NCBI GenBank assembly: GCA_963810095.1
Contig: CAWEMM010000013.1
Coordinates: forward strand, 1 to 64,000
Origin: an uncultured Chloroflexia bacterium
GTDB taxonomy: Bacteria; Chloroflexota; Anaerolineae; CG2-30-64-16
Direction of reading: 5' to 3'
DNA length: 64,000 nucleotides
Shown here: positions 1 through 64,000 of the stretch, in pieces
Numbering within the stretch: the first letter of the stretch is position 1
Layout of the letters: every line of letters begins with the position of its first letter
The notes under the pieces: generated by a model
What the model was told of the DNA's origin: nothing
Seen by the model: only the letters and a program-made list of their open reading frames with translations
Database searches by the model: none
Translations under genes and position numbers: made by a program

Positions 1-2
1 AG

Positions 3-1667
3 CTAGCGGCGGAGCAAGCCGATGAGGATCAATCCGCTGAGTCCCGCATACCAGGCCCAGCCCGCGCCGGCCGCGTATAGCACCGATGCGGCCAGGATGC
101 CAAACCCAAGCAGAACCGTCGTTTGCAGCCGGCTAATGGAGGTGTCGCGAGGCTTCTGGGCATTAGTTTCGAAGAACTTCAAGCTGTCGCTAAGCAGGAG
201 CGGGCTGCGGCTCATGACGTCGAAAAGCTCGGGCACAAAGAGCAGGCTGGCCTTAAGGGTTGCCACAGGATTGAATTGCTTGAGCAGCAGCGCCTGCACG
301 TGTCCACGTGACGCTTTGACAATGTCGAACTCCGGGTCCAACGCATGCGCCACGCCTTCAATCGTGACCAACGCCTTGATCATGAGAATCATCTCACCCG
401 GATAGTTGATGCGGTATTGGCCTGCCAACAGGATCGCCTGCAGGATGACTCGACCGGTCGACATTCGGCTGAAGCCGGCGGAACGCTGCCAGCGCGCAAA
501 CAGCCCCGCGGCCGCCCGCTGGAAGCTTTCGACGTCGCTGTTTCTCGACGGGGTCGTCAGCGAGATCAAGTAGCGCGCGGCGTTCTCCGCATCGGCCGTG
601 ACCACCGAGAAGAAGAAGTAGAAAAGGCGTTTTCGGATCTCCCGGTCAAAGACCCCGACCATGCCCAGGTCGATGAAGCCCACGCTGCCATCCTTGAAGA
701 TGATCAGGTTGCCAGGATGAAGGTCAGCATGGAAGAAACCGTCGTCGAAGATCATCTGCATGATGGCGCCAACACCCAGCCGCGTGATCCTGTCTTTCTG
801 CTGAGGCGTCAGGATGCGGGCCGCGCGGGCGTCAGGCTTGATGCCTCGGAAGTAGTCCATGCACAGGACGTCGCGATTGCTGAACTCCCGGTAGATCTTC
901 GGGAAACGGATGTCTGGCTGATCCTTGAAGTTCCCTGCAAAGGCCTCGGCGTTATCGGCCTCGAAGCGAAGATCGACCTCGCGCAGCGAATAGCGGCTGA
1001 ATTCGGAGATCAGTCGCCGTGGTTGGTAGCGGGATAGAAACAGCTGCAGCACGACGCCGACCATGCGCAACAGCCTGGTGTCGGTCTCGACGGTCTTGCG
1101 CACGCCCGGTTTCAGAACCTTGAGCACGACTCGTTCGCCGGTGAGCAGGCGGGCGCGGTGCGTTTGAGCCAGGGACGCCGATCCAAGCGGTGTCGGATCG
1201 ATCCAGCGAAAGATCGCATCGGTGGGCCGCTTGAGGTCCGCTTCGATGAGCTCCTTGTAGCGCTCGAAGGTGACGACAGGGAGCCGGTCCAGGAGGTTCT
1301 TGAGTTCGTTGGTGATGGCTTTGGGCAACAGGTCCTCGCGCAAGCTGAGGATCTGGCCGAGCTTGATGTAGGTCGGGCCCAGGCGTTCGAGGCGCAGGCG
1401 GAACTGCACGGGGAAGGTCTGCTGAATGATGCGCGCATCCAGAAACGGGCGCACGAAGAGCAGCAGCATGCGCAAGAGCAACACCCAAAGGGTGGGCCGC
1501 GCGCCGCTTGCGCCCCGTTCCCGGACGTACACGTTGGCACCGCCAAACAGCAGTGCCAGCAACTGAAATGCTGTAACCAGTGCGCGGAGGATCAGGCCGG
1601 CCGGCCGCCGCTCCTGATAGACACTAAACCCGGTGCTCGAAATCGCCGGCGATCCTTGGTTGGGCAC
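3..1667 (-). CDS. ABC1/UbiB (AarF) family atypical protein kinase-like protein
   Basis: ORF has LGPTYIKLGQ, ASLAQ, VLKV, GFFHADLHPGN and DLGMVG motifs plus a C-terminal TM segment; stop at the window edge. Confidence 0.93.
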   Translation of the reverse strand: MPNQGSPAISSTGFSVYQERRPAGLILRALVTAFQLLALLFGGANVYVRERGASGARPTLWVLLLRMLLLFVRPFLDARIIQQTFPVQFRLRLERLGPTYIKLGQILSLREDLLPKAITNELKNLLDRLPVVTFERYKELIEADLKRPTDAIFRWIDPTPLGSASLAQTHRARLLTGERVVLKVLKPGVRKTVETDTRLLRMVGVVLQLFLSRYQPRRLISEFSRYSLREVDLRFEADNAEAFAGNFKDQPDIRFPKIYREFSNRDVLCMDYFRGIKPDARAARILTPQQKDRITRLGVGAIMQMIFDDGFFHADLHPGNLIIFKDGSVGFIDLGMVGVFDREIRKRLFYFFFSVVTADAENAARYLISLTTPSRNSDVESFQRAAAGLFARWQRSAGFSRMSTGRVILQAILLAGQYRINYPGEMILMIKALVTIEGVAHALDPEFDIVKASRGHVQALLLKQFNPVATLKASLLFVPELFDVMSRSPLLLSDSLKFFETNAQKPRDTSISRLQTTVLLGFGILAASVLYAAGAGWAWYAGLSGLILIGLLRR

Positions 1668-1677
1668 TCGGGCCTCT

Positions 1678-2781
1678 CTAGTGCGAAAGCAATGGGACGC
1701 CCGTGCGTTCGCCCGATGTCAGTTGATGCGAGATCGCGCTTTCGAGCCGGCGACTGTAGCGCCGGATCGCGTCGTTGTTGACCAACATCGTCTGCGAATC
1801 GGCGAGACAGCGGGCCATCGTCACCTTCGAAATCTTCACCGCATGCTCAGCGGTGAAAAGCGACTCGCGGCGCTGTGCGGCCAGATGCAAGGTCTGGTAG
1901 GCAGGCAAGAGACACAGGAGCGAAGCACGGCGATATCCGGCGGCATGGTAGGGCAGCGCGAGCACGTACTCCGTGGCCTCGCGGAGCTCAGTCAGCACAT
2001 CGCCTAGCACCATCGCCGTCCAATCGGGCGGCGCGCCCAACAACGATAGCGGCTGGTACGCCGCCTTGCTCAACCAGCTATCGGGCAGGTAGCAGATTCC
2101 CCGTTCCAGGTCTTTGGCGAAGTCCTTGATGATGTTCGTCTTCTGCAGGCTGCGTCCGCAGGCCTCAGCACGCAGGCTTAGCACCTCGGCCACATCTTCC
2201 GTCAGCCCATACTGCCTGACGATCAGCTCGGACGCCAGGCTGCCGACGGTGCCGGCCACGTAATAGCAGTAGCTCTCGTAATCGCTCGCCTCTTGCAGGA
2301 TGTCCACGCCGCCTCGCCGGACCAAACGCGGCCCGCGCTCCGGGTCGCCCAGCTGCCGCATGCCTTGCGCCATCAGGCCGGTCCAGCGGCAAACAATGTC
2401 TCGGGCGTGTGTGGGGATCTGCGCATAAATGCGCCACAGCATGAGGCCGTCGTGGTCACCCATCAGCGCCGCTTCGCGCTCGGTCAAGCCCGGCCAGGGT
2501 TCGAGGCTCCAGCGGTGCAGGACTTCGGCCGCCGGTCCGGGGTCACTCAATAGGTCCACAAACTCGGTAAAGCGCTCATTCTTCCATGCGACCGGCCGCG
2601 TGCAATCTTCGATGTTATCGACCACCCGGCAAAGCAGGTACGCCGTCGCGAGATAGTGCCGCGCCGGAAGCTCGACGCAAGGCACCACCATGGCAAACGT
2701 GCGGGAAACGTGATCTAGCTGATGTTGAAGGTAATCGCTCTCGCCCGAGGTCAGCTCGGATAGGTCGTGCTCAGGGAGCAT
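1678..2781 (-). CDS. Squalene/phytoene synthase family protein (farnesyl-diphosphate farnesyltransferase-like)
   Basis: VSRTF, YLLCRVVDNIED, YCYYVAGTVG and LQKTNIIKDFAKD head-to-head prenyltransferase motifs. Confidence 0.9.
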   Translation of the reverse strand: MLPEHDLSELTSGESDYLQHQLDHVSRTFAMVVPCVELPARHYLATAYLLCRVVDNIEDCTRPVAWKNERFTEFVDLLSDPGPAAEVLHRWSLEPWPGLTEREAALMGDHDGLMLWRIYAQIPTHARDIVCRWTGLMAQGMRQLGDPERGPRLVRRGGVDILQEASDYESYCYYVAGTVGSLASELIVRQYGLTEDVAEVLSLRAEACGRSLQKTNIIKDFAKDLERGICYLPDSWLSKAAYQPLSLLGAPPDWTAMVLGDVLTELREATEYVLALPYHAAGYRRASLLCLLPAYQTLHLAAQRRESLFTAEHAVKISKVTMARCLADSQTMLVNNDAIRRYSRRLESAISHQLTSGERTGVPLLSH

Positions 2782-2810
2782 GGAACACTCCTGGTCCTAA
2801 AGTCGCCACG

Positions 2811-4073
2811 TCAGGGCTGTGCCACCGGTGGCTCATCCCAGGTATGCACGACGCGCGTCCTTGCCAGTTTGTCATGCCATCCTTGGCGCTGACGGTCGCC
2901 CAGTACCCAAAAGAATCCCAGAAATAGCGGAAGTGCTGACAGAAAATAGCCAACGTAGCGCAAGGCGCCGCGCGGCCAGGCGATCTTCGCGGTATCATCA
3001 TGAACCACGCGAAGACCCATGAGCATTTTGCCCGGCGTAGCGCCGGCCAGGCGCCAGAAGACGACAAAGTACAGGGGGATAAAGAGCAGCTCGACCGCAA
3101 CGGTAAGGGCAAGCGTCAGCGTGCGAAAGAGCTGTACAAGCTCGCCCGAGGAGTCGGCCCTGATTTCCTGCACCCCGAGGTGGAAGAAATTCAACACCAG
3201 CGCAATAACGCCGCCGAGCACGACGCTGCCCAACGTGACGATCAGTACATCGCACAGAAAGGCCAGCGTCCGGCTGACGAACCCGGCGGGACGCGCCTGG
3301 CCTGCGGGACTTAGCAGCCGGCCGCCAACCAGAATGGGGGCGGTTGCTACCGAAGCACTTGCGGCGGACCCGCGGCCGAAGATGTGTGCAGCGCGTGCGT
3401 CGCCTGCTGCAGCCGCGCTCCGCAGCGCGGTTATCAGGTCGCCGGCCATGCTCACGCCCTGTTCGGCCACCAGATCACGGACGGCCGGCTCTTCTGCCAA
3501 CATGCCGACGGCGACCTGAATGACTTCCGTGCTGCCGTCCCCGTAAGCCTGGCGCGCCACGGCCCGGCTGCGCTGCTCGGCAGCGCGTCCCGCGTCGATC
3601 AGCCGGTCAAGCCGTGCTTCGCCGCGGGTGGCGAGGCCCTCGTATCGCCGCGCGATCGGTCGCGCGAGGCGGCTCCCGGTGAGCGGGGCCAGCACGCCGG
3701 AGAGCAGGCCATACGCTTGCGCCGAAGCCGCCCTCCCGGTCGATAGCGCGCGGCCCGCTGCCGCCGCGCCGACCGCGGCCAGGCCGACCGCAGCGTAACG
3801 AATGCGCTTGCTCCGGCTCTCGTCAGGACCCTCGTGATAGCGCCCGCGGCCGATGCGCTCCGCTTCCGCATCCCAGGTCTTCACCCGGTCCACGACGATA
3901 TCGCCGCCCTCGGCTGCTCCGCCGACAAGGAGGCGCGCCAGGCTGCGCAGCAGCGACGGGTCCGCACCGCGCGATTCGAGTGTAACGCGCACGACGGCCG
4001 GCGGGAGCTCGACCTCCGGGCCCCAGTCTTCCTCGTCGTCGCCGAAATCTTCGTCCTGTTGCGCGCCAACCAT
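2811..4073 (-). CDS. RDD family membrane protein with long N-terminal helical extension
   Basis: C-terminal AGFVSRTLAFLCD...TPGKMLMGLRVV...RQGWHDKLARTRVV RDD signature. Confidence 0.85.
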   Translation of the reverse strand: MVGAQQDEDFGDDEEDWGPEVELPPAVVRVTLESRGADPSLLRSLARLLVGGAAEGGDIVVDRVKTWDAEAERIGRGRYHEGPDESRSKRIRYAAVGLAAVGAAAAGRALSTGRAASAQAYGLLSGVLAPLTGSRLARPIARRYEGLATRGEARLDRLIDAGRAAEQRSRAVARQAYGDGSTEVIQVAVGMLAEEPAVRDLVAEQGVSMAGDLITALRSAAAAGDARAAHIFGRGSAASASVATAPILVGGRLLSPAGQARPAGFVSRTLAFLCDVLIVTLGSVVLGGVIALVLNFFHLGVQEIRADSSGELVQLFRTLTLALTVAVELLFIPLYFVVFWRLAGATPGKMLMGLRVVHDDTAKIAWPRGALRYVGYFLSALPLFLGFFWVLGDRQRQGWHDKLARTRVVHTWDEPPVAQP

Positions 4074-4075
4074 GG

Positions 4076-4438
4076 CTATGCGTCTTCCGCAGGGCCCTTG
4101 CTCAGATTCTCAATCTGGGCCGACAGGGCGTCCAGCCGCGCGTTCAGGGCCTGGACGTCGGCCTTCGACGCCAGGGCGGCCGCGCGCATGGCAAGAATGG
4201 GGCGCGGCCGGCGCAGGCGCGGACGGCGGACTCCGCCCAGGACTGCGCGGGCTTTGTCCCAATCCGTCTCGCCGCGCGCCACCAGGTGGCGGAGCAGATT
4301 CTCAGCGGCCTCTTCCGCCAGGCTGACGGCGCCGATCGAGGCGAGCGCCAGCTTGGTCAACGCGCCTTCCACCTGTGACTCATCCTGAGGCGCCCCAGCC
4401 TGGGCCGGCGTCGTAAGCATTTCTGGTTCGATTGCCAT
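4076..4438 (-). CDS. Phasin (PhaF/PhaI)-like granule-associated small protein
   Basis: LALASIGAVSLAEE...LVARGE N-terminus and ASKADVQALNARLDALSAQIENL coiled-coil tail; GGAG RBS upstream. Confidence 0.65.
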   Translation of the reverse strand: MAIEPEMLTTPAQAGAPQDESQVEGALTKLALASIGAVSLAEEAAENLLRHLVARGETDWDKARAVLGGVRRPRLRRPRPILAMRAAALASKADVQALNARLDALSAQIENLSKGPAEDA

Positions 4439-4717
4439 GGTTTATCTCCCTTCGCGGAGGTGTGGTCGCTGTGTCAGGCTTGTTTGATGCCTAGTTCGAT
4501 ATTTGTACCCTACAAGGCTAACACACTCCTATCTGTCATGCAATGGTACGATTGGGCAGTCATGAACTGTGCAAACGACTATGATTCTGTCTGGGGAACG
4601 GCAGGGGAAAGCAGCTGGATGCGAGTGCAGTCGCCGCTCATCACGATGGTCGCAAAACAAAGCGAGGTCGGCCACGCCGACTACTCGGGTGGGCAACCTC
4701 GTTGCAGGGCATGGACC

Positions 4718-5497
4718 TCAAATCAGCGGCCAGGGATAGGGCCGTCGATCTTCGGGCGGATCAGGGAAGCAGCCGGCCGCGACAAGGGCCTCGGCTCGAT
4801 GAGCGGTCGCGCGGATTTCGCCGTCGAAGAGTAACTCCTTGAGCTGGACCGAAGTGTCCGCGTCCGGGGTCACCAGCTCTTCGTGCAGCCGTTCGAGGTC
4901 GGCGAGCAGGTCGGCAGGAATGGGCTGCGACGCGTAGTCCCAGATCACCGTGCGCAGCTTGGTTTCCACGTGGAAGCACAGGCCCTGGTCGATTGCAACG
5001 ATGCAGGAGTCACCTACGCGGAGGCAGTGACCGCCCTTGCGGTCGGCGTTGTTCGTGATGATGTCGAACAGCGTCAGGGCCTGCAGGCTGTGCTTGAAGG
5101 CAGGATCTTCGCGGAAGGTGAAGAAGTGCTCGTCCTGGTCGCACTCGACATAAAGCTGAACCGAGCCTCGGCCGTGCGGCCCGCCGCGGAGAACGGTCGG
5201 AGGCACAAGCTCCCAGCCGAGCGTGCGGCAGATGACATACGCGGCGACCTCGCGCTTGGCAAGGGTGCCCCGGGGAAAATCCCAGAGCGGCCGCTCGCCG
5301 CGGATCGGTTTGTAGACCACCTGCGCGCTGTCCCCCGACGCGTTGGTCACCGTGCCGAGAAACGTATAGTTAGAGCTCCAGGGCATCAAGCCCCCCAGCT
5401 CGAGCTCGCCTTTGCCAAGCAGCGTCAGCAGGCGGTCGTTCTCCGTTCCGCCGGTCGCCCAAGGCACGATGCAGTCAGTGCGTTGTCTGCGTGCCAT
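4718..5497 (-). CDS. SCO1664 family PI3/PI4-kinase-like protein
   Basis: SNYTFL, VYKPIRGERPLWDFP, REVAAY, NNADRKGGH and IDQG motifs. Confidence 0.88.
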   Translation of the reverse strand: MARRQRTDCIVPWATGGTENDRLLTLLGKGELELGGLMPWSSNYTFLGTVTNASGDSAQVVYKPIRGERPLWDFPRGTLAKREVAAYVICRTLGWELVPPTVLRGGPHGRGSVQLYVECDQDEHFFTFREDPAFKHSLQALTLFDIITNNADRKGGHCLRVGDSCIVAIDQGLCFHVETKLRTVIWDYASQPIPADLLADLERLHEELVTPDADTSVQLKELLFDGEIRATAHRAEALVAAGCFPDPPEDRRPYPWPLI

Positions 5498-5499
5498 CT

Positions 5500-6108
5500 T
5501 TAGTGCATGATCTCTCCCCCGCGGCGGTTCCGTGCGTTGGCGGGCGGGCAGAAATGCCCGAAGTCGTCCATGGGCGTGTCACAGCGCGGGCACAGCGGAC
5601 GACCGGCAACCACGGCCTTGGCGGCCTGTTCACCCAGCAGCTTTGCCTGGCCTCGCGTCGTGTAAATCTGATGCTCAGGAGGATCCTGATCGTCGTCGTC
5701 GTTGATCAGATCTTCTTCCTCCTCGCCTTCCAGCTTATCGGCATCTACCAGCGTAAAGACCACCAGGTCGTGTAAGCGATCGTAGGCGACGCCAATGCTG
5801 CCCACCCGGAACAGGGGTTGCAGTGGCTCCGCCAGGTTGAGGTTGGGCGCCGCCGCCACCAGCGGCTCGTCCAACTCGGGAAACTCTACGCGTACGTCGT
5901 CCAGCAACTCGGGGATGGCCTTGCTCAGCGCCATCGCCTGGTCCTTTTCGATGACCCAACTGAACGGCTCGGGGCCAAAGAAGGCCTGGAGCACAAAGGT
6001 GCGCCGGCCCATTGCGCCGACTGCACCCGCCGTGATCCGGGTGACTGGATACACGTCATCGCCCTCGTAATAAGGTAGTGCGGCGTAGGATGGGAGGGAA
6101 TCTGTCAT
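5500..6108 (-). CDS. DUF3090 family protein
   Basis: GAVGAMGRRTFVLQA, IEKDQ, FRVGSIG and C-terminal AGRPLCPRC...GHFCP; canonical neighbour of SCO1664; start uncertain (6108 or 6126). Confidence 0.82.
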   Translation of the reverse strand: MTDSLPSYAALPYYEGDDVYPVTRITAGAVGAMGRRTFVLQAFFGPEPFSWVIEKDQAMALSKAIPELLDDVRVEFPELDEPLVAAAPNLNLAEPLQPLFRVGSIGVAYDRLHDLVVFTLVDADKLEGEEEEDLINDDDDQDPPEHQIYTTRGQAKLLGEQAAKAVVAGRPLCPRCDTPMDDFGHFCPPANARNRRGGEIMH

Positions 6109-7078
6109 ATACATAAATGTTACCATAAATCCAGAAAACGCAAGCCTTTGGCGTGTGTGTCGAGAACGTGTCGCGGCTCGGACTCAGCCTCCGGTTGCCT
6201 GCATCTTTCCTTCGTCGGCGACCTGTAAGGCTTCCGGCTCCGGGCCGTGCGCCGTGCGGGTGCCCCGGTTCGGGCGCTCTGCTCACCTGCTCCTCCAGCG
6301 CCCCCTTCGCGGCAGGGCTCTCCTCCGCCTCAGACGGGGCGTCGGCCGCTGGTGTTTCGCTTGCCGGCGGCACATGCGCTGCGTCGTTCATCCGTACCAG
6401 CCGCACCCGTAACGGGCTAAAGTCGAGCTCCGTGATCGACGCGGGGGAAATCTCGAGCCGCTGAAACAGGTCGAGCGGCATGCCCATGTAGAACGCGACC
6501 GCCAGCTTGATGGGGTCGCTGTGCGAAAAGACGGCGATGGTCTGCTCGGCATGTTGCTTCTGCAAGGCGTCCAGCGCCGCAACGATACGGGTTTGGATCT
6601 CCAGCATGCTCTCGCCGTTCGGAAAGCGGAACCCCGAAGGGAAGATCTGTACCTGGGTCCATGCCTCCTGCTTGCGGAGCTCATCCAGCGCCTGGCCGGT
6701 CCAGTCGCCGCAGTCTGTCTCTTTGACGCCTTCCAACGTGCGGAGTTCCAGGCTGAGGCGGGCGGCAAGTGGTGCAGCCGTTTCCTGGCAGCGCTCGAGC
6801 GGGCTGCTATAGACGGCGGCGATTGTCTCGCCAGCCAGCCGTTCGGCGACGGCCGCGGCCTGCGCTTGCCCATCCTTGTTCAGCGATACGCCCGGGGTGC
6901 GACCGGCGAGCAAGCCCTTCTTTACATAGTCGTTGACGCCGTGGCGGATCAGGAGGATACGGGTGGGCTTGGGCGCGGGCTTGGCCGCGGTCTCCCCACC
7001 AGGTTGCGGCGCTGCCGGCGTCTCAACTGCCGAGGCAGCCGTCTGCCCGTTCGAGCCTTCGTTCGCGATCAAGTTCAT
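6056..7078 (-). CDS. Histidine phosphatase (MSMEG_4193-like putative phosphomutase)
   Basis: LIRHG, YSSPLERCQETA and SHSDPIK motifs; ATGA overlap with upstream gene; true 3' end probably near 6280 (tail runs into next gene, possible indel). Confidence 0.85.
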   Translation of the reverse strand: MNLIANEGSNGQTAASAVETPAAPQPGGETAAKPAPKPTRILLIRHGVNDYVKKGLLAGRTPGVSLNKDGQAQAAAVAERLAGETIAAVYSSPLERCQETAAPLAARLSLELRTLEGVKETDCGDWTGQALDELRKQEAWTQVQIFPSGFRFPNGESMLEIQTRIVAALDALQKQHAEQTIAVFSHSDPIKLAVAFYMGMPLDLFQRLEISPASITELDFSPLRVRLVRMNDAAHVPPASETPAADAPSEAEESPAAKGALEEQVSRAPEPGHPHGARPGAGSLTGRRRRKDAGNRRLSPSRDTFSTHTPKACVFWIYGNIYVYDRFPPILRRTTLLRGR

Positions 7079-8097
7079 TCTCCCCTCACCGCTTCGTTCG
7101 TCTCGTCGCCCAACTCGCTCAGCGACCCGTCTTCCCATTCAAAGGTCTGGTTGACCCAATCCGGCACCCGATCGCCGCCCGAAACCAGCACCCGGGAGGC
7201 CTCGCCCACGCGGTTCATCAGCCCCTGCACCGCCTGTTGAAAAGCCGACGGTGCGCGCTGCTCGAGCATGGCCGCCGCATCCTCGGGTTCCAGCTTTTGC
7301 CCCAGGCGGCGGTACGCATCGAAGATATAATCCCATATCCACACGTACAGGTCGGCGGCGGTGCGCTCGGGGAAGCGCTGCAACAGCTGGCGGTCACGAA
7401 TCGCCTGGATGATCGGGCAATAGCTCTTCTCATACCAGTCGAGCGCCGCATCTCCGAGGCTAATCTCACCCGCCGACTCACCCCCCCGGTCCTGGGATAG
7501 TAAACGCCTGTGGATATGGACGTGTTCCAGAAGCTTAACGAAACCGCCCGGGCGGGTGAAGTAGATGTCGACGAACGAAACCCGCTCATTCAGCCGGGTC
7601 TCGGCCAGAAATCGGGCGTGCTCGGCCTTCATGATGGCCTGGTCCAGCGAGTCTCCCGGCTCCAGATCGCAGTCGGCCGCGATATCGGTTACATGCGCTT
7701 CGATGCTGTCGAAGCCGCAGGCGCGCGCGACGCTTACCCGGTGGTTGCCGTCTCCGACGAAATAGACCCCGCCAATCCTAAATACCTCGATTGGAGGCGT
7801 TCCCTCGAGGCTCTCCATCGCTTGCTCGACCCGCGCCCAGCGGTCGGCCATGGACGTGCTCTTGGGCAGGAAGTCACGCGTGAAGTCTCGATAGCGCCCC
7901 ACCGAGCCCGCGATCTTGTCCAGTGGGATCATCTCGGCCTGGCGATGGGGTACCTGCTCGTGGCTCTTGAGGATGGCCGTGAGCACCTCGAACGGCAGCA
8001 GCGACGTAGGCTTGCCGCTGAGGCGGGCCAGCATCTCCTCGCGCCGGGCCCGATTGTGAGCTCGGAAGAAACTCTCTCGCTTGTCGTACAGAGTCAT
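7075..8097 (-). CDS. ParB/Srx-like (DUF4032-associated) domain protein
   Basis: IAGSVGRYRDFTRDFLP, PPIEVF, YFVGDGNHRVSVA and later FPERTAADLYVW. Confidence 0.78.
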   Translation of the reverse strand: MTLYDKRESFFRAHNRARREEMLARLSGKPTSLLPFEVLTAILKSHEQVPHRQAEMIPLDKIAGSVGRYRDFTRDFLPKSTSMADRWARVEQAMESLEGTPPIEVFRIGGVYFVGDGNHRVSVARACGFDSIEAHVTDIAADCDLEPGDSLDQAIMKAEHARFLAETRLNERVSFVDIYFTRPGGFVKLLEHVHIHRRLLSQDRGGESAGEISLGDAALDWYEKSYCPIIQAIRDRQLLQRFPERTAADLYVWIWDYIFDAYRRLGQKLEPEDAAAMLEQRAPSAFQQAVQGLMNRVGEASRVLVSGGDRVPDWVNQTFEWEDGSLSELGDETNEAVRGE

Positions 8098-8169
8098 GTA
8101 TCGTGCCAGACCGCCGTCCAAATGCGTATCGCCCCGGTCGCCTCAGCCAAGAGGACGCCGGCAGACAAC

Positions 8170-8204
8170 AAAAGACCCCGAGGAAACCACTTCCCCGGGG
8201 CTTT
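8170..8204 (-). terminator. Hairpin just 3' of tRNA-Glu (probable intrinsic terminator)
   Basis: AAAGaCCCCG...CGGGGCTTT inverted repeat followed by a U-run on the minus strand. Confidence 0.6.
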
Positions 8205-8209
8205 GTGCG

Positions 8210-8285
8210 TGGTAGCGGATACGGGATTCGAACCCGTGTCTCCGCCTTGAGAGGGCGATATCCTGGGCCCCTAGACGAATCCGCC
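8210..8285 (-). tRNA. tRNA-Glu (anticodon CTC)
   Basis: Reverse complement GGCGGATTCGTCTAGGGGCCCAGGATATCGCCCTCTCAAGGCGGAGACACGGGTTCGAATCCCGTATCCGCTACCA; 76 nt cloverleaf with encoded CCA. Confidence 0.97.
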
Positions 8286-8298
8286 ACGAACGAACCGC

Positions 8299-8327
8299 AT
8301 TATATCGGTTTGGAGGATGGGTGTCAA
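8299..8327 (-). promoter_or_regulatory. Consensus sigma70-type promoter for tRNA-Glu
   Basis: Minus strand TTGACA-N17-TATAAT, a perfect match. Confidence 0.9.
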
Positions 8328-8357
8328 AAACGAAGGGGTGTTCTTCCCAGAAGACAG

Positions 8358-8452
8358 AATGGGACGCAGACCTAACTGATTGGATTGATCTTCATGGTCA
8401 TTCAGCATGAGATCACGTAGATCGGTCGAATCAGTTGAATCTGCGTCCCGTT
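8358..8452. repeat. Family A palindromic element (9-nt GAT period), copy 1
   Basis: GGGACGCAGA...TCTGCGTCCC arms with ACTGAT/ATTGAT units. Confidence 0.8.
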
Positions 8453-8467
8453 AGGTTCCGGTTACCT

Positions 8468-9256
8468 CTAGAGCTTTACGGCGTTGAAGCAGAACTCGGC
8501 CAGGCCCGTCTGTTCGAAGTACTCGATCGTCCAGGTGTGCCAGCCGGGCGCAAGATAGATATCGACGAAGAAGCCCGACGCGGACTGTACCTGCCACGCA
8601 TTTAGGACCTGCACTCCGTCGACGAAGACTCTCGCACCGTCGTCGGACTTGATCGAGACGCGATAGTTGCCGCCGACCGCATTGGACGTGGTGGTCCAGC
8701 GAGCGGAGAAGAAGTCCGCGTTGACGCCGGGGGCCGGCGAGTTGAACCCGCAGTTCCAGCACGGTTTGCGCTCGACCCGCTGGAAGACGACGGGGCCCGA
8801 GAGGTCGGTGGTGTTGAAGTACTGCGCGTTCCATCCGCTCTGGGGCGGCGGAGGCGGCGGGCAGCCGCCGGGCTGGCACGGCCCTGGCAGGGGCGGCGGC
8901 GCGGGCGGCCTCGGTGGCTTGGGCGCCGGATGCGTGCAGTTCCACGGATAGATCACCAACACTTGGCCGATGTAGATCCGATCGGGGTTGGAGATGTGGT
9001 TCCAGCTCATCAGCTGGTTGACGGTCACGCCGAAGCGGTAGGCGATCTTGGTCAGATTATCGCCTGGCACGACGCGGTAGTAGATGGGGCAGCTTGCCGC
9101 ACCCTGGCTTGCGCTCGCCGCGCCGCTCGAGGCTGGGGCAGCCGCCGCCGCCGGCACCATGACGGCGGACAATAAGAGGACCACGACCATGAGGGCGGCA
9201 AGTTGGCGGCGGCCAACTAGCCGGGCGCCGATCTGGCGCTTCGAGCGTTTGGACAT
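8468..9256 (-). CDS. Secreted LysM + PA14 domain protein
   Basis: Signal peptide; LysM YRVVPGDNLTKIAYRFGVTV...IYIGQVL; Pro-rich linker; PA14 WNAQYFN...FSARWT...SDDGARVFVDG...IEYFE. Confidence 0.88.
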   Translation of the reverse strand: MSKRSKRQIGARLVGRRQLAALMVVVLLLSAVMVPAAAAAPASSGAASASQGAASCPIYYRVVPGDNLTKIAYRFGVTVNQLMSWNHISNPDRIYIGQVLVIYPWNCTHPAPKPPRPPAPPPLPGPCQPGGCPPPPPPQSGWNAQYFNTTDLSGPVVFQRVERKPCWNCGFNSPAPGVNADFFSARWTTTSNAVGGNYRVSIKSDDGARVFVDGVQVLNAWQVQSASGFFVDIYLAPGWHTWTIEYFEQTGLAEFCFNAVKL

Positions 9257-9411
9257 TTCGCGCGGCTCCTTTCGCATTGACTGTCCGTTCCACCCGCTAT
9301 GCTCAAAACCACAGAGACCTGGCAATCGCCCGAGACAATGGCTCCTGGTTTCAGCCCCGTTAACTGGATGACGTCTGCGCTGGCACGGTGTTCCCTCGTG
9401 CGCGGAGGCTT

Positions 9412-9441
9412 TTGACACCCGCGCACCCGTGTGCTATTATA
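9412..9441 (+). promoter_or_regulatory. Sigma70-type promoter toward tyrS, overlapping a minus-strand TATAAT toward the LysM gene
   Basis: TTGACA(9412)-N17-TATTAT(9435) with TGn extension; reverse complement of 9436-9441 reads TATAAT. Confidence 0.7.
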
Positions 9442-9725
9442 CACCTATGTCGCCGCGAATTTCTACCCCAATTTGTACCCTACTCGTATTCGGGGGGCGA
9501 CACGCCCCCTTCCGCCTGACGTCCAGGCGATACTTCACGCGCCGCCGTTCGAGGCATCCATGGATGCTCCGCAACGGGCAAATCCCCAGTGTGGTCCTTG
9601 CCGCGGCATACTTGACCGAACGCATACGCCACGCTGTATGTTTACAGGTCCGATGATCTGTAAATACTATCGACAATTATACAACACTTCTTTTCTGAAA
9701 GCAAGACCCAAAATGGGGGAACATC

Positions 9726-10986
9726 ATGAACGAAACCGAACGGTCGAGCGTGTTTCTGCCGGTTGACGAGCAGCTTGCGATCCTGATGCGCGGGGTAGAG
9801 TTCGGCGATGAGACGACCCGGACCAACATGGAAGCGGAGCTGCGCCAGCGGCTGACCGAGTCGGCGCGCGAGAACAGGCCGCTCCGCGTCTACTGCGGCT
9901 TCGACCCGACCAAGCCCGACCTGCACCTCGGGCATACTGTGCCCATGCGTAAGCTCGCGCAGTTCCAAGACCTGGGGCACGAGGTCATCTTCCTGATCGG
10001 CACCTTCACGTCGCTGATCGGCGACCCGAGCGACAAGGCCACCGCGCGCAAGCTGCAGACCATCGACGAGGCGCGCGAGCATGCGAAGACTTACGCGGAC
10101 CAGGCCTGGCAGGTGCTCGATCCGGCCAAGACGAAGGTCATGTACAACGGTGACTGGCTGTCGAAGCTGACCTTCACGGATATCGTGGGCCTGGCGTCGA
10201 ACTTCACCGTGCAGCAGTTCCTGGTGCGCGAGAACTTCGCGCTGCGCTTCCAGAAGGACCAGCCGATCTGGCTGCACGAGTTCATGTACGCGTTGATGCA
10301 GGGGTACGACGCCGTCGCGCTCAAAACCGACATCCAGATTGGCGGCACCGACCAGCTCTTCAACCTGATCGCGGGGCGGAAGCTGATGGAATCGTTCGGG
10401 CTCCGGCCCCAGACCGTCCTGACGTTTCCGATCCTGGTGGGCACCGACGGCGTCCTGCGCATGTCAAAGAGCACGGGCAACCACATCGGCATCAGCGAGG
10501 CGCCCGAGATCATGTACGGCAAGGCGATGAGCATTCCCGATAGCGCCATGCGCAACTTCGCGGACCTCGTCACCCGGTGGTCGCCGCAGGACATCGCGGA
10601 CAAATTCGCCCGGCTTGACCGCGGCGAGCTGCACCCGCGCGACCTCAAGATGCAGCTGGCGTTCGAGATTGTCGACATTTTCCACGGCCGAGCGCAGGCC
10701 GAGGCGGCGGAGGAGCACTTCCGCACCGTCTTCCAGCAGCGCGAGCTGCCGCCCGAAATGCCCGAAATCGCCTTGACCGAGCCGGTCACGCTGGTCGACC
10801 TCCTGATGCGCGAAGGCCTGGCGCCGAGCAAAAGCGAAGCGCGGCGGCTCGTACAGCAAGGCGGCGTTAAGCTGCGACGGCGAGCGGGTGGACGACATCG
10901 GTGTGACTCTCGAGCCGGCCCAGGTGCCCGACCACGGTCGGGTGCTGCAAGTGGGAAAGCGTAAGTTCCTGAAGCTCGTGGGGTAA
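9726..10986 (+). CDS. tyrS: Tyrosine--tRNA ligase (one apparent frameshift near 10875)
   Basis: GFDPT..DLHLGH, QIGGTDQ, RMSKS; S4 domain continues in another frame as DGERV...[12 protein letters not shown]. Confidence 0.95.
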
Positions 10987-11016
10987 TCTCGCGCGCCCGT
11001 CCCGAAAGGAGATGTC

Positions 11017-11922
11017 ATGTCCCCATCATTCCACGGCCTGCCCACCGGCAGCCTCGTGACCCAGCACCTGCGGCTCGAGTACCTGGAAGAGGCCGGGCCG
11101 CGCATCGTCCACCTGTCGCTGCTCGGCCCCGGTGGCGAAGCGGGCGAGAACCTGATGGCGGAGATCCCGGACGTGGGGATACCGACGCCGTACGGCACCT
11201 TCCGCCTGTTTGGCGGACACCGGCTGTGGCACTCGCCCGAGGGGATGCCGCGCTCGTATGTGCCGGACAACGAGGGCTGCGGGGTGGAACGCGGTGAGAA
11301 CCGGGTGCTGCTGCGCGGCTGCGTCGAGACGCCCACCGGCGTGCAGAAGAGCATCGAGGTTGCGGTCGCGGCCGACCGGCCCGCAGTGATGTTGACACAC
11401 ACGCTGAAGAACTGCGGCCTGTGGGCCATCGACCTCGCGCCCTGGGCCCTGACGCAACTGCGCCTCGGCGGAATCGCGATCTTCCCCCAGACCGTGGGGA
11501 AGCTGGACGGACCCGGCCTCCTGCCCAATCGGAACCTGGTGCTGTGGCCGTACACCCGCCTCGGCGACCCCCGGCTCAGCTTGAACGACGACCTTGCCTT
11601 CATCACGGCCGCGCCCGACTCGCACGCGGTCAAGATCGGCTATCTGAACCGGGCGGGGTGGGCCGCCTACCTGGTGGGTGGGGTGTTGTTTGTGAAGCGC
11701 TGGGCGCCCGAGCCGGCCGCTCAGCACGTCGACTTCGGCTGCAATTGCGAGAGCTACTGCAACCACCAGTTTATCGAGGTCGAGACGGTCGGCCCGCTCG
11801 TGCGCCTCGAGCCCGAGCAGTCGGTGACGCACGTCGAGGAGTGGAGCCTGTACCGGATGGATGGCGTCCCGGCGACGGTCGAAGGCGCCCGTGAAGCTGT
11901 CGCCCGGGCCGGCTTGATGTAG
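11017..11922 (+). CDS. Conserved hypothetical protein (galactose-mutarotase-like / DUF4380-like)
   Basis: AAAGGAG RBS; GPRI, GGHRLWHSPE..YVPDN and IEVETVGP motifs. Confidence 0.6.
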   Translation: MSPSFHGLPTGSLVTQHLRLEYLEEAGPRIVHLSLLGPGGEAGENLMAEIPDVGIPTPYGTFRLFGGHRLWHSPEGMPRSYVPDNEGCGVERGENRVLLRGCVETPTGVQKSIEVAVAADRPAVMLTHTLKNCGLWAIDLAPWALTQLRLGGIAIFPQTVGKLDGPGLLPNRNLVLWPYTRLGDPRLSLNDDLAFITAAPDSHAVKIGYLNRAGWAAYLVGGVLFVKRWAPEPAAQHVDFGCNCESYCNHQFIEVETVGPLVRLEPEQSVTHVEEWSLYRMDGVPATVEGAREAVARAGLM

Positions 11923-11958
11923 ACCGCACGACAGGAACGAAATTGCGGGATAGATGCA

Positions 11959-12013
11959 GACCTTCGGGGTGGCCTGAGCTTCGCTCCGGGCCGAAACCCC
12001 GAAGGTCCTTTTT
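11959..12013 (+). repeat. Family B palindrome (GACCTTCGGGGT...ACCCCGAAGGTC) with T-tail; probable terminator
   Basis: 12-bp inverted arms followed by CTTTTT. Confidence 0.7.
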
Positions 12014-12095
12014 GTCTGCTACCGTAGCTTCTCGTACATCATCCCGCGGCCCCGGTGCTAAGATGGGGGGGATTGTGTGACCCCGGAGCTGCGTA

Positions 12096-13292
12096 ATGGA
12101 CGAACCGCGAACGTTCGAGTGTCCTTCGTGCGGCGGGGAGCTGACCACTGACGGCCGTAGCCCCACCATTGAGTGCCCCTATTGCGGCCAGAACGTCACC
12201 GTGCCGCGTGATCTGCGCGTGGAGCCGTCCGCACCGGTCGCCGCGGCGCCGGCTGCCGAGTCGCCGCTGGTTCCGTTGATCAGGCTGGCCGAGGAGGAAG
12301 CGGAAGCGGAGCGGGCCGAGCGGGCAAAGCAAAGGGCCCAACCTGCGCCGAGGCGGCGCGGTGGCGGCTGTGGCTGCGGCAGCATCGTCTTTGCGGTGGT
12401 GATCATCCTGGTCATCCTCATTGGCGGCGCGATCTTCACCGGAAATGGCCCCGTGCTGCTCCAGGCGCTCGACGCGGCGTCCGGCGCAACCCCGACCCCC
12501 AAGCCTGTGTCGCACCCACTGAACGCCGCGCTACCTCGCTCGCTCCGCTATGCGGGCGTCACCCTCACGGTGAACAAGGCGGACATGACGAACGAGGACC
12601 CGCAGGCAAGCGATGGGTCGCGTTTCCGTTCGGATAGCCTCTTCGCCGTCCTGGCTGTGAAGCTCGACAACACGGTCGGCGAGCGTGAAGTCGCACTGCC
12701 GTATGGGGTTCCGCGCCTGGAGTTGGCCGATGGGAACCAGTACGAGGAGGACGGCAGCCTGAACTTTGACGTGGCCGGCGCGGCGAGCAAGCAGGGGCGC
12801 ATGATTTTCCGTGTGCCGCCTGCCTCCAACTGGCAAGGGGCGAAGCTGGTCCTGCGCGAGTCGGGCAAGGAGCCGGCGGTGCTGCCGCTCGACGGCGCTC
12901 GCACCCAAGCACAGGTCGGCCCCATCGACCTGAAGCTGGTGACGGAGAAGGCGTTGGCACACTGGCTTATCGCGTCCTCGAGCGCCACGCTCGACACGGC
13001 CCGCGAGGGCCGGCAGGTCGACGCGGGCAAGCGCTTCCTCCGCTTCAAATTGCGGGTGGTCAATAACGGCAAGGAAGCGGGCGGCGTCACGGTGACCGAC
13101 AGCAATTTTCGCCTGCTACTCGAAGGCGATTCGCTGGCGCCCGACGATTACCCGATCGTGGCGGTCCCGCCGCAGAGCAAGGTCGATGGTCACGTCGACT
13201 TCACCGTTCCCGCAGACGCGAAGACGGCGACGCTGCAAGTGGGCGAGTTGAACGGGCCGAAAGCGCAAATCCCGGTCAGACTGGCGCAGTAG
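12096..13292 (+). CDS. Zn-ribbon, single-TM membrane protein with two DUF4352-like Ig domains
   Basis: CPSCG...CPYCG, hydrophobic TM segment, then two beta-sandwich repeats. Confidence 0.7.
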   Translation: MDEPRTFECPSCGGELTTDGRSPTIECPYCGQNVTVPRDLRVEPSAPVAAAPAAESPLVPLIRLAEEEAEAERAERAKQRAQPAPRRRGGGCGCGSIVFAVVIILVILIGGAIFTGNGPVLLQALDAASGATPTPKPVSHPLNAALPRSLRYAGVTLTVNKADMTNEDPQASDGSRFRSDSLFAVLAVKLDNTVGEREVALPYGVPRLELADGNQYEEDGSLNFDVAGAASKQGRMIFRVPPASNWQGAKLVLRESGKEPAVLPLDGARTQAQVGPIDLKLVTEKALAHWLIASSSATLDTAREGRQVDAGKRFLRFKLRVVNNGKEAGGVTVTDSNFRLLLEGDSLAPDDYPIVAVPPQSKVDGHVDFTVPADAKTATLQVGELNGPKAQIPVRLAQ

Positions 13293-13464
13293 CAAGCGGG
13301 ACGGGGCCGCACGGCAAACCCCACGGGAAACCCGCATGGTCATTTCATGCTCGGAGCAGGCGGCCATGCGACGGGTTCGCTGGCCGGCGATATTGCTGCG
13401 TCAGGATGCTATGCACCTTGCACTCATGCCGTATCCTCTCGGTCCCAATTAGGAGTTCGATAGA

Positions 13465-14859
13465 ATGCAAGAGACACTCGAATCGCGAGCTAGTATGGAA
13501 ACTAGTGTACATGCCAGCGAGCCCACCATCCAGGACTGGGCCGGCTTTGTTGAATTCCAACCCCGACTGTACTTCAGGCCCCAGGACCTGGACGAGTTGA
13601 AAGGGTTCTTGAGCGGCATACAACAAGGTATTCTCAAACAAAGAACCCTCCGCGTCCTGGGAAGTCTACATTCCTGCTCGGACATTTGTGTGTCGGACGT
13701 CATCGTAGATGTGAGTGACCTGCCCAAGACGATCGAGTTTAGCGCCGACAATACACGCGTGACCGCGTCGGCCAACTGGCGGCTCCACGATTTCCTGTTG
13801 GCGTTGAGCGCTCGCGGCAAGTCAATCAGCGCGACGGGCGGCACTGACCCCCAGACCCTGGCGGGGGTAATCTCTACCAACACCGCGCCCGCCACGCCGT
13901 GGCACACACTCTATGAACTTCTCGAATGGGTGGAATACATTACCATCGATGAAGACAGCGCGGCAGTTGTCGAAAAACACGTGGACAGGGATGACCCCGC
14001 GTTTCCCGCTATGATCGGTTCCCTGGGCGCGATCGGTATTTTGACGCGAGTCCAATTCAGCCTGATTGATGAACTCTACTTTGACACTGTCCAAAAGATC
14101 GTCAAACTGAAAGAGATACTGGCGGATCTGACGCTGACATCTCGGAAATACGATTTCTGGCGGATTGACTGGCTGCCGGATACCGATCACGGGTTGCTGT
14201 GGGCGGCGACCCGCGTCCCGACCGCAGACGCCGATGGAGACTATCCGCCACAGCAATCGGAAAATGTCCTGAATGCTCTTTTCAAGGCATTGGGAACGAT
14301 CGAATCGGCCGGGTGCCTCCTGGATGAGGCGATGCGATTGGTGTACACCGGCCTGGCATTTACATACGGTGTAACGAAGGCCAGCGGACCTCTGCGTAAC
14401 ATGCTGCCGGTCGACCGACGCACGCCTCTGCGTGTGGCGATGGCCGAATGGAGCTTCAACCCGGCCGACTTGAACAGTCTTATGCAGCGCTGCAAGGAGT
14501 ACTTTGAGCAAAAGGGTTGGCCCAATCTGCCCATCGAAATCGAGCTCACTAAAACCGACAACTACTACATGTCGCCGTGGAATTGGCCGGGCCTGGATTA
14601 CATCGTCAAATTCAACTTCATGTACCTGACAGATAGCAGCGAAACGGGCGACCGGAGGGGCGAAATCCTGGCACACTTGCACGGTCTCTGGGATCACCTC
14701 ACGCAATCCGGCATCCCGTTCAAGGCCCACTGGGGCAAGATCAACTTCATGACCTTCCAGTTTGTGCAGGACCATTACGAATACGCTCGGTTCAGGCCCT
14801 TCATTCGCCCGGTGTTCCTCAACAGGTACCTGACCGAGCGACTGAATCCAACCCCCTAA
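13465..14859 (+). CDS. FAD-linked oxidase, aldonolactone (ALO/GULO) oxidase family
   Basis: RVLGSLHS (covalent-FAD His motif), QTLAGVIST, GSLGAIGI and C-terminal HWGK. Confidence 0.8.
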   Translation: MQETLESRASMETSVHASEPTIQDWAGFVEFQPRLYFRPQDLDELKGFLSGIQQGILKQRTLRVLGSLHSCSDICVSDVIVDVSDLPKTIEFSADNTRVTASANWRLHDFLLALSARGKSISATGGTDPQTLAGVISTNTAPATPWHTLYELLEWVEYITIDEDSAAVVEKHVDRDDPAFPAMIGSLGAIGILTRVQFSLIDELYFDTVQKIVKLKEILADLTLTSRKYDFWRIDWLPDTDHGLLWAATRVPTADADGDYPPQQSENVLNALFKALGTIESAGCLLDEAMRLVYTGLAFTYGVTKASGPLRNMLPVDRRTPLRVAMAEWSFNPADLNSLMQRCKEYFEQKGWPNLPIEIELTKTDNYYMSPWNWPGLDYIVKFNFMYLTDSSETGDRRGEILAHLHGLWDHLTQSGIPFKAHWGKINFMTFQFVQDHYEYARFRPFIRPVFLNRYLTERLNPTP

Positions 14860-14887
14860 GCCGGTTCCAACAGGGGGATCTACGGTG

Positions 14888-14923
14888 CGAAACCTTCGAG
14901 GTTTCCGAGACCTCGAAGGTTCG
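14888..14923. repeat. Family B palindrome
   Basis: AACCTTCGAGGT-TTCCGAG-ACCTCGAAGGTT. Confidence 0.75.
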
Positions 14924-15098
14924 GGTGCGGGTTTCATCCTGGATTGGGCTATAGTACGGCCACCGTCGTGTTGTGGGGTGTGCGGCCCCCAGGTCCGGCG
15001 CGGCGGCGCGACAGGCTCTGCCATCCGAGCGCGGCGCGGGGTCGCCGCGCCCATCCAACGGGTCTTCCGGGTGCACTACACCGGGGTGTCAAAAACAC

Positions 15099-15125
15099 GT
15101 TACAGTTGTTACAGTTGTTACAGTT
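15099..15125. repeat. Perfect 3x tandem GTTACAGTT
   Basis: Direct reading, about 75 nt upstream of the deoR -35 box. Confidence 0.85.
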
Positions 15126-15200
15126 CAGCCCTGCCGGCGGCTGTTGCCACCTGCGCCTCTACGCGAAATCTTGCACCACGTCCAAGCCCAACGCCCATTC

Positions 15201-15229
15201 TTGACAACTCCGCGAATTCGTAGTATTCT
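15201..15229 (+). promoter_or_regulatory. Sigma70-type promoter of the deoR-E1-E2 operon
   Basis: TTGACA-N17-TATTCT. Confidence 0.7.
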
Positions 15230-15269
15230 CCCTTCAAATCGTAACCATTCGAAAGTTAATCGGTATCAA

Positions 15270-16040
15270 ATGAAAGAATACTCCGTCGCCGAGAGGCGGC
15301 AAGGGATTCTCGATCGGGTCGCCGAGGCGGGCCGGGTCTCGGTCGCGGAGCTGAGCCAGGACTTCGGGCTCTCTGAGGTGACCATCCGGACCGACCTGCA
15401 GGCGCTGGCGGACAGCGGGCTGGTCCTGCGCACGCACGGCGGCGCGATCGCCCTCAACGCCAGCCGCGACTACCTCTCCCTCAGCCTCCGTATGCAGCAG
15501 CAGGTGCAGGAGAAGGCGCACATCGGCGCCGCGGCGGCCGCGCTCATCCGGGACGGCGACGCGATCTTCCTCGACTCGTCCAGCACCGCGCTTGCGATTG
15601 CCCAGTGTCTTCAGGACCGGAGGTATCTCACCGTCGTCACGAACGGGCTGGCCGTCGCGCAGGCCTTGCTCGACGCGCCGGGGATCGACGTGCTGGTGGT
15701 CGGCGGCCGCTTGCGCAAGGACACCGCGTCGCTCGTCGGCACCACGGGGCTGGACCTGCTCAGGCACATCAACCTGCAGAAGGGCTTCTTCGGGAGCCAC
15801 GGCATCACGGTCGAAGAGGGGCTGACCGACGTGAGCGCCGACGAGGCCGAACTCAAGCGGCCCGTGGTGCAGGTGTGCCGCTCGGTCATCGCCGTGGTGG
15901 ACCGGACGAAGTGGGGCCGCGCCGGCGTCTCCTCGTTCGCCACCGCCCAGCAAATCAACAAGGTCATCACCGACCGTGACGCCCCGCGCGACCTGGTCGA
16001 TCAAATCCGCTCTGCCGGAGCAGACGTGATACTGGTTTGA
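15270..16040 (+). CDS. DeoR/GlpR family transcriptional regulator
   Basis: HTH SEVTIRTDL..L...G.VLRTHGGA; sugar-phosphate sensor IFLDSSSTAL, VVTN, VITD. Confidence 0.93.
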   Translation: MKEYSVAERRQGILDRVAEAGRVSVAELSQDFGLSEVTIRTDLQALADSGLVLRTHGGAIALNASRDYLSLSLRMQQQVQEKAHIGAAAAALIRDGDAIFLDSSSTALAIAQCLQDRRYLTVVTNGLAVAQALLDAPGIDVLVVGGRLRKDTASLVGTTGLDLLRHINLQKGFFGSHGITVEEGLTDVSADEAELKRPVVQVCRSVIAVVDRTKWGRAGVSSFATAQQINKVITDRDAPRDLVDQIRSAGADVILV

Positions 16041-16130
16041 AATAGAACGCAGATAGAACTGATCGGACTGATCCGCCTGGCTTTAAGAGATCATGTCAAT
16101 CAGCCAGATCAGTTCAATCTGCGGCCCATT
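16041..16130. repeat. Family A palindromic element, copy 2
   Basis: AATAGAACGCAGATAGAACTGATCGGACTGATC...GATCAGTTCAATCTGCGGCCCATT. Confidence 0.8.
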
Positions 16131-16147
16131 CTCTCTGGAGGCTCTTC

Positions 16148-18262
16148 GTGAATCATCCTTTGCCACCCATTGACCCCGTGAAGCTCTCGGCCCTCATCGA
16201 GGAGCAGGAGCTGACCAAGGCTGATCTGCTGAACTACTTGCGGCAGATGAGCGAGATTCGCGCGCTGGAGGAGCAGATCTCCCGCCTGCTGACCAAGGCC
16301 GTCTTGAAAGGCGCGTCGCACCTCTATGCCGGCGAGGAGGCCGTCGCGGTCGGCGCGGTCGCAGCCCTGCGCGACGACGACCTGATCACTTCCACCCACC
16401 GCGGGCACGGTCACGGCCACGCCCATGGCGACTCGGCCGCAAAGACGGACGAGGAGAAGCAGGCGCACTACAACCGCATGATGGCCGAAGTGCTCGGCAA
16501 GTCGGGCGGCTACTGCAAGGGCAAGGGCGGCTCGATGCACATCGCCGACGTGCAGCACGGCAACCTGGGCGCGACCGGCATCGTGGGCGGGAACCTGCCT
16601 GTGGCGGTCGGCGCGGCGCTGGCGCAGAAGCTCAAGGGCACCGACCGGGTCGTGGTCTGCTTCTTTGGCGACGGCGCCTCGAACGAGGGCAACTTCCACG
16701 AGGCCCTCAACATGGCCTCCGCGTTCACGCTCCCCGTCATCTTCGTCGCGGAGAACAACCAGTACGGCATGTCGGTGCCGTGGGCGAACGTCACCAAGCT
16801 GCCCGACATCGCGGACCGCGCGTGCGCGTACGGCATCCCCGGCGTCGTCGTCGACGGCATGGACGTAGTCCAGGTGCGTGCCGCGGTGGCCGAGGCGGCC
16901 GAGCGGGCGCGCAAGGGTGAGGGTCCCACGCTCATCGAGGCAAAGACGTACCGCTACTTCGGCCACAGCCATTCCGACAACCGCTCGTACCGCACCCGTG
17001 AGGAAGAAGCCGAGTTCAAGGCGCGCGATCCGCTGGAGGTCATCAAGGGCCAGTTGTTCGACCTGAAGCTGGTGCAGAACGGCGAGATCGAGTCGGTGGA
17101 ACAGGGCGTCGAGGCGAAGCTGGCGAAGGCCATGGAGTTCGCCGAAGGGTCGCCCGCACCCGATCCCAGCGAGGTCGAGACCGACGTCTTCGCGCCGCTG
17201 AAGCACACGGCGGCCGACGTCAAGGCCGAGGCGGAGCTGCGCAGCCAGGTCCACCTGGCCGAGAAGGGCCAGGCCGCAGCCGTGCCGATGAAGACCATCT
17301 CCTACGCCGCCGCACTGGTCGAGGCCGCCCGCGAAGAAATGCTGGCCGACCCGAACGTGTTTATCATGGGCGAGGATGTGGGCCTGTACGGCGGCGCATA
17401 CGGCGCCACTCGCGGCCTCTTTGCCGAGTTCGGCGGCGACCGGGTGATCGACACCCCCATCAGCGAGGCCACCATCGGCGGCGCGGCAGTCGGCGCGGCG
17501 ATGGCCGGCATGCGGCCCATCGCCGAAATCATGTACGTCGACTTCACCCCGCTGGCGATGGACCAGATCGCAAACCAGGGCGCGAAGAACCGCTACATGT
17601 TCGGCGGCAAAACCAGCGTCCCGATGGTCTGCCGGACTGAGGGCGGCGCGGGCCGCGCGATCGCCGCGCACCACTCGCAAAGCCTCGAAGCACTCTGGAC
17701 GCACTTCCCCGGCATCTATGTCGTCATGCCATCGACGCCCTACGATGCTAAGGGCCTGCTCAAGGCGGCGATCCGCGACGACAACCCGGTCATGTTCATC
17801 GAGCACAAGATGCTCTACGGCGTAAAGGGCCCGGTGCCCGAAGGGGACTACGTGATCCCGCTTGGCGTCGCCGACATCAAGCGGCCGGGCAAGGACGTCA
17901 CCCTGGTCACCTACTCGCGGATGGTGCACCGCGGCCTCGAGGCCGCCGAAGCCCTGGCGAAGGAAGGGATCGACGTGGAGGTGATCGACCTGCGCTCGCT
18001 CAAGCCGCTGGACCTGGACACCATCATTAACTCCGTCAAGAAGACGGGCCGGCTGGTAGGGCTGACCGAAGCGTACGAAAACACGAGCTTCATCAACGAG
18101 ATCATGGCGCTGGTGAACGAGAACGCGTTTGACTACCTGGACGCGCCGATGGTGCGGGTGGCGGCAGCCAACGTGCCGGTGCCGCGTGCCGAGGTGCTGG
18201 AAGACCTGGCGATCCCGAATGTCGGCCGGATCATGGCCGCGTGCCGGAAGGTGGTGGGCTGA
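16148..18262 (+). CDS. Fused TPP-dependent dehydrogenase E1 alpha+beta (acetoin/2-oxoacid dehydrogenase type)
   Basis: STHRGH, GKGGSMH, GDGASNEG...NN TPP motif and YRYFGHS; beta half GEDVG, DTPISE, HSQS. Confidence 0.92.
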   Translation: MNHPLPPIDPVKLSALIEEQELTKADLLNYLRQMSEIRALEEQISRLLTKAVLKGASHLYAGEEAVAVGAVAALRDDDLITSTHRGHGHGHAHGDSAAKTDEEKQAHYNRMMAEVLGKSGGYCKGKGGSMHIADVQHGNLGATGIVGGNLPVAVGAALAQKLKGTDRVVVCFFGDGASNEGNFHEALNMASAFTLPVIFVAENNQYGMSVPWANVTKLPDIADRACAYGIPGVVVDGMDVVQVRAAVAEAAERARKGEGPTLIEAKTYRYFGHSHSDNRSYRTREEEAEFKARDPLEVIKGQLFDLKLVQNGEIESVEQGVEAKLAKAMEFAEGSPAPDPSEVETDVFAPLKHTAADVKAEAELRSQVHLAEKGQAAAVPMKTISYAAALVEAAREEMLADPNVFIMGEDVGLYGGAYGATRGLFAEFGGDRVIDTPISEATIGGAAVGAAMAGMRPIAEIMYVDFTPLAMDQIANQGAKNRYMFGGKTSVPMVCRTEGGAGRAIAAHHSQSLEALWTHFPGIYVVMPSTPYDAKGLLKAAIRDDNPVMFIEHKMLYGVKGPVPEGDYVIPLGVADIKRPGKDVTLVTYSRMVHRGLEAAEALAKEGIDVEVIDLRSLKPLDLDTIINSVKKTGRLVGLTEAYENTSFINEIMALVNENAFDYLDAPMVRVAAANVPVPRAEVLEDLAIPNVGRIMAACRKVVG

Positions 18263-18263
18263 T

Positions 18264-19651
18264 ATGGCGGTCGAGGTCTATATCCCGAAGTACGGCCAGA
18301 CGGTCGAAGAAGTCAAGATCGTCCAGTGGTTTGTCGAGGACGGCGCGACGGTCAAAAAAGGACAGGAGCTGCTGGAGATCGAGACCGATAAGACGACCTT
18401 CTTTGTCGAGTCCGAGGCGGCCGGCGTGATCCATTGCGGCCCGTACAAGGCGGGCGACACCGTCGCGGTCCTGGAAGTCGTCGCGGTCGTCGGCAAGGCC
18501 GAAGACAAGTTCGTCGCTCACAAGGTGGGCGAGGAACCGGCGGTGGCGGAAGAGACCTTCGGGGTCTCCGAGACCCCGAAGGACTTGTCGGAGCCCTCGG
18601 AGGACTTGTCGGAGACCTCGGAGGTCTTCGTCTCTCCCCGCGCGCGTAAGCTGGCCGAGGCGCGCGGGGTCGACATAAGGCAGATCGCGCCCACGGGCGG
18701 CGGCGGCGTGCGGGTGGCCGAGCGCGACGTGCTCGCGTACCTGGCGTCTGCGCCCAAGGCCACGCCTCTCGCCGAGAAGTTGGCCGCGGAAACCGGCGTC
18801 AACCTGCGCACCGTCGCGGGCACCGGTCCCGGCGGCAAGATCACGCGCGAGGATGTGCTGGCCGCGGGGAGCGTCACGCCGCACCTGCGGTGGCGACCGA
18901 GACCCCGAAGGTTGCGGAGGTCGCCCCGCCCGCGGCGCTGCCCGTCGCGGATGTCGCCGAGCGGATCCCGCTCAAGGGCGTGCGCGCGATCATTGCGGAC
19001 CGGATGGGGACGAGCGTCCATACGACCGCCCGCGTCACCTTGGTCAGCGAGGTCGACGCGACCGAGTTTGTGGCCATGCGCGAGCGGCTGAAGGCGAAGG
19101 TGTCGGAAGCCTGGGGCTTCGCGCCGGGGTACAACGATCTGCTCGCGCTCATCGTCGCGAAGGCGCTGCGCAAGTTTCCCTACATGAACGCCCGCCTCGC
19201 GCCCGACGCGGTCGAGCTGATGGCGCACGTCAACATGGGCATGGCGGTCGACACGGAGAAGGGGCTCCTGGTGCCGGTCATTCGTGATGCGGACGCGAAG
19301 TCTCTGCAGGAGTTCGGGTCGACTTTCCGAGCGCTGGTGGACCGGGCGCGCAAGGGCCGCTCCTTGCCCGACGACCTGACCGGCGGCACGTTCACCATCA
19401 CGAATCTCGGCATGTATGACATCGACGCCTTCACGCCCGTGATCAACCTGCCCGAGGCCGCGATCCTGGGCGTGGGGCGCATCACCCCCAAGTGGATGTA
19501 CAAGCCCGAGAGTCCGAGTGCACCCGTGCCGTGCCAGATGCTGACGCTCAGCCTGGTGTTCGATCATCGCCTCGTCGACGGTGCGCCGGCCGCCCGCTTC
19601 CTCCAGTGGATCAAGGGCGTGATCGAAGAGCCGTACCTGATGGTGGCGTAG
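18264..19651 (+). CDS. Dihydrolipoamide acyltransferase E2 (apparent frameshift near 18885)
   Basis: Lipoyl ETDK, two E3-binding repeats (GTGPGGKITREDV), catalytic DHRLVDG in the second frame. Confidence 0.9.
18552..18628 (+). repeat. Family B repeat embedded in frame in the E2 linker
   Basis: GAGACCTTCGGGGTCTCCGAGACCCCGAAGG plus 21-nt tandem derivatives encoding ETFGVSETPKDLSEPSEDLSETSEV. Confidence 0.75.
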
Positions 19652-19852
19652 CGGCCGGCTGCGAGAACGCGAAGACGCCGGCTGGGCTGACGTCTTCGCG
19701 TCGAGTACGAGTTCGCGTTTCGGACGGCTTCGGGTTGTGAAACGGTCGACCCGTAAGCTGGGGAACGGACAGGACGTTCGACGAGGCCGATACTGTCAGT
19801 GATGACTAGGCGGTTCGTCAATAGAAGTGGACGACCGCGGGAGGGGCAGATC

Positions 19853-20963
19853 ATGGCAGATCGAATTCGCGAATTGCAGAAGCTCGGCCAGAGCCTGTGG
19901 CTAGACTTTATCAGCCGCGATGCGCTGCGCTCGGGCGAGCTCGCCAACTATATCGCAGCGTGGCGTCGTGGGCATGACGGCGAATCCGGCGATCTTCGAG
20001 AAAAGCATGGCGGCGGGCACCGCGTATGACGACGACATTCGGACGCTGGCCAACTCAGGGCGTTCCGTCTACGAGATCTACGAGACCCTGGCGTTGGCCG
20101 ACATCGCCGAGGCCGCCGATCTCCTGCGGCCCGTTTACGACCGCACGGGGGGCCTCGACGGCTACCAAAGCATCGAGGTGGCGCCCGGTCTGGCGCACGA
20201 CACGGCCGGGACCGTCGAGGAAGCGAAGCGTTTCTGGCAGGCGCTCGATCGCCCAAACGTCATGATCAAGATCCCGGGTACGATCGAGGGCGTACCGGCT
20301 ATCCGCGCCGCAACCGCGGCCGGCATCAACATCAACGTGACGCTCCTGTTTGCGATCGAAGCGTACGAAAAGGCCGCGCTGGCGTATATCGAAGGGCTCG
20401 AAGAGCGCGTGGCGCAAGGGCTGGACGTCTCGCGGGTCGCCTCAGTCGCCAGTTTCTTCGTCAGCCGCGTCGATACCCTCGTGGACAAGCAACTGAAAGA
20501 TCATCCGCAGGCGGCGCAGTTGCGGGGCAAGGCCGCCATCGCCAATGCCCGGCTGGCGTACGAGCTCTTTGAAAAGCTCTTCTCGGGTCCGCGCTGGGCG
20601 GCGTTGGCCGCGAAGGGCGCGCGTGTCCAGCGGCCGCTGTGGGCCAGCACGAGCACGAAGGACCCGACCTATCCCGACACGATCTACATGGATGCGCTGA
20701 TCGGGCCCCACACCGTCAACACCGCACCACCGCAGACGATCGATGCGTTTGAGGATCACGGCACGGTCGCCCTCACGGTAAACCGGGGTTATGCCGAAGC
20801 TCGGACGGTGATGGCGCAGTTGCAGGCCGCGGGTATCGACATGCAGGCGGTCACCGACCAATTGCTGACGGATGGCGTCCGCTTGTTTGGCGAGGCGTTC
20901 GACCGCCTCGAGGCGGGGTTGGCAAAGAAGGTCGAGGCCCTCCGCGTAACAGCCCGCTCATAG
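19853..20963 (+). CDS. tal: Transaldolase (type 3/actinobacterial size; apparent frameshift near 19958)
   Basis: GQSLWLD, GMTANPAIF, NVMIKIP, NVTLLF, ASFFVSRVD and RPLWASTSTK. Confidence 0.93.
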
Positions 20964-20984
20964 CAGCGGCAGCCGAGCCGTAAA

Positions 20985-21021
20985 CAAAACGCCCTCCTGG
21001 CGATACCCAGGGGGGCGTTTC
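20985..21021. terminator. Bidirectional hairpin terminator between convergent genes
   Basis: AAAACGCCCTCCTGG...CCAGGGGGGCGTTT. Confidence 0.7.
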
Positions 21022-21048
21022 ACTAATCTAGGTTGCAGCAGGCGTCGG

Positions 21049-21555
21049 CTACAGGTTAAGCGCAGCCCGGACGTCGGCCAGCGCGGCCTGCTCGAGGTTC
21101 GACACCTGGGTTCCGCCCATGCCGAGGAAGGTGCCTTCCTTGCCGGCCTCTGCGGTCTTCTGTGCCATTTCCATGAGCAGCTGGCGGTACTCCAGCCCGG
21201 TTTCGGCGCCAAACTTCTCGTCGACCAACGTCGCTGCGGCCTTGATCGAGCCGATGAACATCTGGCGGGCCTGCTCGCCCGAAACCTTTTGGCCCTTCAT
21301 CGCGGCCTGTTTCTCTTGCGCGCGCCGCTGAAGCTCCTGCTGCTGCTCCTTGGTCGCCCCAAACATCTGGGTGCGCAAGGCCGCCATGAAGGGGCTGCTC
21401 CATTTGTCCTGACGAATCACGTCCATTGCAGCCATCGCTTCTTTCGACACGCCAATTGGCCCTGACATGTCGGACATCATGACGAGGCCCGAGGTGGAAC
21501 CGGTGCCTTCAATGATCGTGTACCACTCATCAGGGGTCAATTCGTTCGGATCCAT
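21049..21555 (-). CDS. Hypothetical helical protein (TerB-like C-terminus)
   Basis: GGAGG RBS; AEAGKEGTFLGMGGTQVSNLEQAAL. Confidence 0.65.
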   Translation of the reverse strand: MDPNELTPDEWYTIIEGTGSTSGLVMMSDMSGPIGVSKEAMAAMDVIRQDKWSSPFMAALRTQMFGATKEQQQELQRRAQEKQAAMKGQKVSGEQARQMFIGSIKAAATLVDEKFGAETGLEYRQLLMEMAQKTAEAGKEGTFLGMGGTQVSNLEQAALADVRAALNL

Positions 21556-21928
21556 TAGATATCCTCCTATCACACGGCGATAGCGCGAAATATCTGCCCG
21601 CGTTCGCTATCCTGCCTATCATACACGCCAACCGGAGCCGGCGCCAAGATTCGCAGGAGCGCGGGGCGTCCGTGCACCCTCGCGCAGGTTAGGCTGTTTC
21701 GGATTTGGGCGTTCTCGCTACAGGACGACTCAGTTTCGCGTAACTTGCGTGAGTGCCGGGTGTTGTGAAATAATGAACGTCCTGAGCGGCGGGTGCGCCA
21801 GCACTGCCCTTCGCCGCTCACATCTCCCGTGCCACCACTGGCTTCTCGATGTGTGACCATGTCGTCCACAGGGGCGCCGATCGCCTCAGCAGTTGGTTCG
21901 CGAGTCACCCAATACGAGGAGCATTCCC

Positions 21929-23839
21929 ATGGAACACCCCGCAGACTGGCGGAAGTTCAACCCGCCCCCGGATGCCCGCGCCATCTTCGAACGCTGCCCC
22001 CGCCTCACCGTCGCCGGCAGCGTTGCCCACCTTGTGGAACTGGCCACGGGGCGCAACGGCCACAAAGAGTGTTACGAGGTCGTCTACGATATTCCGGGCC
22101 AGGGTGCGCAGGTCGAGGCGACCGTGGTACGGGTGCGGAACGGCGTGGCGGTGAACTACAGCGAGCCCTACATGCGGCGGCGCGACCCCGACTGCATGCT
22201 CGTCGCCGACGACCTGCCGACGGACAAGGAGACTTTCATCCAGCGTTACGGCGTTCCGTTCGACCGTGTGCGCGAGGAAGCGTTGGATTGGCTCGCAACG
22301 CAGGAACTGCTCGTGTTCGCGCTGTATGCGGGCCAGGCCGACATGAGCACCGACACGCTCGTCGTCGCTCCAGCCAACGCCGGCTTCTTCGCCCTGGGTC
22401 TCGCCATGTTGCAGGGCATTATCCCATACGACGAGCTGCCCCCGCACTTCTCGCCCAGCGCGGTGATCTACGTCGCGCCGCCCTTCCGGCAGACCCACTT
22501 CGCCGGCAAGCAGGTCGTGGTTCACAACCGGCAGCCCGGCCTGCACGAGATGTTCTCGTTCAACCTTTACCCCGGCCCCAGCGCCAAGAAGGGCATCTAT
22601 GGCGTTCTGATCGCGCTGGGCGAGCGGCAGGGTTGGGTGGCGGCGCACTGCTCGACCGTGCAGGTGGTCACACCTTATGATAACGTCGTGACCTTGATGC
22701 ACGAGGGCGCGAGCGGCAGCGGCAAGAGCGAGATGCTGGAGCCCGCGCATCGGGAGCCGGACGGTCGCCTGCTGTTGGGGGAAAACCTGCTGACCGGCGA
22801 GAAGCGTTACCTCGAGATCCCGCGTTCGTGCGAGCTACATCCGGTCACCGACGATATTGCGCTGTGCGAGTCCTGCGTCGCCAACGCGCTCCCTGCGCCC
22901 AACGGCAAGCTGCGGGTGCGCGACGCCGAGGATGCCTGGTTCGTCCGTGTCAATCACATCGAACATTACGGCACCGACGTGCAGCTCGAGCGACTGACCG
23001 CGGAGCCGCCCGTGCCACTGCTGTTCCTCAACATCGACGCGGCGCCGGGCAGCCGGGCGATGATCTGGGAGCACATCGAGGACAAGCCGGGGAAGCGCTG
23101 CCCCAATCCCCGGGTAGTCATCCCCCGCCACGTCGTGCCAAACGTGGTCGAGGGGACCGTCTCGGTCGACATCCGCTCGCTCGGCGTGCGCTGCCCGCCC
23201 TGTACCAGCGAGAGCCCAAGCTACGGGATCATCGGCCTCTTCCACCTGCTCCCGCCCGCGCTCGCATGGCTCTGGCGGCTGGTTGCGCCCCGGGGCCATG
23301 ACAACCCGAGTGTGATTACGGGCAGTACCGGCATCGCCAGCGCCATGGAGAGCGAGGGCGTGGGCTCGTACTGGCCTTTCGCGACCGGCCGCCGGGTTAC
23401 CCAGGCCAACCTGCTGCTCGACCAGTTTGTAAGCAGCCCTCGCACCCGGTACATCCTGACTCCTAACCAGCACATCGGGGCCTGGCGGGTGGGCTTTATG
23501 CCACAGTGGGTTGCCCGAGAGTACCTGGCCCGCCGCGGCAGCGCCAAGTTCCGGGCGGACCAGATCGAGGCGGCTCGCTGTTCGCTCCTGGGCCACGTGC
23601 CGCAGCAGCTCCACGTGGAGGGCCGCAGCGTCCCCACCCGGATGCTACACGTGAACGCACAGCCAGAGGTGGGCGAGGCGGCGTACGATGCGGGCGCCGA
23701 GCAGCTCTATGCGCTCTTCACCGAATGCCTGCACGAGTTCGGCGAGCCCGACCTCGCGCCGCTTGGCCGCCAGATCATCGAGTGCTGCCTCGATCGGGGC
23801 ACGGCCGACGATTACCGGGGCCTGATTCATGCGGAGTAG
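21929..23839 (+). CDS. DUF4914 family protein (PEP-carboxykinase-like fold)
   Basis: GAGGAG RBS; SAKKG, HCS, P-loop GASGSGKS, DD and CPNPR. Confidence 0.8.
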   Translation: MEHPADWRKFNPPPDARAIFERCPRLTVAGSVAHLVELATGRNGHKECYEVVYDIPGQGAQVEATVVRVRNGVAVNYSEPYMRRRDPDCMLVADDLPTDKETFIQRYGVPFDRVREEALDWLATQELLVFALYAGQADMSTDTLVVAPANAGFFALGLAMLQGIIPYDELPPHFSPSAVIYVAPPFRQTHFAGKQVVVHNRQPGLHEMFSFNLYPGPSAKKGIYGVLIALGERQGWVAAHCSTVQVVTPYDNVVTLMHEGASGSGKSEMLEPAHREPDGRLLLGENLLTGEKRYLEIPRSCELHPVTDDIALCESCVANALPAPNGKLRVRDAEDAWFVRVNHIEHYGTDVQLERLTAEPPVPLLFLNIDAAPGSRAMIWEHIEDKPGKRCPNPRVVIPRHVVPNVVEGTVSVDIRSLGVRCPPCTSESPSYGIIGLFHLLPPALAWLWRLVAPRGHDNPSVITGSTGIASAMESEGVGSYWPFATGRRVTQANLLLDQFVSSPRTRYILTPNQHIGAWRVGFMPQWVAREYLARRGSAKFRADQIEAARCSLLGHVPQQLHVEGRSVPTRMLHVNAQPEVGEAAYDAGAEQLYALFTECLHEFGEPDLAPLGRQIIECCLDRGTADDYRGLIHAE

Positions 23840-23933
23840 CGGCCCCAGGCTGTGACAGCGGCGCGTGCGTCAAGTCGGAGCACGCCCGCCGTGATATCTT
23901 CCCGGACCGGCAGAGGATCTGACTCGTTCACGT

Positions 23934-23959
23934 GGATCACATCGCATCTCGTCATCGTT
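23934..23959 (+). promoter_or_regulatory. Candidate ECF-sigma promoter
   Basis: GGATC-N17-CGTT upstream of the DoxX gene. Confidence 0.4.
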
Positions 23960-24009
23960 AGTTGAATATAATTGATATGCTTATCAAATAATACTACGCC
24001 GGCGCGACA

Positions 24010-24603
24010 ATGAGCCGGGACGAGAAAGGCGAAGGTAATGGAATGGACGGAGTGTTTGAGGATCTGGGCGAGTTGGTGTTGAGAGCGACGACGGGGGGAC
24101 TGCTGGCCGGCCACGGCGCGCAGAAGCTGTTCGGTTGGTTCGGGGGACACGGCTTTGAGGGGACGAAGGGCTGGCTGGAATCCATGGGCATGCAGCCGGG
24201 CGACTTCTGGGCCGGACTGGCCGGCGCAAGCGAGTTCGGGGGTGGGCTGCTGACGGCTCTCGGCCTCCTGCACCCACTGGGACCGATTGCCATGACGGGC
24301 GCGATGCTGATGGCCACAACCAAGGTCCATGCCGGCAAGCCGGTTTGGGTGACGAGCGGTGGGGCCGAACTGCCGGTGACCAATATCGCGGTTGCACTTG
24401 CGCTGGTCCTGACCGGACCGGGCGCATTCTCGGTTGACAGCCTGCTCGGGATCAAGCTGCCGCGCTGGATTGCCCTGCCCGCGCTTGTCGCGGTGCTGAC
24501 TGCAGTCCTGGCTGGGCTCCAAACCAGCCAGCCGCCGACGCAACCCGAAGAGGTCGCCGGGGGTGAGCTTCAGGCCGGCGGGTTGGCAGCGCACCCGGCG
24601 TGA
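24010..24603 (+). CDS. DoxX family membrane protein
   Basis: LR...HGAQKLFGWFGG, EFGGG and GPGAFSVD. Confidence 0.9.
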   Translation: MSRDEKGEGNGMDGVFEDLGELVLRATTGGLLAGHGAQKLFGWFGGHGFEGTKGWLESMGMQPGDFWAGLAGASEFGGGLLTALGLLHPLGPIAMTGAMLMATTKVHAGKPVWVTSGGAELPVTNIAVALALVLTGPGAFSVDSLLGIKLPRWIALPALVAVLTAVLAGLQTSQPPTQPEEVAGGELQAGGLAAHPA

Positions 24604-24655
24604 CCGGCAGGCGGCCTGATCCGGACGCGCGGCCGGCTTGAGGCTGAGGGGAACG

Positions 24656-24751
24656 AACAGGACACTGATTGAACCGATTCGACGAATCATTACGATCTCT
24701 TCCCCGGAGGACCGTGCAGATCCGTTCAATCCGTTGAATCAGTGTCCTGTT
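24656..24751. repeat. Family A palindromic element, copy 3 (divergent)
   Basis: AACAGGACACTGATTGAAC...TGAATCAGTGTCCTGTT between convergent genes. Confidence 0.75.
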
Positions 24752-24804
24752 TCATTCCTCGTCGTCGGGCGCAGGGGTGAGGGTCTATTTTAGGCCGGGA
24801 TCCT

Positions 24805-25935
24805 TCACTCCACCGTAATCATCACGCTGGTCTTCTCGCTGTCGGTCGTGAGGACCACGCCGGCCTTCTTGCCATCCTTGGTGAAGTTAAGGGTTGCCAG
24901 TTCGTCGCTGGTCATGCCATCGCCCTCTTCCTTCCAGCCGGCCTTCACCATCTCATCCTTGTAGAACTTCACCACCTCCGCCAGCTTGGCCGATGTCTTG
25001 TAGGTGGTCATCGCCCCGAAGCTGGTCAGCTCGGTCGCGTCGGCCATCGCCGGCAGGCTTTCGGCTGCGTTCTCGCAACCCTGTGGCGGCGTGATTTCGA
25101 ACGGCTGGTTAACGTCGGTGACTTCGCTGGTCCAGGAGCCGGTGCCAACATCCGTGGTGCTGCCGCCGCCCAACAGGCCGAAGAGTGTTCCTTCCCACTG
25201 CGCTTCATCCTTGACGACATACTCGCCATCCACGGCCACCCACACATCGCCGGTGAGCTTGGTGAACATCTTCATGCCGGTTGCGCTCTCGTCGTACTTG
25301 TAATGCTTCGCCTTGACGCCGTTGACGGTCTCTTCGCCCACCAGCTTGCCGCTGCTGATCGACCCGAACGCACCCCGGCTGAGGAAGCTGCCGCTCGGGG
25401 TGCTGTCTTCGCTGCTGAATGCGGTGCAACTGGTTTTCCCGGCCTGGTTCGACACCATGTACGACTTGCTGCCGATCTGGTAGAGCTCCATGCTTCCCGC
25501 CTGGCTCGGATCGAGCGAGTCGCTGCTCTCGAACTTCGTGTAGGAGGCGCGCGGGTCTGACGTGTACTGTTCCGCGGTCAGCCACTTCACGACCTGGTCT
25601 TTGCCGTCCTTCTTGCCGGTCCACTCGAACGACCACGTCGATTTGTAGCTTTTCAGCGTCTTGAGCGTGGTCTCCTCGTCGGGCAGCGAGAGCTGGGTCG
25701 TGTCACCGGCGTCCTGACCCTGGCCCGCAGACTCGGCCGTGGCAGCCGGGGCTTCGGTGGGCAGAACCGCGCTGGTCGTGTCGGCCGGTTCGGTGGGAGA
25801 GGGCTCGCCGGACGATGCCTCGGTGGCCGCTTTCTCGGGCGCCGGAGTCGCTGCGGCGGGCGCCTTCGTGCCGCCGCATCCGGCCATGAGCGCCAACAGC
25901 AGTGCAAGGAGCAGCAGGGCTCCGATTCGCTTCAT
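24805..25935 (-). CDS. Lipoprotein (LppX/LolA-like beta-rich fold suspected)
   Basis: MKRIGALLLLALLLALMAG-C lipobox, Ala/Pro/Thr linker, GEETVNGVKAKHY motif; AGGAG RBS. Confidence 0.75.
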   Translation of the reverse strand: MKRIGALLLLALLLALMAGCGGTKAPAAATPAPEKAATEASSGEPSPTEPADTTSAVLPTEAPAATAESAGQGQDAGDTTQLSLPDEETTLKTLKSYKSTWSFEWTGKKDGKDQVVKWLTAEQYTSDPRASYTKFESSDSLDPSQAGSMELYQIGSKSYMVSNQAGKTSCTAFSSEDSTPSGSFLSRGAFGSISSGKLVGEETVNGVKAKHYKYDESATGMKMFTKLTGDVWVAVDGEYVVKDEAQWEGTLFGLLGGGSTTDVGTGSWTSEVTDVNQPFEITPPQGCENAAESLPAMADATELTSFGAMTTYKTSAKLAEVVKFYKDEMVKAGWKEEGDGMTSDELATLNFTKDGKKAGVVLTTDSEKTSVMITVE

Positions 25936-26157
25936 GAGGTTTCTCCTGTTGGGGGGTTGGTGATGCTGAGCATGCTGGCAAACCAGAGAGCGCAGCCCGC
26001 CTGCGTGCCCATTATAGCGCAGCGCGATGCGACGGGGGAATTCGGACCACGTCTTACCGACTTTCGCCGTCCTTTCGTGCAGAATGGTGCAAGAGGATCG
26101 GGTCTGCGGCATTGACGAGTTGCAATTGAGGCCGAGACAGTGGAGGAGCGTGACCAG

Positions 26158-26601
26158 ATGAATGCGATCCAGGTGTTGTTGAAGGACCACGAGGAGATTC
26201 GGGGCTATTTTCGGGCGGTGGAGGAGGCCGGGCCGCGCGCCAAGCAGGCGAAGCGCAAGGCCGCGGAGCAGGCAATCAGGGAGCTTAAGAGTCACACGCA
26301 GCTCGAAGAACGCATCTTCTATCCGGCGGTGCTGGAAAAGGCCAAGGACGAATTGCGCAGCCTGGTGCTGGAGGGCATCGAGGAACACCGGGTGGCCGAT
26401 TTCATGATCGAGCGCGTCCAGGAGGCCGATCCCGGCGACGAGCGGTTCGAGGCGCGCTTTACCGTGCTGGTCGAGAGCGTGGAGCACCACATCAAGGAAG
26501 AGGAAAAGACGCTTTTCCCAGAGTCTAGGAAGCTGCTGGCCGAGGACCTGGAGCGCCTCGGCGCCGAGATGGAGGCGCTGGAGAAGCAGCTCGAGGGGTA
26601 G
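26158..26601 (+). CDS. Hemerythrin/HHE cation-binding domain protein
   Basis: DH, HTQLEERIFYP, EEH and HHIKEEE. Confidence 0.88.
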   Translation: MNAIQVLLKDHEEIRGYFRAVEEAGPRAKQAKRKAAEQAIRELKSHTQLEERIFYPAVLEKAKDELRSLVLEGIEEHRVADFMIERVQEADPGDERFEARFTVLVESVEHHIKEEEKTLFPESRKLLAEDLERLGAEMEALEKQLEG

Positions 26602-26673
26602 TCGAGCGCTCGCGCGGCGTGGGGCGCGCCGGCCGCCACTGGCGGCCGGCGCGCCCCACGCCGCGTTCCCCAC

Positions 26674-27816
26674 TCAGTCACCCTGGCCCACAAATCGCTC
26701 GATGTCTGCTACCTCCCGCGCAACCGCTGCCTGAGCGCCGGCGGTCAGCGGCTGGAAGGGATCGACGGTAACAGCGACCTTCCGGCCCTTGCGGTTCGTC
26801 TGCCACGTCCCCTCGATCCGCCCGTCGACCATGACACTGGCGGGCAGCATGCCTCCTCCCATCAGCTTCTTCGCATAGCGACCGTCATCGATCAGCCCGC
26901 GGCTCCGGTGGCCCAGGATATATGTGTCGAACGCGGGCAGCAGCCGCACGACCGGGAACCCGCTCAGTTCGTCCAGTTCCACCATGCGGGCGGCCGGGAC
27001 GAAAGCCGGTTCGCCCACAGTCTCGACCTCGACCAGCTCGCCCCGCACTTCCTCCCATGCCGCGCGGAGATCGCGGACGTTGACGCCGGCCCAGGTCGAG
27101 AAATCGGCCAGCGTCGCGGGGGCAAACGCGGCCAGGTAGCGCCGCGCGAGGCGAACACGCGCCGCGTGCAGTTCCTCCTGGCCGAGCCTGAGCAGCGGCC
27201 GGCCGAGCCAGTCCTCCAGGAGCGTGAAAGTCGGGTGGACCCCCGGCGCGTTGCCGCGGTCGGGCCCGAAGCAGATCAGCCCTTCGAGCGCCGCGCAGAA
27301 GAGCAGGTAGCGTTCGATCGCATAGCCATTGGGCACGCCTTCGTCTGCGAGCGCCCTGCTCAGTTCTTCGCGCGTGGCCGGCCCATCGGCGAGCCGGCCC
27401 AGCACGACGCGCAGCCCATCCCGCTGCACGTCGGCGGTCAGGCCGATCTCCCCGCGGCGCCGTGCCGTCCCCGCGATCAGCGGCGGCCCGAACACGGCGA
27501 TCAGCCAGTCGAGATCTTCAGCGGGCACGAGGTGCAGGGTGCCGCGCATCAGCCATGTCCAGACAACTGATCGGCGCTCCAGGCGGCTGTGTTCCACGTC
27601 GGCCAGTTGGCTGCCCGCCGCCCGTACCCGCACCCCAAGCGTTGCGGCGAACAGGTCCTGCGCCTGAAGTCCGCCGGTGCGGCCTGCGACCTCCCGCGTC
27701 ACGTCGGGCCCTGTCGCCGTCGCAAACTTGGACAGCAACCCCTGTCCACGCATGCGCAGGTATAGCGCCTGATCCACCGTCAGCTTGACTCTGCCCACCC
27801 CGTCTGTCGTTGCCAT
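26674..27816 (-). CDS. AlkZ/YcaQ-like winged-helix DNA glycosylase (HTH_42)
   Basis: GLQAQD (QxQ), WLMRGTLHLV, RYL..FAPAT..DF..W and LLPAFDTY. Confidence 0.85.
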   Translation of the reverse strand: MATTDGVGRVKLTVDQALYLRMRGQGLLSKFATATGPDVTREVAGRTGGLQAQDLFAATLGVRVRAAGSQLADVEHSRLERRSVVWTWLMRGTLHLVPAEDLDWLIAVFGPPLIAGTARRRGEIGLTADVQRDGLRVVLGRLADGPATREELSRALADEGVPNGYAIERYLLFCAALEGLICFGPDRGNAPGVHPTFTLLEDWLGRPLLRLGQEELHAARVRLARRYLAAFAPATLADFSTWAGVNVRDLRAAWEEVRGELVEVETVGEPAFVPAARMVELDELSGFPVVRLLPAFDTYILGHRSRGLIDDGRYAKKLMGGGMLPASVMVDGRIEGTWQTNRKGRKVAVTVDPFQPLTAGAQAAVAREVADIERFVGQGD

Positions 27817-28011
27817 CGCCTTATTCACTCCCCGCCGGCAGCAATTGATTGCGGCCCCGGCCGACCGCTTCCGACCACCGCCGGCAAGTATAGCACGCGT
27901 GCACGAGTCTGCACGGCCGAGATGCCGCCTTAGCGATGTTGCAGCTTGTGCATACTATGTACTATCATTGGGCCGTTGTCCTACCTTTCTCGACCTTGCT
28001 GGAGGAGGCTT

Positions 28012-28635
28012 ATGAAGCTATTGGTGTTCGGCGCGACGGGCGGCACGGGCCAGGCAGTCGTCACGCAGGGGCTGGCGCAGGGCCACGAAATCACGGCCTA
28101 TGTGAGAAACTCGGCGGGGCTGGCAGGCCGGGACGGGCTAACCGTCGTGCAGGGTCAGTTGACCGACGCGGCAGCAGTCGGGGCGGCCGTCGCCCGACAC
28201 GACGCAGTCCTTTCGGCGCTCGGCGGCCGCGGTGACCAGACCGTGCCCGTTTCGGAAGGCACGAAGGTGATTGTCGCGGCGATGCAGGACGCGGGCGTGC
28301 GCCGGCTGGTGTACGTGACGTCGTTCGGTGTGGGCGACAGCCTGGAGCAAATGGGGTGGTTTGCGCGGCAGGTGGTCGCAGGCATGATGCTGAAGAAGGT
28401 GCTGGCCGAGAAGGAATACGAGGAACAGGCGATTATGCAGAGCCGGCTCGACTGGACCATCCTGCGCCCCGGGTCGCTGGAAGACGGCCCGCGGACGGGC
28501 GTCTACCGGTGCATCACCGACAGCAAGGAGAAGGTCGGGCGCCCGAGGATCGCGCGGGCCGACGTCGCCGACTTCATGCTCAAAAGCCTCGTCGATGACC
28601 GGTTCGTCGGCCGGGCAGTTGCGCTCACTTACTAA
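28012..28635 (+). CDS. NAD(P)H-binding atypical SDR (flavin reductase/BVR-B-like)
   Basis: VFGATGGTG, LDWTILRP and IARADVA; GGAGG RBS. Confidence 0.88.
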   Translation: MKLLVFGATGGTGQAVVTQGLAQGHEITAYVRNSAGLAGRDGLTVVQGQLTDAAAVGAAVARHDAVLSALGGRGDQTVPVSEGTKVIVAAMQDAGVRRLVYVTSFGVGDSLEQMGWFARQVVAGMMLKKVLAEKEYEEQAIMQSRLDWTILRPGSLEDGPRTGVYRCITDSKEKVGRPRIARADVADFMLKSLVDDRFVGRAVALTY

Positions 28636-28818
28636 ACGAGCTCATAGAGGGCGCGGGGGAGGTCGCGGCCGTGCGCTCACCTCCGCCTCGCAACCAGGCA
28701 GCGGGCGCCGTTGTCCGCTGCCGCGCTGGCTTCGACGGAACCCCGCGCGACGGTTTGTTCGTTCTGTTCATCGCATGTTGATTAATGACGACTACTGCAA
28801 CAGAGGAAAGAGATCGAG

Positions 28819-30054
28819 ATGATTGGTTCGACAAACAAGCCGAACGCCGGTGCGGCAGACACGTTTTTCGACGCGGACTTCCTCGCCGATCCATATCCAA
28901 AGCTGGCACGCCTTCGTGACCAGGGCGGCGTGGTGCCGTTCCAGAAGCTGTTCGGCCGCCAGCTGTGGTTGGTCACCCGATACGACGAGGCGGTCGCCGT
29001 CTTGAAGGACCAGCGTTTTTCGGTCGACTGGGAGCGCATGTTTAGGGGGCCGGTGGGCTGGATTGCCAAGCGCGTGAGTGGGGTGGGCAGCTTCGACCTG
29101 AACAACTCCATGATCGGGATGGATGAGCCCGACCATTCGCGGCTGCGGGGACTTGTGTCCAAGGCGTTCACCCCGCGCTTCATCGAGGGCCTGCGCCCCC
29201 GGGTCCAGTTCCTCGCAGATGAATTGCTGGACCGGGTGCAAGAACGCGGCGCGATGGACCTCGTGAACGACTACGCGTACCCGTTGCCCATCAACGTGAT
29301 CTCCGACATGCTGGGTATCCCCGAGAGCGGGCGCGAGGATATCAAGGATTGGTCGCAGGCGATCACGGGCGCGAGCATGGGGAAGCCCGACCAGGCACGG
29401 CGGGCCAAGCTCGACGAGTTCGCCGCCTACGTGAGGCATCTGGCAGCTGCCAAGCGGGCAAATCCGGGCGACGACCTGATCAGCCAGCTCGTTCAGGCTG
29501 AAGGCGCCGGCGAGAGCCTCAGCGAGACCGAGCTATACTCGATGGTCACGTTGTTGATCTTTGCAGGGCACGAGACGACGTCAAACCTGATCGGCCTGGG
29601 CACGCTGGCGCTACTGGACCACCCCGAGCAACTCGAACGGGTCAAGGCCGACCCGAGCCTGGTCCCGGCCGCAGTCGAGGAGATGCTGCGCTTCGCCACG
29701 CCGGTCACGTCGCCCGCGCCGCGCTTCGCTTTAGAAGACGTGGAGGTCGGCGGGCAGCGGATTCGCAAGGGTGAGGTGGCGATGGTGCTGCTGTCGTCGG
29801 CAAACCGCGATCATGGCCAGTTCGTGAATGGGGACGCGATGAACCTGACGCGCGAGGAGAACAAGCACATCGCGTTTGGTCAGGGAATCCACTACTGCCT
29901 CGGCGCGCCCCTGGCTCGGCTGGAGGGCGAGGTCGCGTTCCGCACCCTGCTGGACAGGACGCCAAACCTACGACTGGCGATCCCGCGAAACGAGGTAGCA
30001 TGGCGAGGCGCGATGAACCTGCGGGGGCTCGTGTCGCTGCCGGTGGCATTCTGA
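28819..30054 (+). CDS. Cytochrome P450 (CYP107-like)
   Basis: AGHETT, EEMLR and heme motif FGQGIHYCLG. Confidence 0.95.
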   Translation: MIGSTNKPNAGAADTFFDADFLADPYPKLARLRDQGGVVPFQKLFGRQLWLVTRYDEAVAVLKDQRFSVDWERMFRGPVGWIAKRVSGVGSFDLNNSMIGMDEPDHSRLRGLVSKAFTPRFIEGLRPRVQFLADELLDRVQERGAMDLVNDYAYPLPINVISDMLGIPESGREDIKDWSQAITGASMGKPDQARRAKLDEFAAYVRHLAAAKRANPGDDLISQLVQAEGAGESLSETELYSMVTLLIFAGHETTSNLIGLGTLALLDHPEQLERVKADPSLVPAAVEEMLRFATPVTSPAPRFALEDVEVGGQRIRKGEVAMVLLSSANRDHGQFVNGDAMNLTREENKHIAFGQGIHYCLGAPLARLEGEVAFRTLLDRTPNLRLAIPRNEVAWRGAMNLRGLVSLPVAF

Positions 30055-30218
30055 GTCGCCCGGGGCCGCGGGGTGTGGCGACGTGCGCGTCAGGGTGGGC
30101 TCCCCGCTACCCGCGGTCCTCTCCCCGCGGCCGCTGCGCATGCCCTCCGGGTCTTCGATGTGCGGGCCGCGGGGTGCCCTGCAACCGCCCCTACATGACC
30201 TGGGGTTGTTAGGCTCGC

Positions 30219-31118
30219 TTAGCCGGGGCTGCCGCCCTGCATGGCTAGGGCAATGGCCCCTAGCACGCCGGCGCGCCGGCCCAGACCCGCGCGGCGGATA
30301 TAGTCTTCGAGCCCCGGCTTGAGCCAGGGCGACGCGATGTAGCCGTTGAGCGCGCGTTCCGTTTCCCGGCGGATGCGATCGAGCAGATGCTGCTGCTCGA
30401 GTACCCCTCCGCCTAGGATGATCCCTTGCGGCGCGACCGTGCAGGTGAGGTTAGAAAGCGCCAGCCCGAGGTAGCGGGCTTCAAGGTCCCAGGCAGGGTG
30501 ATCGGGTGGCAAGGTTTCTGCGGGCCGGCCCCACCGTTTCGCAAGTGCGGGACCCGCCGCCAGCCCTTCCAGGCAGTCGCCATGATAGGGGCAGGCACCG
30601 GGAAACGGATCGGCCGCGAGGTCATGCGGGAGGTACATGTGCCCGATCTCCGGGTGCTGCAGCCCGTGCACCGGGCCGCCCCGGCAGAGCAGTCCGCCGC
30701 CGATACCCGTGCCGACCGTGATGTAAACCAGCGGATCGCGGCCGCGGCCCGCACCCCACAAGCTCTCGGCCAGCGCGGCCGCGTTGACATCGGTGTCCAT
30801 GTAGACCGGGATGTCAAGTGCCTCGCGCAGCGTCCCCAGCACGTCGACGCGCGACCAGCCCGCCTTCGGTGTCGTCGTAATGAAGCCGAAGGTGCTTGAC
30901 TGTGGGTCGAGGTCGAGTGGGCCGAAAGATGCCACGCCCAGCGATTGCAGCGGCTTCCCAAGTGCGGCCTTGCGGAAGAAATCAAGCGCCCGCCCGAGCG
31001 TCTCCAGGGGCGTGGTGGTCGGAAAACTGGTCTCGGCCAACACTTCGTCCGGTCCGCTTGCCACCGCGCAGACGAACTTGGTTCCCCCCGCTTCGATCCC
31101 TCCGTACAGCGTTGCCAT
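30219..31118 (-). CDS. ROK family fructokinase
   Basis: GGIEAGGTK, DTDVN, GTGIGGG, HPEIGH and CPYHGDCLEG. Confidence 0.9.
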   Translation of the reverse strand: MATLYGGIEAGGTKFVCAVASGPDEVLAETSFPTTTPLETLGRALDFFRKAALGKPLQSLGVASFGPLDLDPQSSTFGFITTTPKAGWSRVDVLGTLREALDIPVYMDTDVNAAALAESLWGAGRGRDPLVYITVGTGIGGGLLCRGGPVHGLQHPEIGHMYLPHDLAADPFPGACPYHGDCLEGLAAGPALAKRWGRPAETLPPDHPAWDLEARYLGLALSNLTCTVAPQGIILGGGVLEQQHLLDRIRRETERALNGYIASPWLKPGLEDYIRRAGLGRRAGVLGAIALAMQGGSPG

Positions 31119-31332
31119 GGTCGCTCCTGATCGCATGCCTTGTGCCAAGCCTCGGCAGCGATTATAGCGCAAAGTGCGGATTCCGCATGGATCAAGCGCA
31201 GCTTTTGTGACGGGCCGACCACGCACGGCTGTCTCAGGTCCCGGCGCTCCGTGCCCCGAAGATCGCATTGCGTCAATTGGCCGGGGGTGCTACACTTGTG
31301 CCATACTTGATCCTGGTTGGGGAGGGGCGGTT

Positions 31333-31728
31333 GTGCAGCACCTGCGTATATCGTTGCTCGTGATGCTCTTGGTCCTCGTGTCTTGCGCAGGGCAGCCCGC
31401 CGCCGGGCCGGCTGCGCCAATCCCCGCCGCCACGACCACCGCGACCCCTGGTCCACGTCTCTATGAGTTCTTCTCGCCCCTCTGAAGCACCTGCCGAGAG
31501 GTGCTGCCCACCGTGCGGGGGCTGGAGAAGGAGTACGCGGGGCGAATCACGTTCGTGCGCGTGAACGTGCTTGACGACGACAACATCGCACTCATCAAGC
31601 AGTTCGGCTTCAGCGCGACCCCCGAGCTCTACCTGGTCGACCGTGCGGGTAAGGTGGTGCGTTTTTGGAATGAGGAGGTGAGCGCGGACGAGCTGCGCGC
31701 CGCCTTCGAGCAGGTCTTGAGACCCTGA
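31333..31728 (+). CDS. Thioredoxin-like lipoprotein with in-frame UGA (U-S-T-C), probable selenoprotein
   Basis: GGAGG RBS + GTG; lipobox LVSC; YEFFSPL-TGA(31483)-STC continues in frame into a Trx fold (FVRVNV...ATPELYLVD..G.VV). Confidence 0.8.
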
Positions 31729-31836
31729 GAGCAACTGTAAGGGGCGAACGCTCCGCCCGCCGGGCGGCACTTCGAAAGTGCTTGGCACCTCACGCAAGCT
31801 CATTTTGCGACAGGTTGAGATATTGGGAGGACAGCG

Positions 31837-32223
31837 ATGGACGATCGACTCGAGCGCAACAAGCAGGCGGTGATGGCGTTCTACGATCTCATGTTTAACC
31901 AGTGCCAGCCCGCCGAGGCGATGGCAGCCTACGCCGGAGCGGTCTACATCCAGCATAACCCTGCCGTTCCCGACGGCAAGGCGGCCTTCATCGAGTACTT
32001 CACGCGCATGGCGCAGGAATACCCGGGTAAGCGCGTCAACTTCAAGCGGGCGATCGCCGAGGGCGACTATGTCGTGCTCCACTGCTACCAGCAATGGCCG
32101 GGCGACTCGGATTGGGCGGGCATCGACATCTTCCGCCTCGACGAAGACGGCAAGGTCGTGGAACATTGGGACGTCCTCCAGCGCGTCCCCGACCAGTCGG
32201 CCAACGGCAATACCATGTTCTAA
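31837..32223 (+). CDS. SnoaL/NTF2-like protein
   Basis: [16 protein letters not shown] and DIFRL...VVEHWDV. Confidence 0.88.
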
Positions 32224-32422
32224 AATAACCGCAAAGTGGAAAGCAGTCACATAGGGCGAGCATTGGCTCGCCCTATGTGAGTGTGCGCAACCCCGTCTCG
32301 CGATTAGTTTCGTCCTGCCCACGTTTGCGGTGGTTGCGCAGCGCTCCGGCGCCTATGCCCTGCAAACGCTCCTGCGTCACCCGAGCTCCAACTCCCAGCC
32401 GCGCAATTCAGGGCCTAAATCG

Positions 32423-32448
32423 GGAGCATTTTGTTCACCGCCGTCGTT
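32423..32448 (+). promoter_or_regulatory. Candidate ECF-sigma promoter
   Basis: GGAGC-N17-CGTT upstream of stress repeat protein 1. Confidence 0.5.
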
Positions 32449-32645
32449 TGTATTAGTACTCTGCCAGCTGGACGCTGTGAACTGGCGTTTGCGATGTCCC
32501 GGTGTTCCTTCTGGCGGCTGTAGTGAAACGATGCGGCGCATGTTCACCGCAAGCATTGCAGTATGCGCACATCATGGACCTGTGTCTCGCACGGCCGGCC
32601 TTTTGCCTGCGAGCCGGGACGGACCTGTACCGAGAGGAGTAACAA

Positions 32646-33959
32646 ATGGACCGGACAGTTGTAGCCTTGTTTGACGACGTGGATACCGCGCAACGGGCAT
32701 TGGAAGAGTTGCTGAGCAACGGCTTCGATCGTAACGACGTCAGCGTCGTTCGCACCAACGCGAAGGGCGACTACGCGACAGGATCGACGACAGACACCAG
32801 CGCGGCTGACGCCAGCGGCGCAGCCGCGGGTGCGGGCATTGGCGCCGCACTCGGCGGCATCGCCGGCCTGGTGATCGGCCTCGGCGTGCTGGCGATTCCC
32901 GGCCTGGGCCCCGTGATTGCTGCGGGCCCGCTGGCCACGACGCTGGCAGGCGCAGGGATTGGCGCGGCGGCCGGTGGTATCATCGGCGCCCTGACCGATG
33001 TGGGCATTCCCGAGAATGAGGCAGGATACTACGCCGAGGGCATTCGCCGCGGCGGCACCCTCCTGACGGTGCGCGCGAGCGACGACAAAGTAACCCGCGC
33101 GACGCAGATCCTGAACCGCTTCTCGCCCGTGGACATCAACCAGCGGGCGACTGAGTGGCGTTCGTCGGGTTGGAGCGAGTTCGATTCGAATGCCAAGCCC
33201 TACGAATCCGGCACGGGTGCAACGACTGCCAGCGGCAGCTATTCGGGCACGAGCGGCTCCTACGCCGGAAGCGGCGCTGGGATGAGCGGCTCCTATTCGG
33301 GCGCCGGCATGGGCGCTACGGGCAGCGCCTATTCCAGCCGCTTCGAGGATTTCGACAACGACTTCCGCAGCGACTGGCAGCGGCGCTACTCGACTTCTGG
33401 TTACGGCTACGAGCGCTACCAGCCCGCCTATCGCTACGGCTACGAGGCGCGCAATCGCTACGAGGGCCGCAACTGGAACGACGTCGAGTCTGACCTGCGT
33501 TCAGACTGGCAGCGCAACCATCCCGGCGATGCGTGGGAAGACTTCAAAGACTCGGTCAAGACCGGCTGGGAGCGCTTCAAGAGCAACGTGAGTGGCGCAG
33601 CGAGCGACGTGCGCCAAGGTGCACAGGAAACGAGCTACGACGCACAGCGGTCCTTTGACCGCACCACCAGCGACATGAGCCGGAGCTTCGACCGCTACGA
33701 CCGCGACTTCCGGAGCGATTACGACCGGTCATTCCGCTCGAGCGGCTACGGCTACGAGCGGTACCAGCCCGCCTACCAGTACGGTTACGGGCTGGCGACG
33801 GAGAACCGCTACCGGGGGCGGAACTGGAACGATATCGAGGCCGACGCCCGGCGGGACTGGGAAACGCGGCACCCGAGCGACGCGTGGGATGACTTCAAGG
33901 ACGCGGTTCAGCATGCCTGGCAGCGCGTCCGTGCCGACGTCAAAGACGCGGTCGACTGA
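32646..33959 (+). CDS. General-stress (YflT/17M-like) Gly-zipper protein with two C-terminal Trp/Tyr-rich repeats, paralog 1
   Basis: TVVALFD, Gly-zipper AIPGLGPVIAAGP, YAEGIRRGG; 2x YERYQPAY.YGY...W.D.E...R.DW...HP.DAW.DFKD. Confidence 0.8.
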   Translation: MDRTVVALFDDVDTAQRALEELLSNGFDRNDVSVVRTNAKGDYATGSTTDTSAADASGAAAGAGIGAALGGIAGLVIGLGVLAIPGLGPVIAAGPLATTLAGAGIGAAAGGIIGALTDVGIPENEAGYYAEGIRRGGTLLTVRASDDKVTRATQILNRFSPVDINQRATEWRSSGWSEFDSNAKPYESGTGATTASGSYSGTSGSYAGSGAGMSGSYSGAGMGATGSAYSSRFEDFDNDFRSDWQRRYSTSGYGYERYQPAYRYGYEARNRYEGRNWNDVESDLRSDWQRNHPGDAWEDFKDSVKTGWERFKSNVSGAASDVRQGAQETSYDAQRSFDRTTSDMSRSFDRYDRDFRSDYDRSFRSSGYGYERYQPAYQYGYGLATENRYRGRNWNDIEADARRDWETRHPSDAWDDFKDAVQHAWQRVRADVKDAVD

Positions 33960-34030
33960 GGGATGCCGGTAGCAAGCGCTTCGAGGTTTACGTAACTCCG
34001 AAGGCTTGAACCGGACGTAGATTAAGCAGC

Positions 34031-34083
34031 GACCTCCCGGGCGGCGCCACGACGAAGCGGCGCACCCGGGAGGTCTCGTTTTT
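34031..34083. terminator. Hairpin between convergent stress gene and cox operon
   Basis: GACCTCCCGGG...CCCGGGAGGTC followed by TTTTT. Confidence 0.65.
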
Positions 34084-34131
34084 GTGGCGGCCCGGCGCGC
34101 TCAGCACGGATGGGGCTGGCTCGCAGGGGGA

Positions 34132-34437
34132 TTAGTGGCCCGGCACGCTGAGCCAGGTTCGTGTCAGGTAGTCGTCCAGTACCCCGACGATCAGAATGCC
34201 AAACCAGAAGAGCGCGACGATAATGACGATCTTGGTGATGGGCCCGCTGTGCCGCACGTTCATGAAGAAGAGCACGACGAGCGCTGCCTTCGCCGCAGCA
34301 AACGCCAGCGCCACCGCCCCGTGCCATGGACCCAACGGGATGAACGACGCGCCAATGGTGCCCAACGTCAGCAGGGCTAACAGAATTGCGACGAATACGT
34401 AAGTTCGGATTGGTGTAATTTCTTCGTGCATCGTCAA
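34132..34437 (-). CDS. ctaF: Cytochrome c oxidase subunit IV
   Basis: Three TM helices, KAALVVLFFMNV, last gene of the cox operon. Confidence 0.85.
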   Translation of the reverse strand: MTMHEEITPIRTYVFVAILLALLTLGTIGASFIPLGPWHGAVALAFAAAKAALVVLFFMNVRHSGPITKIVIIVALFWFGILIVGVLDDYLTRTWLSVPGH

Positions 34438-34441
34438 TCGC

Positions 34442-35095
34442 TCACCGGATCATGTAGAAGAGGCCAAACAGGAACAGCCAGATCACATCGACAAAGTGCC
34501 AGTACAGCCCCATCTGCTCCACCCGCGTATAGCGGGGGCCGAGAAATGAACCCCGGAAGCCGCGGACCGCCACGATCAGCACCAACACGATCCCGATAAT
34601 CATGTGCGCTGCATGCACGCCCGTCATGGCAAAGTAGAGAAAGAAAAACAGCGCCTGCACGTTTGCGTTCGGCGCCCGTGTGTAATCGTAGTTGAACCCC
34701 GGTGCCAGCCCCTCGTGCCAGTGCTGCCAGTACTCGAATCCCTTGATGCCCAGAAACACCATGCCCAGCGCCGCCGTGGCGAGCAGGAAGAACACCAGCA
34801 CCTTGCGCTGCCCCAGCTGCGCACCCCGTACCGCCAACACCATCATCAGGCTGCTGAAGATCAGCACGAACGTGTTGATCGAGCCGGCCACCACGTTTTG
34901 GTGCTGCGCGGCCTCGGCGAACGCCTCAGGATAAATCGTGCGGAAGATCAGGTAGGCCAGGAACATTCCGCCAAAGAACATGACCTCCGTCGCCAGGAAC
35001 ACCCACATCCCCAGCAGATTGGCGGTATGCTGCTGCTCCCACGTCTCAAAATGATGATCGACGTGTCCTGCGCCGCTGTCATAGGGCTTTTCCAC
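34442..35095 (-). CDS. ctaE: Cytochrome c oxidase subunit III
   Basis: GMWVFLATEVMFF, TGVHAAHM and YWHFVD. Confidence 0.93.
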   Translation of the reverse strand: MEKPYDSGAGHVDHHFETWEQQHTANLLGMWVFLATEVMFFGGMFLAYLIFRTIYPEAFAEAAQHQNVVAGSINTFVLIFSSLMMVLAVRGAQLGQRKVLVFFLLATAALGMVFLGIKGFEYWQHWHEGLAPGFNYDYTRAPNANVQALFFFLYFAMTGVHAAHMIIGIVLVLIVAVRGFRGSFLGPRYTRVEQMGLYWHFVDVIWLFLFGLFYMIR

Positions 35096-35106
35096 AACAA
35101 CTCCTT

Positions 35107-35201
35107 AATGGTCCACAGATTGACCTGATCGAGCCGATCCACCTGATCTCTCTGGGGTCGATCAAGAAGATCAGTTCGATCAGTCCGATCTGCGTCCTAT
35201 T
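35107..35201. repeat. Family A palindromic element, copy 4 (overlaps the ctaD stop codon)
   Basis: CACAGATTGACCTGATCGAGCCGATCCACCTGATC...GATCAGTTCGATCAGTCCGATCTGCGTCCTAT. Confidence 0.8.
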
Positions 35202-36825
35202 CAGCTTCCGCCAAGATCACATCCTTGATCGCGTCGTAATCGTACGCCTCGTGTGTCACGCACGGAATCTCGTAGAAGTTCTCGGGCGGGGGCGGGGAGG
35301 CCGTAGTCCACTCCAGCCCCGTCGCGCCCCACGGATTGTTCGGTGCGCGCTTGCCCCGCCAGATCGATGGGATCAGGTAGAACAGCGGCATGACGTAGCC
35401 CACGATCAACACCAGCGACCCCAGGCTCGACAGGATGTTCAGCAGTTGGTACTCGGGCGGGTACACCGCATAGCGCCGTGGCATGCCCTGGATGCCCAGG
35501 ATGAACTGGGGGAAGAAGGTCAGGTTGAACCCGACGAACGTGATGATGGCCGCGATTTGCCCCATACGCTCCGGGTACATGCGCCCCGTGATCTTCGGCC
35601 ACCAGTAATGGATGCCGCCGATATAGGCCATCACCATGCCCCCCACCATGATGTAGTGGAAGTGCGCGATGACGAAGTAGGTGTCGTGGACGTGCGCGTC
35701 AAACGCGAGCGCGGCGAGCCACAGTCCCGTCAGGCCCCCGATCACGAACAGGCCGATGAAGCCGATCATGTAGAGCATCGGCGCTTTGAACGAGATGGAG
35801 CCGTCCCACATCGTCAGGCTCCAGTTGAAGACCTTCACCGCGGATGGGATCGCCACCGCGAAGCTCAGGCCCGAGAAGACCAGCGAGGCATGGATCGATT
35901 GGCCCGCGACAAACATGTGGTGGCCCCATACCAGGAAGCCGAAGATCGCGATCGCGAGGCTCGAACCGGCGATGAACCGGTAGCCGAAGGGCCGGTTGCG
36001 CGTGAAGGTGGAGATCACCTCGCTTACCACGCCCATCCCCGGCAGAATCATGATGTAGACCGCGGGGTGCGAGTAGAACCAGAACAGGTGTTGGAACAGG
36101 ATTGGGTCGCCACCCAGCGCGGGATCGAAGATGCCCACGTGCAGCACCCGCTCGGCGATCACCAGCAGCAGCGTGATGGCCAGCACCGGCGTTGCCAGCA
36201 CCAGGATCAGGCTCGTGGCGTACAGCGACCAGACGAACAGCGGCAGCCGGCCCCACGTCATGCCGGGCGCGCGCATCTTGTGCGTCGTCACGATGAAGTT
36301 CATACCGGTCAGGATGGATGAAAACCCGACGATAAAGATGCCCAGGGTCGTCCCCAGCACGTGGGTGTTGCTGCCGCTCGTGCTGTAGGGCGTGTAGAAC
36401 GTCCAGCCCGTATCGACGCCGCCGCTGAGCACCACGTAGAGCAGGAACACGACGCCGAACATGTAGATGTACCAGCTCAGGAGGTTCAGCTTGGGGAACG
36501 CCACGTCGCGCGCACCCAGCATCAAGGGCAGCAGGAAGTTGCCCAACACCGACGGGATGGACGGGATCAGGAAGAACCAGACCATCGTCACCCCGTGCAT
36601 GGTGAAGATCTTGTTGTACGTCGCGGGGTCGACCAGCCACGACACGGGCGAGACCAACTCCGCGCGGATCACCCCCGCGAACGCGCCGCCGACAAAGAAC
36701 ATCAGCGTCACCGAGATCATGTACAGGATCCCAATGCGTTTGTGGTCCGTCGTCAGCAGCCACGATTTGACCGAACTCGCCACGTTCAGATAGGTCGGAC
36801 GCCTATCGAGGGCCAATGCACTCAT
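35197..36825 (-). CDS. ctaD: Cytochrome c oxidase subunit I, A2-type
   Basis: [16 protein letters not shown] (YS motif of A2 enzymes), WGHHM and AHFHY. Confidence 0.96.
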
Positions 36826-36874
36826 GATCGCTCCTTAGAATCCGCTCGCCTCACGCCAGGTCACTTACGGTTCG

Positions 36875-37960
36875 TCAACTCCCAGGTGTCCGGGTCGCGG
36901 CCGGTGTGGCGCCCACGCCACCCGTTGCCCCGCCCGGAGCGCTTGTCCCCACCGGCACAGTTGCGCCCGGCGCGGCGGCGCCCCCGCCCCCGTCACCCAG
37001 CGACTGGATGTACGTAACCAGCGCAAACACCTCTTCGGTGCTTAGCCGGCCCTGATACGAGGGCATGATCGGTTGGAAGCCCTTGACCACTTGCGCCGAA
37101 GGGTTCAGGATCGACTCCCGGATGTAGTTCTCGTCGGCAACCACCGTCTGGCCGTTCGCCAACTCGACCTGTTTTCCGAACACCCCGTTCAGCGACGGCG
37201 CCGGCGCGCCTGCGGCGCCCGTGTGACATCCGATGCATCCGGACTGCTGGAACAGCTGCGCCCCCGCAGCAGCCGTCGTCGCACCGCCGCCAGCTCCGCC
37301 CGCACCGGGTGTACCCCCGGCGCCTGCAGCGGGCGCGCCTCCTCCGCCGCTCCACGCCTGGAAGTCGGCCTCTGACATGACGATGATATCGCCCACCATT
37401 ACCGCATGCCCGGTGCCGCAATACTGCGAGCAGAAGAGCCGGTAGGTGCCCACTTCGGTCGGCCGGAACCACTGGGTCGTATACCGGCCCGGCACCACGT
37501 CGGTGTGGATGCGGAACGCGGGCACGTAGAAATCATGGATGACGTCTTCAGACGTCATGATCAACTTGTAGTCCTTGTTCACCTGCAGGTGAACCGCGTT
37601 GATCTCTTTCTGGCCGTTCTGGTGCTGCGCCTTCCACATCCACATGCGCCCCGTAATGAACACCGGCTCCGCATTGGGCGGCGGATTGAACATGTTGATG
37701 TACGAGCCGCCGGCCCAGAGAAACATGCCCAGCGACAGCACGCCCAGAAACGCCATCCCGCCCCACTCGAGCTTGGTGTTGCCGCCGCTGCCCGTGCCAA
37801 AGTGATCGGGCGAGCGGCGCCGGTAGCGCACCGCGGCCACGATGATGATCGCGGCCACGAGGATCGTGAAGAACGCGCTCAGCAGGAGCAGCACCAGGAA
37901 AATCCTGTCGACGGCTTGCGCCGACGTCGATGCCTGCGGTGGGAGGAACGGTATCTTCAT
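36875..37960 (-). CDS. ctaC: Cytochrome c oxidase subunit II with fused cytochrome c (caa3)
   Basis: DVIH, CuA motif CSQYCGTGHAVM and C-terminal CIGCH...MP. Confidence 0.95.
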   Translation of the reverse strand: MKIPFLPPQASTSAQAVDRIFLVLLLLSAFFTILVAAIIIVAAVRYRRRSPDHFGTGSGGNTKLEWGGMAFLGVLSLGMFLWAGGSYINMFNPPPNAEPVFITGRMWMWKAQHQNGQKEINAVHLQVNKDYKLIMTSEDVIHDFYVPAFRIHTDVVPGRYTTQWFRPTEVGTYRLFCSQYCGTGHAVMVGDIIVMSEADFQAWSGGGGAPAAGAGGTPGAGGAGGGATTAAAGAQLFQQSGCIGCHTGAAGAPAPSLNGVFGKQVELANGQTVVADENYIRESILNPSAQVVKGFQPIMPSYQGRLSTEEVFALVTYIQSLGDGGGGAAAPGATVPVGTSAPGGATGGVGATPAATRTPGS

Positions 37961-37963
37961 CGC

Positions 37964-38986
37964 CTACTCCTCGCCGTCCCTGGCGGCAGCCTCGCCGTCG
38001 CCGACGGCCGCCTCGCCGTCGCCCTCGGCCGCGGCCGGCGTCCCGGCCTGAGCCCGCGCTTGGGCCAGCGCCACATCCTCTTTGCGCCCCCGCAGATCGC
38101 GGCGCCACATCACGCCGATGAAGGAGCCGAGCATGAGCATGGTCAGCACGCCGCCGGCCCGCACGAGGCCGAGCGCGATGTTCGTGTACCGGCCCGTTGA
38201 CACGTCGTAGTGGTAGCACAGCAGCAGAACGGGAGTGATTGGGCTGCTGATCTTGCCCTGGCTGGCCTCGTAGATGGCCAGGCGCAGGTCGTTCGGCGGG
38301 AAGTCCATGCCGTAAAGGTACCGCGCGATGCGCCCCTCCGGCGTCAGCAGGATCACGCCGACCGGGTGCGCAAAGCTCTTGCTCTGTGCGTCGTAGGCGT
38401 ATTTGAGCCCGACGGCCTCGGTCAGCCTGTGAATCACGGGATCGTCGGCCGTCAGGAAGTGCCAGCCGTCCGCACCGTCGGGCGCGTCGGGCCGCTTGTA
38501 GCGGCGCACGACCTCGTCGCGCATCGATGTCGCGTCTTGCGCCGTGTTCGTCGGGTTCAGGCTGATGGCCAGCGCCTTGTAATCGCTCCCCAGTTTGAAC
38601 GTGACCTGGTCCATCGCATCGACCAGGTTCTGCAACTCGAGGGGGCAGAGATCCTGGCACGTAAAATCGTTTATCGAAATCAGCAGCGGCTGCTGGCCCA
38701 GGTAATCGTGCAGCCTGACCTCTTTGCCCGTTTCGTCGCGGAAGGCCAGGTCCAGCGGGACCTGCGCGTCGAGATGGGGGTCGAAGCGTACCTCGCGCAT
38801 GTCGATCACTTCGGCAGCGCTGTGGGCCGCGCTGTCGGCCGAGTCCGCAGTAATGGCCGGCCCGCTAGCCCCAGGTTCCGGTGTCCCTCCATGGCTGGCG
38901 ACCTCAGCCAGGGCGACAGCAGGTGCTAACGCCGCACCCGCCACCAGCGCCAGGCCGGTCAGAAGGAGGAAGAAACGTCTCCTCAT
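37964..38986 (-). CDS. SCO1/SenC family copper chaperone
   Basis: CQDLC and FAH motifs; signal peptide and C-terminal TM. Confidence 0.88.
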   Translation of the reverse strand: MRRRFFLLLTGLALVAGAALAPAVALAEVASHGGTPEPGASGPAITADSADSAAHSAAEVIDMREVRFDPHLDAQVPLDLAFRDETGKEVRLHDYLGQQPLLISINDFTCQDLCPLELQNLVDAMDQVTFKLGSDYKALAISLNPTNTAQDATSMRDEVVRRYKRPDAPDGADGWHFLTADDPVIHRLTEAVGLKYAYDAQSKSFAHPVGVILLTPEGRIARYLYGMDFPPNDLRLAIYEASQGKISSPITPVLLLCYHYDVSTGRYTNIALGLVRAGGVLTMLMLGSFIGVMWRRDLRGRKEDVALAQARAQAGTPAAAEGDGEAAVGDGEAAARDGEE

Positions 38987-39525
38987 GGGATACTCTCCGA
39001 TGTCCTGCCCGAACTCGACCCCTGCAGCAGCAATGTGCCGGCAGGCGCTTGCCCATCGGCCTGCCCGCGCACGGGAAGGCCGCGCTGAGCGGTGAGTTCG
39101 ACGGCGCGATCGATCGGCAGGCTGACCTTGCCGGCCCCTTGATCGATCCACGTGTAGTTGTTCAAGATCGCATCTTCTTTCGCATGCAGCGCACCCAGGA
39201 TTTCGCCGTTCGCAACCTCCAGCCGCGGCTGGGGTGGCGGCGTCACCTTCGGCACATCCTCGACGACCGGCCGGATCGGGCCCGTGTGGCCGAGCATGGC
39301 GCGTTCGAACACGGTGACCGCGATCACCAGCGCGGTGACCGAGACCGCCAGCAACAGGAGCCAGCGCACCACCTGGCGCGTCCGCATGTCGCGCAATTCA
39401 TGGCCGGACTCCAAGGATTCGTCTTCCGGGCTGAGCCCGCGGCCCAGCGGCCCGCCTCCGTGGGTGGCCGCGGGTCGCCGCGGGATAATCCGCTCATTCG
39501 CCGGCCGGTCGCCTGGTCTAGCCAT
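38983..39525 (-). CDS. actG: ActG-like single-TM subunit of alternative complex III
   Basis: GHELRD, TM helix, PPQPRLE, LNNYTWID...LPIDRAVE; position after actF. Confidence 0.65.
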   Translation of the reverse strand: MARPGDRPANERIIPRRPAATHGGGPLGRGLSPEDESLESGHELRDMRTRQVVRWLLLLAVSVTALVIAVTVFERAMLGHTGPIRPVVEDVPKVTPPPQPRLEVANGEILGALHAKEDAILNNYTWIDQGAGKVSLPIDRAVELTAQRGLPVRGQADGQAPAGTLLLQGSSSGRTSESIP

Positions 39526-40678
39526 TTGCGTTCTCCGCACTCGCTTGCCGGGCAAGCGCATGTTCCCGGTGCTCCGCCAACTCGGCTTCACGCGCCTCGC
39601 GCGCCGCGATGAGCTTCGGCTCAACGGGCGATACTTCGGGCGCCTTGCCGAACTGCCATGTAAAGGCGACCAGCCAGAGCCCGCCGATGATAAATCCCGC
39701 CACCGCCGTCATGATGGCGGCCAGCACGGTGTTGTCGTCGAACGTCGGCTGGACGATCCAGTACCAGTGGAGAAATTGAGTCGCGAGCAGCAGCGCGCAG
39801 ACCGCCGCGAGGATACGCGGGTTGCGCTTGAAGCCCCGGATCACGAGCACGCCGAACGGGATGGCGAAGCCGAAAATCACGATTGCGAGCGCCGTCAGGA
39901 GCCAGCCCCCGTTGGTGCGGCGCACGTACCAGATCGTCTCTTCCGGGAGGTTCCCGGCGTAGAACAGGATCACCTGCGAGATCGACATGTACGCCCACAG
40001 CATCAGGAAGGCCAGCAGGAGGCTGCCCAAGGAGTTGAACAAGGCAGGCGAGGTGAAGTCCGCAAACGGCGCACGATCGCGGCGCACGATTACGACGAGC
40101 GTGGCGAACGCGAAGCCGCTCAGCAGCGCTCCCATCGTGACGATGAGCCCCCAAATGCTCGAGAACCAGGCCGGATCGAGAGACATGAGCCAGTCGATCC
40201 CGGCAAAGCTCACGGTCAGGGCCATTAGCACCAGTCCCAACGCGCTCACGCTGCGCATGCGGCCCGTCAGCGCGGGCGACGGGTCGGCGTCGCGCCGACG
40301 CGACCACGACACGAGCAGCAGGGCGAGCCCGATCCAGACGACGAAATAGATCACCGCACGGGCCAGGAAGAAGGGCACGCTCAGGTACGCCTGCTTGAAG
40401 GCGAGGTCCATGCCTTCCGCGGCCCGGCCCGCGGCCGCGCCTTGCGGCGAGGCGAGCACGTCGCCGTGGATCCAGGGGTAAAGAGCGGGCATGCCGATCA
40501 GCACCGGGATGAAGAGCACCGCCATCAGCGGTATCGTCAGGGATGCGGCCTCGAGCGGGCGGCGCAGCACCGCGCCCCAATAGCCGCCGGCCAGGTTGTG
40601 CAGCATCAGGATGGACAGGCAGCCCAGTGCCAGCATCAGCCAGAACGTATACGCGGTCAGGTACGCGTGAAAGATCAC
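39518..40678 (-). CDS. actF: Alternative complex III subunit ActF
   Basis: Polytopic NrfD-like; LYPW, FFLARA, DWLMSLDPAWFSSIWG, GNLPEE..WY. Confidence 0.88.
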   Translation of the reverse strand: MIFHAYLTAYTFWLMLALGCLSILMLHNLAGGYWGAVLRRPLEAASLTIPLMAVLFIPVLIGMPALYPWIHGDVLASPQGAAAGRAAEGMDLAFKQAYLSVPFFLARAVIYFVVWIGLALLLVSWSRRRDADPSPALTGRMRSVSALGLVLMALTVSFAGIDWLMSLDPAWFSSIWGLIVTMGALLSGFAFATLVVIVRRDRAPFADFTSPALFNSLGSLLLAFLMLWAYMSISQVILFYAGNLPEETIWYVRRTNGGWLLTALAIVIFGFAIPFGVLVIRGFKRNPRILAAVCALLLATQFLHWYWIVQPTFDDNTVLAAIMTAVAGFIIGGLWLVAFTWQFGKAPEVSPVEPKLIAAREAREAELAEHREHALARQASAENANG

Positions 40679-41293
40679 TGCTGTCCTCCCTGTGTCGCCG
40701 CAGGCTGGATGCTGTTGCGCAGCTCGGGCGGTACGTCGTCAAGCTGTCCCGCCTGGCTCAGCTGCAGTGCGCGCACGTAGCCCACAACCCGCCACCGGTC
40801 GTCGGGCTGCAGAATCGGACCGTAGGGCGGCATCGTCCCGAACCCGTTGGTAATGAAGGCGAAGATCTGCCCCGCAGGCAGGGCCGCGATGTTGGGTGCG
40901 GTCAGCGAGGGCGGCTTGGTGAAGCCGCGCTGCACCACGATGCCGTCACCCGCGCCCGTCCGGCCGTGGCATGGTGCGCACGTGTCGTTGAACAAGCCCT
41001 GTCCGCGGCGTAGGTCCTCGACCGTCAACTGGAACGGAAAGTCGGGCGCAGGCGTGCCGTTCAGTTGGCCCGTCACCCGCACCGCATCCTGATTCCCCGC
41101 GAGCCCGCGCGACGGTGTTGGCCGGCGGGTAACGCGCCGAACTGCCGTTGGGGTAGAACTCCGAATAAGCGAGCGGCTCGTACTTTGGCTGTTCCTTCAT
41201 GGATGCCGCGCAGCCCCCCAACACGAGCGTAGCGCTTACGAGCGCAGCGCTCAGGAGCGCGGGCAGGCTGAGCCGCCTAGCGTGCAGCGTCAT
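40675..41293 (-). CDS. actE: Alternative complex III monoheme lipoprotein ActE (apparent frameshift near 41095)
   Basis: Lipobox LGGC, MKEQPKYEP and PANTVAR in one frame; CAPCHG...MPPY in the next. Confidence 0.85.
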
Positions 41294-42008
41294 AGACCCT
41301 CCCCGGCGCCAGGGATTCGAGGAACTGCCTGGTCGTCTGGTCCGGCGCCTGCAGCGTCTCGACCGGCGCCTGGGCATAGAACTTGGGATCGTCGGCCTGG
41401 ATCAGCAGGAAGAACCGGTTCGTCGTTGCCCGGCTAAACTCCGGCACGTTGAAGACGGGATGATACGGCCGCGGGAAGCCGTTCAAGAGGATCATGGAGA
41501 TCAGCGCGGTGAACGCCGCGAACAGGATCACCAGCTCATACGTGATGGGCAGGTAGTACGGCCAGGAGTTGTACGGCCGGCCGCCGATGTTCAGGTACGG
41601 GTACCAACGCGACATAGACCAGAGCTGCAGCCCGTATCCGACCAGCCCGCCCGTGATTCCGCCCAGCAGTGTGAGCAGCGCGATCAGGTTGAACCGGCCC
41701 AGCCAGTCGGCCACGCCGCGCCAGTCGCGGCGGCGCAGTGCGGCCGTCAGCTCGGCCCGGTCGTGCCGGTTGCGCAGGTCGACGGATGGCGCCACCAGCT
41801 CGGGCAGCCCCTCGACCGGATAGGGCGAGTACGCGTCCATACGGGTGTAGCCCGCGGCGCGCGCCGCCCGGGCCGCCTCAAGCAAGGAGTCCTCATCCAG
41901 GAATTCGGCCAGCAGCCCGTAGCGGCCCTCCTGGAACTCCGCCTCGATGGGCTGGTGGTGGCGTCGCCCCCGGCGGGGTCCGATCACATCGCCCGGATGC
42001 GCAGTCAT
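41277..42008 (-). CDS. actD: Alternative complex III subunit ActD (DUF3341)
   Basis: GLLAEF, DAYSPYPVEG, IGGRP, PITYELVIL and YHPVF. Confidence 0.88.
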   Translation of the reverse strand: MTAHPGDVIGPRRGRRHHQPIEAEFQEGRYGLLAEFLDEDSLLEAARAARAAGYTRMDAYSPYPVEGLPELVAPSVDLRNRHDRAELTAALRRRDWRGVADWLGRFNLIALLTLLGGITGGLVGYGLQLWSMSRWYPYLNIGGRPYNSWPYYLPITYELVILFAAFTALISMILLNGFPRPYHPVFNVPEFSRATTNRFFLLIQADDPKFYAQAPVETLQAPDQTTRQFLESLAPGRVYDAAR

Positions 42009-43477
42009 GGCGCCACCTCCTCGCCCGCGAACGCAGTCGGGGCAGGCCTCGCGGCGGGCGCGCTCCCGTCGCCTCCGCCCGTCTCCCTCGAGCGAAGCTC
42101 GCGCGTCGCGGCCTTCTTCTCAATCAGTTCCCGCATTTCGTAGTTTGCGACCACGGGCAGGATCCTCAGGAACAGGAACATCATCAGGAAGAACAAGCCC
42201 AGCGTGCCGGCAAACGTCGCATAGTCCCAGATGGTCGGGACAAATACGCCCCATTTGCTGGGCAGGTAAGCTCGGGCCAGGTTCGTCGTGATCAGCACGT
42301 AGCGTTCCATCCACATGCCGAAGAGGACCCCGATCGAGATGAAGAACACGAGCACCCGGTTCTGGCGGAAACGCCGGAACCACAGGAGCTGCGGGAAGAT
42401 CACGTTGAAGGCGAGCTGCAGCCAGTAGAACAGCGCGAACGAGCCGGTAAAGCGGGTCATAATGGCTTGGATGTCGAAGATGTTGCCGCTGTACATCCCC
42501 ATGAAGTTCTCGAACAGGTAGCCGTACGCGACGATCAGGCCGCTGGCCAGCATGACCTTGGCCGCGTTGTCGACGTGCTGCAGGGTGATCATGTTCTCGA
42601 TGTGCAGCAGCTTGCGCAGCGGGATGATCAGCACGAGCACCATGGCAAAGCCCGAGTAGATCGCGCCGGCGACGAAATAAGGCGGGTAGATCGTGTTGTG
42701 CCAGCCCGGCACGATGGCCGCCGCGAAGTCGAAGCTCACGATGGTGTGGACGGACACCACCAGCGCGGTCACGAGCGCCGCCACCAGGTAGTACGCCCGG
42801 TGGAACCGGCGCCAGTGCTGGGCCGAGCCCCGCCAGCCGAGCGACGCGATGCCGTAGATGCGCTTCACCCACTTGTTGGTCGCCCGGTCACGGAACGTCG
42901 CCAGGTCGGGGATCATCCCGACGAGCCAGAACACCGTCGACACGCTTGCGTACGTCAGCACGGCGAACGCATCCCACACGAGCGGGCTGCGGAACTGCGG
43001 CGGCAGCGCCATCGTGTTCGGATACGGCAGCAGCCAGTAGAAGAACCACGGCCGGCCGAGGTGCAGGATCGGGAAAAGCGCGGCCTGGGCGACGGCAAAC
43101 ACGGTCATCGCCTCGGCCAGCCGGTTGATGGACGTGCGCCACTCTTGCCGCAGCAGGAGCAGGATCGCGGAAATCAACGTCCCAGCGTGGCCGATGCCGA
43201 TCCACCAGACGAAATTGGTGATCGCAAAGCCCCAGGCGACCGGCACCTCGATGCCCCAGATGCCGACGCCCCGGGCGAAGAGCAGGGTGATGGCCAGGAG
43301 GAACACCAGGACGCCCAGGAACGCGGCGAAAATGCCCGTGATCCACCAGCGGGGCGTTCGGCGCGTCAGGACAATGTCCGAGATTTGCTCGGTCACCCCT
43401 TCCATCGTCTGTCCGGGCGCCAGCACCGGGATCGGCTCGATCGCCGCGGGATTCGCCGTCGATACGTCTGTCGTCAT
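42005..43477 (-). CDS. actC: Alternative complex III quinol-oxidising subunit ActC (NrfD family)
   Basis: NFVWWIGIGHAGTLISAIL, HLGRPW, FRSPLVWD and SVHTIVSFDF. Confidence 0.95.
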   Translation of the reverse strand: MTTDVSTANPAAIEPIPVLAPGQTMEGVTEQISDIVLTRRTPRWWITGIFAAFLGVLVFLLAITLLFARGVGIWGIEVPVAWGFAITNFVWWIGIGHAGTLISAILLLLRQEWRTSINRLAEAMTVFAVAQAALFPILHLGRPWFFYWLLPYPNTMALPPQFRSPLVWDAFAVLTYASVSTVFWLVGMIPDLATFRDRATNKWVKRIYGIASLGWRGSAQHWRRFHRAYYLVAALVTALVVSVHTIVSFDFAAAIVPGWHNTIYPPYFVAGAIYSGFAMVLVLIIPLRKLLHIENMITLQHVDNAAKVMLASGLIVAYGYLFENFMGMYSGNIFDIQAIMTRFTGSFALFYWLQLAFNVIFPQLLWFRRFRQNRVLVFFISIGVLFGMWMERYVLITTNLARAYLPSKWGVFVPTIWDYATFAGTLGLFFLMMFLFLRILPVVANYEMRELIEKKAATRELRSRETGGGDGSAPAARPAPTAFAGEEVAP

Positions 43478-43494
43478 TCTAGCTCTACCTTTTC

Positions 43495-43570
43495 GCCACG
43501 AATTGCACGAATTTCACGAACTCTCGCAAACCTTGACCGCCAAATTCGTAGCATTCGTCAAATTCGTGGC
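43495..43570. repeat. 9-nt-period palindromic element (CACGAAT variant) between actB and actC
   Basis: GCCACGAAT-TGCACGAAT-TTCACGAAC...ATTCGTAGC-ATTCGTCAA-ATTCGTGGC. Confidence 0.8.
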
Positions 43571-43585
43571 GGCCTCGGCTCACGT

Positions 43586-46500
43586 TCACGTCCCGATCTC
43601 CGGGTTCGGGTTCCGCAGCGCGGCCAGGTACGTCGTGCGCGGCTGGGTGTTCAACTCGGCCAGCAGCGCGTAGTTGAGCGGCAGCGACTTCCACGTCGAC
43701 ACCTCCGCGGCCTGATCGTTCAGGTTGCCGAACGAAATCGCGTGGGTCGGGCAGGCCGCTGCGCAGGCCGGGATCACCTCGCCGTCCCGAATCCCGCGGC
43801 CCTCGGTCTCGGCGGTCCCCTGGGCGTCTCGGATGCGCTGCACGCAGTACGTGCACTTCTCCATCACGCCGCGGTTGCGCACCGTCACGTCGGGGTTCTG
43901 CACCATCTTGAGCGTAGGCTCTTCCCGGACCTGGTCCGTATAGGAGAAGAAGTTGAACCGGCGCACCTTGTACGGGCAGTTGTTCGAGCAGTAACGGGTG
44001 CCCACGCAGCGGTTGTAGACCATGTCGTTGAGGCCGTCTTCGCTGTGGGCCGTCGCGGCCACGGGACACACCGCCTCGCACGGCGCGGTCTCGCACTGCA
44101 TACACGGCACCGGTTGGAAGACGGTCTGCGGGTCGTCCACGTTGGTGCCTTCGTAGTACCGGTCCACCCGCAGCCAGTGCATCTCGCGCTGGCGGTAGAC
44201 GCCTTCCTTGCCGACCGTCGGGATGTTGTTCTCGGCCTGGCACGCCACCACGCACGCGTTGCAGCCCACGCAGGCCGTCAGGTCGATCGCCATGCCCCAC
44301 TTGTAGTTCGGGTATTCCCACTGCGGGTACAGGCTGATCGCCTCGTGCGGCGTGGCGGCGAAGTTCGGGTTTTCCTGGTATTCGGTCAGGGTGCCGGTCT
44401 TGACGAGGTCGCGGCCCTCCATCTGCCAGTGGAACTGCGTCGTCGCCAGCTGGTACTTGCCGCCGACCTTCACGACCTGCGCGCCCCCTGCGAACCAGGG
44501 CGCCGCTGCAGTGCGCAGGGCATAGGCGTTGAAGCCGGTGCCGCTGCCGAGAGGGCTCCCGTTGCCCATTGGCCTGGGGCTCCGGTCGATCCCGCCGACC
44601 GAGCCGGCGCTCGACGAGGCGACACTGCCGGTCCCCGTGTCCGAGCGCCCGTAGCCCAGATGAACCGTGATCGCGCCGTCGACGTGCCCCGGCCAGATCC
44701 ACACCCCGCCGCGCACAGTCCGCCCGCCGTACCTTACCTCGACCAGGTCCTCCAGCCCGACGCCCAACTGCTCGGCCGTGGCCGGGCTCATCATCACCGC
44801 ATTGTCCCAGGTCAGCAGGTTGAGCGGCTTGGGCAGCTCTTGCAGCCAGGCATTGTTGCCGTAGCGGCCGTCCCAGATGGCCGGGTCCGGCGCGGAAGTT
44901 GATCTCGAGGTCCTGGCCCCTGGGCTGCACTGTCACGCCGTTCAGCTCTGTCGCGATGGCGGTTGTGCTGACCGTTGGCGTGACGGGCGGCAGGGCGGAG
45001 TTGGGGATCACGCCCCGGTTCAACGCGTCGCGCCACCACGTCTCGAAGTCGCCTGCCCCGGCTGCTGCGCCCTGCCAGTACCCGCGCACCTGGTCGTAGG
45101 ATTTGCCCTCGGTCCCGCCAAACAGGGTCAGGATTTCGTGCGGCGAGCGCGAGTCGGGCCACAGCGGCTCGATGAGCGGCTGCACGATGCTGGCGGTGCC
45201 GTCGAAAGCGCGCGCGTCGCTCCAGGCTTCCAGGAAGTGTGTCTGCGGCACGTGCCACGTGCTGGCCATCGCCGTCTCGTCCGCATACAGCCCCACGTGG
45301 ATGCTCGTCCCAACCTTCTTCAAGAGCCGCAGCAAAGTCCAGGTCGGCCGGTGCGGTGTAGACCGGGTTCGCGCCCAGGATGAGCAGGAACTGCACCGCG
45401 CCGGCCTGCATTTCGTTGACGAGCGCGCTGAGGTTCGCGGTCAGGTCGGCGGGGCGAGCGACGACCGGCTCGGTGTAGAGCACGGTTTTGCCCACGTTTC
45501 CCAGCGCGGCGTTCATGGCGTGCGCCAGCGCGTGGACGACGGGCGCCTGGTGGTTGCCTGCGATGACGATGCTCGCCCCGGCATGGCCCTGCAGATCCCG
45601 CGCCAGGGCGTCCACAAACTGCGGCGTGACGCCGGGCGGCAAGTTCTCTGTGGCCGGTATGCCCTGCACCCCGATACGCGCTGCCACCGCTTGGGCGACG
45701 GTCAGCACCTCCCGCGAGAGCACCCGCAGCTTGTGATCCGCCTTCGCGCCCGTCAGCGTGGGCGTGCCTTCTACCGCGTACAGGCGATTCATGGAGGCGC
45801 CGGTGGCGCTCTTGACCCGCCGCCGGTTGATGAAGTCGCGGGAGTATCGCAGCGTGTCCGCATGGCTCTGGAGAAAATCGGAGTCCAGGCTGAGGATCGT
45901 GTCGGCCCGGTCGAAGCGATAGACGGTGTTCACGTCGCGACCGAAGGCCATCCGCGCGCCCAGGTCGGCCTGGTCGTTCGACGCCGCCTCCCACTGCAGC
46001 CACGCCGCGTTGGGCAGGGCCTTCTGAATGGACGCCATCTGCGCAATCAAGGTGGGCGAAGAGGTGACCTCCGTCAGGATGCGGATGCCCTGACCACCGT
46101 TCGCGCTCGCGGCGGCCAACGCGCTGGCGAATCCACTGGCGAAGTCCGCGTAGGTGGCGGTCTGTCCGCTGTGAAGGACGGCCGAGGAGCGGGCCGGGTC
46201 GTAGAGGCTCGAGTATCTCGGCCTGGGCAAAGGTGTCCGTCGACCCCAGTGAAGCCGGGTGGTCCGGATTGCCCTCGATCTTGGTCGGCCGGCCCTCGTT
46301 GCTCTCCACCAGCAGGCCCATCGCGTACCCCGCATGGATCATGGCGGTCGTGTAGAACAGCGATTTGCCGGGCACCTGGTTCGGGTCGGGCGACTTGACG
46401 TACGGGACGATCTTGCGGGCGGGGACGTTGACGCAGCCGGCGAGCCCCGCCAGGGCCAGGCTGGCGCCCAGCAGCTTGAAGAAGCTGCGGCGGCTCATGC

Positions 46501-46687
46501 CGTGCGACCCGCCGCCTTGGGAAAGGCTCTCGTCCCAAACGGAAGCCTGCCGCGGAAACTCGCGGTGCAGGTACTCCTGGAACTCGTCCGTCTCGGCCAG
46601 CGCTTCGAGCCCCTGCCAATACTGCCGCCCGCTCAGCCCTGCCAGCTTGCGCCTTACGGCTGCAATGTCAATCCGACCCTCGCTCAT
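43586..46687 (-). CDS. actB: Alternative complex III subunit ActB, molybdopterin-like + Fe-S domains (apparent frameshifts near 46210, 45325, 44890)
   Basis: Tat SRRSFFK and lipobox LAGC, GRPTKIEGNPDHP; C-terminal CVGCNACVVAC, CMQCETAPC, CVGTRYCSNNCPY and EKCTYC spread over four frame segments. Confidence 0.9.
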
Positions 46688-46783
46688 GCCTCATCCTCAC
46701 TACCGGGCGCCTCCTACGTAGGCGCCGGCGCCACTACGAAATGCAGTTCGACTTCTTCGGGCCCGACCGGACTCGTTCACCCA

Positions 46784-47458
46784 CTACCGGTGACAGGTCG
46801 AGCAGCTCGTCAGTGTCCGTGCGTCCAGCACCTGGTACTCTTTTACCAACTGGGGCCCCAGCACCGCCTGCGGCTGCGGCGGCTGCCAGCCCATCGTGAA
46901 CACCTGATCCTTCGGCCGGATGTACTTCTCGGGCGCCCGATGGCAGTCCAGGCACCACTCCATCTGCATGCTGGTTGCCTTGTATGTCTGCTGCATCTGG
47001 TCGACACGTCCGTGGCAGCTTTCGCACCCGATGCCCTTCTGAATGTGCGGGCTGTGGTTGAAGTACACGAACTGCGGCAGGTTATAAACGCGGTTCCAGT
47101 GGAGCGGTTGGTTGTTGTTCCAGCTGTCGCGCACGGGCTGGAGGATGGCCGCGTTGGTCCAGATCTGGCTGTGGCAGTTCATGCAGGTCTGCGTGGGGGG
47201 GATGCCTGCAAAGCTGGAGTATTCGACCGACGTGTGACAGTAGCGGCAGCCGATGCCCAAGCCGCCGACGTGATGCTGGTGGCTGAACTGGACGGGCTGG
47301 AGCACCGTCTGGTTGCGCCGGGTGTAGTAGTCCGAGCGCACAAACAGGTAACCGGCAATCGCGGCGCCTGCCAGGAGCAGGATCACAAGCGCGATGCTCG
47401 CGCGCGCAATCGTATTGCTGCTGCGGCCAAAGACCTGAGTAGTCCGGGACGGGACCAC
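46784..47458 (-). CDS. actA: Alternative complex III pentaheme cytochrome c ActA
   Basis: N-terminal TM and five CxxCH motifs (CRYCH, CMNCH, CESCH, CLDCH, CSTCH). Confidence 0.93.
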   Translation of the reverse strand: MVPSRTTQVFGRSSNTIARASIALVILLLAGAAIAGYLFVRSDYYTRRNQTVLQPVQFSHQHHVGGLGIGCRYCHTSVEYSSFAGIPPTQTCMNCHSQIWTNAAILQPVRDSWNNNQPLHWNRVYNLPQFVYFNHSPHIQKGIGCESCHGRVDQMQQTYKATSMQMEWCLDCHRAPEKYIRPKDQVFTMGWQPPQPQAVLGPQLVKEYQVLDARTLTSCSTCHR

Positions 47459-47900
47459 GTTTCCCTCTTCTCTCGCGTGTGCGGTGGTTTGCCGCCCGTG
47501 GTTCGGCGACCTCCAGGCAGCAACACTTCGCGATTCGTCAGGCGCTGGATAAATGCTAGCCCAATGATAGCCTTGTCCATGGCTGCTTCAGTGTTAATGC
47601 TTACAATAAAAAATAATTGATTGTACGCTGCTTATCAATTGTTTTGAGCTGCCTCGTCTTTCCTCCTTGCGTACAAGTCTTTTGATCCATAGGGCCTCCG
47701 GAGCTTCTAGCTCCAGAGGCGTCCCCGGTGACCTGAGGCGTGTCTGCGCTTGGTCCGCCCACTGGTAAAGCCGGCACAGCCCGCTGGCAGGAACCTGCGA
47801 TGCTGAGACGGCTGCCCATCGGATGGGCGGTGCCAAGTGGCGCTCGCGCCTGCGCGTGCTATACTTGGCGTCCGTATGTCACTGAGGCAAGGAGGTCGTA

Positions 47901-48770
47901 ATGACAGTTGGGTTTATCGGGCTGGGGATCATGGGCAGCCGCATGGCCGCGCGCCTGCAAGGGGCCGGATACGATGTGGTGGTCCACAACCGCACCCGCG
48001 CGAAGGCGGAGTCGCTGGTGGCCGCGGGGGCACGGTGGGCCGGCACGCCCGCGGAAGCCGGCAAGCAGGCCGACGTCCTCTTCACCATGCTGGCCGACCC
48101 CACGGCGGTCCAGGCCGCATCCGCGGGCGTGCATGGGTTCCTCGCCCAGCTCAGGCCCGGCGCGCTCTGGGTCGACTGCAGCACGACGAACCCCTCCTTT
48201 GCCCGGCGCATGGCCGAGCAGGCTGCCGCGTTCGAAATTCATTTCCTCGACGCGCCGGTGGCGGGCAGCAAGGACGCCGTCGCGAACGGCCAGGCCACCT
48301 TCCTCGTCGGCGGCGAGCCAGCGGCGGTCGACATGGCCCGCCCCTATTTCGCAGCCATGGGCCGGGAGGTCAAGCACCTGGGTCCCGTGGGCGCAGGCAT
48401 CTCCTTCAAGCTCGTCAACAACTACTTGCTGGCGCAGGCGGTGCTGGCGTTCTCCGAGGCGCTGGTGCTGGGCGAGGCGCTGGGGTTGGACCGCAAGATG
48501 CTGCTGGACGGGCTGCTGGCCGGGCCCATGGTCCCGCCGTACATGGCGACCAAGCGCCGCGGCTTTGAAACGGGCGAGTTCGAGACCGCTTTCCCGCTCA
48601 AGTGGATGCGCAAAGACCTGGAGATGGCCAGCCAGGCCGCGTACCAGCAAGGCGCGGCCATGCCTTCCGGCAACCTGGCGAAGGAAATCTATGCCCTGGC
48701 CAGCCAGCATGGGCTCGCCGATGCAGACTTCACCGCGATCTTCAAGTTCCTCCTGGAGAAGACCGCTTGA
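47901..48770 (+). CDS. 3-hydroxyisobutyrate dehydrogenase-family NAD(P) oxidoreductase
   Basis: GFIGLGIMG, DAPVAG, KLVNN and KDL; AAGGAGG RBS. Confidence 0.92.
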   Translation: MTVGFIGLGIMGSRMAARLQGAGYDVVVHNRTRAKAESLVAAGARWAGTPAEAGKQADVLFTMLADPTAVQAASAGVHGFLAQLRPGALWVDCSTTNPSFARRMAEQAAAFEIHFLDAPVAGSKDAVANGQATFLVGGEPAAVDMARPYFAAMGREVKHLGPVGAGISFKLVNNYLLAQAVLAFSEALVLGEALGLDRKMLLDGLLAGPMVPPYMATKRRGFETGEFETAFPLKWMRKDLEMASQAAYQQGAAMPSGNLAKEIYALASQHGLADADFTAIFKFLLEKTA

Positions 48771-48869
48771 TGAACTACGCTAACGCGAACGCCGGCTGAG
48801 ACGCTGACTTCCATCGGACATGCGACGCGATGTGTCTCCACGCAGCATGAAACGATCGCAGCGCGGGAG

Positions 48870-48897
48870 TAGACATCTCCCCACATGATGCTATAAT
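48870..48897 (+). promoter_or_regulatory. Sigma70-type promoter of the radical SAM operon
   Basis: TAGACA-N16-TATAAT with extended -10 TGn. Confidence 0.7.
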
Positions 48898-48987
48898 GCG
48901 GCCTCGGCCTGACCGGCCTAAACCAACCGCGGGTTCAAGTCCCGCCGCGGTGTGCGAAGGCAACCGCGTAACAGGAGAGTGTATCCG

Positions 48988-50992
48988 ATGCGTCCAGACG
49001 CGCATACCCCTGAATCGATTTCCCGCGGCCTCGACCGCATCCTGCCGTTCGTGCAGAAGCCCGCCGCGCTACACGGGCGGCGAGTACAACGCCGTGGTCA
49101 AGAACTGGGACGAGATCGCGTACAAGCTCGCGTTGGTCTTCCCCGACGTCTACGACCTCGGCATGTCAAACCTCGGCCTCGCGATCCTTTATGACATCGT
49201 GAACCAACGACCAGACATGCTCGCGGAGCGCGCTTACACGCCGTGGACCGACATGCTGGACGCGATGAAGCGCGATGACCTGCCGCTCTATTCGCTCGAA
49301 ACGCGCCACCCGCTGGCGCAGTTTGACGTGCTCGGTTTCTCCCTGCCCTACGAACAGCTCTACACCAACGTGCTGTCCACGCTCGACCTGGCGGGCATTC
49401 CGCTCCTTGCGGCCGACCGCACGGACGAGCCGCTCGTACTCGCCGGCGGCTCCGCCTGCATGAATCCCGAGCCGATGCACGCCTTCTTCGACGCGTTCTT
49501 CGTCGGCGAGGGCGAAGAAGCCATTGTGGAGATGACCCGCACGTGGAAGGATGCCCGGGCCGCGGGTCGCAGCCGGACGGAAGCGTTGGAGCGCCTGGCG
49601 CAGATCGACGGCGTGTATGTGCCGTCCTTCTACGACGCCACCTACAACGAAGACGGGACGCTCGCCGGCACACGACCCAATCTTACGTGTCGCGAAGCCG
49701 GTCATCACCAAGCGCATCGTCACTGTGCTTCCGCCGCCGGTCACGAAGTTTGTCGTGCCGTTCATCGACATCGTGCACAATCGGGCTGCCATAGAGATTC
49801 AACGGGGCTGCACCCGGGGCTGCCGCTTCTGCCAGGCGGGCATGATCTTCCGCCCGGTGCGCGAACGGCCCGTCGAAGAGGTGCTGGCTGCGGTCGACAA
49901 GATGGTCGTGGAGACGGGCTTCGAAGAGGTCTCTTTCCTCTCCCTCTCGTCGTCTGACTACGGCAAGATCGGCGAGCTGGTGAGCGGGGTCGTAGAGCGG
50001 CACGGGGCCGGCAAGCTCTCCATCGGGCTGCCCAGCCTGCGCATCGAGTCGTTCAGCGTCGACCTCATGGAGATGCTCGAAAAGGGCCGCCGGCGCTCGG
50101 GCTTCACCTTTGCACCTGAAGCCGCGACAGACCGCCTGCGCGACGTCATCAACAAGCCGATCAGCACGCAGGCCATGCTCGACACGGCCCGTGAGGTCTA
50201 CAGCCGCGGGTGGACCACGATCAAGATGTACTTCATGATCGGTCATCCCACGCAGACGCTCGAGGACGTGCAGGCGATTGCCGACCTGGCCCATGCGGTG
50301 CGCAAGACCGGCTACCAGGTGATGGGCAAGAAGTCTTCTGTACGCATTGGCGTGAGCACGCTCGTGCCCAAGCCGCACACGCCCTTCCAGTGGGCCTCGT
50401 TGGCCGACGAAGAGACGATCTGGGCGCAGATCGGCCTGCTCGAGCGCCAGCTCCGTGCGCCCGGGCTCGAGTTCAGCTGGAACAACCCCAAGGAGACGCT
50501 GCTCGAGGCGACGCTCAGCAGGGGTGACCGGCGGCTCGCGCCCGCCATCCTGCGAGCGTGGGAGCTGGGTGCGCGGTTCGACGGCTGGGGCGACCAGTTC
50601 AGAGAACGGGCGTGGGGCCAGGCGTTTGCCGACTGCGGGCTCGACCCGGACTGGTACGCACGCCGCGCCCGAGCCGTGGACGAGGTCCTGCCGTGGGACC
50701 ACATCAGCGCGGGGGTGAAGAAGCAGTTCCTGGCGGAGGAGTGGCAGCACGCGCAAGCGGGCGCGGTCGTCGACGACTGCCGCGAGCACTGCTTCTCGTG
50801 CGGTATTCTGGGCCAGTTCAAGGAGCAGCGCCGGGAGGCGCCGGACGACGCGTGGGGCTGCCCGCGCTGGGCAAGGGCAAGGAGCACCAGCCGGTCAACG
50901 CACACCCCATCCCGCTCTACTTTAACGAAGACATGAGCCCCGACCTGGCGCTTACCGCCGGCCCGCGCGTGCCGCAAAGGAGCAAAGAATAG
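48988..50992 (+). CDS. TIGR03960-type radical SAM protein (apparent frameshifts near 49060, 49675, 50865)
   Basis: KP.RYTGGEYN, FPDVYDLGMSNLG, EIQRGCTRGCRFCQAG, FAPEA, VPKPHTPFQW and C-terminal CREHCFSCG. Confidence 0.87.
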
Positions 50993-51085
50993 GACGCTGA
51001 TTGAACTGATCGAATTGATCTTCATGATCTCTCTGCGAAACGGTCAGTTCAGGTCAGCCCGATCAATTCGATCTGCGTTCTATTC
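50987..51085. repeat. Family A palindromic element, copy 5 (overlaps the radical SAM stop codon)
   Basis: GAATAGGACGCTGAT-TGAACTGAT-CGAATTGAT-CTTCATGATC...GATCTGCGTTCTATTC. Confidence 0.82.
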
Positions 51086-51093
51086 GGAGTAAC

Positions 51094-51750
51094 ATGAACG
51101 AGACTTATGCCCAGAGGATGAGGGTGTGGTTCGCCACCGACGATACGGTGAAGTATGTCGGGCACCTCGACATGCACCGCACGTGGGAGCGGGCGATCCG
51201 GCGCGCGGGGCTGCCGCTCGCCTATACGCAGGGGTTCAACCCGCAGGCCCGTCTTCAGTTTGCGGCCGCACTGCCCGTGGGCTTTACCGGCCAGGGCGAG
51301 GTTGCGGACGTGTTTCTGAACGATGAACTTGCGCCGCCCGAGTTCGTGCGGCGCCTCGGCGAGGCCCTACCGCCTGGCGTTCGTCCTCTGCGCGCCGAAC
51401 CCGTACCGCGCGAGGTCCCGTCCCTGCAGTCGCAGGTGAACGGCGCGCACTACGCCGTCGAGGTCGAAACCGACGACGACGAAGCGGCATTCACAGAGCG
51501 GCTGGCCGGCTTCATGGCGCTCGAGGAAGCCTGGCGCGAGCGCCGCAAAGGCAAGGAGATTTCGCGGTACGACCTCCGCCCGCTCATCCAGGACCTGCGC
51601 TACACCGGACGGACGGCCTACGGCCACTCGCTGCTCGTGACCATGCGGGCGGAGCCGGGTGCAACCGGCCGGCCCGACGAGCTGCTGGCCGAGTTGGGCT
51701 TCGAGAACGCGCCGCGCCGCATCGTCCGCCTGGAACTGCTCTTCGCCTGA
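51094..51750 (+). CDS. TIGR03936/DUF2344 radical SAM-associated protein
   Basis: KYVGHLD..R..ERAIRRAGLP.AYTQGFNP..RLQF..ALPVG. Confidence 0.9.
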   Translation: MNETYAQRMRVWFATDDTVKYVGHLDMHRTWERAIRRAGLPLAYTQGFNPQARLQFAAALPVGFTGQGEVADVFLNDELAPPEFVRRLGEALPPGVRPLRAEPVPREVPSLQSQVNGAHYAVEVETDDDEAAFTERLAGFMALEEAWRERRKGKEISRYDLRPLIQDLRYTGRTAYGHSLLVTMRAEPGATGRPDELLAELGFENAPRRIVRLELLFA

Positions 51751-51992
51751 ACGGCTCACGGCCCGGCAGCAGCGCTCCACCTCCGCCGTCACGATTCTCG
51801 GCGAAGCCGAGGTGACGGCGGATGGTGCAACCCGTAAGTCCCCTGGTGCCGACGCCTGCCCCCTAAGGCTTTTGCCCTACCTGCACCTCCTTCGCCTCTG
51901 TCTTTCATACGCACAACCCGTTCATGGATAGGGTCTTTTGCCCGATGACCCCGATGCTGCGCGCCCCTATACTGAAATTGCCCGGACTTAAT

Positions 51993-52018
51993 GGAGCAAA
52001 CGCGCTTTCTTCGACGTT
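51993..52018 (+). promoter_or_regulatory. Candidate ECF-sigma promoter heading the stress island
   Basis: GGAGC-N17-CGTT upstream of yciF. Confidence 0.5.
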
Positions 52019-52081
52019 GGAATGATTACTCAAGGACTGCCAGTGATTTACACAGAAAGATTTGATCGGAGGCAAGAACCA

Positions 52082-52654
52082 ATGGCGAAGATGCGTACCT
52101 TGCACGACCTATTCATCGAGCAACTCAAGGACATGAACAGCGCCGAGCGGCAGTTGGTCGCGGCGCTTCCGAAGATGGCGAAATCGGCGAGCTCACCCGA
52201 GCTGCGCCAGGCGTTCGAGCAGCACCTGGACGTTACCAAGTCGCAGATCGAACGGTTGAACCAGGTCTTTGACATGGTCGGCGCTTCCGCGGGCCGCAAG
52301 AAATGCAAGGGCATGGAAGGCCTGATCATGGAAGGCGAAGAGATCATGATGGAAGAGGGAATGGCCCCTGCCGTCAAGGATGCCGGCCTGATCGCGGCCG
52401 CTCAGAAGGTGGAGCACTACGAGATCGCTTCCTATGGCACCCTGCGCACTTTCGCGCAGATCATGGGCCACAAGGAAGCGGGCCAGGTCATCCAGCAGAT
52501 TCTGGACGAAGAAGGCAGGACCGACAAGCTGCTCACACAGATCGCCGAAAAGAGCGTGAACATGCAGGCGGAAGACATGGGCATGGAGGCGGGCTCCCGC
52601 TCTGGCAGCATGGGCGGCCAGTCGGCCGGCTCGCGTTCGACCAAGAGCAAGTAA
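52082..52654 (+). CDS. yciF: YciF/DUF892 ferritin-like stress protein
   Basis: QLKDMNSAERQ, CKGMEGLI, AAQKVEHYEIASYGTL and EE..TD..L. Confidence 0.9.
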   Translation: MAKMRTLHDLFIEQLKDMNSAERQLVAALPKMAKSASSPELRQAFEQHLDVTKSQIERLNQVFDMVGASAGRKKCKGMEGLIMEGEEIMMEEGMAPAVKDAGLIAAAQKVEHYEIASYGTLRTFAQIMGHKEAGQVIQQILDEEGRTDKLLTQIAEKSVNMQAEDMGMEAGSRSGSMGGQSAGSRSTKSK

Positions 52655-52697
52655 CACCTGAGCAAGTAAGAGCAAGCAAAAAACGTGAAACGCCGAT

Positions 52698-52756
52698 GCG
52701 AAAACTTCCGAAGCCAACAGCGGCAAACGGCGCGCTGTAGCTTCGGAAGTTTTCGC
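52698..52756. repeat. Family B-related perfect 16-bp inverted repeat
   Basis: GCGAAAACTTCCGAAG...CTTCGGAAGTTTTCGC. Confidence 0.75.
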
Positions 52757-52833
52757 AAATGGACTGATCTGGTGAAGTTGTTGGATAGCAGAAGGCAGAT
52801 TGGGATGATACAGCGAAGAGCAGGAGTGGGGTG

Positions 52834-54830
52834 ATGGAGAAGACAGTGGTGGCGTTGTTCGATAACCTCGACGGCGCGCAGGGAGCGGTGCAGCAGCTGC
52901 TCGAGGCGGGTTTCAGCCGGGACGACATCAGTGTGGTCCGCACAAATCAACAGGGTGACTACACGAGCGGCAACGTGGTCGAGGCCAGCGAGCACGATGC
53001 CAGCGGTGCCGCTGCCGGCGCCGGCATCGGAGCCGTTCTCGGCGGTCTTGCGGGCCTCCTCGTCGGGTTGGGTGCCCTGGCGATCCCCGGCATTGGTCCC
53101 GTGATTGCGGCCGGTCCGATCGCAACCACGCTCGCAGGCGCAGGTCTGGGCGCAGCGACCGGCGGCCTGGTCGGGGCACTGGCCGATGCGGGCGTGCCCG
53201 AACCCGACGCAGGCGCGTATGCGGAAGGCGTGCGCCGCGGCGGAACACTCGTGACGGTGCGTGCGGGCGAAGAGAGGGTGTCGCAGGCTACCGAGGTGCT
53301 GAATCGCTTCAGCCCGGTGGACATTAACCAGCGAACCGGCGAATGGGAGACTTCGGGCTATAGCGGGCATGCCGCGAGCGCCGGACCTTACAGCACGTCG
53401 AGCGGCGCGCCACATACCCACCAGGCCGAGGAGATGGCGCAGGAAAAGCCGAGCCCCATCGACCCCAGCCAGAGTCCCGACTACCGGGCGCAGACGGGCT
53501 ACACGGGTGAGAACAGCGGCGGCTCGGCGGAAGGCGCGGGCACGTTGGGCTACACCGGCGCAGGCACGACCTACCAGGGCACGGGCACGTTCACCAGTAA
53601 CACCGAGCCGTCCGGATCGGACTCGGGCACGGTGTACGGCGGCGGCGATAGCTATACGAACGATATGGACAAGCCAAACCCCTCGGACAAGACGGAGTCG
53701 CCGGATCGGGTCGGCAGCAGCAACTGGGCCGACGAAGACAGCGTGATGCGGAGCGGGCACGGTGAGATGAGCACCAGCACCGGTTTCTCGGGCCAGGGCG
53801 GCGGCACTTACGAGGCGCCCGGGGACGCCGGGCGAAAGCAGGATGCCGATCCGACTGTGCACCCGCGATCGAGCGAGGGCGACTACCAGGCGCGCCGCGA
53901 CTTCGCCCGCGGCAGCCAGACCGAGCAAGAGAACCAGGGCCAGGGCGGCATGATCGAAACTGGCCGCGGGACGTACGGCAGCCAGGGGCAGAACTTCGAG
54001 CCGTCGCGAGGGTTGTCTGAGGGCCTGGTTGCGCCCGGCGCAGGCGGGTCAAGCGGCGACGACATGGGCACGACAGGCGTAACCTTCCGCAGCGGGCCGG
54101 CCGCCGGTCAACCCGCCGGCATCGATGACTTCGACAGCGATTTCCGCAGCCACTACGAGCGCAACTACCGGGGCAGCGCCGGCGTCGAATACGGCTACGA
54201 ACGCTACCGGCCGGCCTACCAATACGGTGGGCAGTTGGGCCAACAGTACCAGGGCCAGGCGTGGAACGACTTTGAGTCCAGCGCCCGGACCGATTGGGAA
54301 CGCAGCCACCCCAACGACGCGTGGCAGGACTTCCGAGCCGCGATCTACGAGGGCTGGGAGCGCTTCAGGGGGGCGTGCAGGATGCAGGGCAGGACCTGCA
54401 GCATGGCTCGCAGGGCGCCGAGCAGCCGTACAAGGGCATCGAGCAGGGAGCGCAGCCTCGCCAGGTCGCGGACCAGGATGCCCGGACCTGGAGCCAGGAC
54501 GCGCGCGACAGCCTCGAGCAGACCTACGATCGGACCATGGGCGAAATGAGCCGCGGCTTCGACACCTATGACAGCGACTTCCGCAGCGACTGGGACCGCT
54601 CGTTCCGCTCGACGGGTTATAGCTACGAACGTTACCAGCCGGCCTACCAGTACGGCTACAACCTGGCGACCGATGCCAAGTACCGCGACCGGAACTGGAG
54701 CGACCTGGAATCCGACGCCCGGCGTGACTGGGAAACGCGGCACCCGAACGATGCGTGGGAAGATTTCAAGGATGCAGTCCAGCACGCGTGGGACCAGGTG
54801 CGCGGCGGCATTGAGGGCGCCCTGGACTGA
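52834..54830 (+). CDS. General-stress Gly-zipper repeat protein, paralog 2, with long disordered insert (apparent frameshift near 54370)
   Basis: Same N-domain and two Trp/Tyr repeats as 32646-33959; the second repeat lies in frame 54294-54830. Confidence 0.78.
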
Positions 54831-54844
54831 GTTTACAGTTCGCA

Positions 54845-54899
54845 AACACCAAGGCAGCAAGACACGAGGCGAAAGCTTCGTGTCTTGAGCCCTCGTGTT
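54845..54899. repeat. Imperfect palindrome (ACACCAAG/ACACGAG units)
   Basis: AACACCAAGG..CAAGACACGAGGC GAAA GCTTCGTGTCTTG..CCTCGTGTT. Confidence 0.6.
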
Positions 54900-54925
54900 A
54901 ACCCGTCTCACTCGAGGCTTCACCC

Positions 54926-56566
54926 ATGACCGCTCCATTACAGGTTTCACGTGCCGAGATCCGCCGGACCGCTCAGCAAGGGCTGGGCTTTGATCACCTG
55001 CGACCGGGCCAACAGCCGGTTATCGAGGCCGTGCTGGCCGGGCGGGACACCCTCGCAGTCATGCCCACGGGGTCCGGCAAGTCTGCGATCTATCAGATTG
55101 CAGGGGCGCTGATCCCGGGTGCGACGCTGGTGGTATCGCCCTTGATCGCGCTGCAGAAGGACCAGCTCGACGCGCTGGCACAGGGCGACGTGGGCGAAGC
55201 GGCCGCGTTGAACTCGGTCATTGGGAATTCGGAGCGCGAAGAGGCCCTGGCCGACATGGAGGATGACCGGCTGGAGTTCATCTTCATGGCGCCGGAGCAG
55301 TTCAGTAATGAAGAAACCCTGCGGCGCCTGGAGCAAAACCCGCCGTCCCTCTTCGTCGTCGACGAGGCGCACTGCATCAGCGAGTGGGGCCATGACTTCC
55401 GGCCCGACTACATGAAGCTGGGCGCGGTGATCGAGCGTTTGGGCCACCCGACGGTCCTGGCCTTGACTGCGACGGCTGCCCCGCCCGTGCGGCGCGAGAT
55501 CATCGAGCGGTTGGGCATGCATGAGGCACGGATCGTCGTGCGGGGATTCGACCGGCCGAATATCTGGCTGGGCGTCGCCACCGTGCAGGATGAGAGTGCG
55601 AAGGAGAAGGCGCTCATCAAGCGGGTGGTGGCGGCCGAGAAGCCGGGCATCGTCTACGTGGCGACCCGCAAACACGCGTCCGAGGTAGCGGCCAAGCTGG
55701 GCGAGGTCGGGGTGCGGTCGGAGTTCTACCATGCCGGCCTGAGCCCCAAGGAACGCGAGCGCGTTCATGACGCATTCATGGCGGATGAGATCGAGGTGAT
55801 CATCGCGACGATCGCGTTCGGCATGGGGGTGGACAAGCCAAACGTGCGCTTCGTGTTCCACTATGACATCAGCGAATCGGTCGATTCCTACTACCAGGAG
55901 ATCGGCCGGGCTGGGCGCGACGGACTTCCGGCCCAAGCACTGCTGTTTTACTGTCCCAACGACCTGGGTTTGCGCCGTTTCTTCGCCTCCAGCGGGGTAA
56001 TCGACGAGGAGCAGGTTCGCCGGGTCTACGACTTCATTCTGCTTAACAACGGAAGGGCGACGCAGGAGGAGCTCGCGGACAGCGTTGCGCTCTCCAAAGC
56101 GAAACAGTTGGCCGTCCTCAATCGTTTAGTTGACGCAGGGGCGCTGGATAGGCTGCCGGACGGTGCGTACGAGGCGACGAACAGTGCCGAGACGAAGATC
56201 GAGCAGTTGCTGGCCGAGGCAGTCGGCGCGCAGGAGCGACGCCGCGAGTACGACCGGTCGCGCGTCGACATGATCCGCAGCTATGCGGAGATGAGTGGGT
56301 GCCGGCGCCAGCATTTGCTCGCCTATTTCGGCGAGGAACTGCCCGAGCCGTGCGGCAACTGCGACAACTGCGCGAGTGGCATTGCGAAGTCGAGCGATGC
56401 GAGCCAGCCGTTTGCGACGGGCAGCCGGGTGCAGCACAGGCGCTGGGGGCCCGGCCAGGTCCTGCAGTACGAGGGCGAGAACGTCGTCGTGTTATTCGAT
56501 AGCGTGGGCTATAAGACTTTATCCGTTTCATTGGTGATGGAGCAGGGCTTATTAGCTCAGGCGTAA
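54926..56566 (+). CDS. recQ: RecQ family ATP-dependent DNA helicase (no HRDC)
   Basis: PTGSGKS, VDEAHCISEWGHDFRP, QEIGRAGRDG and Zn motif CRR...CGNCDNC. Confidence 0.93.
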   Translation: MTAPLQVSRAEIRRTAQQGLGFDHLRPGQQPVIEAVLAGRDTLAVMPTGSGKSAIYQIAGALIPGATLVVSPLIALQKDQLDALAQGDVGEAAALNSVIGNSEREEALADMEDDRLEFIFMAPEQFSNEETLRRLEQNPPSLFVVDEAHCISEWGHDFRPDYMKLGAVIERLGHPTVLALTATAAPPVRREIIERLGMHEARIVVRGFDRPNIWLGVATVQDESAKEKALIKRVVAAEKPGIVYVATRKHASEVAAKLGEVGVRSEFYHAGLSPKERERVHDAFMADEIEVIIATIAFGMGVDKPNVRFVFHYDISESVDSYYQEIGRAGRDGLPAQALLFYCPNDLGLRRFFASSGVIDEEQVRRVYDFILLNNGRATQEELADSVALSKAKQLAVLNRLVDAGALDRLPDGAYEATNSAETKIEQLLAEAVGAQERRREYDRSRVDMIRSYAEMSGCRRQHLLAYFGEELPEPCGNCDNCASGIAKSSDASQPFATGSRVQHRRWGPGQVLQYEGENVVVLFDSVGYKTLSVSLVMEQGLLAQA

Positions 56567-56613
56567 GCCGGGCGAGCCAAAGCCCGTGAGCGAAAAGGTA
56601 GGGGGGCGCCGCG

Positions 56614-56988
56614 GTGGAGACATGGGAAATCTGGTATCCCGAAGGTGCGGCAGCGGGTGTTCCGTTCTTGCGCAGCAAGATCGATCCCGCCCAGGCTGTG
56701 TTGGTCCATTCGGCGCCGCCCACTCTTGAGGTGATCGTGACCGGCGCCGACGGTGTGCGGTTGGCGAAGGGCGAGAACCTCGAGCGAACGATGGAGAGCC
56801 CCATGTGCCTGCTCGTGCGCGACGGCGAGCAGATCGTGCGGCGGGATCTTTGGCCTGGCGAGTCTCACGTGGGTGCAGTGATTCTGCTGCCCGGCGGCGA
56901 GGCGGGCCGGCTGGTGGAATGGTGGCATGCGCCCGATCAGTCAGAGTGGCGCTGGCGGGTGGAGTTTTATAACAAGCGGTCTTCATAG
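56614..56988 (+). CDS. Hypothetical protein
   Basis: Operon-oriented ORF with protein-like composition (WEIWYP...LPGGEAG...WRWRVEFYN). Confidence 0.65.
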   Translation: METWEIWYPEGAAAGVPFLRSKIDPAQAVLVHSAPPTLEVIVTGADGVRLAKGENLERTMESPMCLLVRDGEQIVRRDLWPGESHVGAVILLPGGEAGRLVEWWHAPDQSEWRWRVEFYNKRSS

Positions 56989-57061
56989 CAATCATGAGCG
57001 AAGTGGGTGGTCCCGCCCCAGCAGCGGTGGGGCCTGTTGGTTTGACTAAAGGAGTAAGACG

Positions 57062-58133
57062 ATGGGAATAAGAGGTTTCTTTACGACGCTCGGGCTGGGG
57101 CTCGGAGCAATGTATTTCATGGACCCGGAACGTGGTGAGGAGCGCCGAAACGAGGTTCGCAACCAGGTCATGCAGCTCCGCGATCAGGCGCAGACTGTGT
57201 GGAACGAAGGGAGCGACGACCTCGCGAACCGGGCGAAGACCTTGCGCAACAAGGCGGGCCAGGCGCCGTCCGACGTCATGCAGGCCGGCAAGGATGCGAT
57301 GAGCCAGGGCCGGCGGGGCATGAGTCTGCGCCTCGACATGGAGCGGCCCGGAGACCGCTTGCTAACGATGAGCGGCGGCGGCCTGCTGGCGCTGTACGGC
57401 CTGGTGCGCGGCGGCATCCTTGGGAAGGCCGCGCTGCTTGCAGGCGCGAACTACGTTGCCAAGGGGCTCACACAGAAGGACATGCTGGGCGACGCAGTGA
57501 GCAAGATGCGCGCCAGCCGCAGCACGGGCGGCGGGATTGAGTTCCGCAAGGCCGTTCGCATCAATGCGCCCGTGGAGGATGTCTTCACGTTCTGGCAGAA
57601 CTACGACAACTTCCCGCGCTTCATGTCGCATCTCAAAGAGGTGCACGACCTGGGCGAAGGCCGGTCACACTGGGTTGCCAACGGCCCCGCCGACCTGCCG
57701 GTTGAGTGGGATGCGCTCATTACCGAGCTTCGCCCCGAACCGGGTGATTGCCTGGGAAAGCGTGCCGGGTTCGGACGTGTACAACGCCGGACGCGTGCGC
57801 TTCGAGTCGGTCGACGGCGCAACGCGCATCGACGTGTTCATGACTTACAACCCGCCCGGGGGCGTCGCGGGCCATGCCATCGCCGCGCTCTTCGGAGCCG
57901 ATCCGAACACGGCAATGGACGACGACCTCCTGAAGCTCAAGTCGCTGCTCGAGCAGGGCGGCACTGAAACCATGAGGCCCGGCCGGTCCTATCGCCGCAC
58001 AAAAGGCGACGGCGGCATGGGCTCGATGGAGGATGAGATCAGCGGGGGCAGCGCCGCCGCGGGCTTCAACGGCGGCGAGAACGCACCCTCGCGGCGGAAG
58101 CCGGGAAGCGACGTGCCGGGCGCCGGCAGTTGA
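57062..58133 (+). CDS. SRPBCC (cyclase/dehydrase) protein with YtxH-like N-terminus (apparent frameshift near 57735)
   Basis: GAMYFMDPERGEERR; FWQNYDNFPRFMSHL, SHW, EWDA; continues PNRVIAWES...NAGRVRF...YNPPGG. Confidence 0.85.
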
Positions 58134-58166
58134 GGCGCCCCTCAGCCGCGGCCGTCTGCGAAGACA

Positions 58167-58215
58167 CGAACGGCGGAAACGAATGGGCGCAAGAGCGCCT
58201 TCGGTCCGTCCGTTC
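58167..58215. repeat. Intercistronic imperfect palindrome
   Basis: CGAACGGCGGAAACGAA..GGCGC AAGA GCGCC TTCGGTCCGTCCGTTCG. Confidence 0.55.
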
Positions 58216-58263
58216 GCAGGATTCGTGGATGGCCGCGCTTCGCAAGTCGAAGGCAGCACGACC

Positions 58264-59433
58264 TTGACCGCAAACATTGCAGCGGAGCCCAACCCGCACA
58301 ACGGCGACGAAGTCCTCGGCCAGCATGCCAGCGTGGCCGAAGGCGGCGCGGTCATCGTTCCGGGCCTTGTCTACAGCAGCGATACGTTGCCCGGCATCCG
58401 CCGGCGGCGCTGCGGCAAGGGCTGGTGCTACATTGGACCGGATGGAAAGCACATTAAGGAGGCTGAGACGCTGGCCCGCATTCGCGCCCTCGCGATTCCG
58501 CCGGCATGGTCTGAGGTCTGGATTTGTGCGGACCCTAACGGCCACATTCAGGCGACCGGCCGCGACGCAAAGGGCCGGAAACAGTATCGCTATCACCCCA
58601 GCTGGAGCGAGCATCGCAGCAATGCGAAGTTCGGGCGCGTCATCGCTTTCAGTCAGGCTCTTCCACACATTCGCGAGCAGGTCGAGAAGGACCTGCGCCG
58701 CCACGGCCTGCCACAGGAGAAAGTCGTTGCCGCAGTCGTGCGCCTCCTCGAAACGACCTACATCCGTATCGGGAACAAGGAATACGCGCGCCAGAATAAA
58801 TCGTTCGGCCTGACCACCTTGCGTGATCGCCACGTGGACGTCGCGGGCACGACTCTGCGCTTCAAATTTGTGGGCAAGAGCGGCCAGAAGCACGCGATCG
58901 AACTGCACGACCGGCGGATGGCGCGGATCGTCAAGATGTGCCGGGACCTGCCCGGGTACGACCTGTTTCAGTACATCGACGACGAGGGCGTGCGCCAGAC
59001 GGTCGATTCAGGAGCGGTCAACGCCTACCTGCGCTCGATTGCCGGCGAAGACTTCAGCGCGAAGGACTTTCGCACTTGGGGCGGAACGCTGCTCGCCGCA
59101 CGTGAGTTGCGCCAGATGACACCGCCGACATCCCAGCGCGAGGTGAAGCGCACGACGAACCAGGTGATCCAGCGGGTAGCCAGCATGCTGGGGAACCGGC
59201 CGGCAACCTGCCGTAAGTACTACGTCCACCCCGCGATCCTGGAAGCATACGCCGACGGCACGCTGTTTGAGGCTGTGGCGCAGGTGCGAAAGGAGGGGTA
59301 CGAGGACGCTCCGCACGATTTGGACCTGGAGGAGGCCGCGCTGCTGGAACTGCTGGAACGCAAGCAGGCGCAGGGCTACGCCGCCGATCCGCAGGCGCCG
59401 GATCCCGTGCCCGAGGACTGTGAAGAGTCTTGA
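58264..59433 (+). CDS. DNA topoisomerase IB (bacterial, poxvirus-like)
   Basis: AIPPAW, GRDAKGRKQYRYH, IRIGN, FVGKSG, KDFRTW, LGNRPATCRKYYVHP (catalytic Tyr); start uncertain. Confidence 0.93.
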   Translation: MTANIAAEPNPHNGDEVLGQHASVAEGGAVIVPGLVYSSDTLPGIRRRRCGKGWCYIGPDGKHIKEAETLARIRALAIPPAWSEVWICADPNGHIQATGRDAKGRKQYRYHPSWSEHRSNAKFGRVIAFSQALPHIREQVEKDLRRHGLPQEKVVAAVVRLLETTYIRIGNKEYARQNKSFGLTTLRDRHVDVAGTTLRFKFVGKSGQKHAIELHDRRMARIVKMCRDLPGYDLFQYIDDEGVRQTVDSGAVNAYLRSIAGEDFSAKDFRTWGGTLLAARELRQMTPPTSQREVKRTTNQVIQRVASMLGNRPATCRKYYVHPAILEAYADGTLFEAVAQVRKEGYEDAPHDLDLEEAALLELLERKQAQGYAADPQAPDPVPEDCEES

Positions 59434-59566
59434 TGCCGCAATCGGCCCTAAACAGAAGAATCAAAGAAAGGAAGGTCCGCGTAGGAACCTTCGAGCTGCT
59501 TTGGTTCTTGCTTTCTTTCTGTACACCCGGTCTCTCGCAATGGGCTAAACTGGAAGGAGTAGGCAA

Positions 59567-60448
59567 GTGAACTGGACGCTGCTCGTTAACCGGATCTCCG
59601 AGCAACCTTGGCTTGACAGCGGCGCGGATGCCGTGAAGGGCGCGGTGCATAAGTTCTACGAAGGACTGGGATCGGCCTCGGTCCCCGTCCGCAACTTCCT
59701 GCATGGCGTCTGGCTGGGCCACCCGCTGCACCCAGTCATCACGGACATCGTGGTTGGGGCGTACACTGCTACCGCCGTCCTCGACGTGGCCGAGGCGATC
59801 GGCGGCGAGAAGCAGATTGCACCTGCGAACGACATCGTGCTCGCCACCGGCATCGCAAGTGGCTTGAGCGCGGCCGCGGCCGGGATCACCGATTGGCATG
59901 TGCTGAAGGGCACGCCGAAGCGGATCGGCTTCCTGCACATGCTGTTGAATCTGTCTGCCACCGTCCTGTACATCTTCTCATTCATCGCGCGGAAGTCGGG
60001 CAATCGCGGGCTGGGCCGCGCCCTGGGCTGGACCGCGTACGGCACGATCTTTGGCGGCGCGTACCTGGGGGGACACCTGGTGTTCGTCAACAACATCGGC
60101 GTGGACCATGCGGCCGAATGGGAACAGACCGACGAGTACCGCCAGGTGATGCCCGAGGCCGATTTGGCGCAGGGCGAGCTGCGCAAGGTGATGCTGAACG
60201 AGACTCCGGTCGTCTTGATTCGCCATGGGCGGGTAATCACCGCCATGTCTGACAGCTGCGCGCACGAAGGGTGTTCCCTGGCGGAGAGGGGCGAACTCGA
60301 CGACGACACGATCCGCTGCACGTGCCACGGCTCGTGCTACCGGCTGGCCGACGGCCAGGTGCTCGAGGGTCCCTCGGCCCATCCCCAGCCTGTCTACGAC
60401 GTGCGCGTGCGAGGCGGCCAGATCGAAGTGCGCCAGCCGAGCGAGTAG
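59567..60448 (+). CDS. DUF2231 membrane domain + Rieske [2Fe-2S] fusion
   Basis: WLGHPLHP, G..DW, H, YLGGHLV; Rieske CAHEGC...CTCHGS. Confidence 0.88.
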   Translation: MNWTLLVNRISEQPWLDSGADAVKGAVHKFYEGLGSASVPVRNFLHGVWLGHPLHPVITDIVVGAYTATAVLDVAEAIGGEKQIAPANDIVLATGIASGLSAAAAGITDWHVLKGTPKRIGFLHMLLNLSATVLYIFSFIARKSGNRGLGRALGWTAYGTIFGGAYLGGHLVFVNNIGVDHAAEWEQTDEYRQVMPEADLAQGELRKVMLNETPVVLIRHGRVITAMSDSCAHEGCSLAERGELDDDTIRCTCHGSCYRLADGQVLEGPSAHPQPVYDVRVRGGQIEVRQPSE

Positions 60449-60464
60449 GACTCAAAGGGCCGGA

Positions 60465-60559
60465 ACGGGACGCAGATTAAACTGATGGAACTGATCGACA
60501 TGATCCTTTTGCAGGAAGATCAATCCGGATCAGTCAGATCAGTTCAATCTGCGTCCTAT
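60465..60559. repeat. Family A palindromic element, copy 6
   Basis: GGGACGCAGAT-TAAACTGAT-GGAACTGAT-CGACATGATC...GATCAGTTCAATCTGCGTCCTAT. Confidence 0.82.
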
Positions 60560-60602
60560 CCCTGATCACCCGACGGGAAGTACTGGACGAAGGGAAGTAT
60601 TG

Positions 60603-61651
60603 ATGAAGTTATTGCCGGTTAGTCAGCAGGTTGTCGTCCTGTTCGGCGCATCGAGCGGGATCGGGCGGGAGACCGCGCTGCAGTTTGGGGCCCGCGGGGC
60701 AAAGGTTGTCGTTGCCGCTCGGCGGAAGGACGCACTGGAGTCGCTCGCCGAGGAGATCCGCCTGGCAGGAGGCGTCTGCCTACCTGTTGTGGCCGAAGCG
60801 ACGGACTTTGCGCAGGTCAAGGCGGTTGCCGAAAATGCCGCGAAGCATTTCGGCCGCATCGACACGTGGGTGCAGTTGGCCGCAGTGTCGCTCTATGCGC
60901 CCTTCGAGCAGCACGAACCCGAGGAGTTCCACCGGATTATCGACGTGAACCTGGTCGGCGCGGCCTATGCGGCGCGGGCCGCACTCCCGCACCTCAAGGC
61001 TTCGGGCGGCGGCGCCTTGATCATGGTCACGTCCATCGAGTCGGTGCAGGCAATCCCGTTCCATGCCGCCTATGCCGCCTCCAAGCACGGGTTACGGGCG
61101 ATGGCCGAGGTTATCCGCATGGAGCTGGCGGCCGAGGGCGCACCCGTGAGCGTCACCAATGTCATGCCCGCATCGATCGACACGCCGTTCTTCGAGGTGG
61201 CCAAGACAAAACTCGGCGTCAAGCCGCGCGGCGTGCCTCCGGTCTATGAACCCGACGTGGTGGCGCGCACGATCCTGTTTGCGGCGGAGCACCCTTCCGC
61301 GACCTGGCTGCGGGCGGAGCGGGCAAGAGCTTCATCTGGCTCAAACGTTTGTCGCCTTCGGCCGCAGACCGCTTGATGGCGTGGGCCGGGTTCACGATGC
61401 AGAAGACAGACGAGCAGAAGGGTCCGGACGCGCCGAACAACCTGTTCGAGCCGGTCGAAGGCGGCCCGGTAGGCCCACAGGGCTCGCTGAGTAAGGAAGC
61501 GCGTTCGTGGAGCGTATACACGTGGTGGGAAACCCATCCGGTGGCGCACTGGGCCGGCCGGGTGCTGGCGGCGGCCGGGCTGGGCGCGCTGGTATTCCGG
61601 GTTTGGGGCTCGAAGACAATGCGGGGTTGGAGCGCGAAGCCGCGCAGGTGA
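60603..61651 (+). CDS. SDR oxidoreductase with membrane-anchor tail (apparent frameshift near 61300)
   Basis: GASSGIG, YAASK, PASIDTPFF; tail PNNLFEP...SWSVYT in the next frame. Confidence 0.87.
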
Positions 61652-61857
61652 CGAAGCCGAGCGCGTAGAATCTATCCGAAAAATGCTCTGGCCGGTCTCG
61701 TACGACAACTTGGCTGGCGCCCAGGCCAGACGGGGCACGGTCAGAGACCGGCCCCAGCTAATCCTCGGATAGATACTTAGCGTTCGGGCCGCTCGCGGAC
61801 ACGGGTCGGGGTGGCGCCCTAATCTTTGCGCGAGGGGAACGAGAAGGAGTAAGTGCA

Positions 61858-62772
61858 GTGATTCGATTTCGAAAACAAGGCGAAAACGAGGGCTGGGTGA
61901 ATGTGGGCAAGACCGAACGCCAGCTGTCCGCGGTGCTGGGCGTCCTGCTGCTGGGCTCGCTGCTGTTGAAACGGGGCGAGGGTGTGTGGCGGTGGGTCCG
62001 CCTTGCGTTGGGCCTGGTCATGGTGGAACGGGCGGCGACCGGCTTCTGCACCCCCTATAAGCTGCTTGGCATTACCAGTGTCGAGCCCGAGGAGGGCCGG
62101 GTGGTGAGCCTGCCGCTGAAGCGCGGCATCGAGATCGAGCGCTCGGTGACCGTGAACAAGCCCCGTGACGAGGTGTACGCCTTCTGGCGCGACCTCGCCA
62201 ACCTGCCTCGTTTCATGCGCCATCTGGAGTCGGTGACCGAGGCGGGCGCGCGCTCGCACTGGGTGGCCAAGGCGCCGCTGCAGGTGGAATGGGACGCCGA
62301 GATCACCGCAGAACGTCCGGGTGAGCTGATCGGGTGGCGGTCGATCGAGGGGTCGACGGTGCGTAATGCGGGCAGCGTGCGTTTCAAGGACGCGCCGGGC
62401 GGCAAAGGCACGGAGGTGCATGTCTACCTGGAGTATCAGCCCGTTGGCGGCCCGGCGGGGGCAGCCGCGGCCAAGCTCATCAAGCAAATCACCCTGACGC
62501 AGATCAGGATGGACATGGGCCGGTTCAAGGCCATCCTGGAAGCCGACGAGGCGCCTACGACCGAAGGTCAGACGTCCGGACGGGAGAAGCTGAAGCCGGG
62601 TGACCAGGGCGTACACCAGCAGTTTGAGCGCCGCAAGGACAAGGTAAACCTGGCCTCGGCCGAGTCCTTCCCGGCGAGCGACTCGCCCTCATGGACAGGC
62701 GGAGTGGTTGGCGCGGACGAAGAGCTGCGCGACCAGGGCAGTCTGCCCACACAGGGAGGGCTGCAAGAATGA
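61858..62772 (+). CDS. DUF2892 + SRPBCC protein with C-terminal SFPASD motif
   Basis: NVGKTER...TGFCTPY..LG; [15 protein letters not shown]; [11 protein letters not shown]. Confidence 0.85.
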
Positions 62773-63941
62773 AGGCGCTTTGTTGGTGGGGGCCCGGTGT
62801 CGTCAAGGTCGAGACGGTGCCCGATCCGCAGATCATTAACCCGACGGACGCCATCATCCAAGTGACGGCGGCCGCGGTGTGCGGGTCTGACCTGCACCTG
62901 TACGACGGCTACATCCCTTCCGTCGAGAAGGGCGACGTTCTGGGACATGAGACCGTCGGCGTCGTGGTCGATGTAGGGCCCGAGGTGCACAATCTGCATC
63001 TGGGCCAGCGGGTCGTGGTGCCGTTCCCGATCTCGTGCGGCCGGTGCTGGTATTGCCAGAACGGCCTGTGGTCGCTGTGTGACAACAGCAACCCGAACGC
63101 ATGGATGGCCGAGAAGATGTGGGGTTATTCACCCGCCGGCATCTTCGGGTACTCACACATGCTCGGCGGCTATGCGGGCGGGCAGGCCCAGTATCTCCGC
63201 GTGCCCTTTGCCGACGTCGGCCCGCTGCCCCTGCCCGACACGCTGAGCTCGGAGGCCGCAGTCATGCTGGCCGACGTCTTTCCGACCGGCTACCAGGCCG
63301 CTGAGTACGCAAACATCCAGCCGGGCGACACAGTGGCAGTGTTCGGCTGCGGTCCAGTCGGCCAGTTTGCCATCCGCAGTGCTTTCATGCTCGGGGCCGA
63401 GCGGGTGATTGCGATCGATCGCATCGCCGAGCGGTTGCGGATGGCACGCGAGGGCGGGGCCGAGGCGGTGAACTACGAGAATGTGGAGATCATCGAGGCC
63501 CTGCGCGAGATGACCGGCGGCCGGGGTCCCGATTCGTGCATCGAGGCCGTGGGCATGGAGGCGCACGATATGGGATTCGAGGGCGCCGTCGACCGGGTGA
63601 AGCAGGCGGTGCGCCTCGAGACCGGCCGGCCCCACGCACTGCGAGCGGCGATTGTGTCGGTTCGCAAGGGCGGCACGGTTTCGATCCCCGGCGTGTTTGG
63701 CGGCCTGGTCGACAGCATCCCGATGGGCGCGGTGGTCAACAAAGCCCTGACCCTGCGCAGCGGGCAGACGCACGTGCATAAGTACCTGCGCCCGCTGCTG
63801 CGCCGGATCGAGGCAGGTGAGATCGATCCTGCGTTCGTCGTGACGCACCGCCTGAGCCTTGACGAGGCCCCGAAGGCCTACGACATCTTCAAGCACAAGG
63901 AAGACGAGTGCATCAAGTGCGTGCTGAGTCCGCAGATGTAA
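62769..63941 (+). CDS. Zn-dependent alcohol/formaldehyde dehydrogenase (YbdR/Fdh-like)
   Basis: CGSDLH, GHE, CGRCWYC...C and GCGPVG; ATGA overlap with upstream gene. Confidence 0.92.
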
Positions 63942-64000
63942 CGGTGCATCACGCACGAAACCTGGTTTCTAGCACGTATAGATGAGGGAGGAAGAAATGA

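Follow-up and report, generated by a model that had tools for sequence, protein, structure and literature searches.

Gene organization of the locus

The window analyzed here, a 64-kb stretch of DNA from an uncultured Chloroflexia bacterium, opens with four co-oriented minus-strand open reading frames (ORFs) that ORF prediction separates by spacers of 2, 29 and 10 nt, confirming the tight spacing described in an earlier note on this DNA. Read in the direction of transcription, the first gene (4076..4438) encodes a 120-aa phasin-like coiled-coil protein whose score of 25.6 bits against PF05597 is below the gathering score. The second (2811..4073) encodes a 420-aa protein in which an all-helical, cytoplasmic N-terminal domain of ~250 aa (3324..4073), belonging to a family without a Pfam model and here called HEL, is fused to an RDD integral-membrane domain (2811..3323; PF06271, 83.2 bits). 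The third (1678..2781) encodes a 367-aa head-to-head prenyl-diphosphate synthase of squalene synthase (SQS) type, from a divergent and uncharacterised subfamily (PF00494, 107.3 bits), and the fourth (3..1667) a 554-aa atypical kinase-like ATPase of the ABC1/UbiB family (PF03109, 212.7 bits) with hydrophobic helices near both its N- and C-termini. Of the gene identities offered in the earlier note, RDD, SQS_PSY and ABC1 are upheld by Pfam; the phasin label falls below threshold, and the gene described as RDD is a fusion. The synthase motifs quoted there are present in the translation (VVDNIEDC and SLQKTNIIKDFAKD).

The third-position GC of the four genes (0.75-0.80) is in line with that of other window genes, and a promoter and terminator scan of nt 1-8500 found nothing within the operon that exceeds shuffled expectation. 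A Pfam scan covered 55 of the 61 predicted ORFs in the window, the six omitted being short and of low third-position GC. Among those 55 ORFs no PHA synthase, phytoene desaturase (crtI) or squalene-hopene cyclase is present, as had been noted, and no squalene-consuming enzyme was found. There are no ubi genes among the window ORFs; the respiratory chain that the window encodes, with ACIII and cytochrome c oxidase, depends on quinol. A possibly associated gene, orf348 (7075..8121, minus strand), lies 2.6 kb upstream of the operon in the same orientation. Its product has no Pfam match, and the DUF4032/ParB_N-like features returned by an Atlas feature search are a lead only; a longer, Usp-fused homologue is found directly upstream of the SQS-like and ABC1 genes in five of the related loci surveyed below (L042, L048, L049, L050 and L068).

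A divergent synthase of SQS type

The window synthase scores 75.8 bits against the NCBIfam squalene synthase model TIGR01559, for which the cut-off is 286.75, and nine relatives score 70.8-92.3 bits. Because all ten tested members are far below the cut-off, orthology to characterised squalene synthase is not established. Matches to the models for HpnD (55.9 bits, cut-off 278.6), HpnC (21.1, cut-off 250.45) and CrtB (37.9, cut-off 480) are local only. When the family profile was compared with the PDB, SQS was matched over its full length (1e-22), and phytoene synthase (PSY; 1e-11) and CrtM (7e-10) over part of theirs. The AF2 model of the synthase (pLDDT 92.7) likewise finds its best PDB matches among SQS structures, with Foldseek TM scores of 0.74-0.75 to the human and T. 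cruzi enzymes (human, TM 0.75 and rmsd 3.0) and of 0.57-0.60 to CrtM and 5iys. The earlier proposal that the enzyme is nearer to SQS than to CrtB or CrtM is therefore borne out by both the family profile and the predicted fold.

Alignment to human SQS places both Asp-rich motifs of the window protein, the region around the catalytic Tyr and the LQKTN segment on their human counterparts. Invariant within the family alignment are DNIED, YC.YVAGTVG (Y171-C172), LQKTNI.KDF..D, L288 and K316-I317; the second Asp-rich motif, D220-F-x-x-D224, reads DFAKD in the window synthase and DFAED in most relatives. Hydropathy analysis predicts no transmembrane segment and no C-terminal membrane anchor. Judged by motifs and modelled fold, the protein is an SQS-type enzyme of a divergent, uncharacterised subfamily, whose product we infer.

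A fundamental question is what this enzyme makes. The position of human Phe288 is occupied by Leu in all 32 aligned family sequences, and Leu288 of the window protein is aligned with F288 in the wild-type chain 3vj8 and with the substituted Leu in 3wek, an F288L mutant; the PDB includes the F288L mutant with presqualene diphosphate bound. According to a review (PMC10378455), mutations of Phe288 in SQS abolish the second half-reaction. Given that role, the invariant Leu means that squalene may not be the product. One hypothesis is that catalysis stops at presqualene diphosphate or yields hydroxysqualene, dehydrosqualene or a C35/C40 hydrocarbon, which partners with genes outside the operon would complete or use. 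The scores of the tested members far under the squalene synthase cut-off are consistent with this, as is the FAD-dependent oxidoreductase encoded after the synthase gene in three cyanobacterial loci, of which the N-terminus alone resembles HpnE or zeta-carotene desaturase. However, the stretch aligned to the VKIRK motif of SQS is kept, as VKISK in the window synthase and VKIS(K/R) across the family with K316 and I317 invariant; in the same review VKIRK is a proposed NADPH site, a role that is 'suggested' there. A sequence and fold for which SQS is a closer match than CrtM or PSY, and HpnC and HpnD models that match just locally (21-56 bits), also argue against a product other than squalene, which on balance appears somewhat unlikely.

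How widely is this subfamily distributed? A search with a Nostoc member returned, among the matches listed, ~26 closer clusters of at least 60% identity, of which the named ones are cyanobacterial and all annotated as 'squalene/phytoene synthase family protein'. The lower matches (~50-56% identity) are mostly unnamed, and those with names are from Chloroflexota save for two more cyanobacterial records. The idea that the family is simply the ordinary cyanobacterial Sqs was set aside, since the Nostoc list passes into these mostly unnamed or Chloroflexota matches. We infer from the sequence comparisons that the cyanobacterial members represent a sporadic second family. In the literature outside subscription journals, no characterised member of the synthase family was found.

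Recurrent pairing of the synthase and ABC1 genes

A survey covered 69 related loci, nearly all of them carrying a Chloroflexota label, and their conserved core consists of the synthase and ABC1 genes. In 62 loci the downstream flank is 600 nt or longer. The ABC1 gene immediately follows the SQS-like gene in 23 of these, and four more loci have an ABC1 gene at another position, which supports the linkage of synthase and ABC1 proposed in the earlier note. The median spacing is 41 nt (24 pairs), and the paired synthases are 43-62% identical to that of the window. In two of the 23 loci (L004 and L011) the ABC1 protein belongs to a different, more UbiB-like subfamily (TIGR01982, 442 bits vs 330 for the window protein), and its presence at the same position suggests independent pairing. 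Because the other 39 of the 62 loci have no ABC1 gene directly downstream, among them the nearest sampled relatives of the window with a full flank (L002, L005, L009 and L058), the pairing is facultative. The synthase tree comprised 63 loci and the window, 11 loci with a synthase ORF shorter than 300 aa having been excluded. As a separate observation, L008, L043 and L044 contain an ABC1 gene, with overlapping start codons.

In the ABC1 protein, IKLGQ, GSASLAQTH, HADLHPGN and IDLGM are at least 95% conserved across the window protein and 22 orthologues; these correspond to the KxGQ motif, the A-rich loop, the catalytic loop and the metal-binding DxG motif. Hydrophobic segments at both ends of the protein are indicated by hydropathy. 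Its best NCBIfam match is TIGR01982 (UbiB), which it covers over nearly the full profile at 330.2 bits against a cut-off of 487.55.

This match raises an alternative hypothesis, that the ABC1 protein serves menaquinone biosynthesis or homeostasis and adjoins the synthase through common isoprenoid metabolism or regulation, the two proteins acting on different lipids. The quinol-dependent respiratory chain encoded in the window and the many loci without adjacency are both compatible with it, and for characterised UbiB/COQ8 members two sources (PMC13418538; bioRxiv 10.64898/2026.03.05.709815) describe action on prenyl-quinone intermediates by way of the head group. However, operon-like spacing maintained across synthases as divergent as those described above counts against it, as does a second ABC1 subfamily at the same position. 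Moreover, annotation of the clusters revealed no quinone-pathway gene of the ubiE/menG or ubiA/menA type immediately beside the pair; a UbiA-family gene lies about 7 kb from the pair in L038. For these reasons we consider a quinone role for this ABC1 protein unlikely.

HEL, RDD and phasin-like proteins as possible accessory partners

The RDD domain of the second gene is recognised at residues 262-404 (about nt 2862-3290) and contains three transmembrane-like segments by hydropathy, modelled by AF2 at a pLDDT of 80-90. The complete HEL-RDD model has a mean pLDDT of 60.3, the HEL part being helical and below about 65, and a Foldseek search of the PDB gave no match at E<=0.001 among the 20 listed. 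The earlier note had taken the long helical N-terminus to be the RDD protein's own part. This is not supported, as HEL is a separate and widespread family (1177 representative clusters in a profile search) that is mostly free-standing and often found without RDD. Nine loci carry HEL as an independent ORF of about 240 aa. In 11 of the 69 loci it neighbours the SQS-like gene, with three different arrangements among them, and RDD is found next to it in seven of those 11. Ten RDD-bearing relatives of 399-439 aa are likely fused HEL-RDD forms; the alignment spans 95-100% of the query for nine of them (P0121-P0129) and 67% for P0132. The 420-aa gene thus unites two genes that most relatives keep apart.

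A Pfam scan of 70 HEL members gave one match above the gathering score, to RDD, and six others of a single member each at E-values of 0.00035 or weaker, with no match for the window HEL segment; comparison of the family profile with the PDB returned chance-level matches only (best 0.0071, to a designed helical pore), and an Atlas search returned unnamed clusters only. A complex prediction for the SQS-like synthase with HEL scored 0.00 against a mark of 0.32, the HEL fold itself being uncertain, and so speaks neither for nor against contact between the two. A relationship between HEL and the phasin-like family was considered and rejected (hhalign probability 0.8-1.4%).

The phasin-like protein matches both ends of the phasin models weakly, at 25.6 bits against a gathering score of 28.8 for PF05597 and 28.8 bits against a cut-off of 94.7 for TIGR01837. 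It has no transmembrane segment by hydropathy, and its C-terminus resembles PDB coiled coils, the profile matching generic coiled coils only. All five members of its small family match PF05597 at E<=1, and the relative in L038 does so at 41.1 bits, above the gathering score. One phasin-like relative has a weak match to BMFP (20.6 bits, cut-off 37.2), the Pfam family to which UbiK belongs. In L038 there is also a gene for a PhaR-like regulator (PHB_acc_N, 100.8 bits) whose C-terminus is phasin-like, an observation from this one locus. No PHA synthase is present in the fully annotated loci L003, L038 (21 kb) and L059. The phasin-like gene is found in three of the 69 loci (L003, L059 and L038), and the complete co-oriented set in two (L003 and L059). 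The co-occurrence of all four families, which the earlier note proposed to check in gene neighbourhoods, is accordingly restricted to those two loci, and of the phasin and ABC1 partners that it placed beside the synthase, only the ABC1 side is conserved.

Could the operon package its product? The earlier note envisaged that a neutral C30/C40 hydrocarbon is stored in a cytoplasmic droplet, with the phasin-like protein as coat, HEL-RDD as membrane tether and ABC1 acting as it does on plastoglobules. The family-wide phasin matches, the PhaR-like regulator in a locus lacking PHA synthase within 21 kb and a synthase without a membrane anchor all fit such a droplet, and, according to one study (PMC12223511), lipid droplets of Synechocystis carry three of four ABC1K homologues together with squalene-hopene cyclase. 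However, the sole basis for a coat is a gene found in so few loci, whose product in the window is under both the Pfam and the NCBIfam thresholds, and HEL shows no similarity to phasins. The recurrent neighbours in the related loci, DUF1269 (15 loci), Hsp20, DUF308, Usp and TrkA/TrkH, are also stress-type membrane proteins and not storage-lipid genes; OsmC and an ECF sigma factor recur as well. Taken together, these observations make storage in a coated droplet highly improbable.

Proposed model and relation to known systems

The explanation that we tentatively prefer, and to which we give not quite even chances, is that the operon encodes a membrane-associated module for synthesis and handling of a C30 isoprenoid, in which a soluble SQS-type synthase is followed by a membrane-anchored UbiB/ABC1 ATPase, probably in connection with stress. 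At the membrane surface the synthase would join two molecules of farnesyl diphosphate head-to-head; presqualene diphosphate would form first and be converted to squalene or a C30 compound very like it. The ABC1 protein would spend ATP on handling this very hydrophobic lipid or an intermediate, whether by extracting it from the bilayer, presenting it or tuning its level, a role modelled on that of COQ8/UbiB with polyprenyl-quinone intermediates. One source (PMC13418538) describes COQ8 as an ATPase for the delivery of insoluble isoprenoid intermediates and reports that precursor is extracted from membranes, and a membrane-extraction role has been proposed for UbiB in another (bioRxiv 10.64898/2026.03.05.709815). 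In the lineage of the window, HEL fused to RDD and the phasin-like coiled coil may act as accessory factors. The product would probably modify the membrane under stress rather than be stored, a link to stress for which the names of the neighbouring genes are the sole basis. Several points count against this preferred model: the facultative pairing, the synthase scores far below the cut-off, the Leu at the Phe288 position, the DFAKD reading of the second Asp-rich motif, and the lack of a squalene-consuming enzyme among the scanned window ORFs. In addition, a hydrocarbon offers no head group for the kind of recognition described for COQ8.

A bolder form of the model can also be drawn, although we regard it as distinctly improbable. 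The UbiB/ABC1 ATPase would here be dedicated to a non-quinone isoprenoid and, with HEL, RDD and the phasin-like coiled coil, would extract and chaperone or sequester a squalene-type hydrocarbon made by the Leu288 SQS; some lineages would perhaps form a protein-stabilised hydrocarbon body sensed by the PhaR-like regulator.

Which known systems come closest? Squalene synthase (Sqs/FDFT1, with human, T. cruzi and A. flavus structures) shares with the window enzyme its Pfam family, fold, Asp-rich motifs, YC.YVAG and LQKTN sequences and the VKIRK-aligned stretch. It differs in that the window protein is about 20% identical to the PDB entries, has Leu for Phe288, is without the C-terminal anchor and is, unlike squalene synthase, encoded in an operon with an ABC1 gene. 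The UbiB system offers a second comparison. UbiB with UbiJ and UbiK in bacterial ubiquinone synthesis, and COQ8 in mitochondria, likewise centre on an ABC1 ATPase with intact motifs and terminal membrane helices, and the gene for the window ABC1 protein similarly has an enzyme of isoprenoid-lipid synthesis and small helical proteins as neighbours. In E. coli the gene order is ubiE-ubiJ-ubiB. The window ABC1 protein is, however, below the UbiB equivalog cut-off, has no ubi genes nearby and would act on a lipid presumed to be without an aromatic head group. Two sources (bioRxiv 10.64898/2026.03.05.709815; PMC13418538) describe UbiB/COQ8 as chaperoning insoluble isoprenoid intermediates or extracting them, with UbiJ and UbiK as accessory factors. 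In plastoglobules and cyanoglobules, ABC1-family proteins are tied to prenyl-lipid metabolism; for the window operon a droplet is hypothetical. PHA granules, with their PhaR/PhaP regulatory circuit, form a further comparison: the window protein matches the PhaP/PhaF phasin models weakly and below threshold, a PhaR-like gene is present in one related locus, and no PHA synthase was found among the scanned window ORFs or in the three fully annotated loci. No description of the four-gene combination was found in the literature outside subscription journals.

Chloroflexota are known for making menaquinone rather than ubiquinone, and the recurrent operon offers a simple, testable pairing of a UbiB/ABC1 ATPase with a candidate lipid outside ubiquinone synthesis. 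The analysis also delineates two uncharacterised families, a large SQS-like clade and HEL, a widespread helical family with no Pfam model. With Leu occurring naturally at the Phe288 position, the product that has been assumed for the SQS-like clade is open to question. If the product is nevertheless squalene, made without a cyclase, the operon would be relevant to the question of why squalene is an end product in bacteria.

Results

The operon lies on the minus strand and, as called from open reading frames (ORFs), encodes in 5' to 3' order a phasin-like protein (120 aa, 4076-4438), the HEL-RDD protein (420 aa, 2811-4073), a synthase resembling squalene synthase (SQS; 367 aa, 1678-2781) and an ABC1 protein (554 aa, 3-1667), with intergenic gaps of 2, 29 and 10 nt. 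GC content at the third codon position of these genes (0.75-0.80) resembles that of the rest of the window genes. The earlier note had described four tightly spaced, co-oriented genes in a window lacking PHA synthase, phytoene desaturase and squalene-hopene cyclase, and this observation is confirmed by the ORF layout, the family matches and a Pfam scan of 55 of the 61 predicted window ORFs, in which none of the three enzymes was detected. A gap of 279 nt separates the operon from further co-oriented genes, and directly upstream lies a conserved trio identified with NCBIfam (4718-7138, minus strand), comprising an SCO1664-family gene (TIGR03843), DUF3090 (TIGR03847) and an MSMEG_4193-type histidine phosphatase (TIGR03848), the true start and end of the last being uncertain because its called ORF overlaps both neighbours. 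Beyond it, tRNA-Glu(CTC) (8210-8285, minus strand; within 8175-8327) is preceded by a perfect 12/12 match to a sigma-70-type promoter (8327-8299, minus strand) and followed by a terminator-like hairpin of 12 bp (8201-8175, minus strand). Elsewhere in the window, a respiratory block (34132-46335, minus strand) contains cytochrome c oxidase subunits I-IV together with the Alternative Complex III parts ActD, an NrfD-like protein and a 4Fe-4S protein, and this gene content indicates an aerobic, quinol-oxidising organism. Two proteins with START/polyketide-cyclase-type lipid-binding domains are encoded at 57062-57967 and 61858-62772, one with a YtxH-like N-terminus and the other with a YgaP-like membrane helix, and stress-type genes are found near this pair (YflT, 32646-33959; DUF892, 52022-52654).

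Neighbourhood conservation was examined by scanning species-representative genomes with the synthase family alignment, which yielded 74 loci (with L numbers); L070-L074 were set aside as remote, leaving 69. Nearly all of these come from MAGs with a Chloroflexota label (Anaerolineae, Caldilineales, Ardenticatenaceae, Promineifilaceae or "uncultured Chloroflexia"), whereas four have cyanobacterial labels and a few have others, and neighbouring genes were identified by calling ORFs in the loci and searching them by phmmer with the window proteins. Among the 62 loci with a downstream flank of 600 nt or more, 23 have an ABC1 gene directly downstream of and co-oriented with the synthase; this does not count L023, where the start of an ABC1 ORF is visible at the contig end, and four more loci carry an ABC1 gene at another place within the locus. 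The median distance from the synthase stop to the first possible ABC1 start is 41 nt (24 pairs). Clear orthologues of the window ABC1 (E<1e-100) are present in 21 of the 23 linked loci, and a different, more UbiB-like ABC1 (TIGR01982, 442.5 bits) follows the SQS-like gene in L004 (3532-5202) and L011 (2464-4137), where the two families look to have been paired independently. A synthase tree was built from the window and 63 loci, excluding 11 whose ORFs are shorter than 300 aa. In it, ABC1-linked synthases fall mostly in one 22-row clade (SH-aLRT 96) and are also present elsewhere, with labels that score three linked loci as unlinked. The 10-row clade that holds the window is mixed, with L003 and L059 linked and L002, L005, L009 and L058 unlinked, and several MAGs carry two synthase copies. 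Conservation of the synthase beside a phasin-like/ABC1 pair held for ABC1 but not for the phasin-like gene, which has homologues in 3 of the 69 loci. Co-occurrence of all families, put forward earlier as a check, was largely absent: the full co-oriented set (phasin-like, HEL, RDD, synthase, ABC1) was found among the 69 loci in L003 and L059 alone.

The window ABC1 protein matches the Pfam ABC1 family at 212.7 bits and scores 330.2 against UbiB TIGR01982 (cut-off 487.55), and hydropathy places hydrophobic helices at both of its ends. The motifs IKLGQ, GSASLAQTH, EVDL..EA.NA, HADLHPGN and IDLGM and the lysine of K.LKP are at least 95% conserved across the window protein and 22 orthologues, and for this reason the protein is likely to be an active nucleotide-dependent enzyme. 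According to PMC13418538, the ATPase COQ8 recognises insoluble CoQ intermediates by their head groups and delivers them, and extraction from membranes is also reported there; a preprint (bioRxiv 10.64898/2026.03.05.709815) assigns UbiB the accessory factors UbiJ and UbiK and, besides a proposed extraction role, a role in ATP-dependent decarboxylation. Given such precedents, the window ABC1 could act on quinones and not on the product of the synthase; set beside its recurrent position directly behind the synthase gene, we consider this alternative rather unlikely.

What, then, would the synthase make? It matches SQS_PSY in Pfam at 107.3 bits, and 3244 relatives were found among 8000 candidates scored from a set of 5.8 billion proteins, with PF00494 in 120 of 120 relatives among the matches listed. 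Where a source name was available, relatives are called either farnesyl-diphosphate farnesyltransferase or squalene/phytoene synthase family protein, the latter from Chloroflexota, Anaerolineae or Caldilineaceae MAGs. Residues invariant across a 32-member alignment are DNIED, Y171-C172, VAGTVG, LQKTNI, K219-D220-F221, D224, R227, L288, P293, K316 and I317, and the second Asp-rich motif reads DFAKD in the window synthase versus DFAED in most members. The earlier motif-based assignment to SQS rather than CrtB proved right, since both profile matches and model superposition favour SQS: the family profile aligns over the full length with SQS chains of T. cruzi and human in the PDB (~1e-22) versus phytoene synthase (1e-11) and CrtM (7e-10) over partial length only, and the AF2 model (pLDDT 92.7) fits SQS structures best (TMq 0.74-0.75, with an rmsd of 3.0 to 3vj8) and CrtM more poorly (TMq 0.57-0.60). 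Membership among the squalene synthases proper is nevertheless not established, because the window synthase and nine relatives (three of them cyanobacterial) score 71-92 bits against the TIGR01559 equivalog (cut-off 286.75), hydropathy finds no membrane segment in the window protein, and the position of human Phe288 is occupied by Leu in 32 of 32 aligned synthases. This Leu288 is seen directly in alignments to wild-type 3vj8 and the F288L mutant 3wek, and because of it the product may be other than squalene. According to a review (PMC10378455), mutation of Phe288 abolishes the second half-reaction of SQS, and presqualene diphosphate is bound in PDB structures of the F288L and F288A mutants. 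The same review gives VKIRK (314-318) as a suggested NADPH site; the window synthase reads VKISK at this stretch.

Searching with a Nostoc member returned, among the matches listed, ~26 closer clusters with an identity of 60% or above, of which the named ones are cyanobacterial and bear only the generic family name; below these come mostly unnamed hits at ~50-56%, the named ones being Chloroflexota and two more cyanobacterial records. We infer that the cyanobacterial members probably form a sporadic second family and are not the ordinary cyanobacterial Sqs. In L032 (11125-13269), L040 (1765-3009) and L064, all cyanobacterial, the synthase is followed by a FAD-dependent oxidoreductase of which only the N-terminus resembles HpnE or zeta-carotene desaturase.

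The RDD match of the 420-aa protein (83.2 bits, Pfam) covers residues 262-404, and the first 250 residues have no match in Pfam or NCBIfam. Two separate, adjacent ORFs correspond to query residues ~7-230 and ~255-415 in L003, L059, L008, L055, L024 and L065, and on sequence grounds the window gene is a fusion of HEL (3324-4073) and RDD. The N-terminus, previously taken for a long helical extension of the RDD protein, is indeed predicted by AF2 to be all-helical, at low confidence (the RDD part is confident), but it represents a separate family. For ten RDD-carrying relatives of 399-439 aa, the alignment spans 95-100% of the fused query in nine cases (P0121-P0129, identity as low as 54%) and 67% in the tenth (P0132); five of these relatives are on contigs whose lengths equal those of contigs that carry synthase relatives. 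By iterated HMM, HEL occurs in 11 of the 69 loci. In eight of them it lies directly upstream of the synthase, L024 and L058 have it downstream and L039 has a contig-edge fragment; RDD adjoins HEL in seven of the 11. With a threshold of E<=1e-3 the HEL profile reaches 1177 representative clusters, and with E<=1e-30 it reaches 277; members (P0208-P0356) are mostly free-standing proteins of 230-290 aa, with fused length in 2 of 150 clusters among the matches listed. Scanned against Pfam, 70 sampled members gave one hit above the gathering score, RDD in a fused form, and six others in one member each (E >= 0.00035), and fold and sequence-profile comparison of HEL with the PDB gave no match. HEL constitutes a large uncharacterised family. 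Profile-profile comparison detected no relation between HEL and the phasin-like protein. Reports on RDD mention a claimed cation antiporter as well as SppI, a partner of SppA. The RDD domain is described in PMC12419801 as having a conserved, cytoplasm-facing intramembrane binding site and as often fused to the lipid-modifying VanZ domain.

In the phasin-like family, 5 of 5 members match PF05597 at E<=1; the window protein itself is sub-threshold (PF05597, 25.6 bits versus a gathering score of 28.8; TIGR01837, 28.8 versus a cut-off of 94.7). L003 and L059 have its gene upstream of HEL in the same orientation, whereas the L038 copy is on the opposite strand; this copy scores 41.1 bits, above the Pfam gathering score, with a weak BMFP match. 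At 5520-6771, L038 also encodes a PhaR-like protein beside an ECF sigma factor. The PhaR-like protein scores 100.8 bits for PHB_acc_N and 93.2 for TIGR01848 (cut-off 109.45), its C-terminus is phasin-like, and no PHA synthase was found within this 21-kb locus. About 7 kb downstream of the L038 synthase, a UbiA prenyltransferase, a GHMP kinase and an amino-acid-kinase-family gene (17882-20538) could be isoprenoid precursor genes. The earlier note had proposed that the operon may make a C30/C40 isoprenoid hydrocarbon and package it in a protein-coated droplet. Only indirect encouragement comes from the single PhaR-like neighbour and from cyanobacterial lipid droplets, which according to PMC12223511 carry ABC1K proteins and squalene-hopene cyclase. 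The foundation of this proposal is the phasin-like protein, the rarest and weakest component, and we regard such a droplet as unlikely.

Among other neighbours, DUF1269 membrane proteins surround the synthase or the synthase-ABC1 pair in 15 loci (for example L008 3620-5303, L028 13077-13961 and L031), sometimes accompanied by Hsp20 or DUF308. Hsp20, DUF308, SulP permeases, PPK2, potassium channels and TrkA/TrkH are themselves recurrent, as are LuxR-type response regulators with 7TMR-DISM kinases. Directly upstream of the pair in five loci (L042, L048, L049, L050, L068) is a homologue, ~600 aa long and ending in a universal stress protein domain, of the window gene orf348, whose shorter form (7075-8121, minus strand) lies 2.6 kb upstream of the operon and has no Pfam match; an Atlas feature search offers a DUF4032/ParB_N-like protein as a lead only. 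The setting of the operon looks stress-related.

Discussion

A search of the openly accessible literature found no account of this gene combination, for which the earlier note likewise knew of no description. In the available text of two studies of Sqs evolution (PMC7306690, PMC9907078) Chloroflexi are mentioned only in passing, and the supplementary trees of these studies may already contain this synthase clade. The reading with the best support has a core of two genes, for an SQS-type synthase and a UbiB-family ATPase. At the membrane, these two would produce and handle a very hydrophobic C30 isoprenoid; HEL, alone or with RDD, would often be an accessory, and the phasin-like protein rarely.

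Follow-up and report, generated by a model that had tools for sequence, protein, structure and literature searches.

A selenocysteine (Sec)-containing thioredoxin (PF00085, UxxC) stands among the experimentally studied prokaryotic selenoproteins in the tables of PMC13188914 and PMC9312934. The same tables list thiol:disulfide interchange (PF13098), thiol-disulfide isomerase-like (PF13905), DsbA-like and DsbG-like selenoproteins, and redoxin/TlpA-family forms are likewise tabulated there. According to the tables consulted, the Sec trait is present in the phylum Chloroflexota (PMC1794560 Table 2; PMC13326102 Table 2), and a tRNA-Sec of the 8/4 type has been reported in Chloroflexi (PMC5389517). 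In the bacterial SECIS (bSECIS) model as given in PMC13188914, the element has a loop of 3 to 9 nt with a G among its first two nucleotides and a stem of 4 to 16 bp, lies 16 to 37 nt from the UGA and folds at -7.5 kcal/mol or below.

Here we describe a locus in a 64,000-nucleotide stretch of DNA, hereafter called the window. The gene had been mis-split and very probably encodes a small membrane-anchored thioredoxin-like selenoprotein in which the active-site Cys is replaced by Sec, that is, a selenoprotein of an ordinary kind. Selenoproteins of the ordinary kind are routinely cut in two by gene callers.

Results

A single reading frame runs across an internal TGA

On the plus strand, positions 31333 to 31728 form a single reading frame with one internal TGA at 31483-31485. 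The ORF caller had reported two pieces, 31174-31485 and 31501-31728, which lie in one frame and are parted by this TGA only, exactly as the initial annotation had proposed. The whole coding sequence comprises 131 codons, including the putative Sec codon, and is followed by its own stop, also a TGA (31726-31728), with an in-frame TAA three codons beyond. As read from the sequence, a Shine-Dalgarno-like GGAGG (31321-31325) is found 7 nt before the GTG start at 31333. GC3 is 0.78 before the internal TGA and 0.88 after it, coding-like on both sides, and 0.49 upstream of the GTG. A consensus scan of 31050-31900 returned neither a sigma-70-like promoter nor a terminator.

A genome scan confirmed ten further loci from 36 pattern matches, and the window gene together with all ten of them, from ten Chloroflexota genomes, makes up the orthologue set used below. 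These orthologues could be aligned with the window gene over its full length, and a tblastn search with the protein detected no paralogue in the window or the ten loci. The region is one real but mis-split gene encoding a 131-residue precursor.

Taken at face value, the ORF caller's version would mean two products: a short peptide, secreted or located in the membrane, that stops at the TGA, and a separate protein of 75 residues initiated at the GTG at 31501. This is the annotation given to the gene in the window as well as to all 11 close database entries, which are 72 to 88 aa long, cover 52% to 56% of the query and start just past the U-x-x-C. In an exhaustive search, 12 of the best 150 representatives were 70- to 84-aa fragments of the same downstream kind. 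However, in the structural model described below, the 75-residue piece has lost the redox motif, strand 1 and the first part of helix 1 from what is predicted as one compact domain. Moreover, the residues ahead of the TGA (E-F-Y/F-S-P) are conserved and can be aligned with full-length Cys relatives. Two separate products are thus extremely unlikely, and we treat the region as a single gene.

The TGA stands at the first cysteine position of the redox motif

Reading through the TGA gives FFSPL-U-STC. The UGA at 31483-31485 would encode residue 51, which opens the U-S-T-C motif, and the predicted resolving residue is Cys54 (TGC, 31492-31494). The initial annotation had placed the TGA at the first Cys of a thioredoxin motif, and this holds both for the read-through sequence and for the match to PF00085, which spans the TGA.

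When the homologs were checked for Cys/UGA pairs, TGA was found in this same column in all 11 orthologues, none of which has TAA, TAG or a Cys codon there. In 13 out of 13 aligned full-length relatives, whose identity reaches up to 42%, the column holds a Cys, and the CxxC was present in all 14 relatives that were fetched. Both redox-motif columns (C/U and C) are invariant across the 24 rows of the combined alignment, A3, which contains 11 Sec forms and 13 Cys forms and stores U as C. The orthologue L010 carries a second TGA at the position of the resolving Cys, which A3 also stores as C. The dipeptide within U-x-x-C is S-T in the window and P-T, S-A, A-S or A-A in the orthologues.

The window does contain genes that appear to be split by frameshifts (60600-61376 with 61349-61651, and 48896-49957 with 49551-50936), showing that errors or decay exist there. 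The TGA could accordingly be a nonsense mutation or a sequencing or assembly error, the gene being a pseudogene or the codon in truth a Cys codon. However, the ten other genomes with the same TGA are independent, protein conservation as well as coding-like GC3 is seen in both halves, and the truncated fragments occur in many independent database clusters. The invariant TGA, the GC3 values and the two-sided conservation essentially refute an error or a pseudogene, to which we attach almost no credence, and the UGA is real, as the initial annotation had argued. Given the TGA in all 11 orthologues, the close entries that correspond to downstream pieces and the Cys in distant relatives, the reading as a selenoprotein is strongly supported: on comparative grounds, the locus would encode a hidden UxxC thioredoxin-fold selenoprotein, and the further suggestion that it carries an export or lipoprotein signal also found support (see below).

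A crude scan of the window for other UGA-interrupted genes returned 24 candidates, among them neighbouring genes that share a frame and numerous ORFs that are short or overlap. One candidate, at 18281-19567 on the minus strand, was rejected, as it resembles non-coding antisense once translated.

The hairpin next to the UGA is not conserved

A perfect 7-bp hairpin (AGCACCT/GCCGAG/AGGTGCT) is present directly after the UGA, at 31486-31505 on the plus strand. The initial annotation had reported it and had proposed it as a functional SECIS of non-canonical geometry, with the loop only about 8 nt from the UGA. The 48-nt stretch that includes this hairpin folds at -21.8 kcal/mol, which only 4 of 200 shuffles equalled, and the stem recurs in L001, where one of its pairs is G-U. 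However, the window and L001 are the only 2 of the 11 orthologues with the full stem. Over the orthologue set, 54.5% of 77 cells are paired, a value matched by 436 of 500 shuffles, and slid partners pair 36% to 51%. The stem depends on the Ser codon, which is AGC in the window and in L001 and is replaced by TCN or by other residues elsewhere. Such hairpins also occur at chance frequency: the window holds 52 perfect 7-bp hairpins with loops of 3 to 8 nt, compared to a mean of 44 (range, 28 to 67) in 20 first-order Markov simulations. Finally, in the E. coli system, a loop 8 to 13 nt past the A-site codon lies inside the mRNA channel of the ribosome, and this is where the loop of the hairpin would fall. 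A SECIS at this place is hence very unlikely. Judged from the orthologues, the hairpin is genome-specific and probably incidental to the Ser-Thr-Cys-Arg-Glu-Val-Leu codons.

A second stem-loop is a candidate SECIS

The second GC stem noted by the initial annotation is present as well. This conserved stem-loop, GCCCACCGTGCGGGGGC (31506-31522, plus strand), is a candidate bacterial SECIS, that is, a predicted SelB-binding hairpin. The window version consists of 6 pairs with a bulged A and is capped by a GUGC loop; most orthologues have 6 pairs and a CGUGC loop. In the aligned register, the window stem has an A.G mismatch, for which the fold substitutes the bulged A. RNAalifold returned this stem as the only consensus helix and found no conserved pairing outside the 6 bp that could form a lower SECIS helix.

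Over the 11 orthologues, 65 of 66 cells (98.5%) are paired, while slid partners pair 7.6% to 51.5% of cells. Two pairs show compensatory changes, from U-A to C-G in three sequences and from A-U to G-C in one. None of 500 shuffles equalled the pairing or the covariation score. The number of pairs changed on both sides (two) was matched by 107 of 500 shuffles and the number of further pair types (five) by 388 of 500. Since the sample is small, consisting of 11 related sequences whose kinship alone can outscore shuffles without any structure, the comparative support for the predicted helix is moderate.

Codon usage in the stem points in the same direction. The Pro codon is CCC in 10 of 10 sequences, the Gly codon GGG in 11 of 11 and the Val codon GTG in 10 of 11; at the other conserved Pro and Gly positions of the gene, three to four codons are used. 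Furthermore, all 11 Sec forms have Gly at the GGG position, whereas just 2 of the 13 Cys forms do, so that the glycine seems to be imposed by the RNA and not by the protein. The stem-loop nevertheless overlaps the conserved codons of LP-x-V-x-GLE, and part of its conservation is therefore owed to the protein.

Folded alone, the stem-loop reaches -9.9 kcal/mol, and the hairpins of three orthologues range from -7.5 to -10.4 kcal/mol. Its loop starts 26 to 27 nt past the UGA and contains G-U. With 6 bp plus a bulge, a GUGC loop, a distance of 27 nt and -9.9 kcal/mol, the window element falls within every limit of the published bSECIS model. Single-sequence folding of 48-nt stretches gave z-scores of -2.45 to +0.64, mostly insignificant, and the minimum-energy fold of L004 lacks the hairpin. 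A search of 31440-31600 returned no match to the Rfam SECIS families even at an E value of ≤10 (only a chance snoRNA), and at gathering thresholds Rfam detected only a tRNA-Glu in the whole window.

Sec machinery and alternative decoding of the UGA

NCBIfam searches of 52 window proteins (51 ORFs and the read-through protein) did not detect SelA, SelB, SelD or CcdA/DsbD, and Pfam searches of 30 window ORFs detected neither Sec machinery nor CcdA/DsbD. Similarly, no Sec machinery was found by NCBIfam among 143 ORFs of the ten loci at an E value of ≤1e-40. ARAGORN predicted no tRNA-Sec in the 64-kb window or in the ten loci, and a tRNA of the 8/4 type might escape this program. No gene neighbour is common to the loci.

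The Sec machinery being unseen in the window and the ten loci would fit a decoding of the UGA other than by Sec, namely as Trp or Cys through near-cognate tRNAs or through a lineage-wide reassignment of UGA. However, 8 of the 11 orthologous genes themselves terminate in TGA, as do many full-length genes of the window, such as the P450 gene at 28819-30054 and the gene for cytochrome oxidase subunit II, indicating that these genomes use TGA as an ordinary stop codon. In addition, the site is that of the catalytic Cys of CxxC, a classic Sec/Cys exchange position, and a conserved hairpin that fits the SECIS model follows it at a suitable distance. We regard decoding as another amino acid, whether by reassignment or by near-cognate reading, as very unlikely and retain Sec as the residue encoded by the UGA.

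The predicted precursor combines a putative lipoprotein signal, a tether and a thioredoxin fold

The N terminus (codons 1 to 18, 31333-31386, plus strand) matches the pattern of a signal peptide with a lipobox. The n-region contains Arg5 and is followed by a hydrophobic run and then by L-V-S-C at residues 15 to 18 (31375-31386), the lipoprotein signal recognized by the initial annotation. After processing, the mature protein is predicted to begin with Cys18 (31384-31386), which would carry the lipid. With a slightly relaxed form of the lipobox pattern [LVI][ASTVI][GAS]C, a match was found in 9 of the 11 Sec orthologues and in 8 of the 13 Cys relatives; the exceptions among the orthologues are L002, which has I-S-T-C, and L005, which has none. 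Residues 19 to 41 (31387-31455) form a Pro/Ala/Thr-rich and presumably flexible tether, modelled without secondary structure, whose length and sequence differ among the orthologues. Taken together, the lipoprotein signal and the tether suggest that the protein is extracytoplasmic.

The remainder, residues 42 to 131 (31456-31725), is a predicted thioredoxin-fold domain according to Pfam, AlphaFold2 and Foldseek. The Pfam Thioredoxin family PF00085 matches residues 42 to 124, across the UGA, with an E value of 1.9e-9 and a score of 37.9 bits (gathering cut-off, 23.5). The AlphaFold2 model has a mean pLDDT of 87.4; means over 10-residue blocks are 62 to 73 for residues 1 to 40 and 93 to 98 for residues 41 to 130. 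Its elements (E42-47, H52-67, E73-78, H82-91, E98-102, E108-112 and H118-129) follow a beta-alpha-beta-alpha-beta-beta-alpha topology that can be superposed on solved thioredoxins, and U51-S-T-C54 is placed at the N terminus of helix 1 (residues 52 to 67). Pro97 (31621-31623), at the cis-proline position of the thioredoxin fold (T-P-E) before strand 3, is nearly invariant in A3 (at least 90%); among the 11 Sec forms, it is absent only in L010.

The top Foldseek matches are classical thioredoxins, with target-normalised TM scores of 0.7 to 0.86 and rmsd values of 1.4 to 2.5 Å. Among them, 1v98_A gave a target-normalised TM score of 0.84 and an rmsd of 1.9 Å over 92 columns, and 2tir an E value of 8e-8. 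The best PDB match by phmmer was again 1v98_A (E value, 7.1e-10). The modelled fold is that of a classical thioredoxin.

Discussion

The single frame, the fold, the conservation of the UGA, the Cys in relatives and the conservation of the hairpin with its frozen codons were observed, and they suggest the following mechanism. With the ribosome at the UGA, the hairpin at 31506-31522 would lie just outside the mRNA channel and recruit SelB-GTP-Sec-tRNA(Sec), so that the UGA at 31483-31485 would be decoded as selenocysteine; at the terminal TGA, which has no such hairpin, termination would proceed normally. The lipoprotein signal peptide would direct export, and the mature protein would be anchored through a lipid on Cys18 to the outside of the cytoplasmic membrane, with a flexible tether, about 23 residues long, leading to a minimal classical thioredoxin fold with the redox centre Sec51-Ser-Thr-Cys54. 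If the protein acts in the reductive direction, extracytoplasmic substrates with disulfides or oxidised thiols may be attacked by the selenolate, Cys54 would resolve the mixed selenylsulfide, and a CcdA/DsbD-type electron shuttle in the membrane could then re-reduce the resulting Se-S bond. As no neighbour is conserved and the window has no CcdA/DsbD, partner and substrate are guesses.

On a wider reading, the orthologues could represent a Chloroflexota-wide and uncatalogued clade of lipid-anchored extracytoplasmic seleno-thioredoxins in which Sec is obligatory and the SECIS forces Gly63, in aerobically respiring hosts. We offer this tentatively, as a possibility that falls somewhat short of even. 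The searches returned no orthologue with Cys above about 42% identity, and the close entries in public protein databases are all truncated. The window encodes an aa3 oxidase and an alternative complex III, which would place the clade in aerobically respiring organisms. If the clade is real, its SECIS would sit in helix 1 so tightly that GGG forces Gly63, and its members might serve a selenium-dependent repair or maturation of the cell envelope. In the literature as far as it was available, no paper on a Chloroflexota lipoprotein form was found, and an earlier listing under "thioredoxin" is possible.

The reading of the locus as a selenoprotein gene has several consequences, whether or not the wider clade is real. 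For annotation, the family is systematically cut at the Sec codon: the 11 close database proteins and 12 of the best 150 representative clusters are C-terminal stubs devoid of the active site. For biology, the phylum, in which little is known of redox processes in the envelope, gains an exported selenoprotein tethered to the membrane, which implies a need for selenium in these organisms, apparently aerobic ones included. As to method, the gene offers a clean case in which an RNA element within the coding sequence of a protein helix constrains the codons and even one of the residues.

Compared to the E. coli fdhF-type element and the consensus bSECIS, the candidate at 31506-31522 is likewise an in-ORF stem-loop with a small apical loop containing G-U, and its spacing and stability fall within the limits of the model. 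The fdhF element has a stem with a bulged base, as does the window stem. However, the candidate is short (6 to 7 bp), has no conserved lower helix and matches no Rfam SECIS family. It fits the standard bacterial model and leaves the understanding of Sec decoding unchanged.

The reductive extracytoplasmic thioredoxins known from monoderm and diderm bacteria (ResA, CcmG/DsbE, TlpA and StoA) and the periplasmic TrxP of Bacteroides fragilis (3hyp/3hxs) have a membrane-tethered or periplasmic thioredoxin fold with a CxxC-type centre and resemble the window protein in both respects, and TrxP chains were indeed among the sequence and fold matches. The L007 and L008 orthologues have W-U-P-T-C, which we take to correspond to the W-C-P-T-C motif of the CcmG type. 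The window protein differs from these reductases in having Sec for Cys and in scoring far below the cut-offs of their NCBIfam models (DsbE, 18.9 versus 123; ResA, 15.7 versus 170; StoA, 14 versus 210); the L007 protein scored 22.2 against the TlpA cut-off of 230. Linkage to cytochrome c maturation genes was seen in none of the 11 loci.

The families PF13098, PF13905, DsbA-like, DsbG-like and redoxin/TlpA act outside the cytoplasm. As far as their table entries tell, the selenoproteins of these thiol:disulfide oxidoreductase families share with the window protein a thioredoxin fold with UxxC (or UGC) and Sec in place of the nucleophilic Cys. However, the window protein stays below the Pfam cut-offs for Thioredoxin_8 (23.2 versus 27), Thioredoxin_2 (15.4 versus 27), Thioredoxin_4 (14.9 versus 23.2) and Redoxin (14 versus 26.6), with only PF00085 passing, and the structures nearest to it are those of plain thioredoxins and differ from the insert-bearing folds of DsbA or TlpA. 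None of the curated NCBIfam models for thioredoxin-like selenoproteins (e.g., SaoT NF040730 and TsoB NF045694) matched the window protein at an E value of ≤1, and the L007 protein scored 12.8 for SaoT (cut-off, 65) and 15.2 for TsoB (cut-off, 805).

The window protein is also below the NCBIfam cut-offs for the canonical thioredoxin equivalogs TrxA/TrxC (TIGR01068, 32.7 versus 96.8; NF047697, 37.6 versus 140; NF008229, 27 versus 125). The listed Sec-containing thioredoxin, compared here by its table description, is the same in its Pfam family, the position of U-x-x-C, the use of an in-ORF SECIS for the UGA and the classical fold. To this, the window protein adds a lipoprotein signal, a tether and an S-T dipeptide within the redox motif.

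A predicted thioredoxin-like lipoprotein gene probably read through an in-frame TGA

The region 31333-31728 (+) holds a single reading frame that is broken once, by a TGA at 31483-31485. The two ORFs called here (31174-31485 and 31501-31728) lie in the same frame, as the initial annotation had stated, and reading through the TGA yields a product of 131 residues with the motif FFSPL-U-STC. The Pfam Thioredoxin model (PF00085) matched residues 42-124, crossing the TGA, with 37.9 bits (cut-off, 23.5). The TGA occupies the first Cys position of the thioredoxin motif. GC3 was 0.78 before the TGA and 0.88 after it, and 0.49 over the 159 nt that precede the GTG at 31333. Since a GGAGG is located 7 nt before this GTG, it is likely the start codon. 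The predicted N-terminal lipoprotein signal was also found, as a lipobox (L-V-S-C, residues 15-18) following a hydrophobic stretch.

An antisense ORF of 349 codons (31273-32322, -) overlaps both the selenoprotein gene and a SnoaL-like gene (31837-32223). Its GC3 (0.64) is low for the genome, and it appears to be a spurious high-GC ORF, one that gene callers might be misled by. Elsewhere in the window, an SDR (PRK07109) is divided between the overlapping ORFs 60600-61376 and 61349-61651 (positions 3-234, then 251-325), ORFs 48896-49957 and 49551-50936 carry a radical SAM N-terminal domain and then TIGR03960, and ORFs overlap on both strands at 41738-46687, in the alternative complex III region. 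These ORFs appear to be split by frameshifts or assembly indels, which agrees with the earlier remark that other errors in the window are indels.

We modeled the protein with AlphaFold2 from a 24-row alignment of 11 Sec and 13 Cys forms (mean pLDDT 87.4, pTM 0.69). Mean pLDDT over 10-residue blocks was 62-73 for residues 1-40, comprising the signal peptide and a Pro/Ala/Thr tether, and 93-98 for residues 41-130. Residues 42-129 formed a compact strand-helix-strand-helix-strand-strand-helix domain, with Sec51, the residue at the TGA, at the N terminus of helix 1 and Pro97 at the cis-proline position. The top Foldseek matches in the PDB were classical thioredoxins (2tir, 1v98, 1quw and 6zom; target-normalized TM 0.7-0.86), and a PDB sequence search returned 1v98_A (E 7.1e-10) as well as the periplasmic TrxP of Bacteroides fragilis. 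A lipobox pattern was present in 9/11 Sec forms and 8/13 Cys forms; among the Sec forms, the exceptions were the orthologues L002, with I-S-T-C, and L005, with none. None of the NCBIfam models, among them thioredoxin equivalogs, DsbE/ResA/TlpA/StoA and curated selenoprotein families such as SaoT, reached its cut-off. Of the curated families tested, the protein belongs to Pfam Thioredoxin and to no narrower one.

The TGA is conserved in orthologues

A word-indexed search with the read-through protein gave 11 matches among 59 candidates. All 11 close database proteins are stubs of 72-88 residues (52-56% query coverage) that begin right after the U-x-x-C, as expected if gene callers stop at an in-frame TGA. 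We aligned these proteins, and a genome scan gave 36 pattern matches, 10 of which encode a relative, all in Chloroflexota metagenome-assembled genomes (Anaerolineales, Anaerolinea, Anaerolineaceae, "Chloroflexia" and Ardenticatenaceae). With the window gene counted, TGA stands at the first Cys position in 11/11 genes and TAA, TAG or a Cys codon in none, which speaks for the initial view that the UGA is real. TGA is also the terminal stop of 8 of these 11 genes, and many full-length window genes end in it; it is an ordinary stop codon in these genomes.

HMMER, run exhaustively against 1.84 billion representatives, returned 1855 hits with E <= 1e-3. The 150 best include 12 C-terminal fragments of 70-84 residues, like the other stubs, and the best full-length proteins reach at most 42% identity. 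We fetched 26 of these 150, the 12 fragments and 14 full-length sequences, and CxxC was present in all 14 of the latter. Sec/Cys pairs, for which the initial annotation had suggested a search, thus exist, and the close clade is publicly known only as truncated stubs. In the 24-row alignment, only two columns are invariant, those of U and of the second Cys.

In a maximum-likelihood domain tree, the window gene claded with L001-L006 and one Cys form (P0018; support 99/95), and the orthologues L007 and L008 grouped with a Cys subfamily (80/87). Well-supported branches force two or more switches between Sec and Cys. In selenoprotein families, Sec and Cys forms are commonly interleaved in this way.

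The second hairpin is the candidate SECIS

Both structures described initially are present 3' of the TGA: a perfect 7-bp hairpin (AGCACCT/GCCGAG/AGGTGCT) at 31486-31505 (+) and, directly after it, a G+C-rich stem at 31506-31522 (+). The initial annotation had taken the first as a SECIS of unusual geometry. In the 11 genes, a 93-nt stretch surrounding the UGA could be aligned without gaps. The first hairpin (columns 19-25 with 32-38) was paired in 54.5% of 77 cells, a value equalled or exceeded by 436 of 500 shuffles, and partners slid by 1-3 columns gave 36-51%. In single-sequence folds, the full stem formed only in the window and L001 (2/11); it needs the Ser codon AGC, which most orthologues lack. 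Furthermore, the window contains 52 perfect 7-bp hairpins with 3- to 8-nt loops, where 20 Markov simulations give 44 on average (28-67), so that the presence of this one alone means little. We consider the first hairpin very unlikely to be the SECIS.

The second stem (31506-31511 with 31517-31522) was the sole helix of the RNAalifold consensus, with 65 of 66 cells paired (98.5%); slid partners gave 7.6-51.5%. One pair changes from U-A to C-G in three sequences, and another is A-U in seven, G-U in two, G-C in one and an unpaired A.G in the window. The pairing percentage and covariation score were reached by 0/500 shuffles, and the count of double-change pairs (two) by 107/500, in a sample of 11 related sequences in which the stem overlaps conserved codons. 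Codon usage, examined as an independent check, removes most of this concern about protein conservation. Indeed, codons are frozen inside the stem (Pro CCC 10/10, Gly GGG 11/11, Val GTG 10/11), whereas three or four codons occur at conserved Pro and Gly positions in the rest of these genes. Moreover, the residue encoded by GGG is Gly in 11/11 Sec forms versus 2/13 Cys forms, as expected if RNA rather than protein fixes it.

Folded alone, the window hairpin forms a GUGC loop on a stem with a bulged A and reaches -9.9 kcal/mol, and three orthologue hairpins reach -7.5 to -10.4 kcal/mol; the loop starts 26-27 nt after the UGA. The published consensus for bacterial SECIS elements (PMC13188914) is a 3- to 9-nt loop on a 4- to 16-bp stem, a G within the first two positions of the loop, most often with G or U after it, a UGA-to-loop distance of 16-37 nt and an energy of -7.5 kcal/mol or lower. 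The second hairpin agrees with this model on every point, and the geometry is thus canonical, not unusual. No Rfam SECIS family matched in the whole window at gathering thresholds or in 31440-31600 at E <= 10. Overall, we consider it highly probable that this is a genuine Sec-encoding gene with the hairpin at 31506-31522 as its SECIS.

In the most divergent orthologue (L010), on a long branch and without the cis-proline, the second Cys position also carries an in-frame TGA (8755-8766, TGA-AGT-ACC-TGA, U-S-T-U). The distance from this second TGA to the hairpin loop is 17 nt, which falls within 16-37 nt; L010 may be either a UxxU form served by a single SECIS or a gene in decay.

Gene neighborhood and proposed function

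The neighboring genes vary from locus to locus. The window and the 143 locus ORFs scanned contained no gene for CcdA/DsbD, cytochrome c maturation or the Sec machinery, and no tRNA-Sec was found in the window and 10 loci. All 10 genomic relatives are Chloroflexota, and on this basis alone the organism of the window is taken to belong there too. The Sec trait is known from this phylum, with three selenoprotein families in Chloroflexi as of 2006 (PMC1794560), 49 and 46 selenoprotein genes in two Dehalococcoidia genomes (PMC13326102) and an 8/4-type tRNA-Sec in Chloroflexi (PMC5389517). The window encodes aa3-type cytochrome oxidase subunits III, I and II (34442-37960, -) and alternative complex III-like genes (42005-47458, -), with an NrfD-like membrane subunit, a TAT-variant molybdopterin oxidoreductase and a QrcA-like multihaem cytochrome. 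The organism probably respires aerobically; use of Sec also occurs outside anaerobes (PMC5029168).

Among other genes, 32646-33959 (+) encodes a 437-residue protein with no NCBIfam family match. It combines a weak domain of YflT, a heat-induced stress protein, with a possibly membrane-embedded stretch rich in Gly and Ala and with two long internal repeats in which Arg, Asp, Trp and Tyr are abundant (R-Y-x-G-R-N-W-N-D ... D-W). A full-length DUF4914 protein of unknown function lies at 21893-23839 (+; Pfam E 7e-295). In the orthologue locus L003, a dihydropteroate synthase beside folK (13138-14028, -) scored 403.7 bits on NCBIfam Sul4 (sulfonamide-resistant DHPS), below the 600-bit cut-off and above its generic DHPS score; it is most likely an ordinary chromosomal folP of a lineage related to Sul4.

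The mechanism that we propose builds on one frame encoding a thioredoxin fold with UGA conserved at the nucleophilic Cys position, on the Cys of relatives and on a conserved, codon-frozen hairpin at SECIS distance. The ribosome would pause on the UGA, and SelB with Sec-tRNA(Sec) would bind the hairpin 31506-31522. The precursor is predicted to leave the cytoplasm, to be lipidated at Cys18 and to be anchored on the outer face of the membrane. Sec51 would then attack oxidized thiols or disulfides of envelope proteins, Cys54 would resolve the selenylsulfide, and a membrane thiol-disulfide transporter would re-reduce the redox center. Our guess is that the protein acts as a reductase and not as an oxidase, because the W-C-x-T-C motifs of the Cys relatives resemble those of reductive envelope thioredoxins.

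Some UxxC thioredoxin-fold selenoprotein families are extracytoplasmic. UxxC proteins of this fold have long been known and appear in review tables (PMC13188914 and PMC9312934). We found no description of the lipoprotein clade in the literature searched, which included part of the selenoprotein tables; because of this partial coverage, the clade may already be counted under "thioredoxin" in such listings. The main interest lies in the annotation correction and in an RNA element constraining a protein helix; in its working, the gene would resemble the known UxxC thioredoxin-fold selenoproteins.
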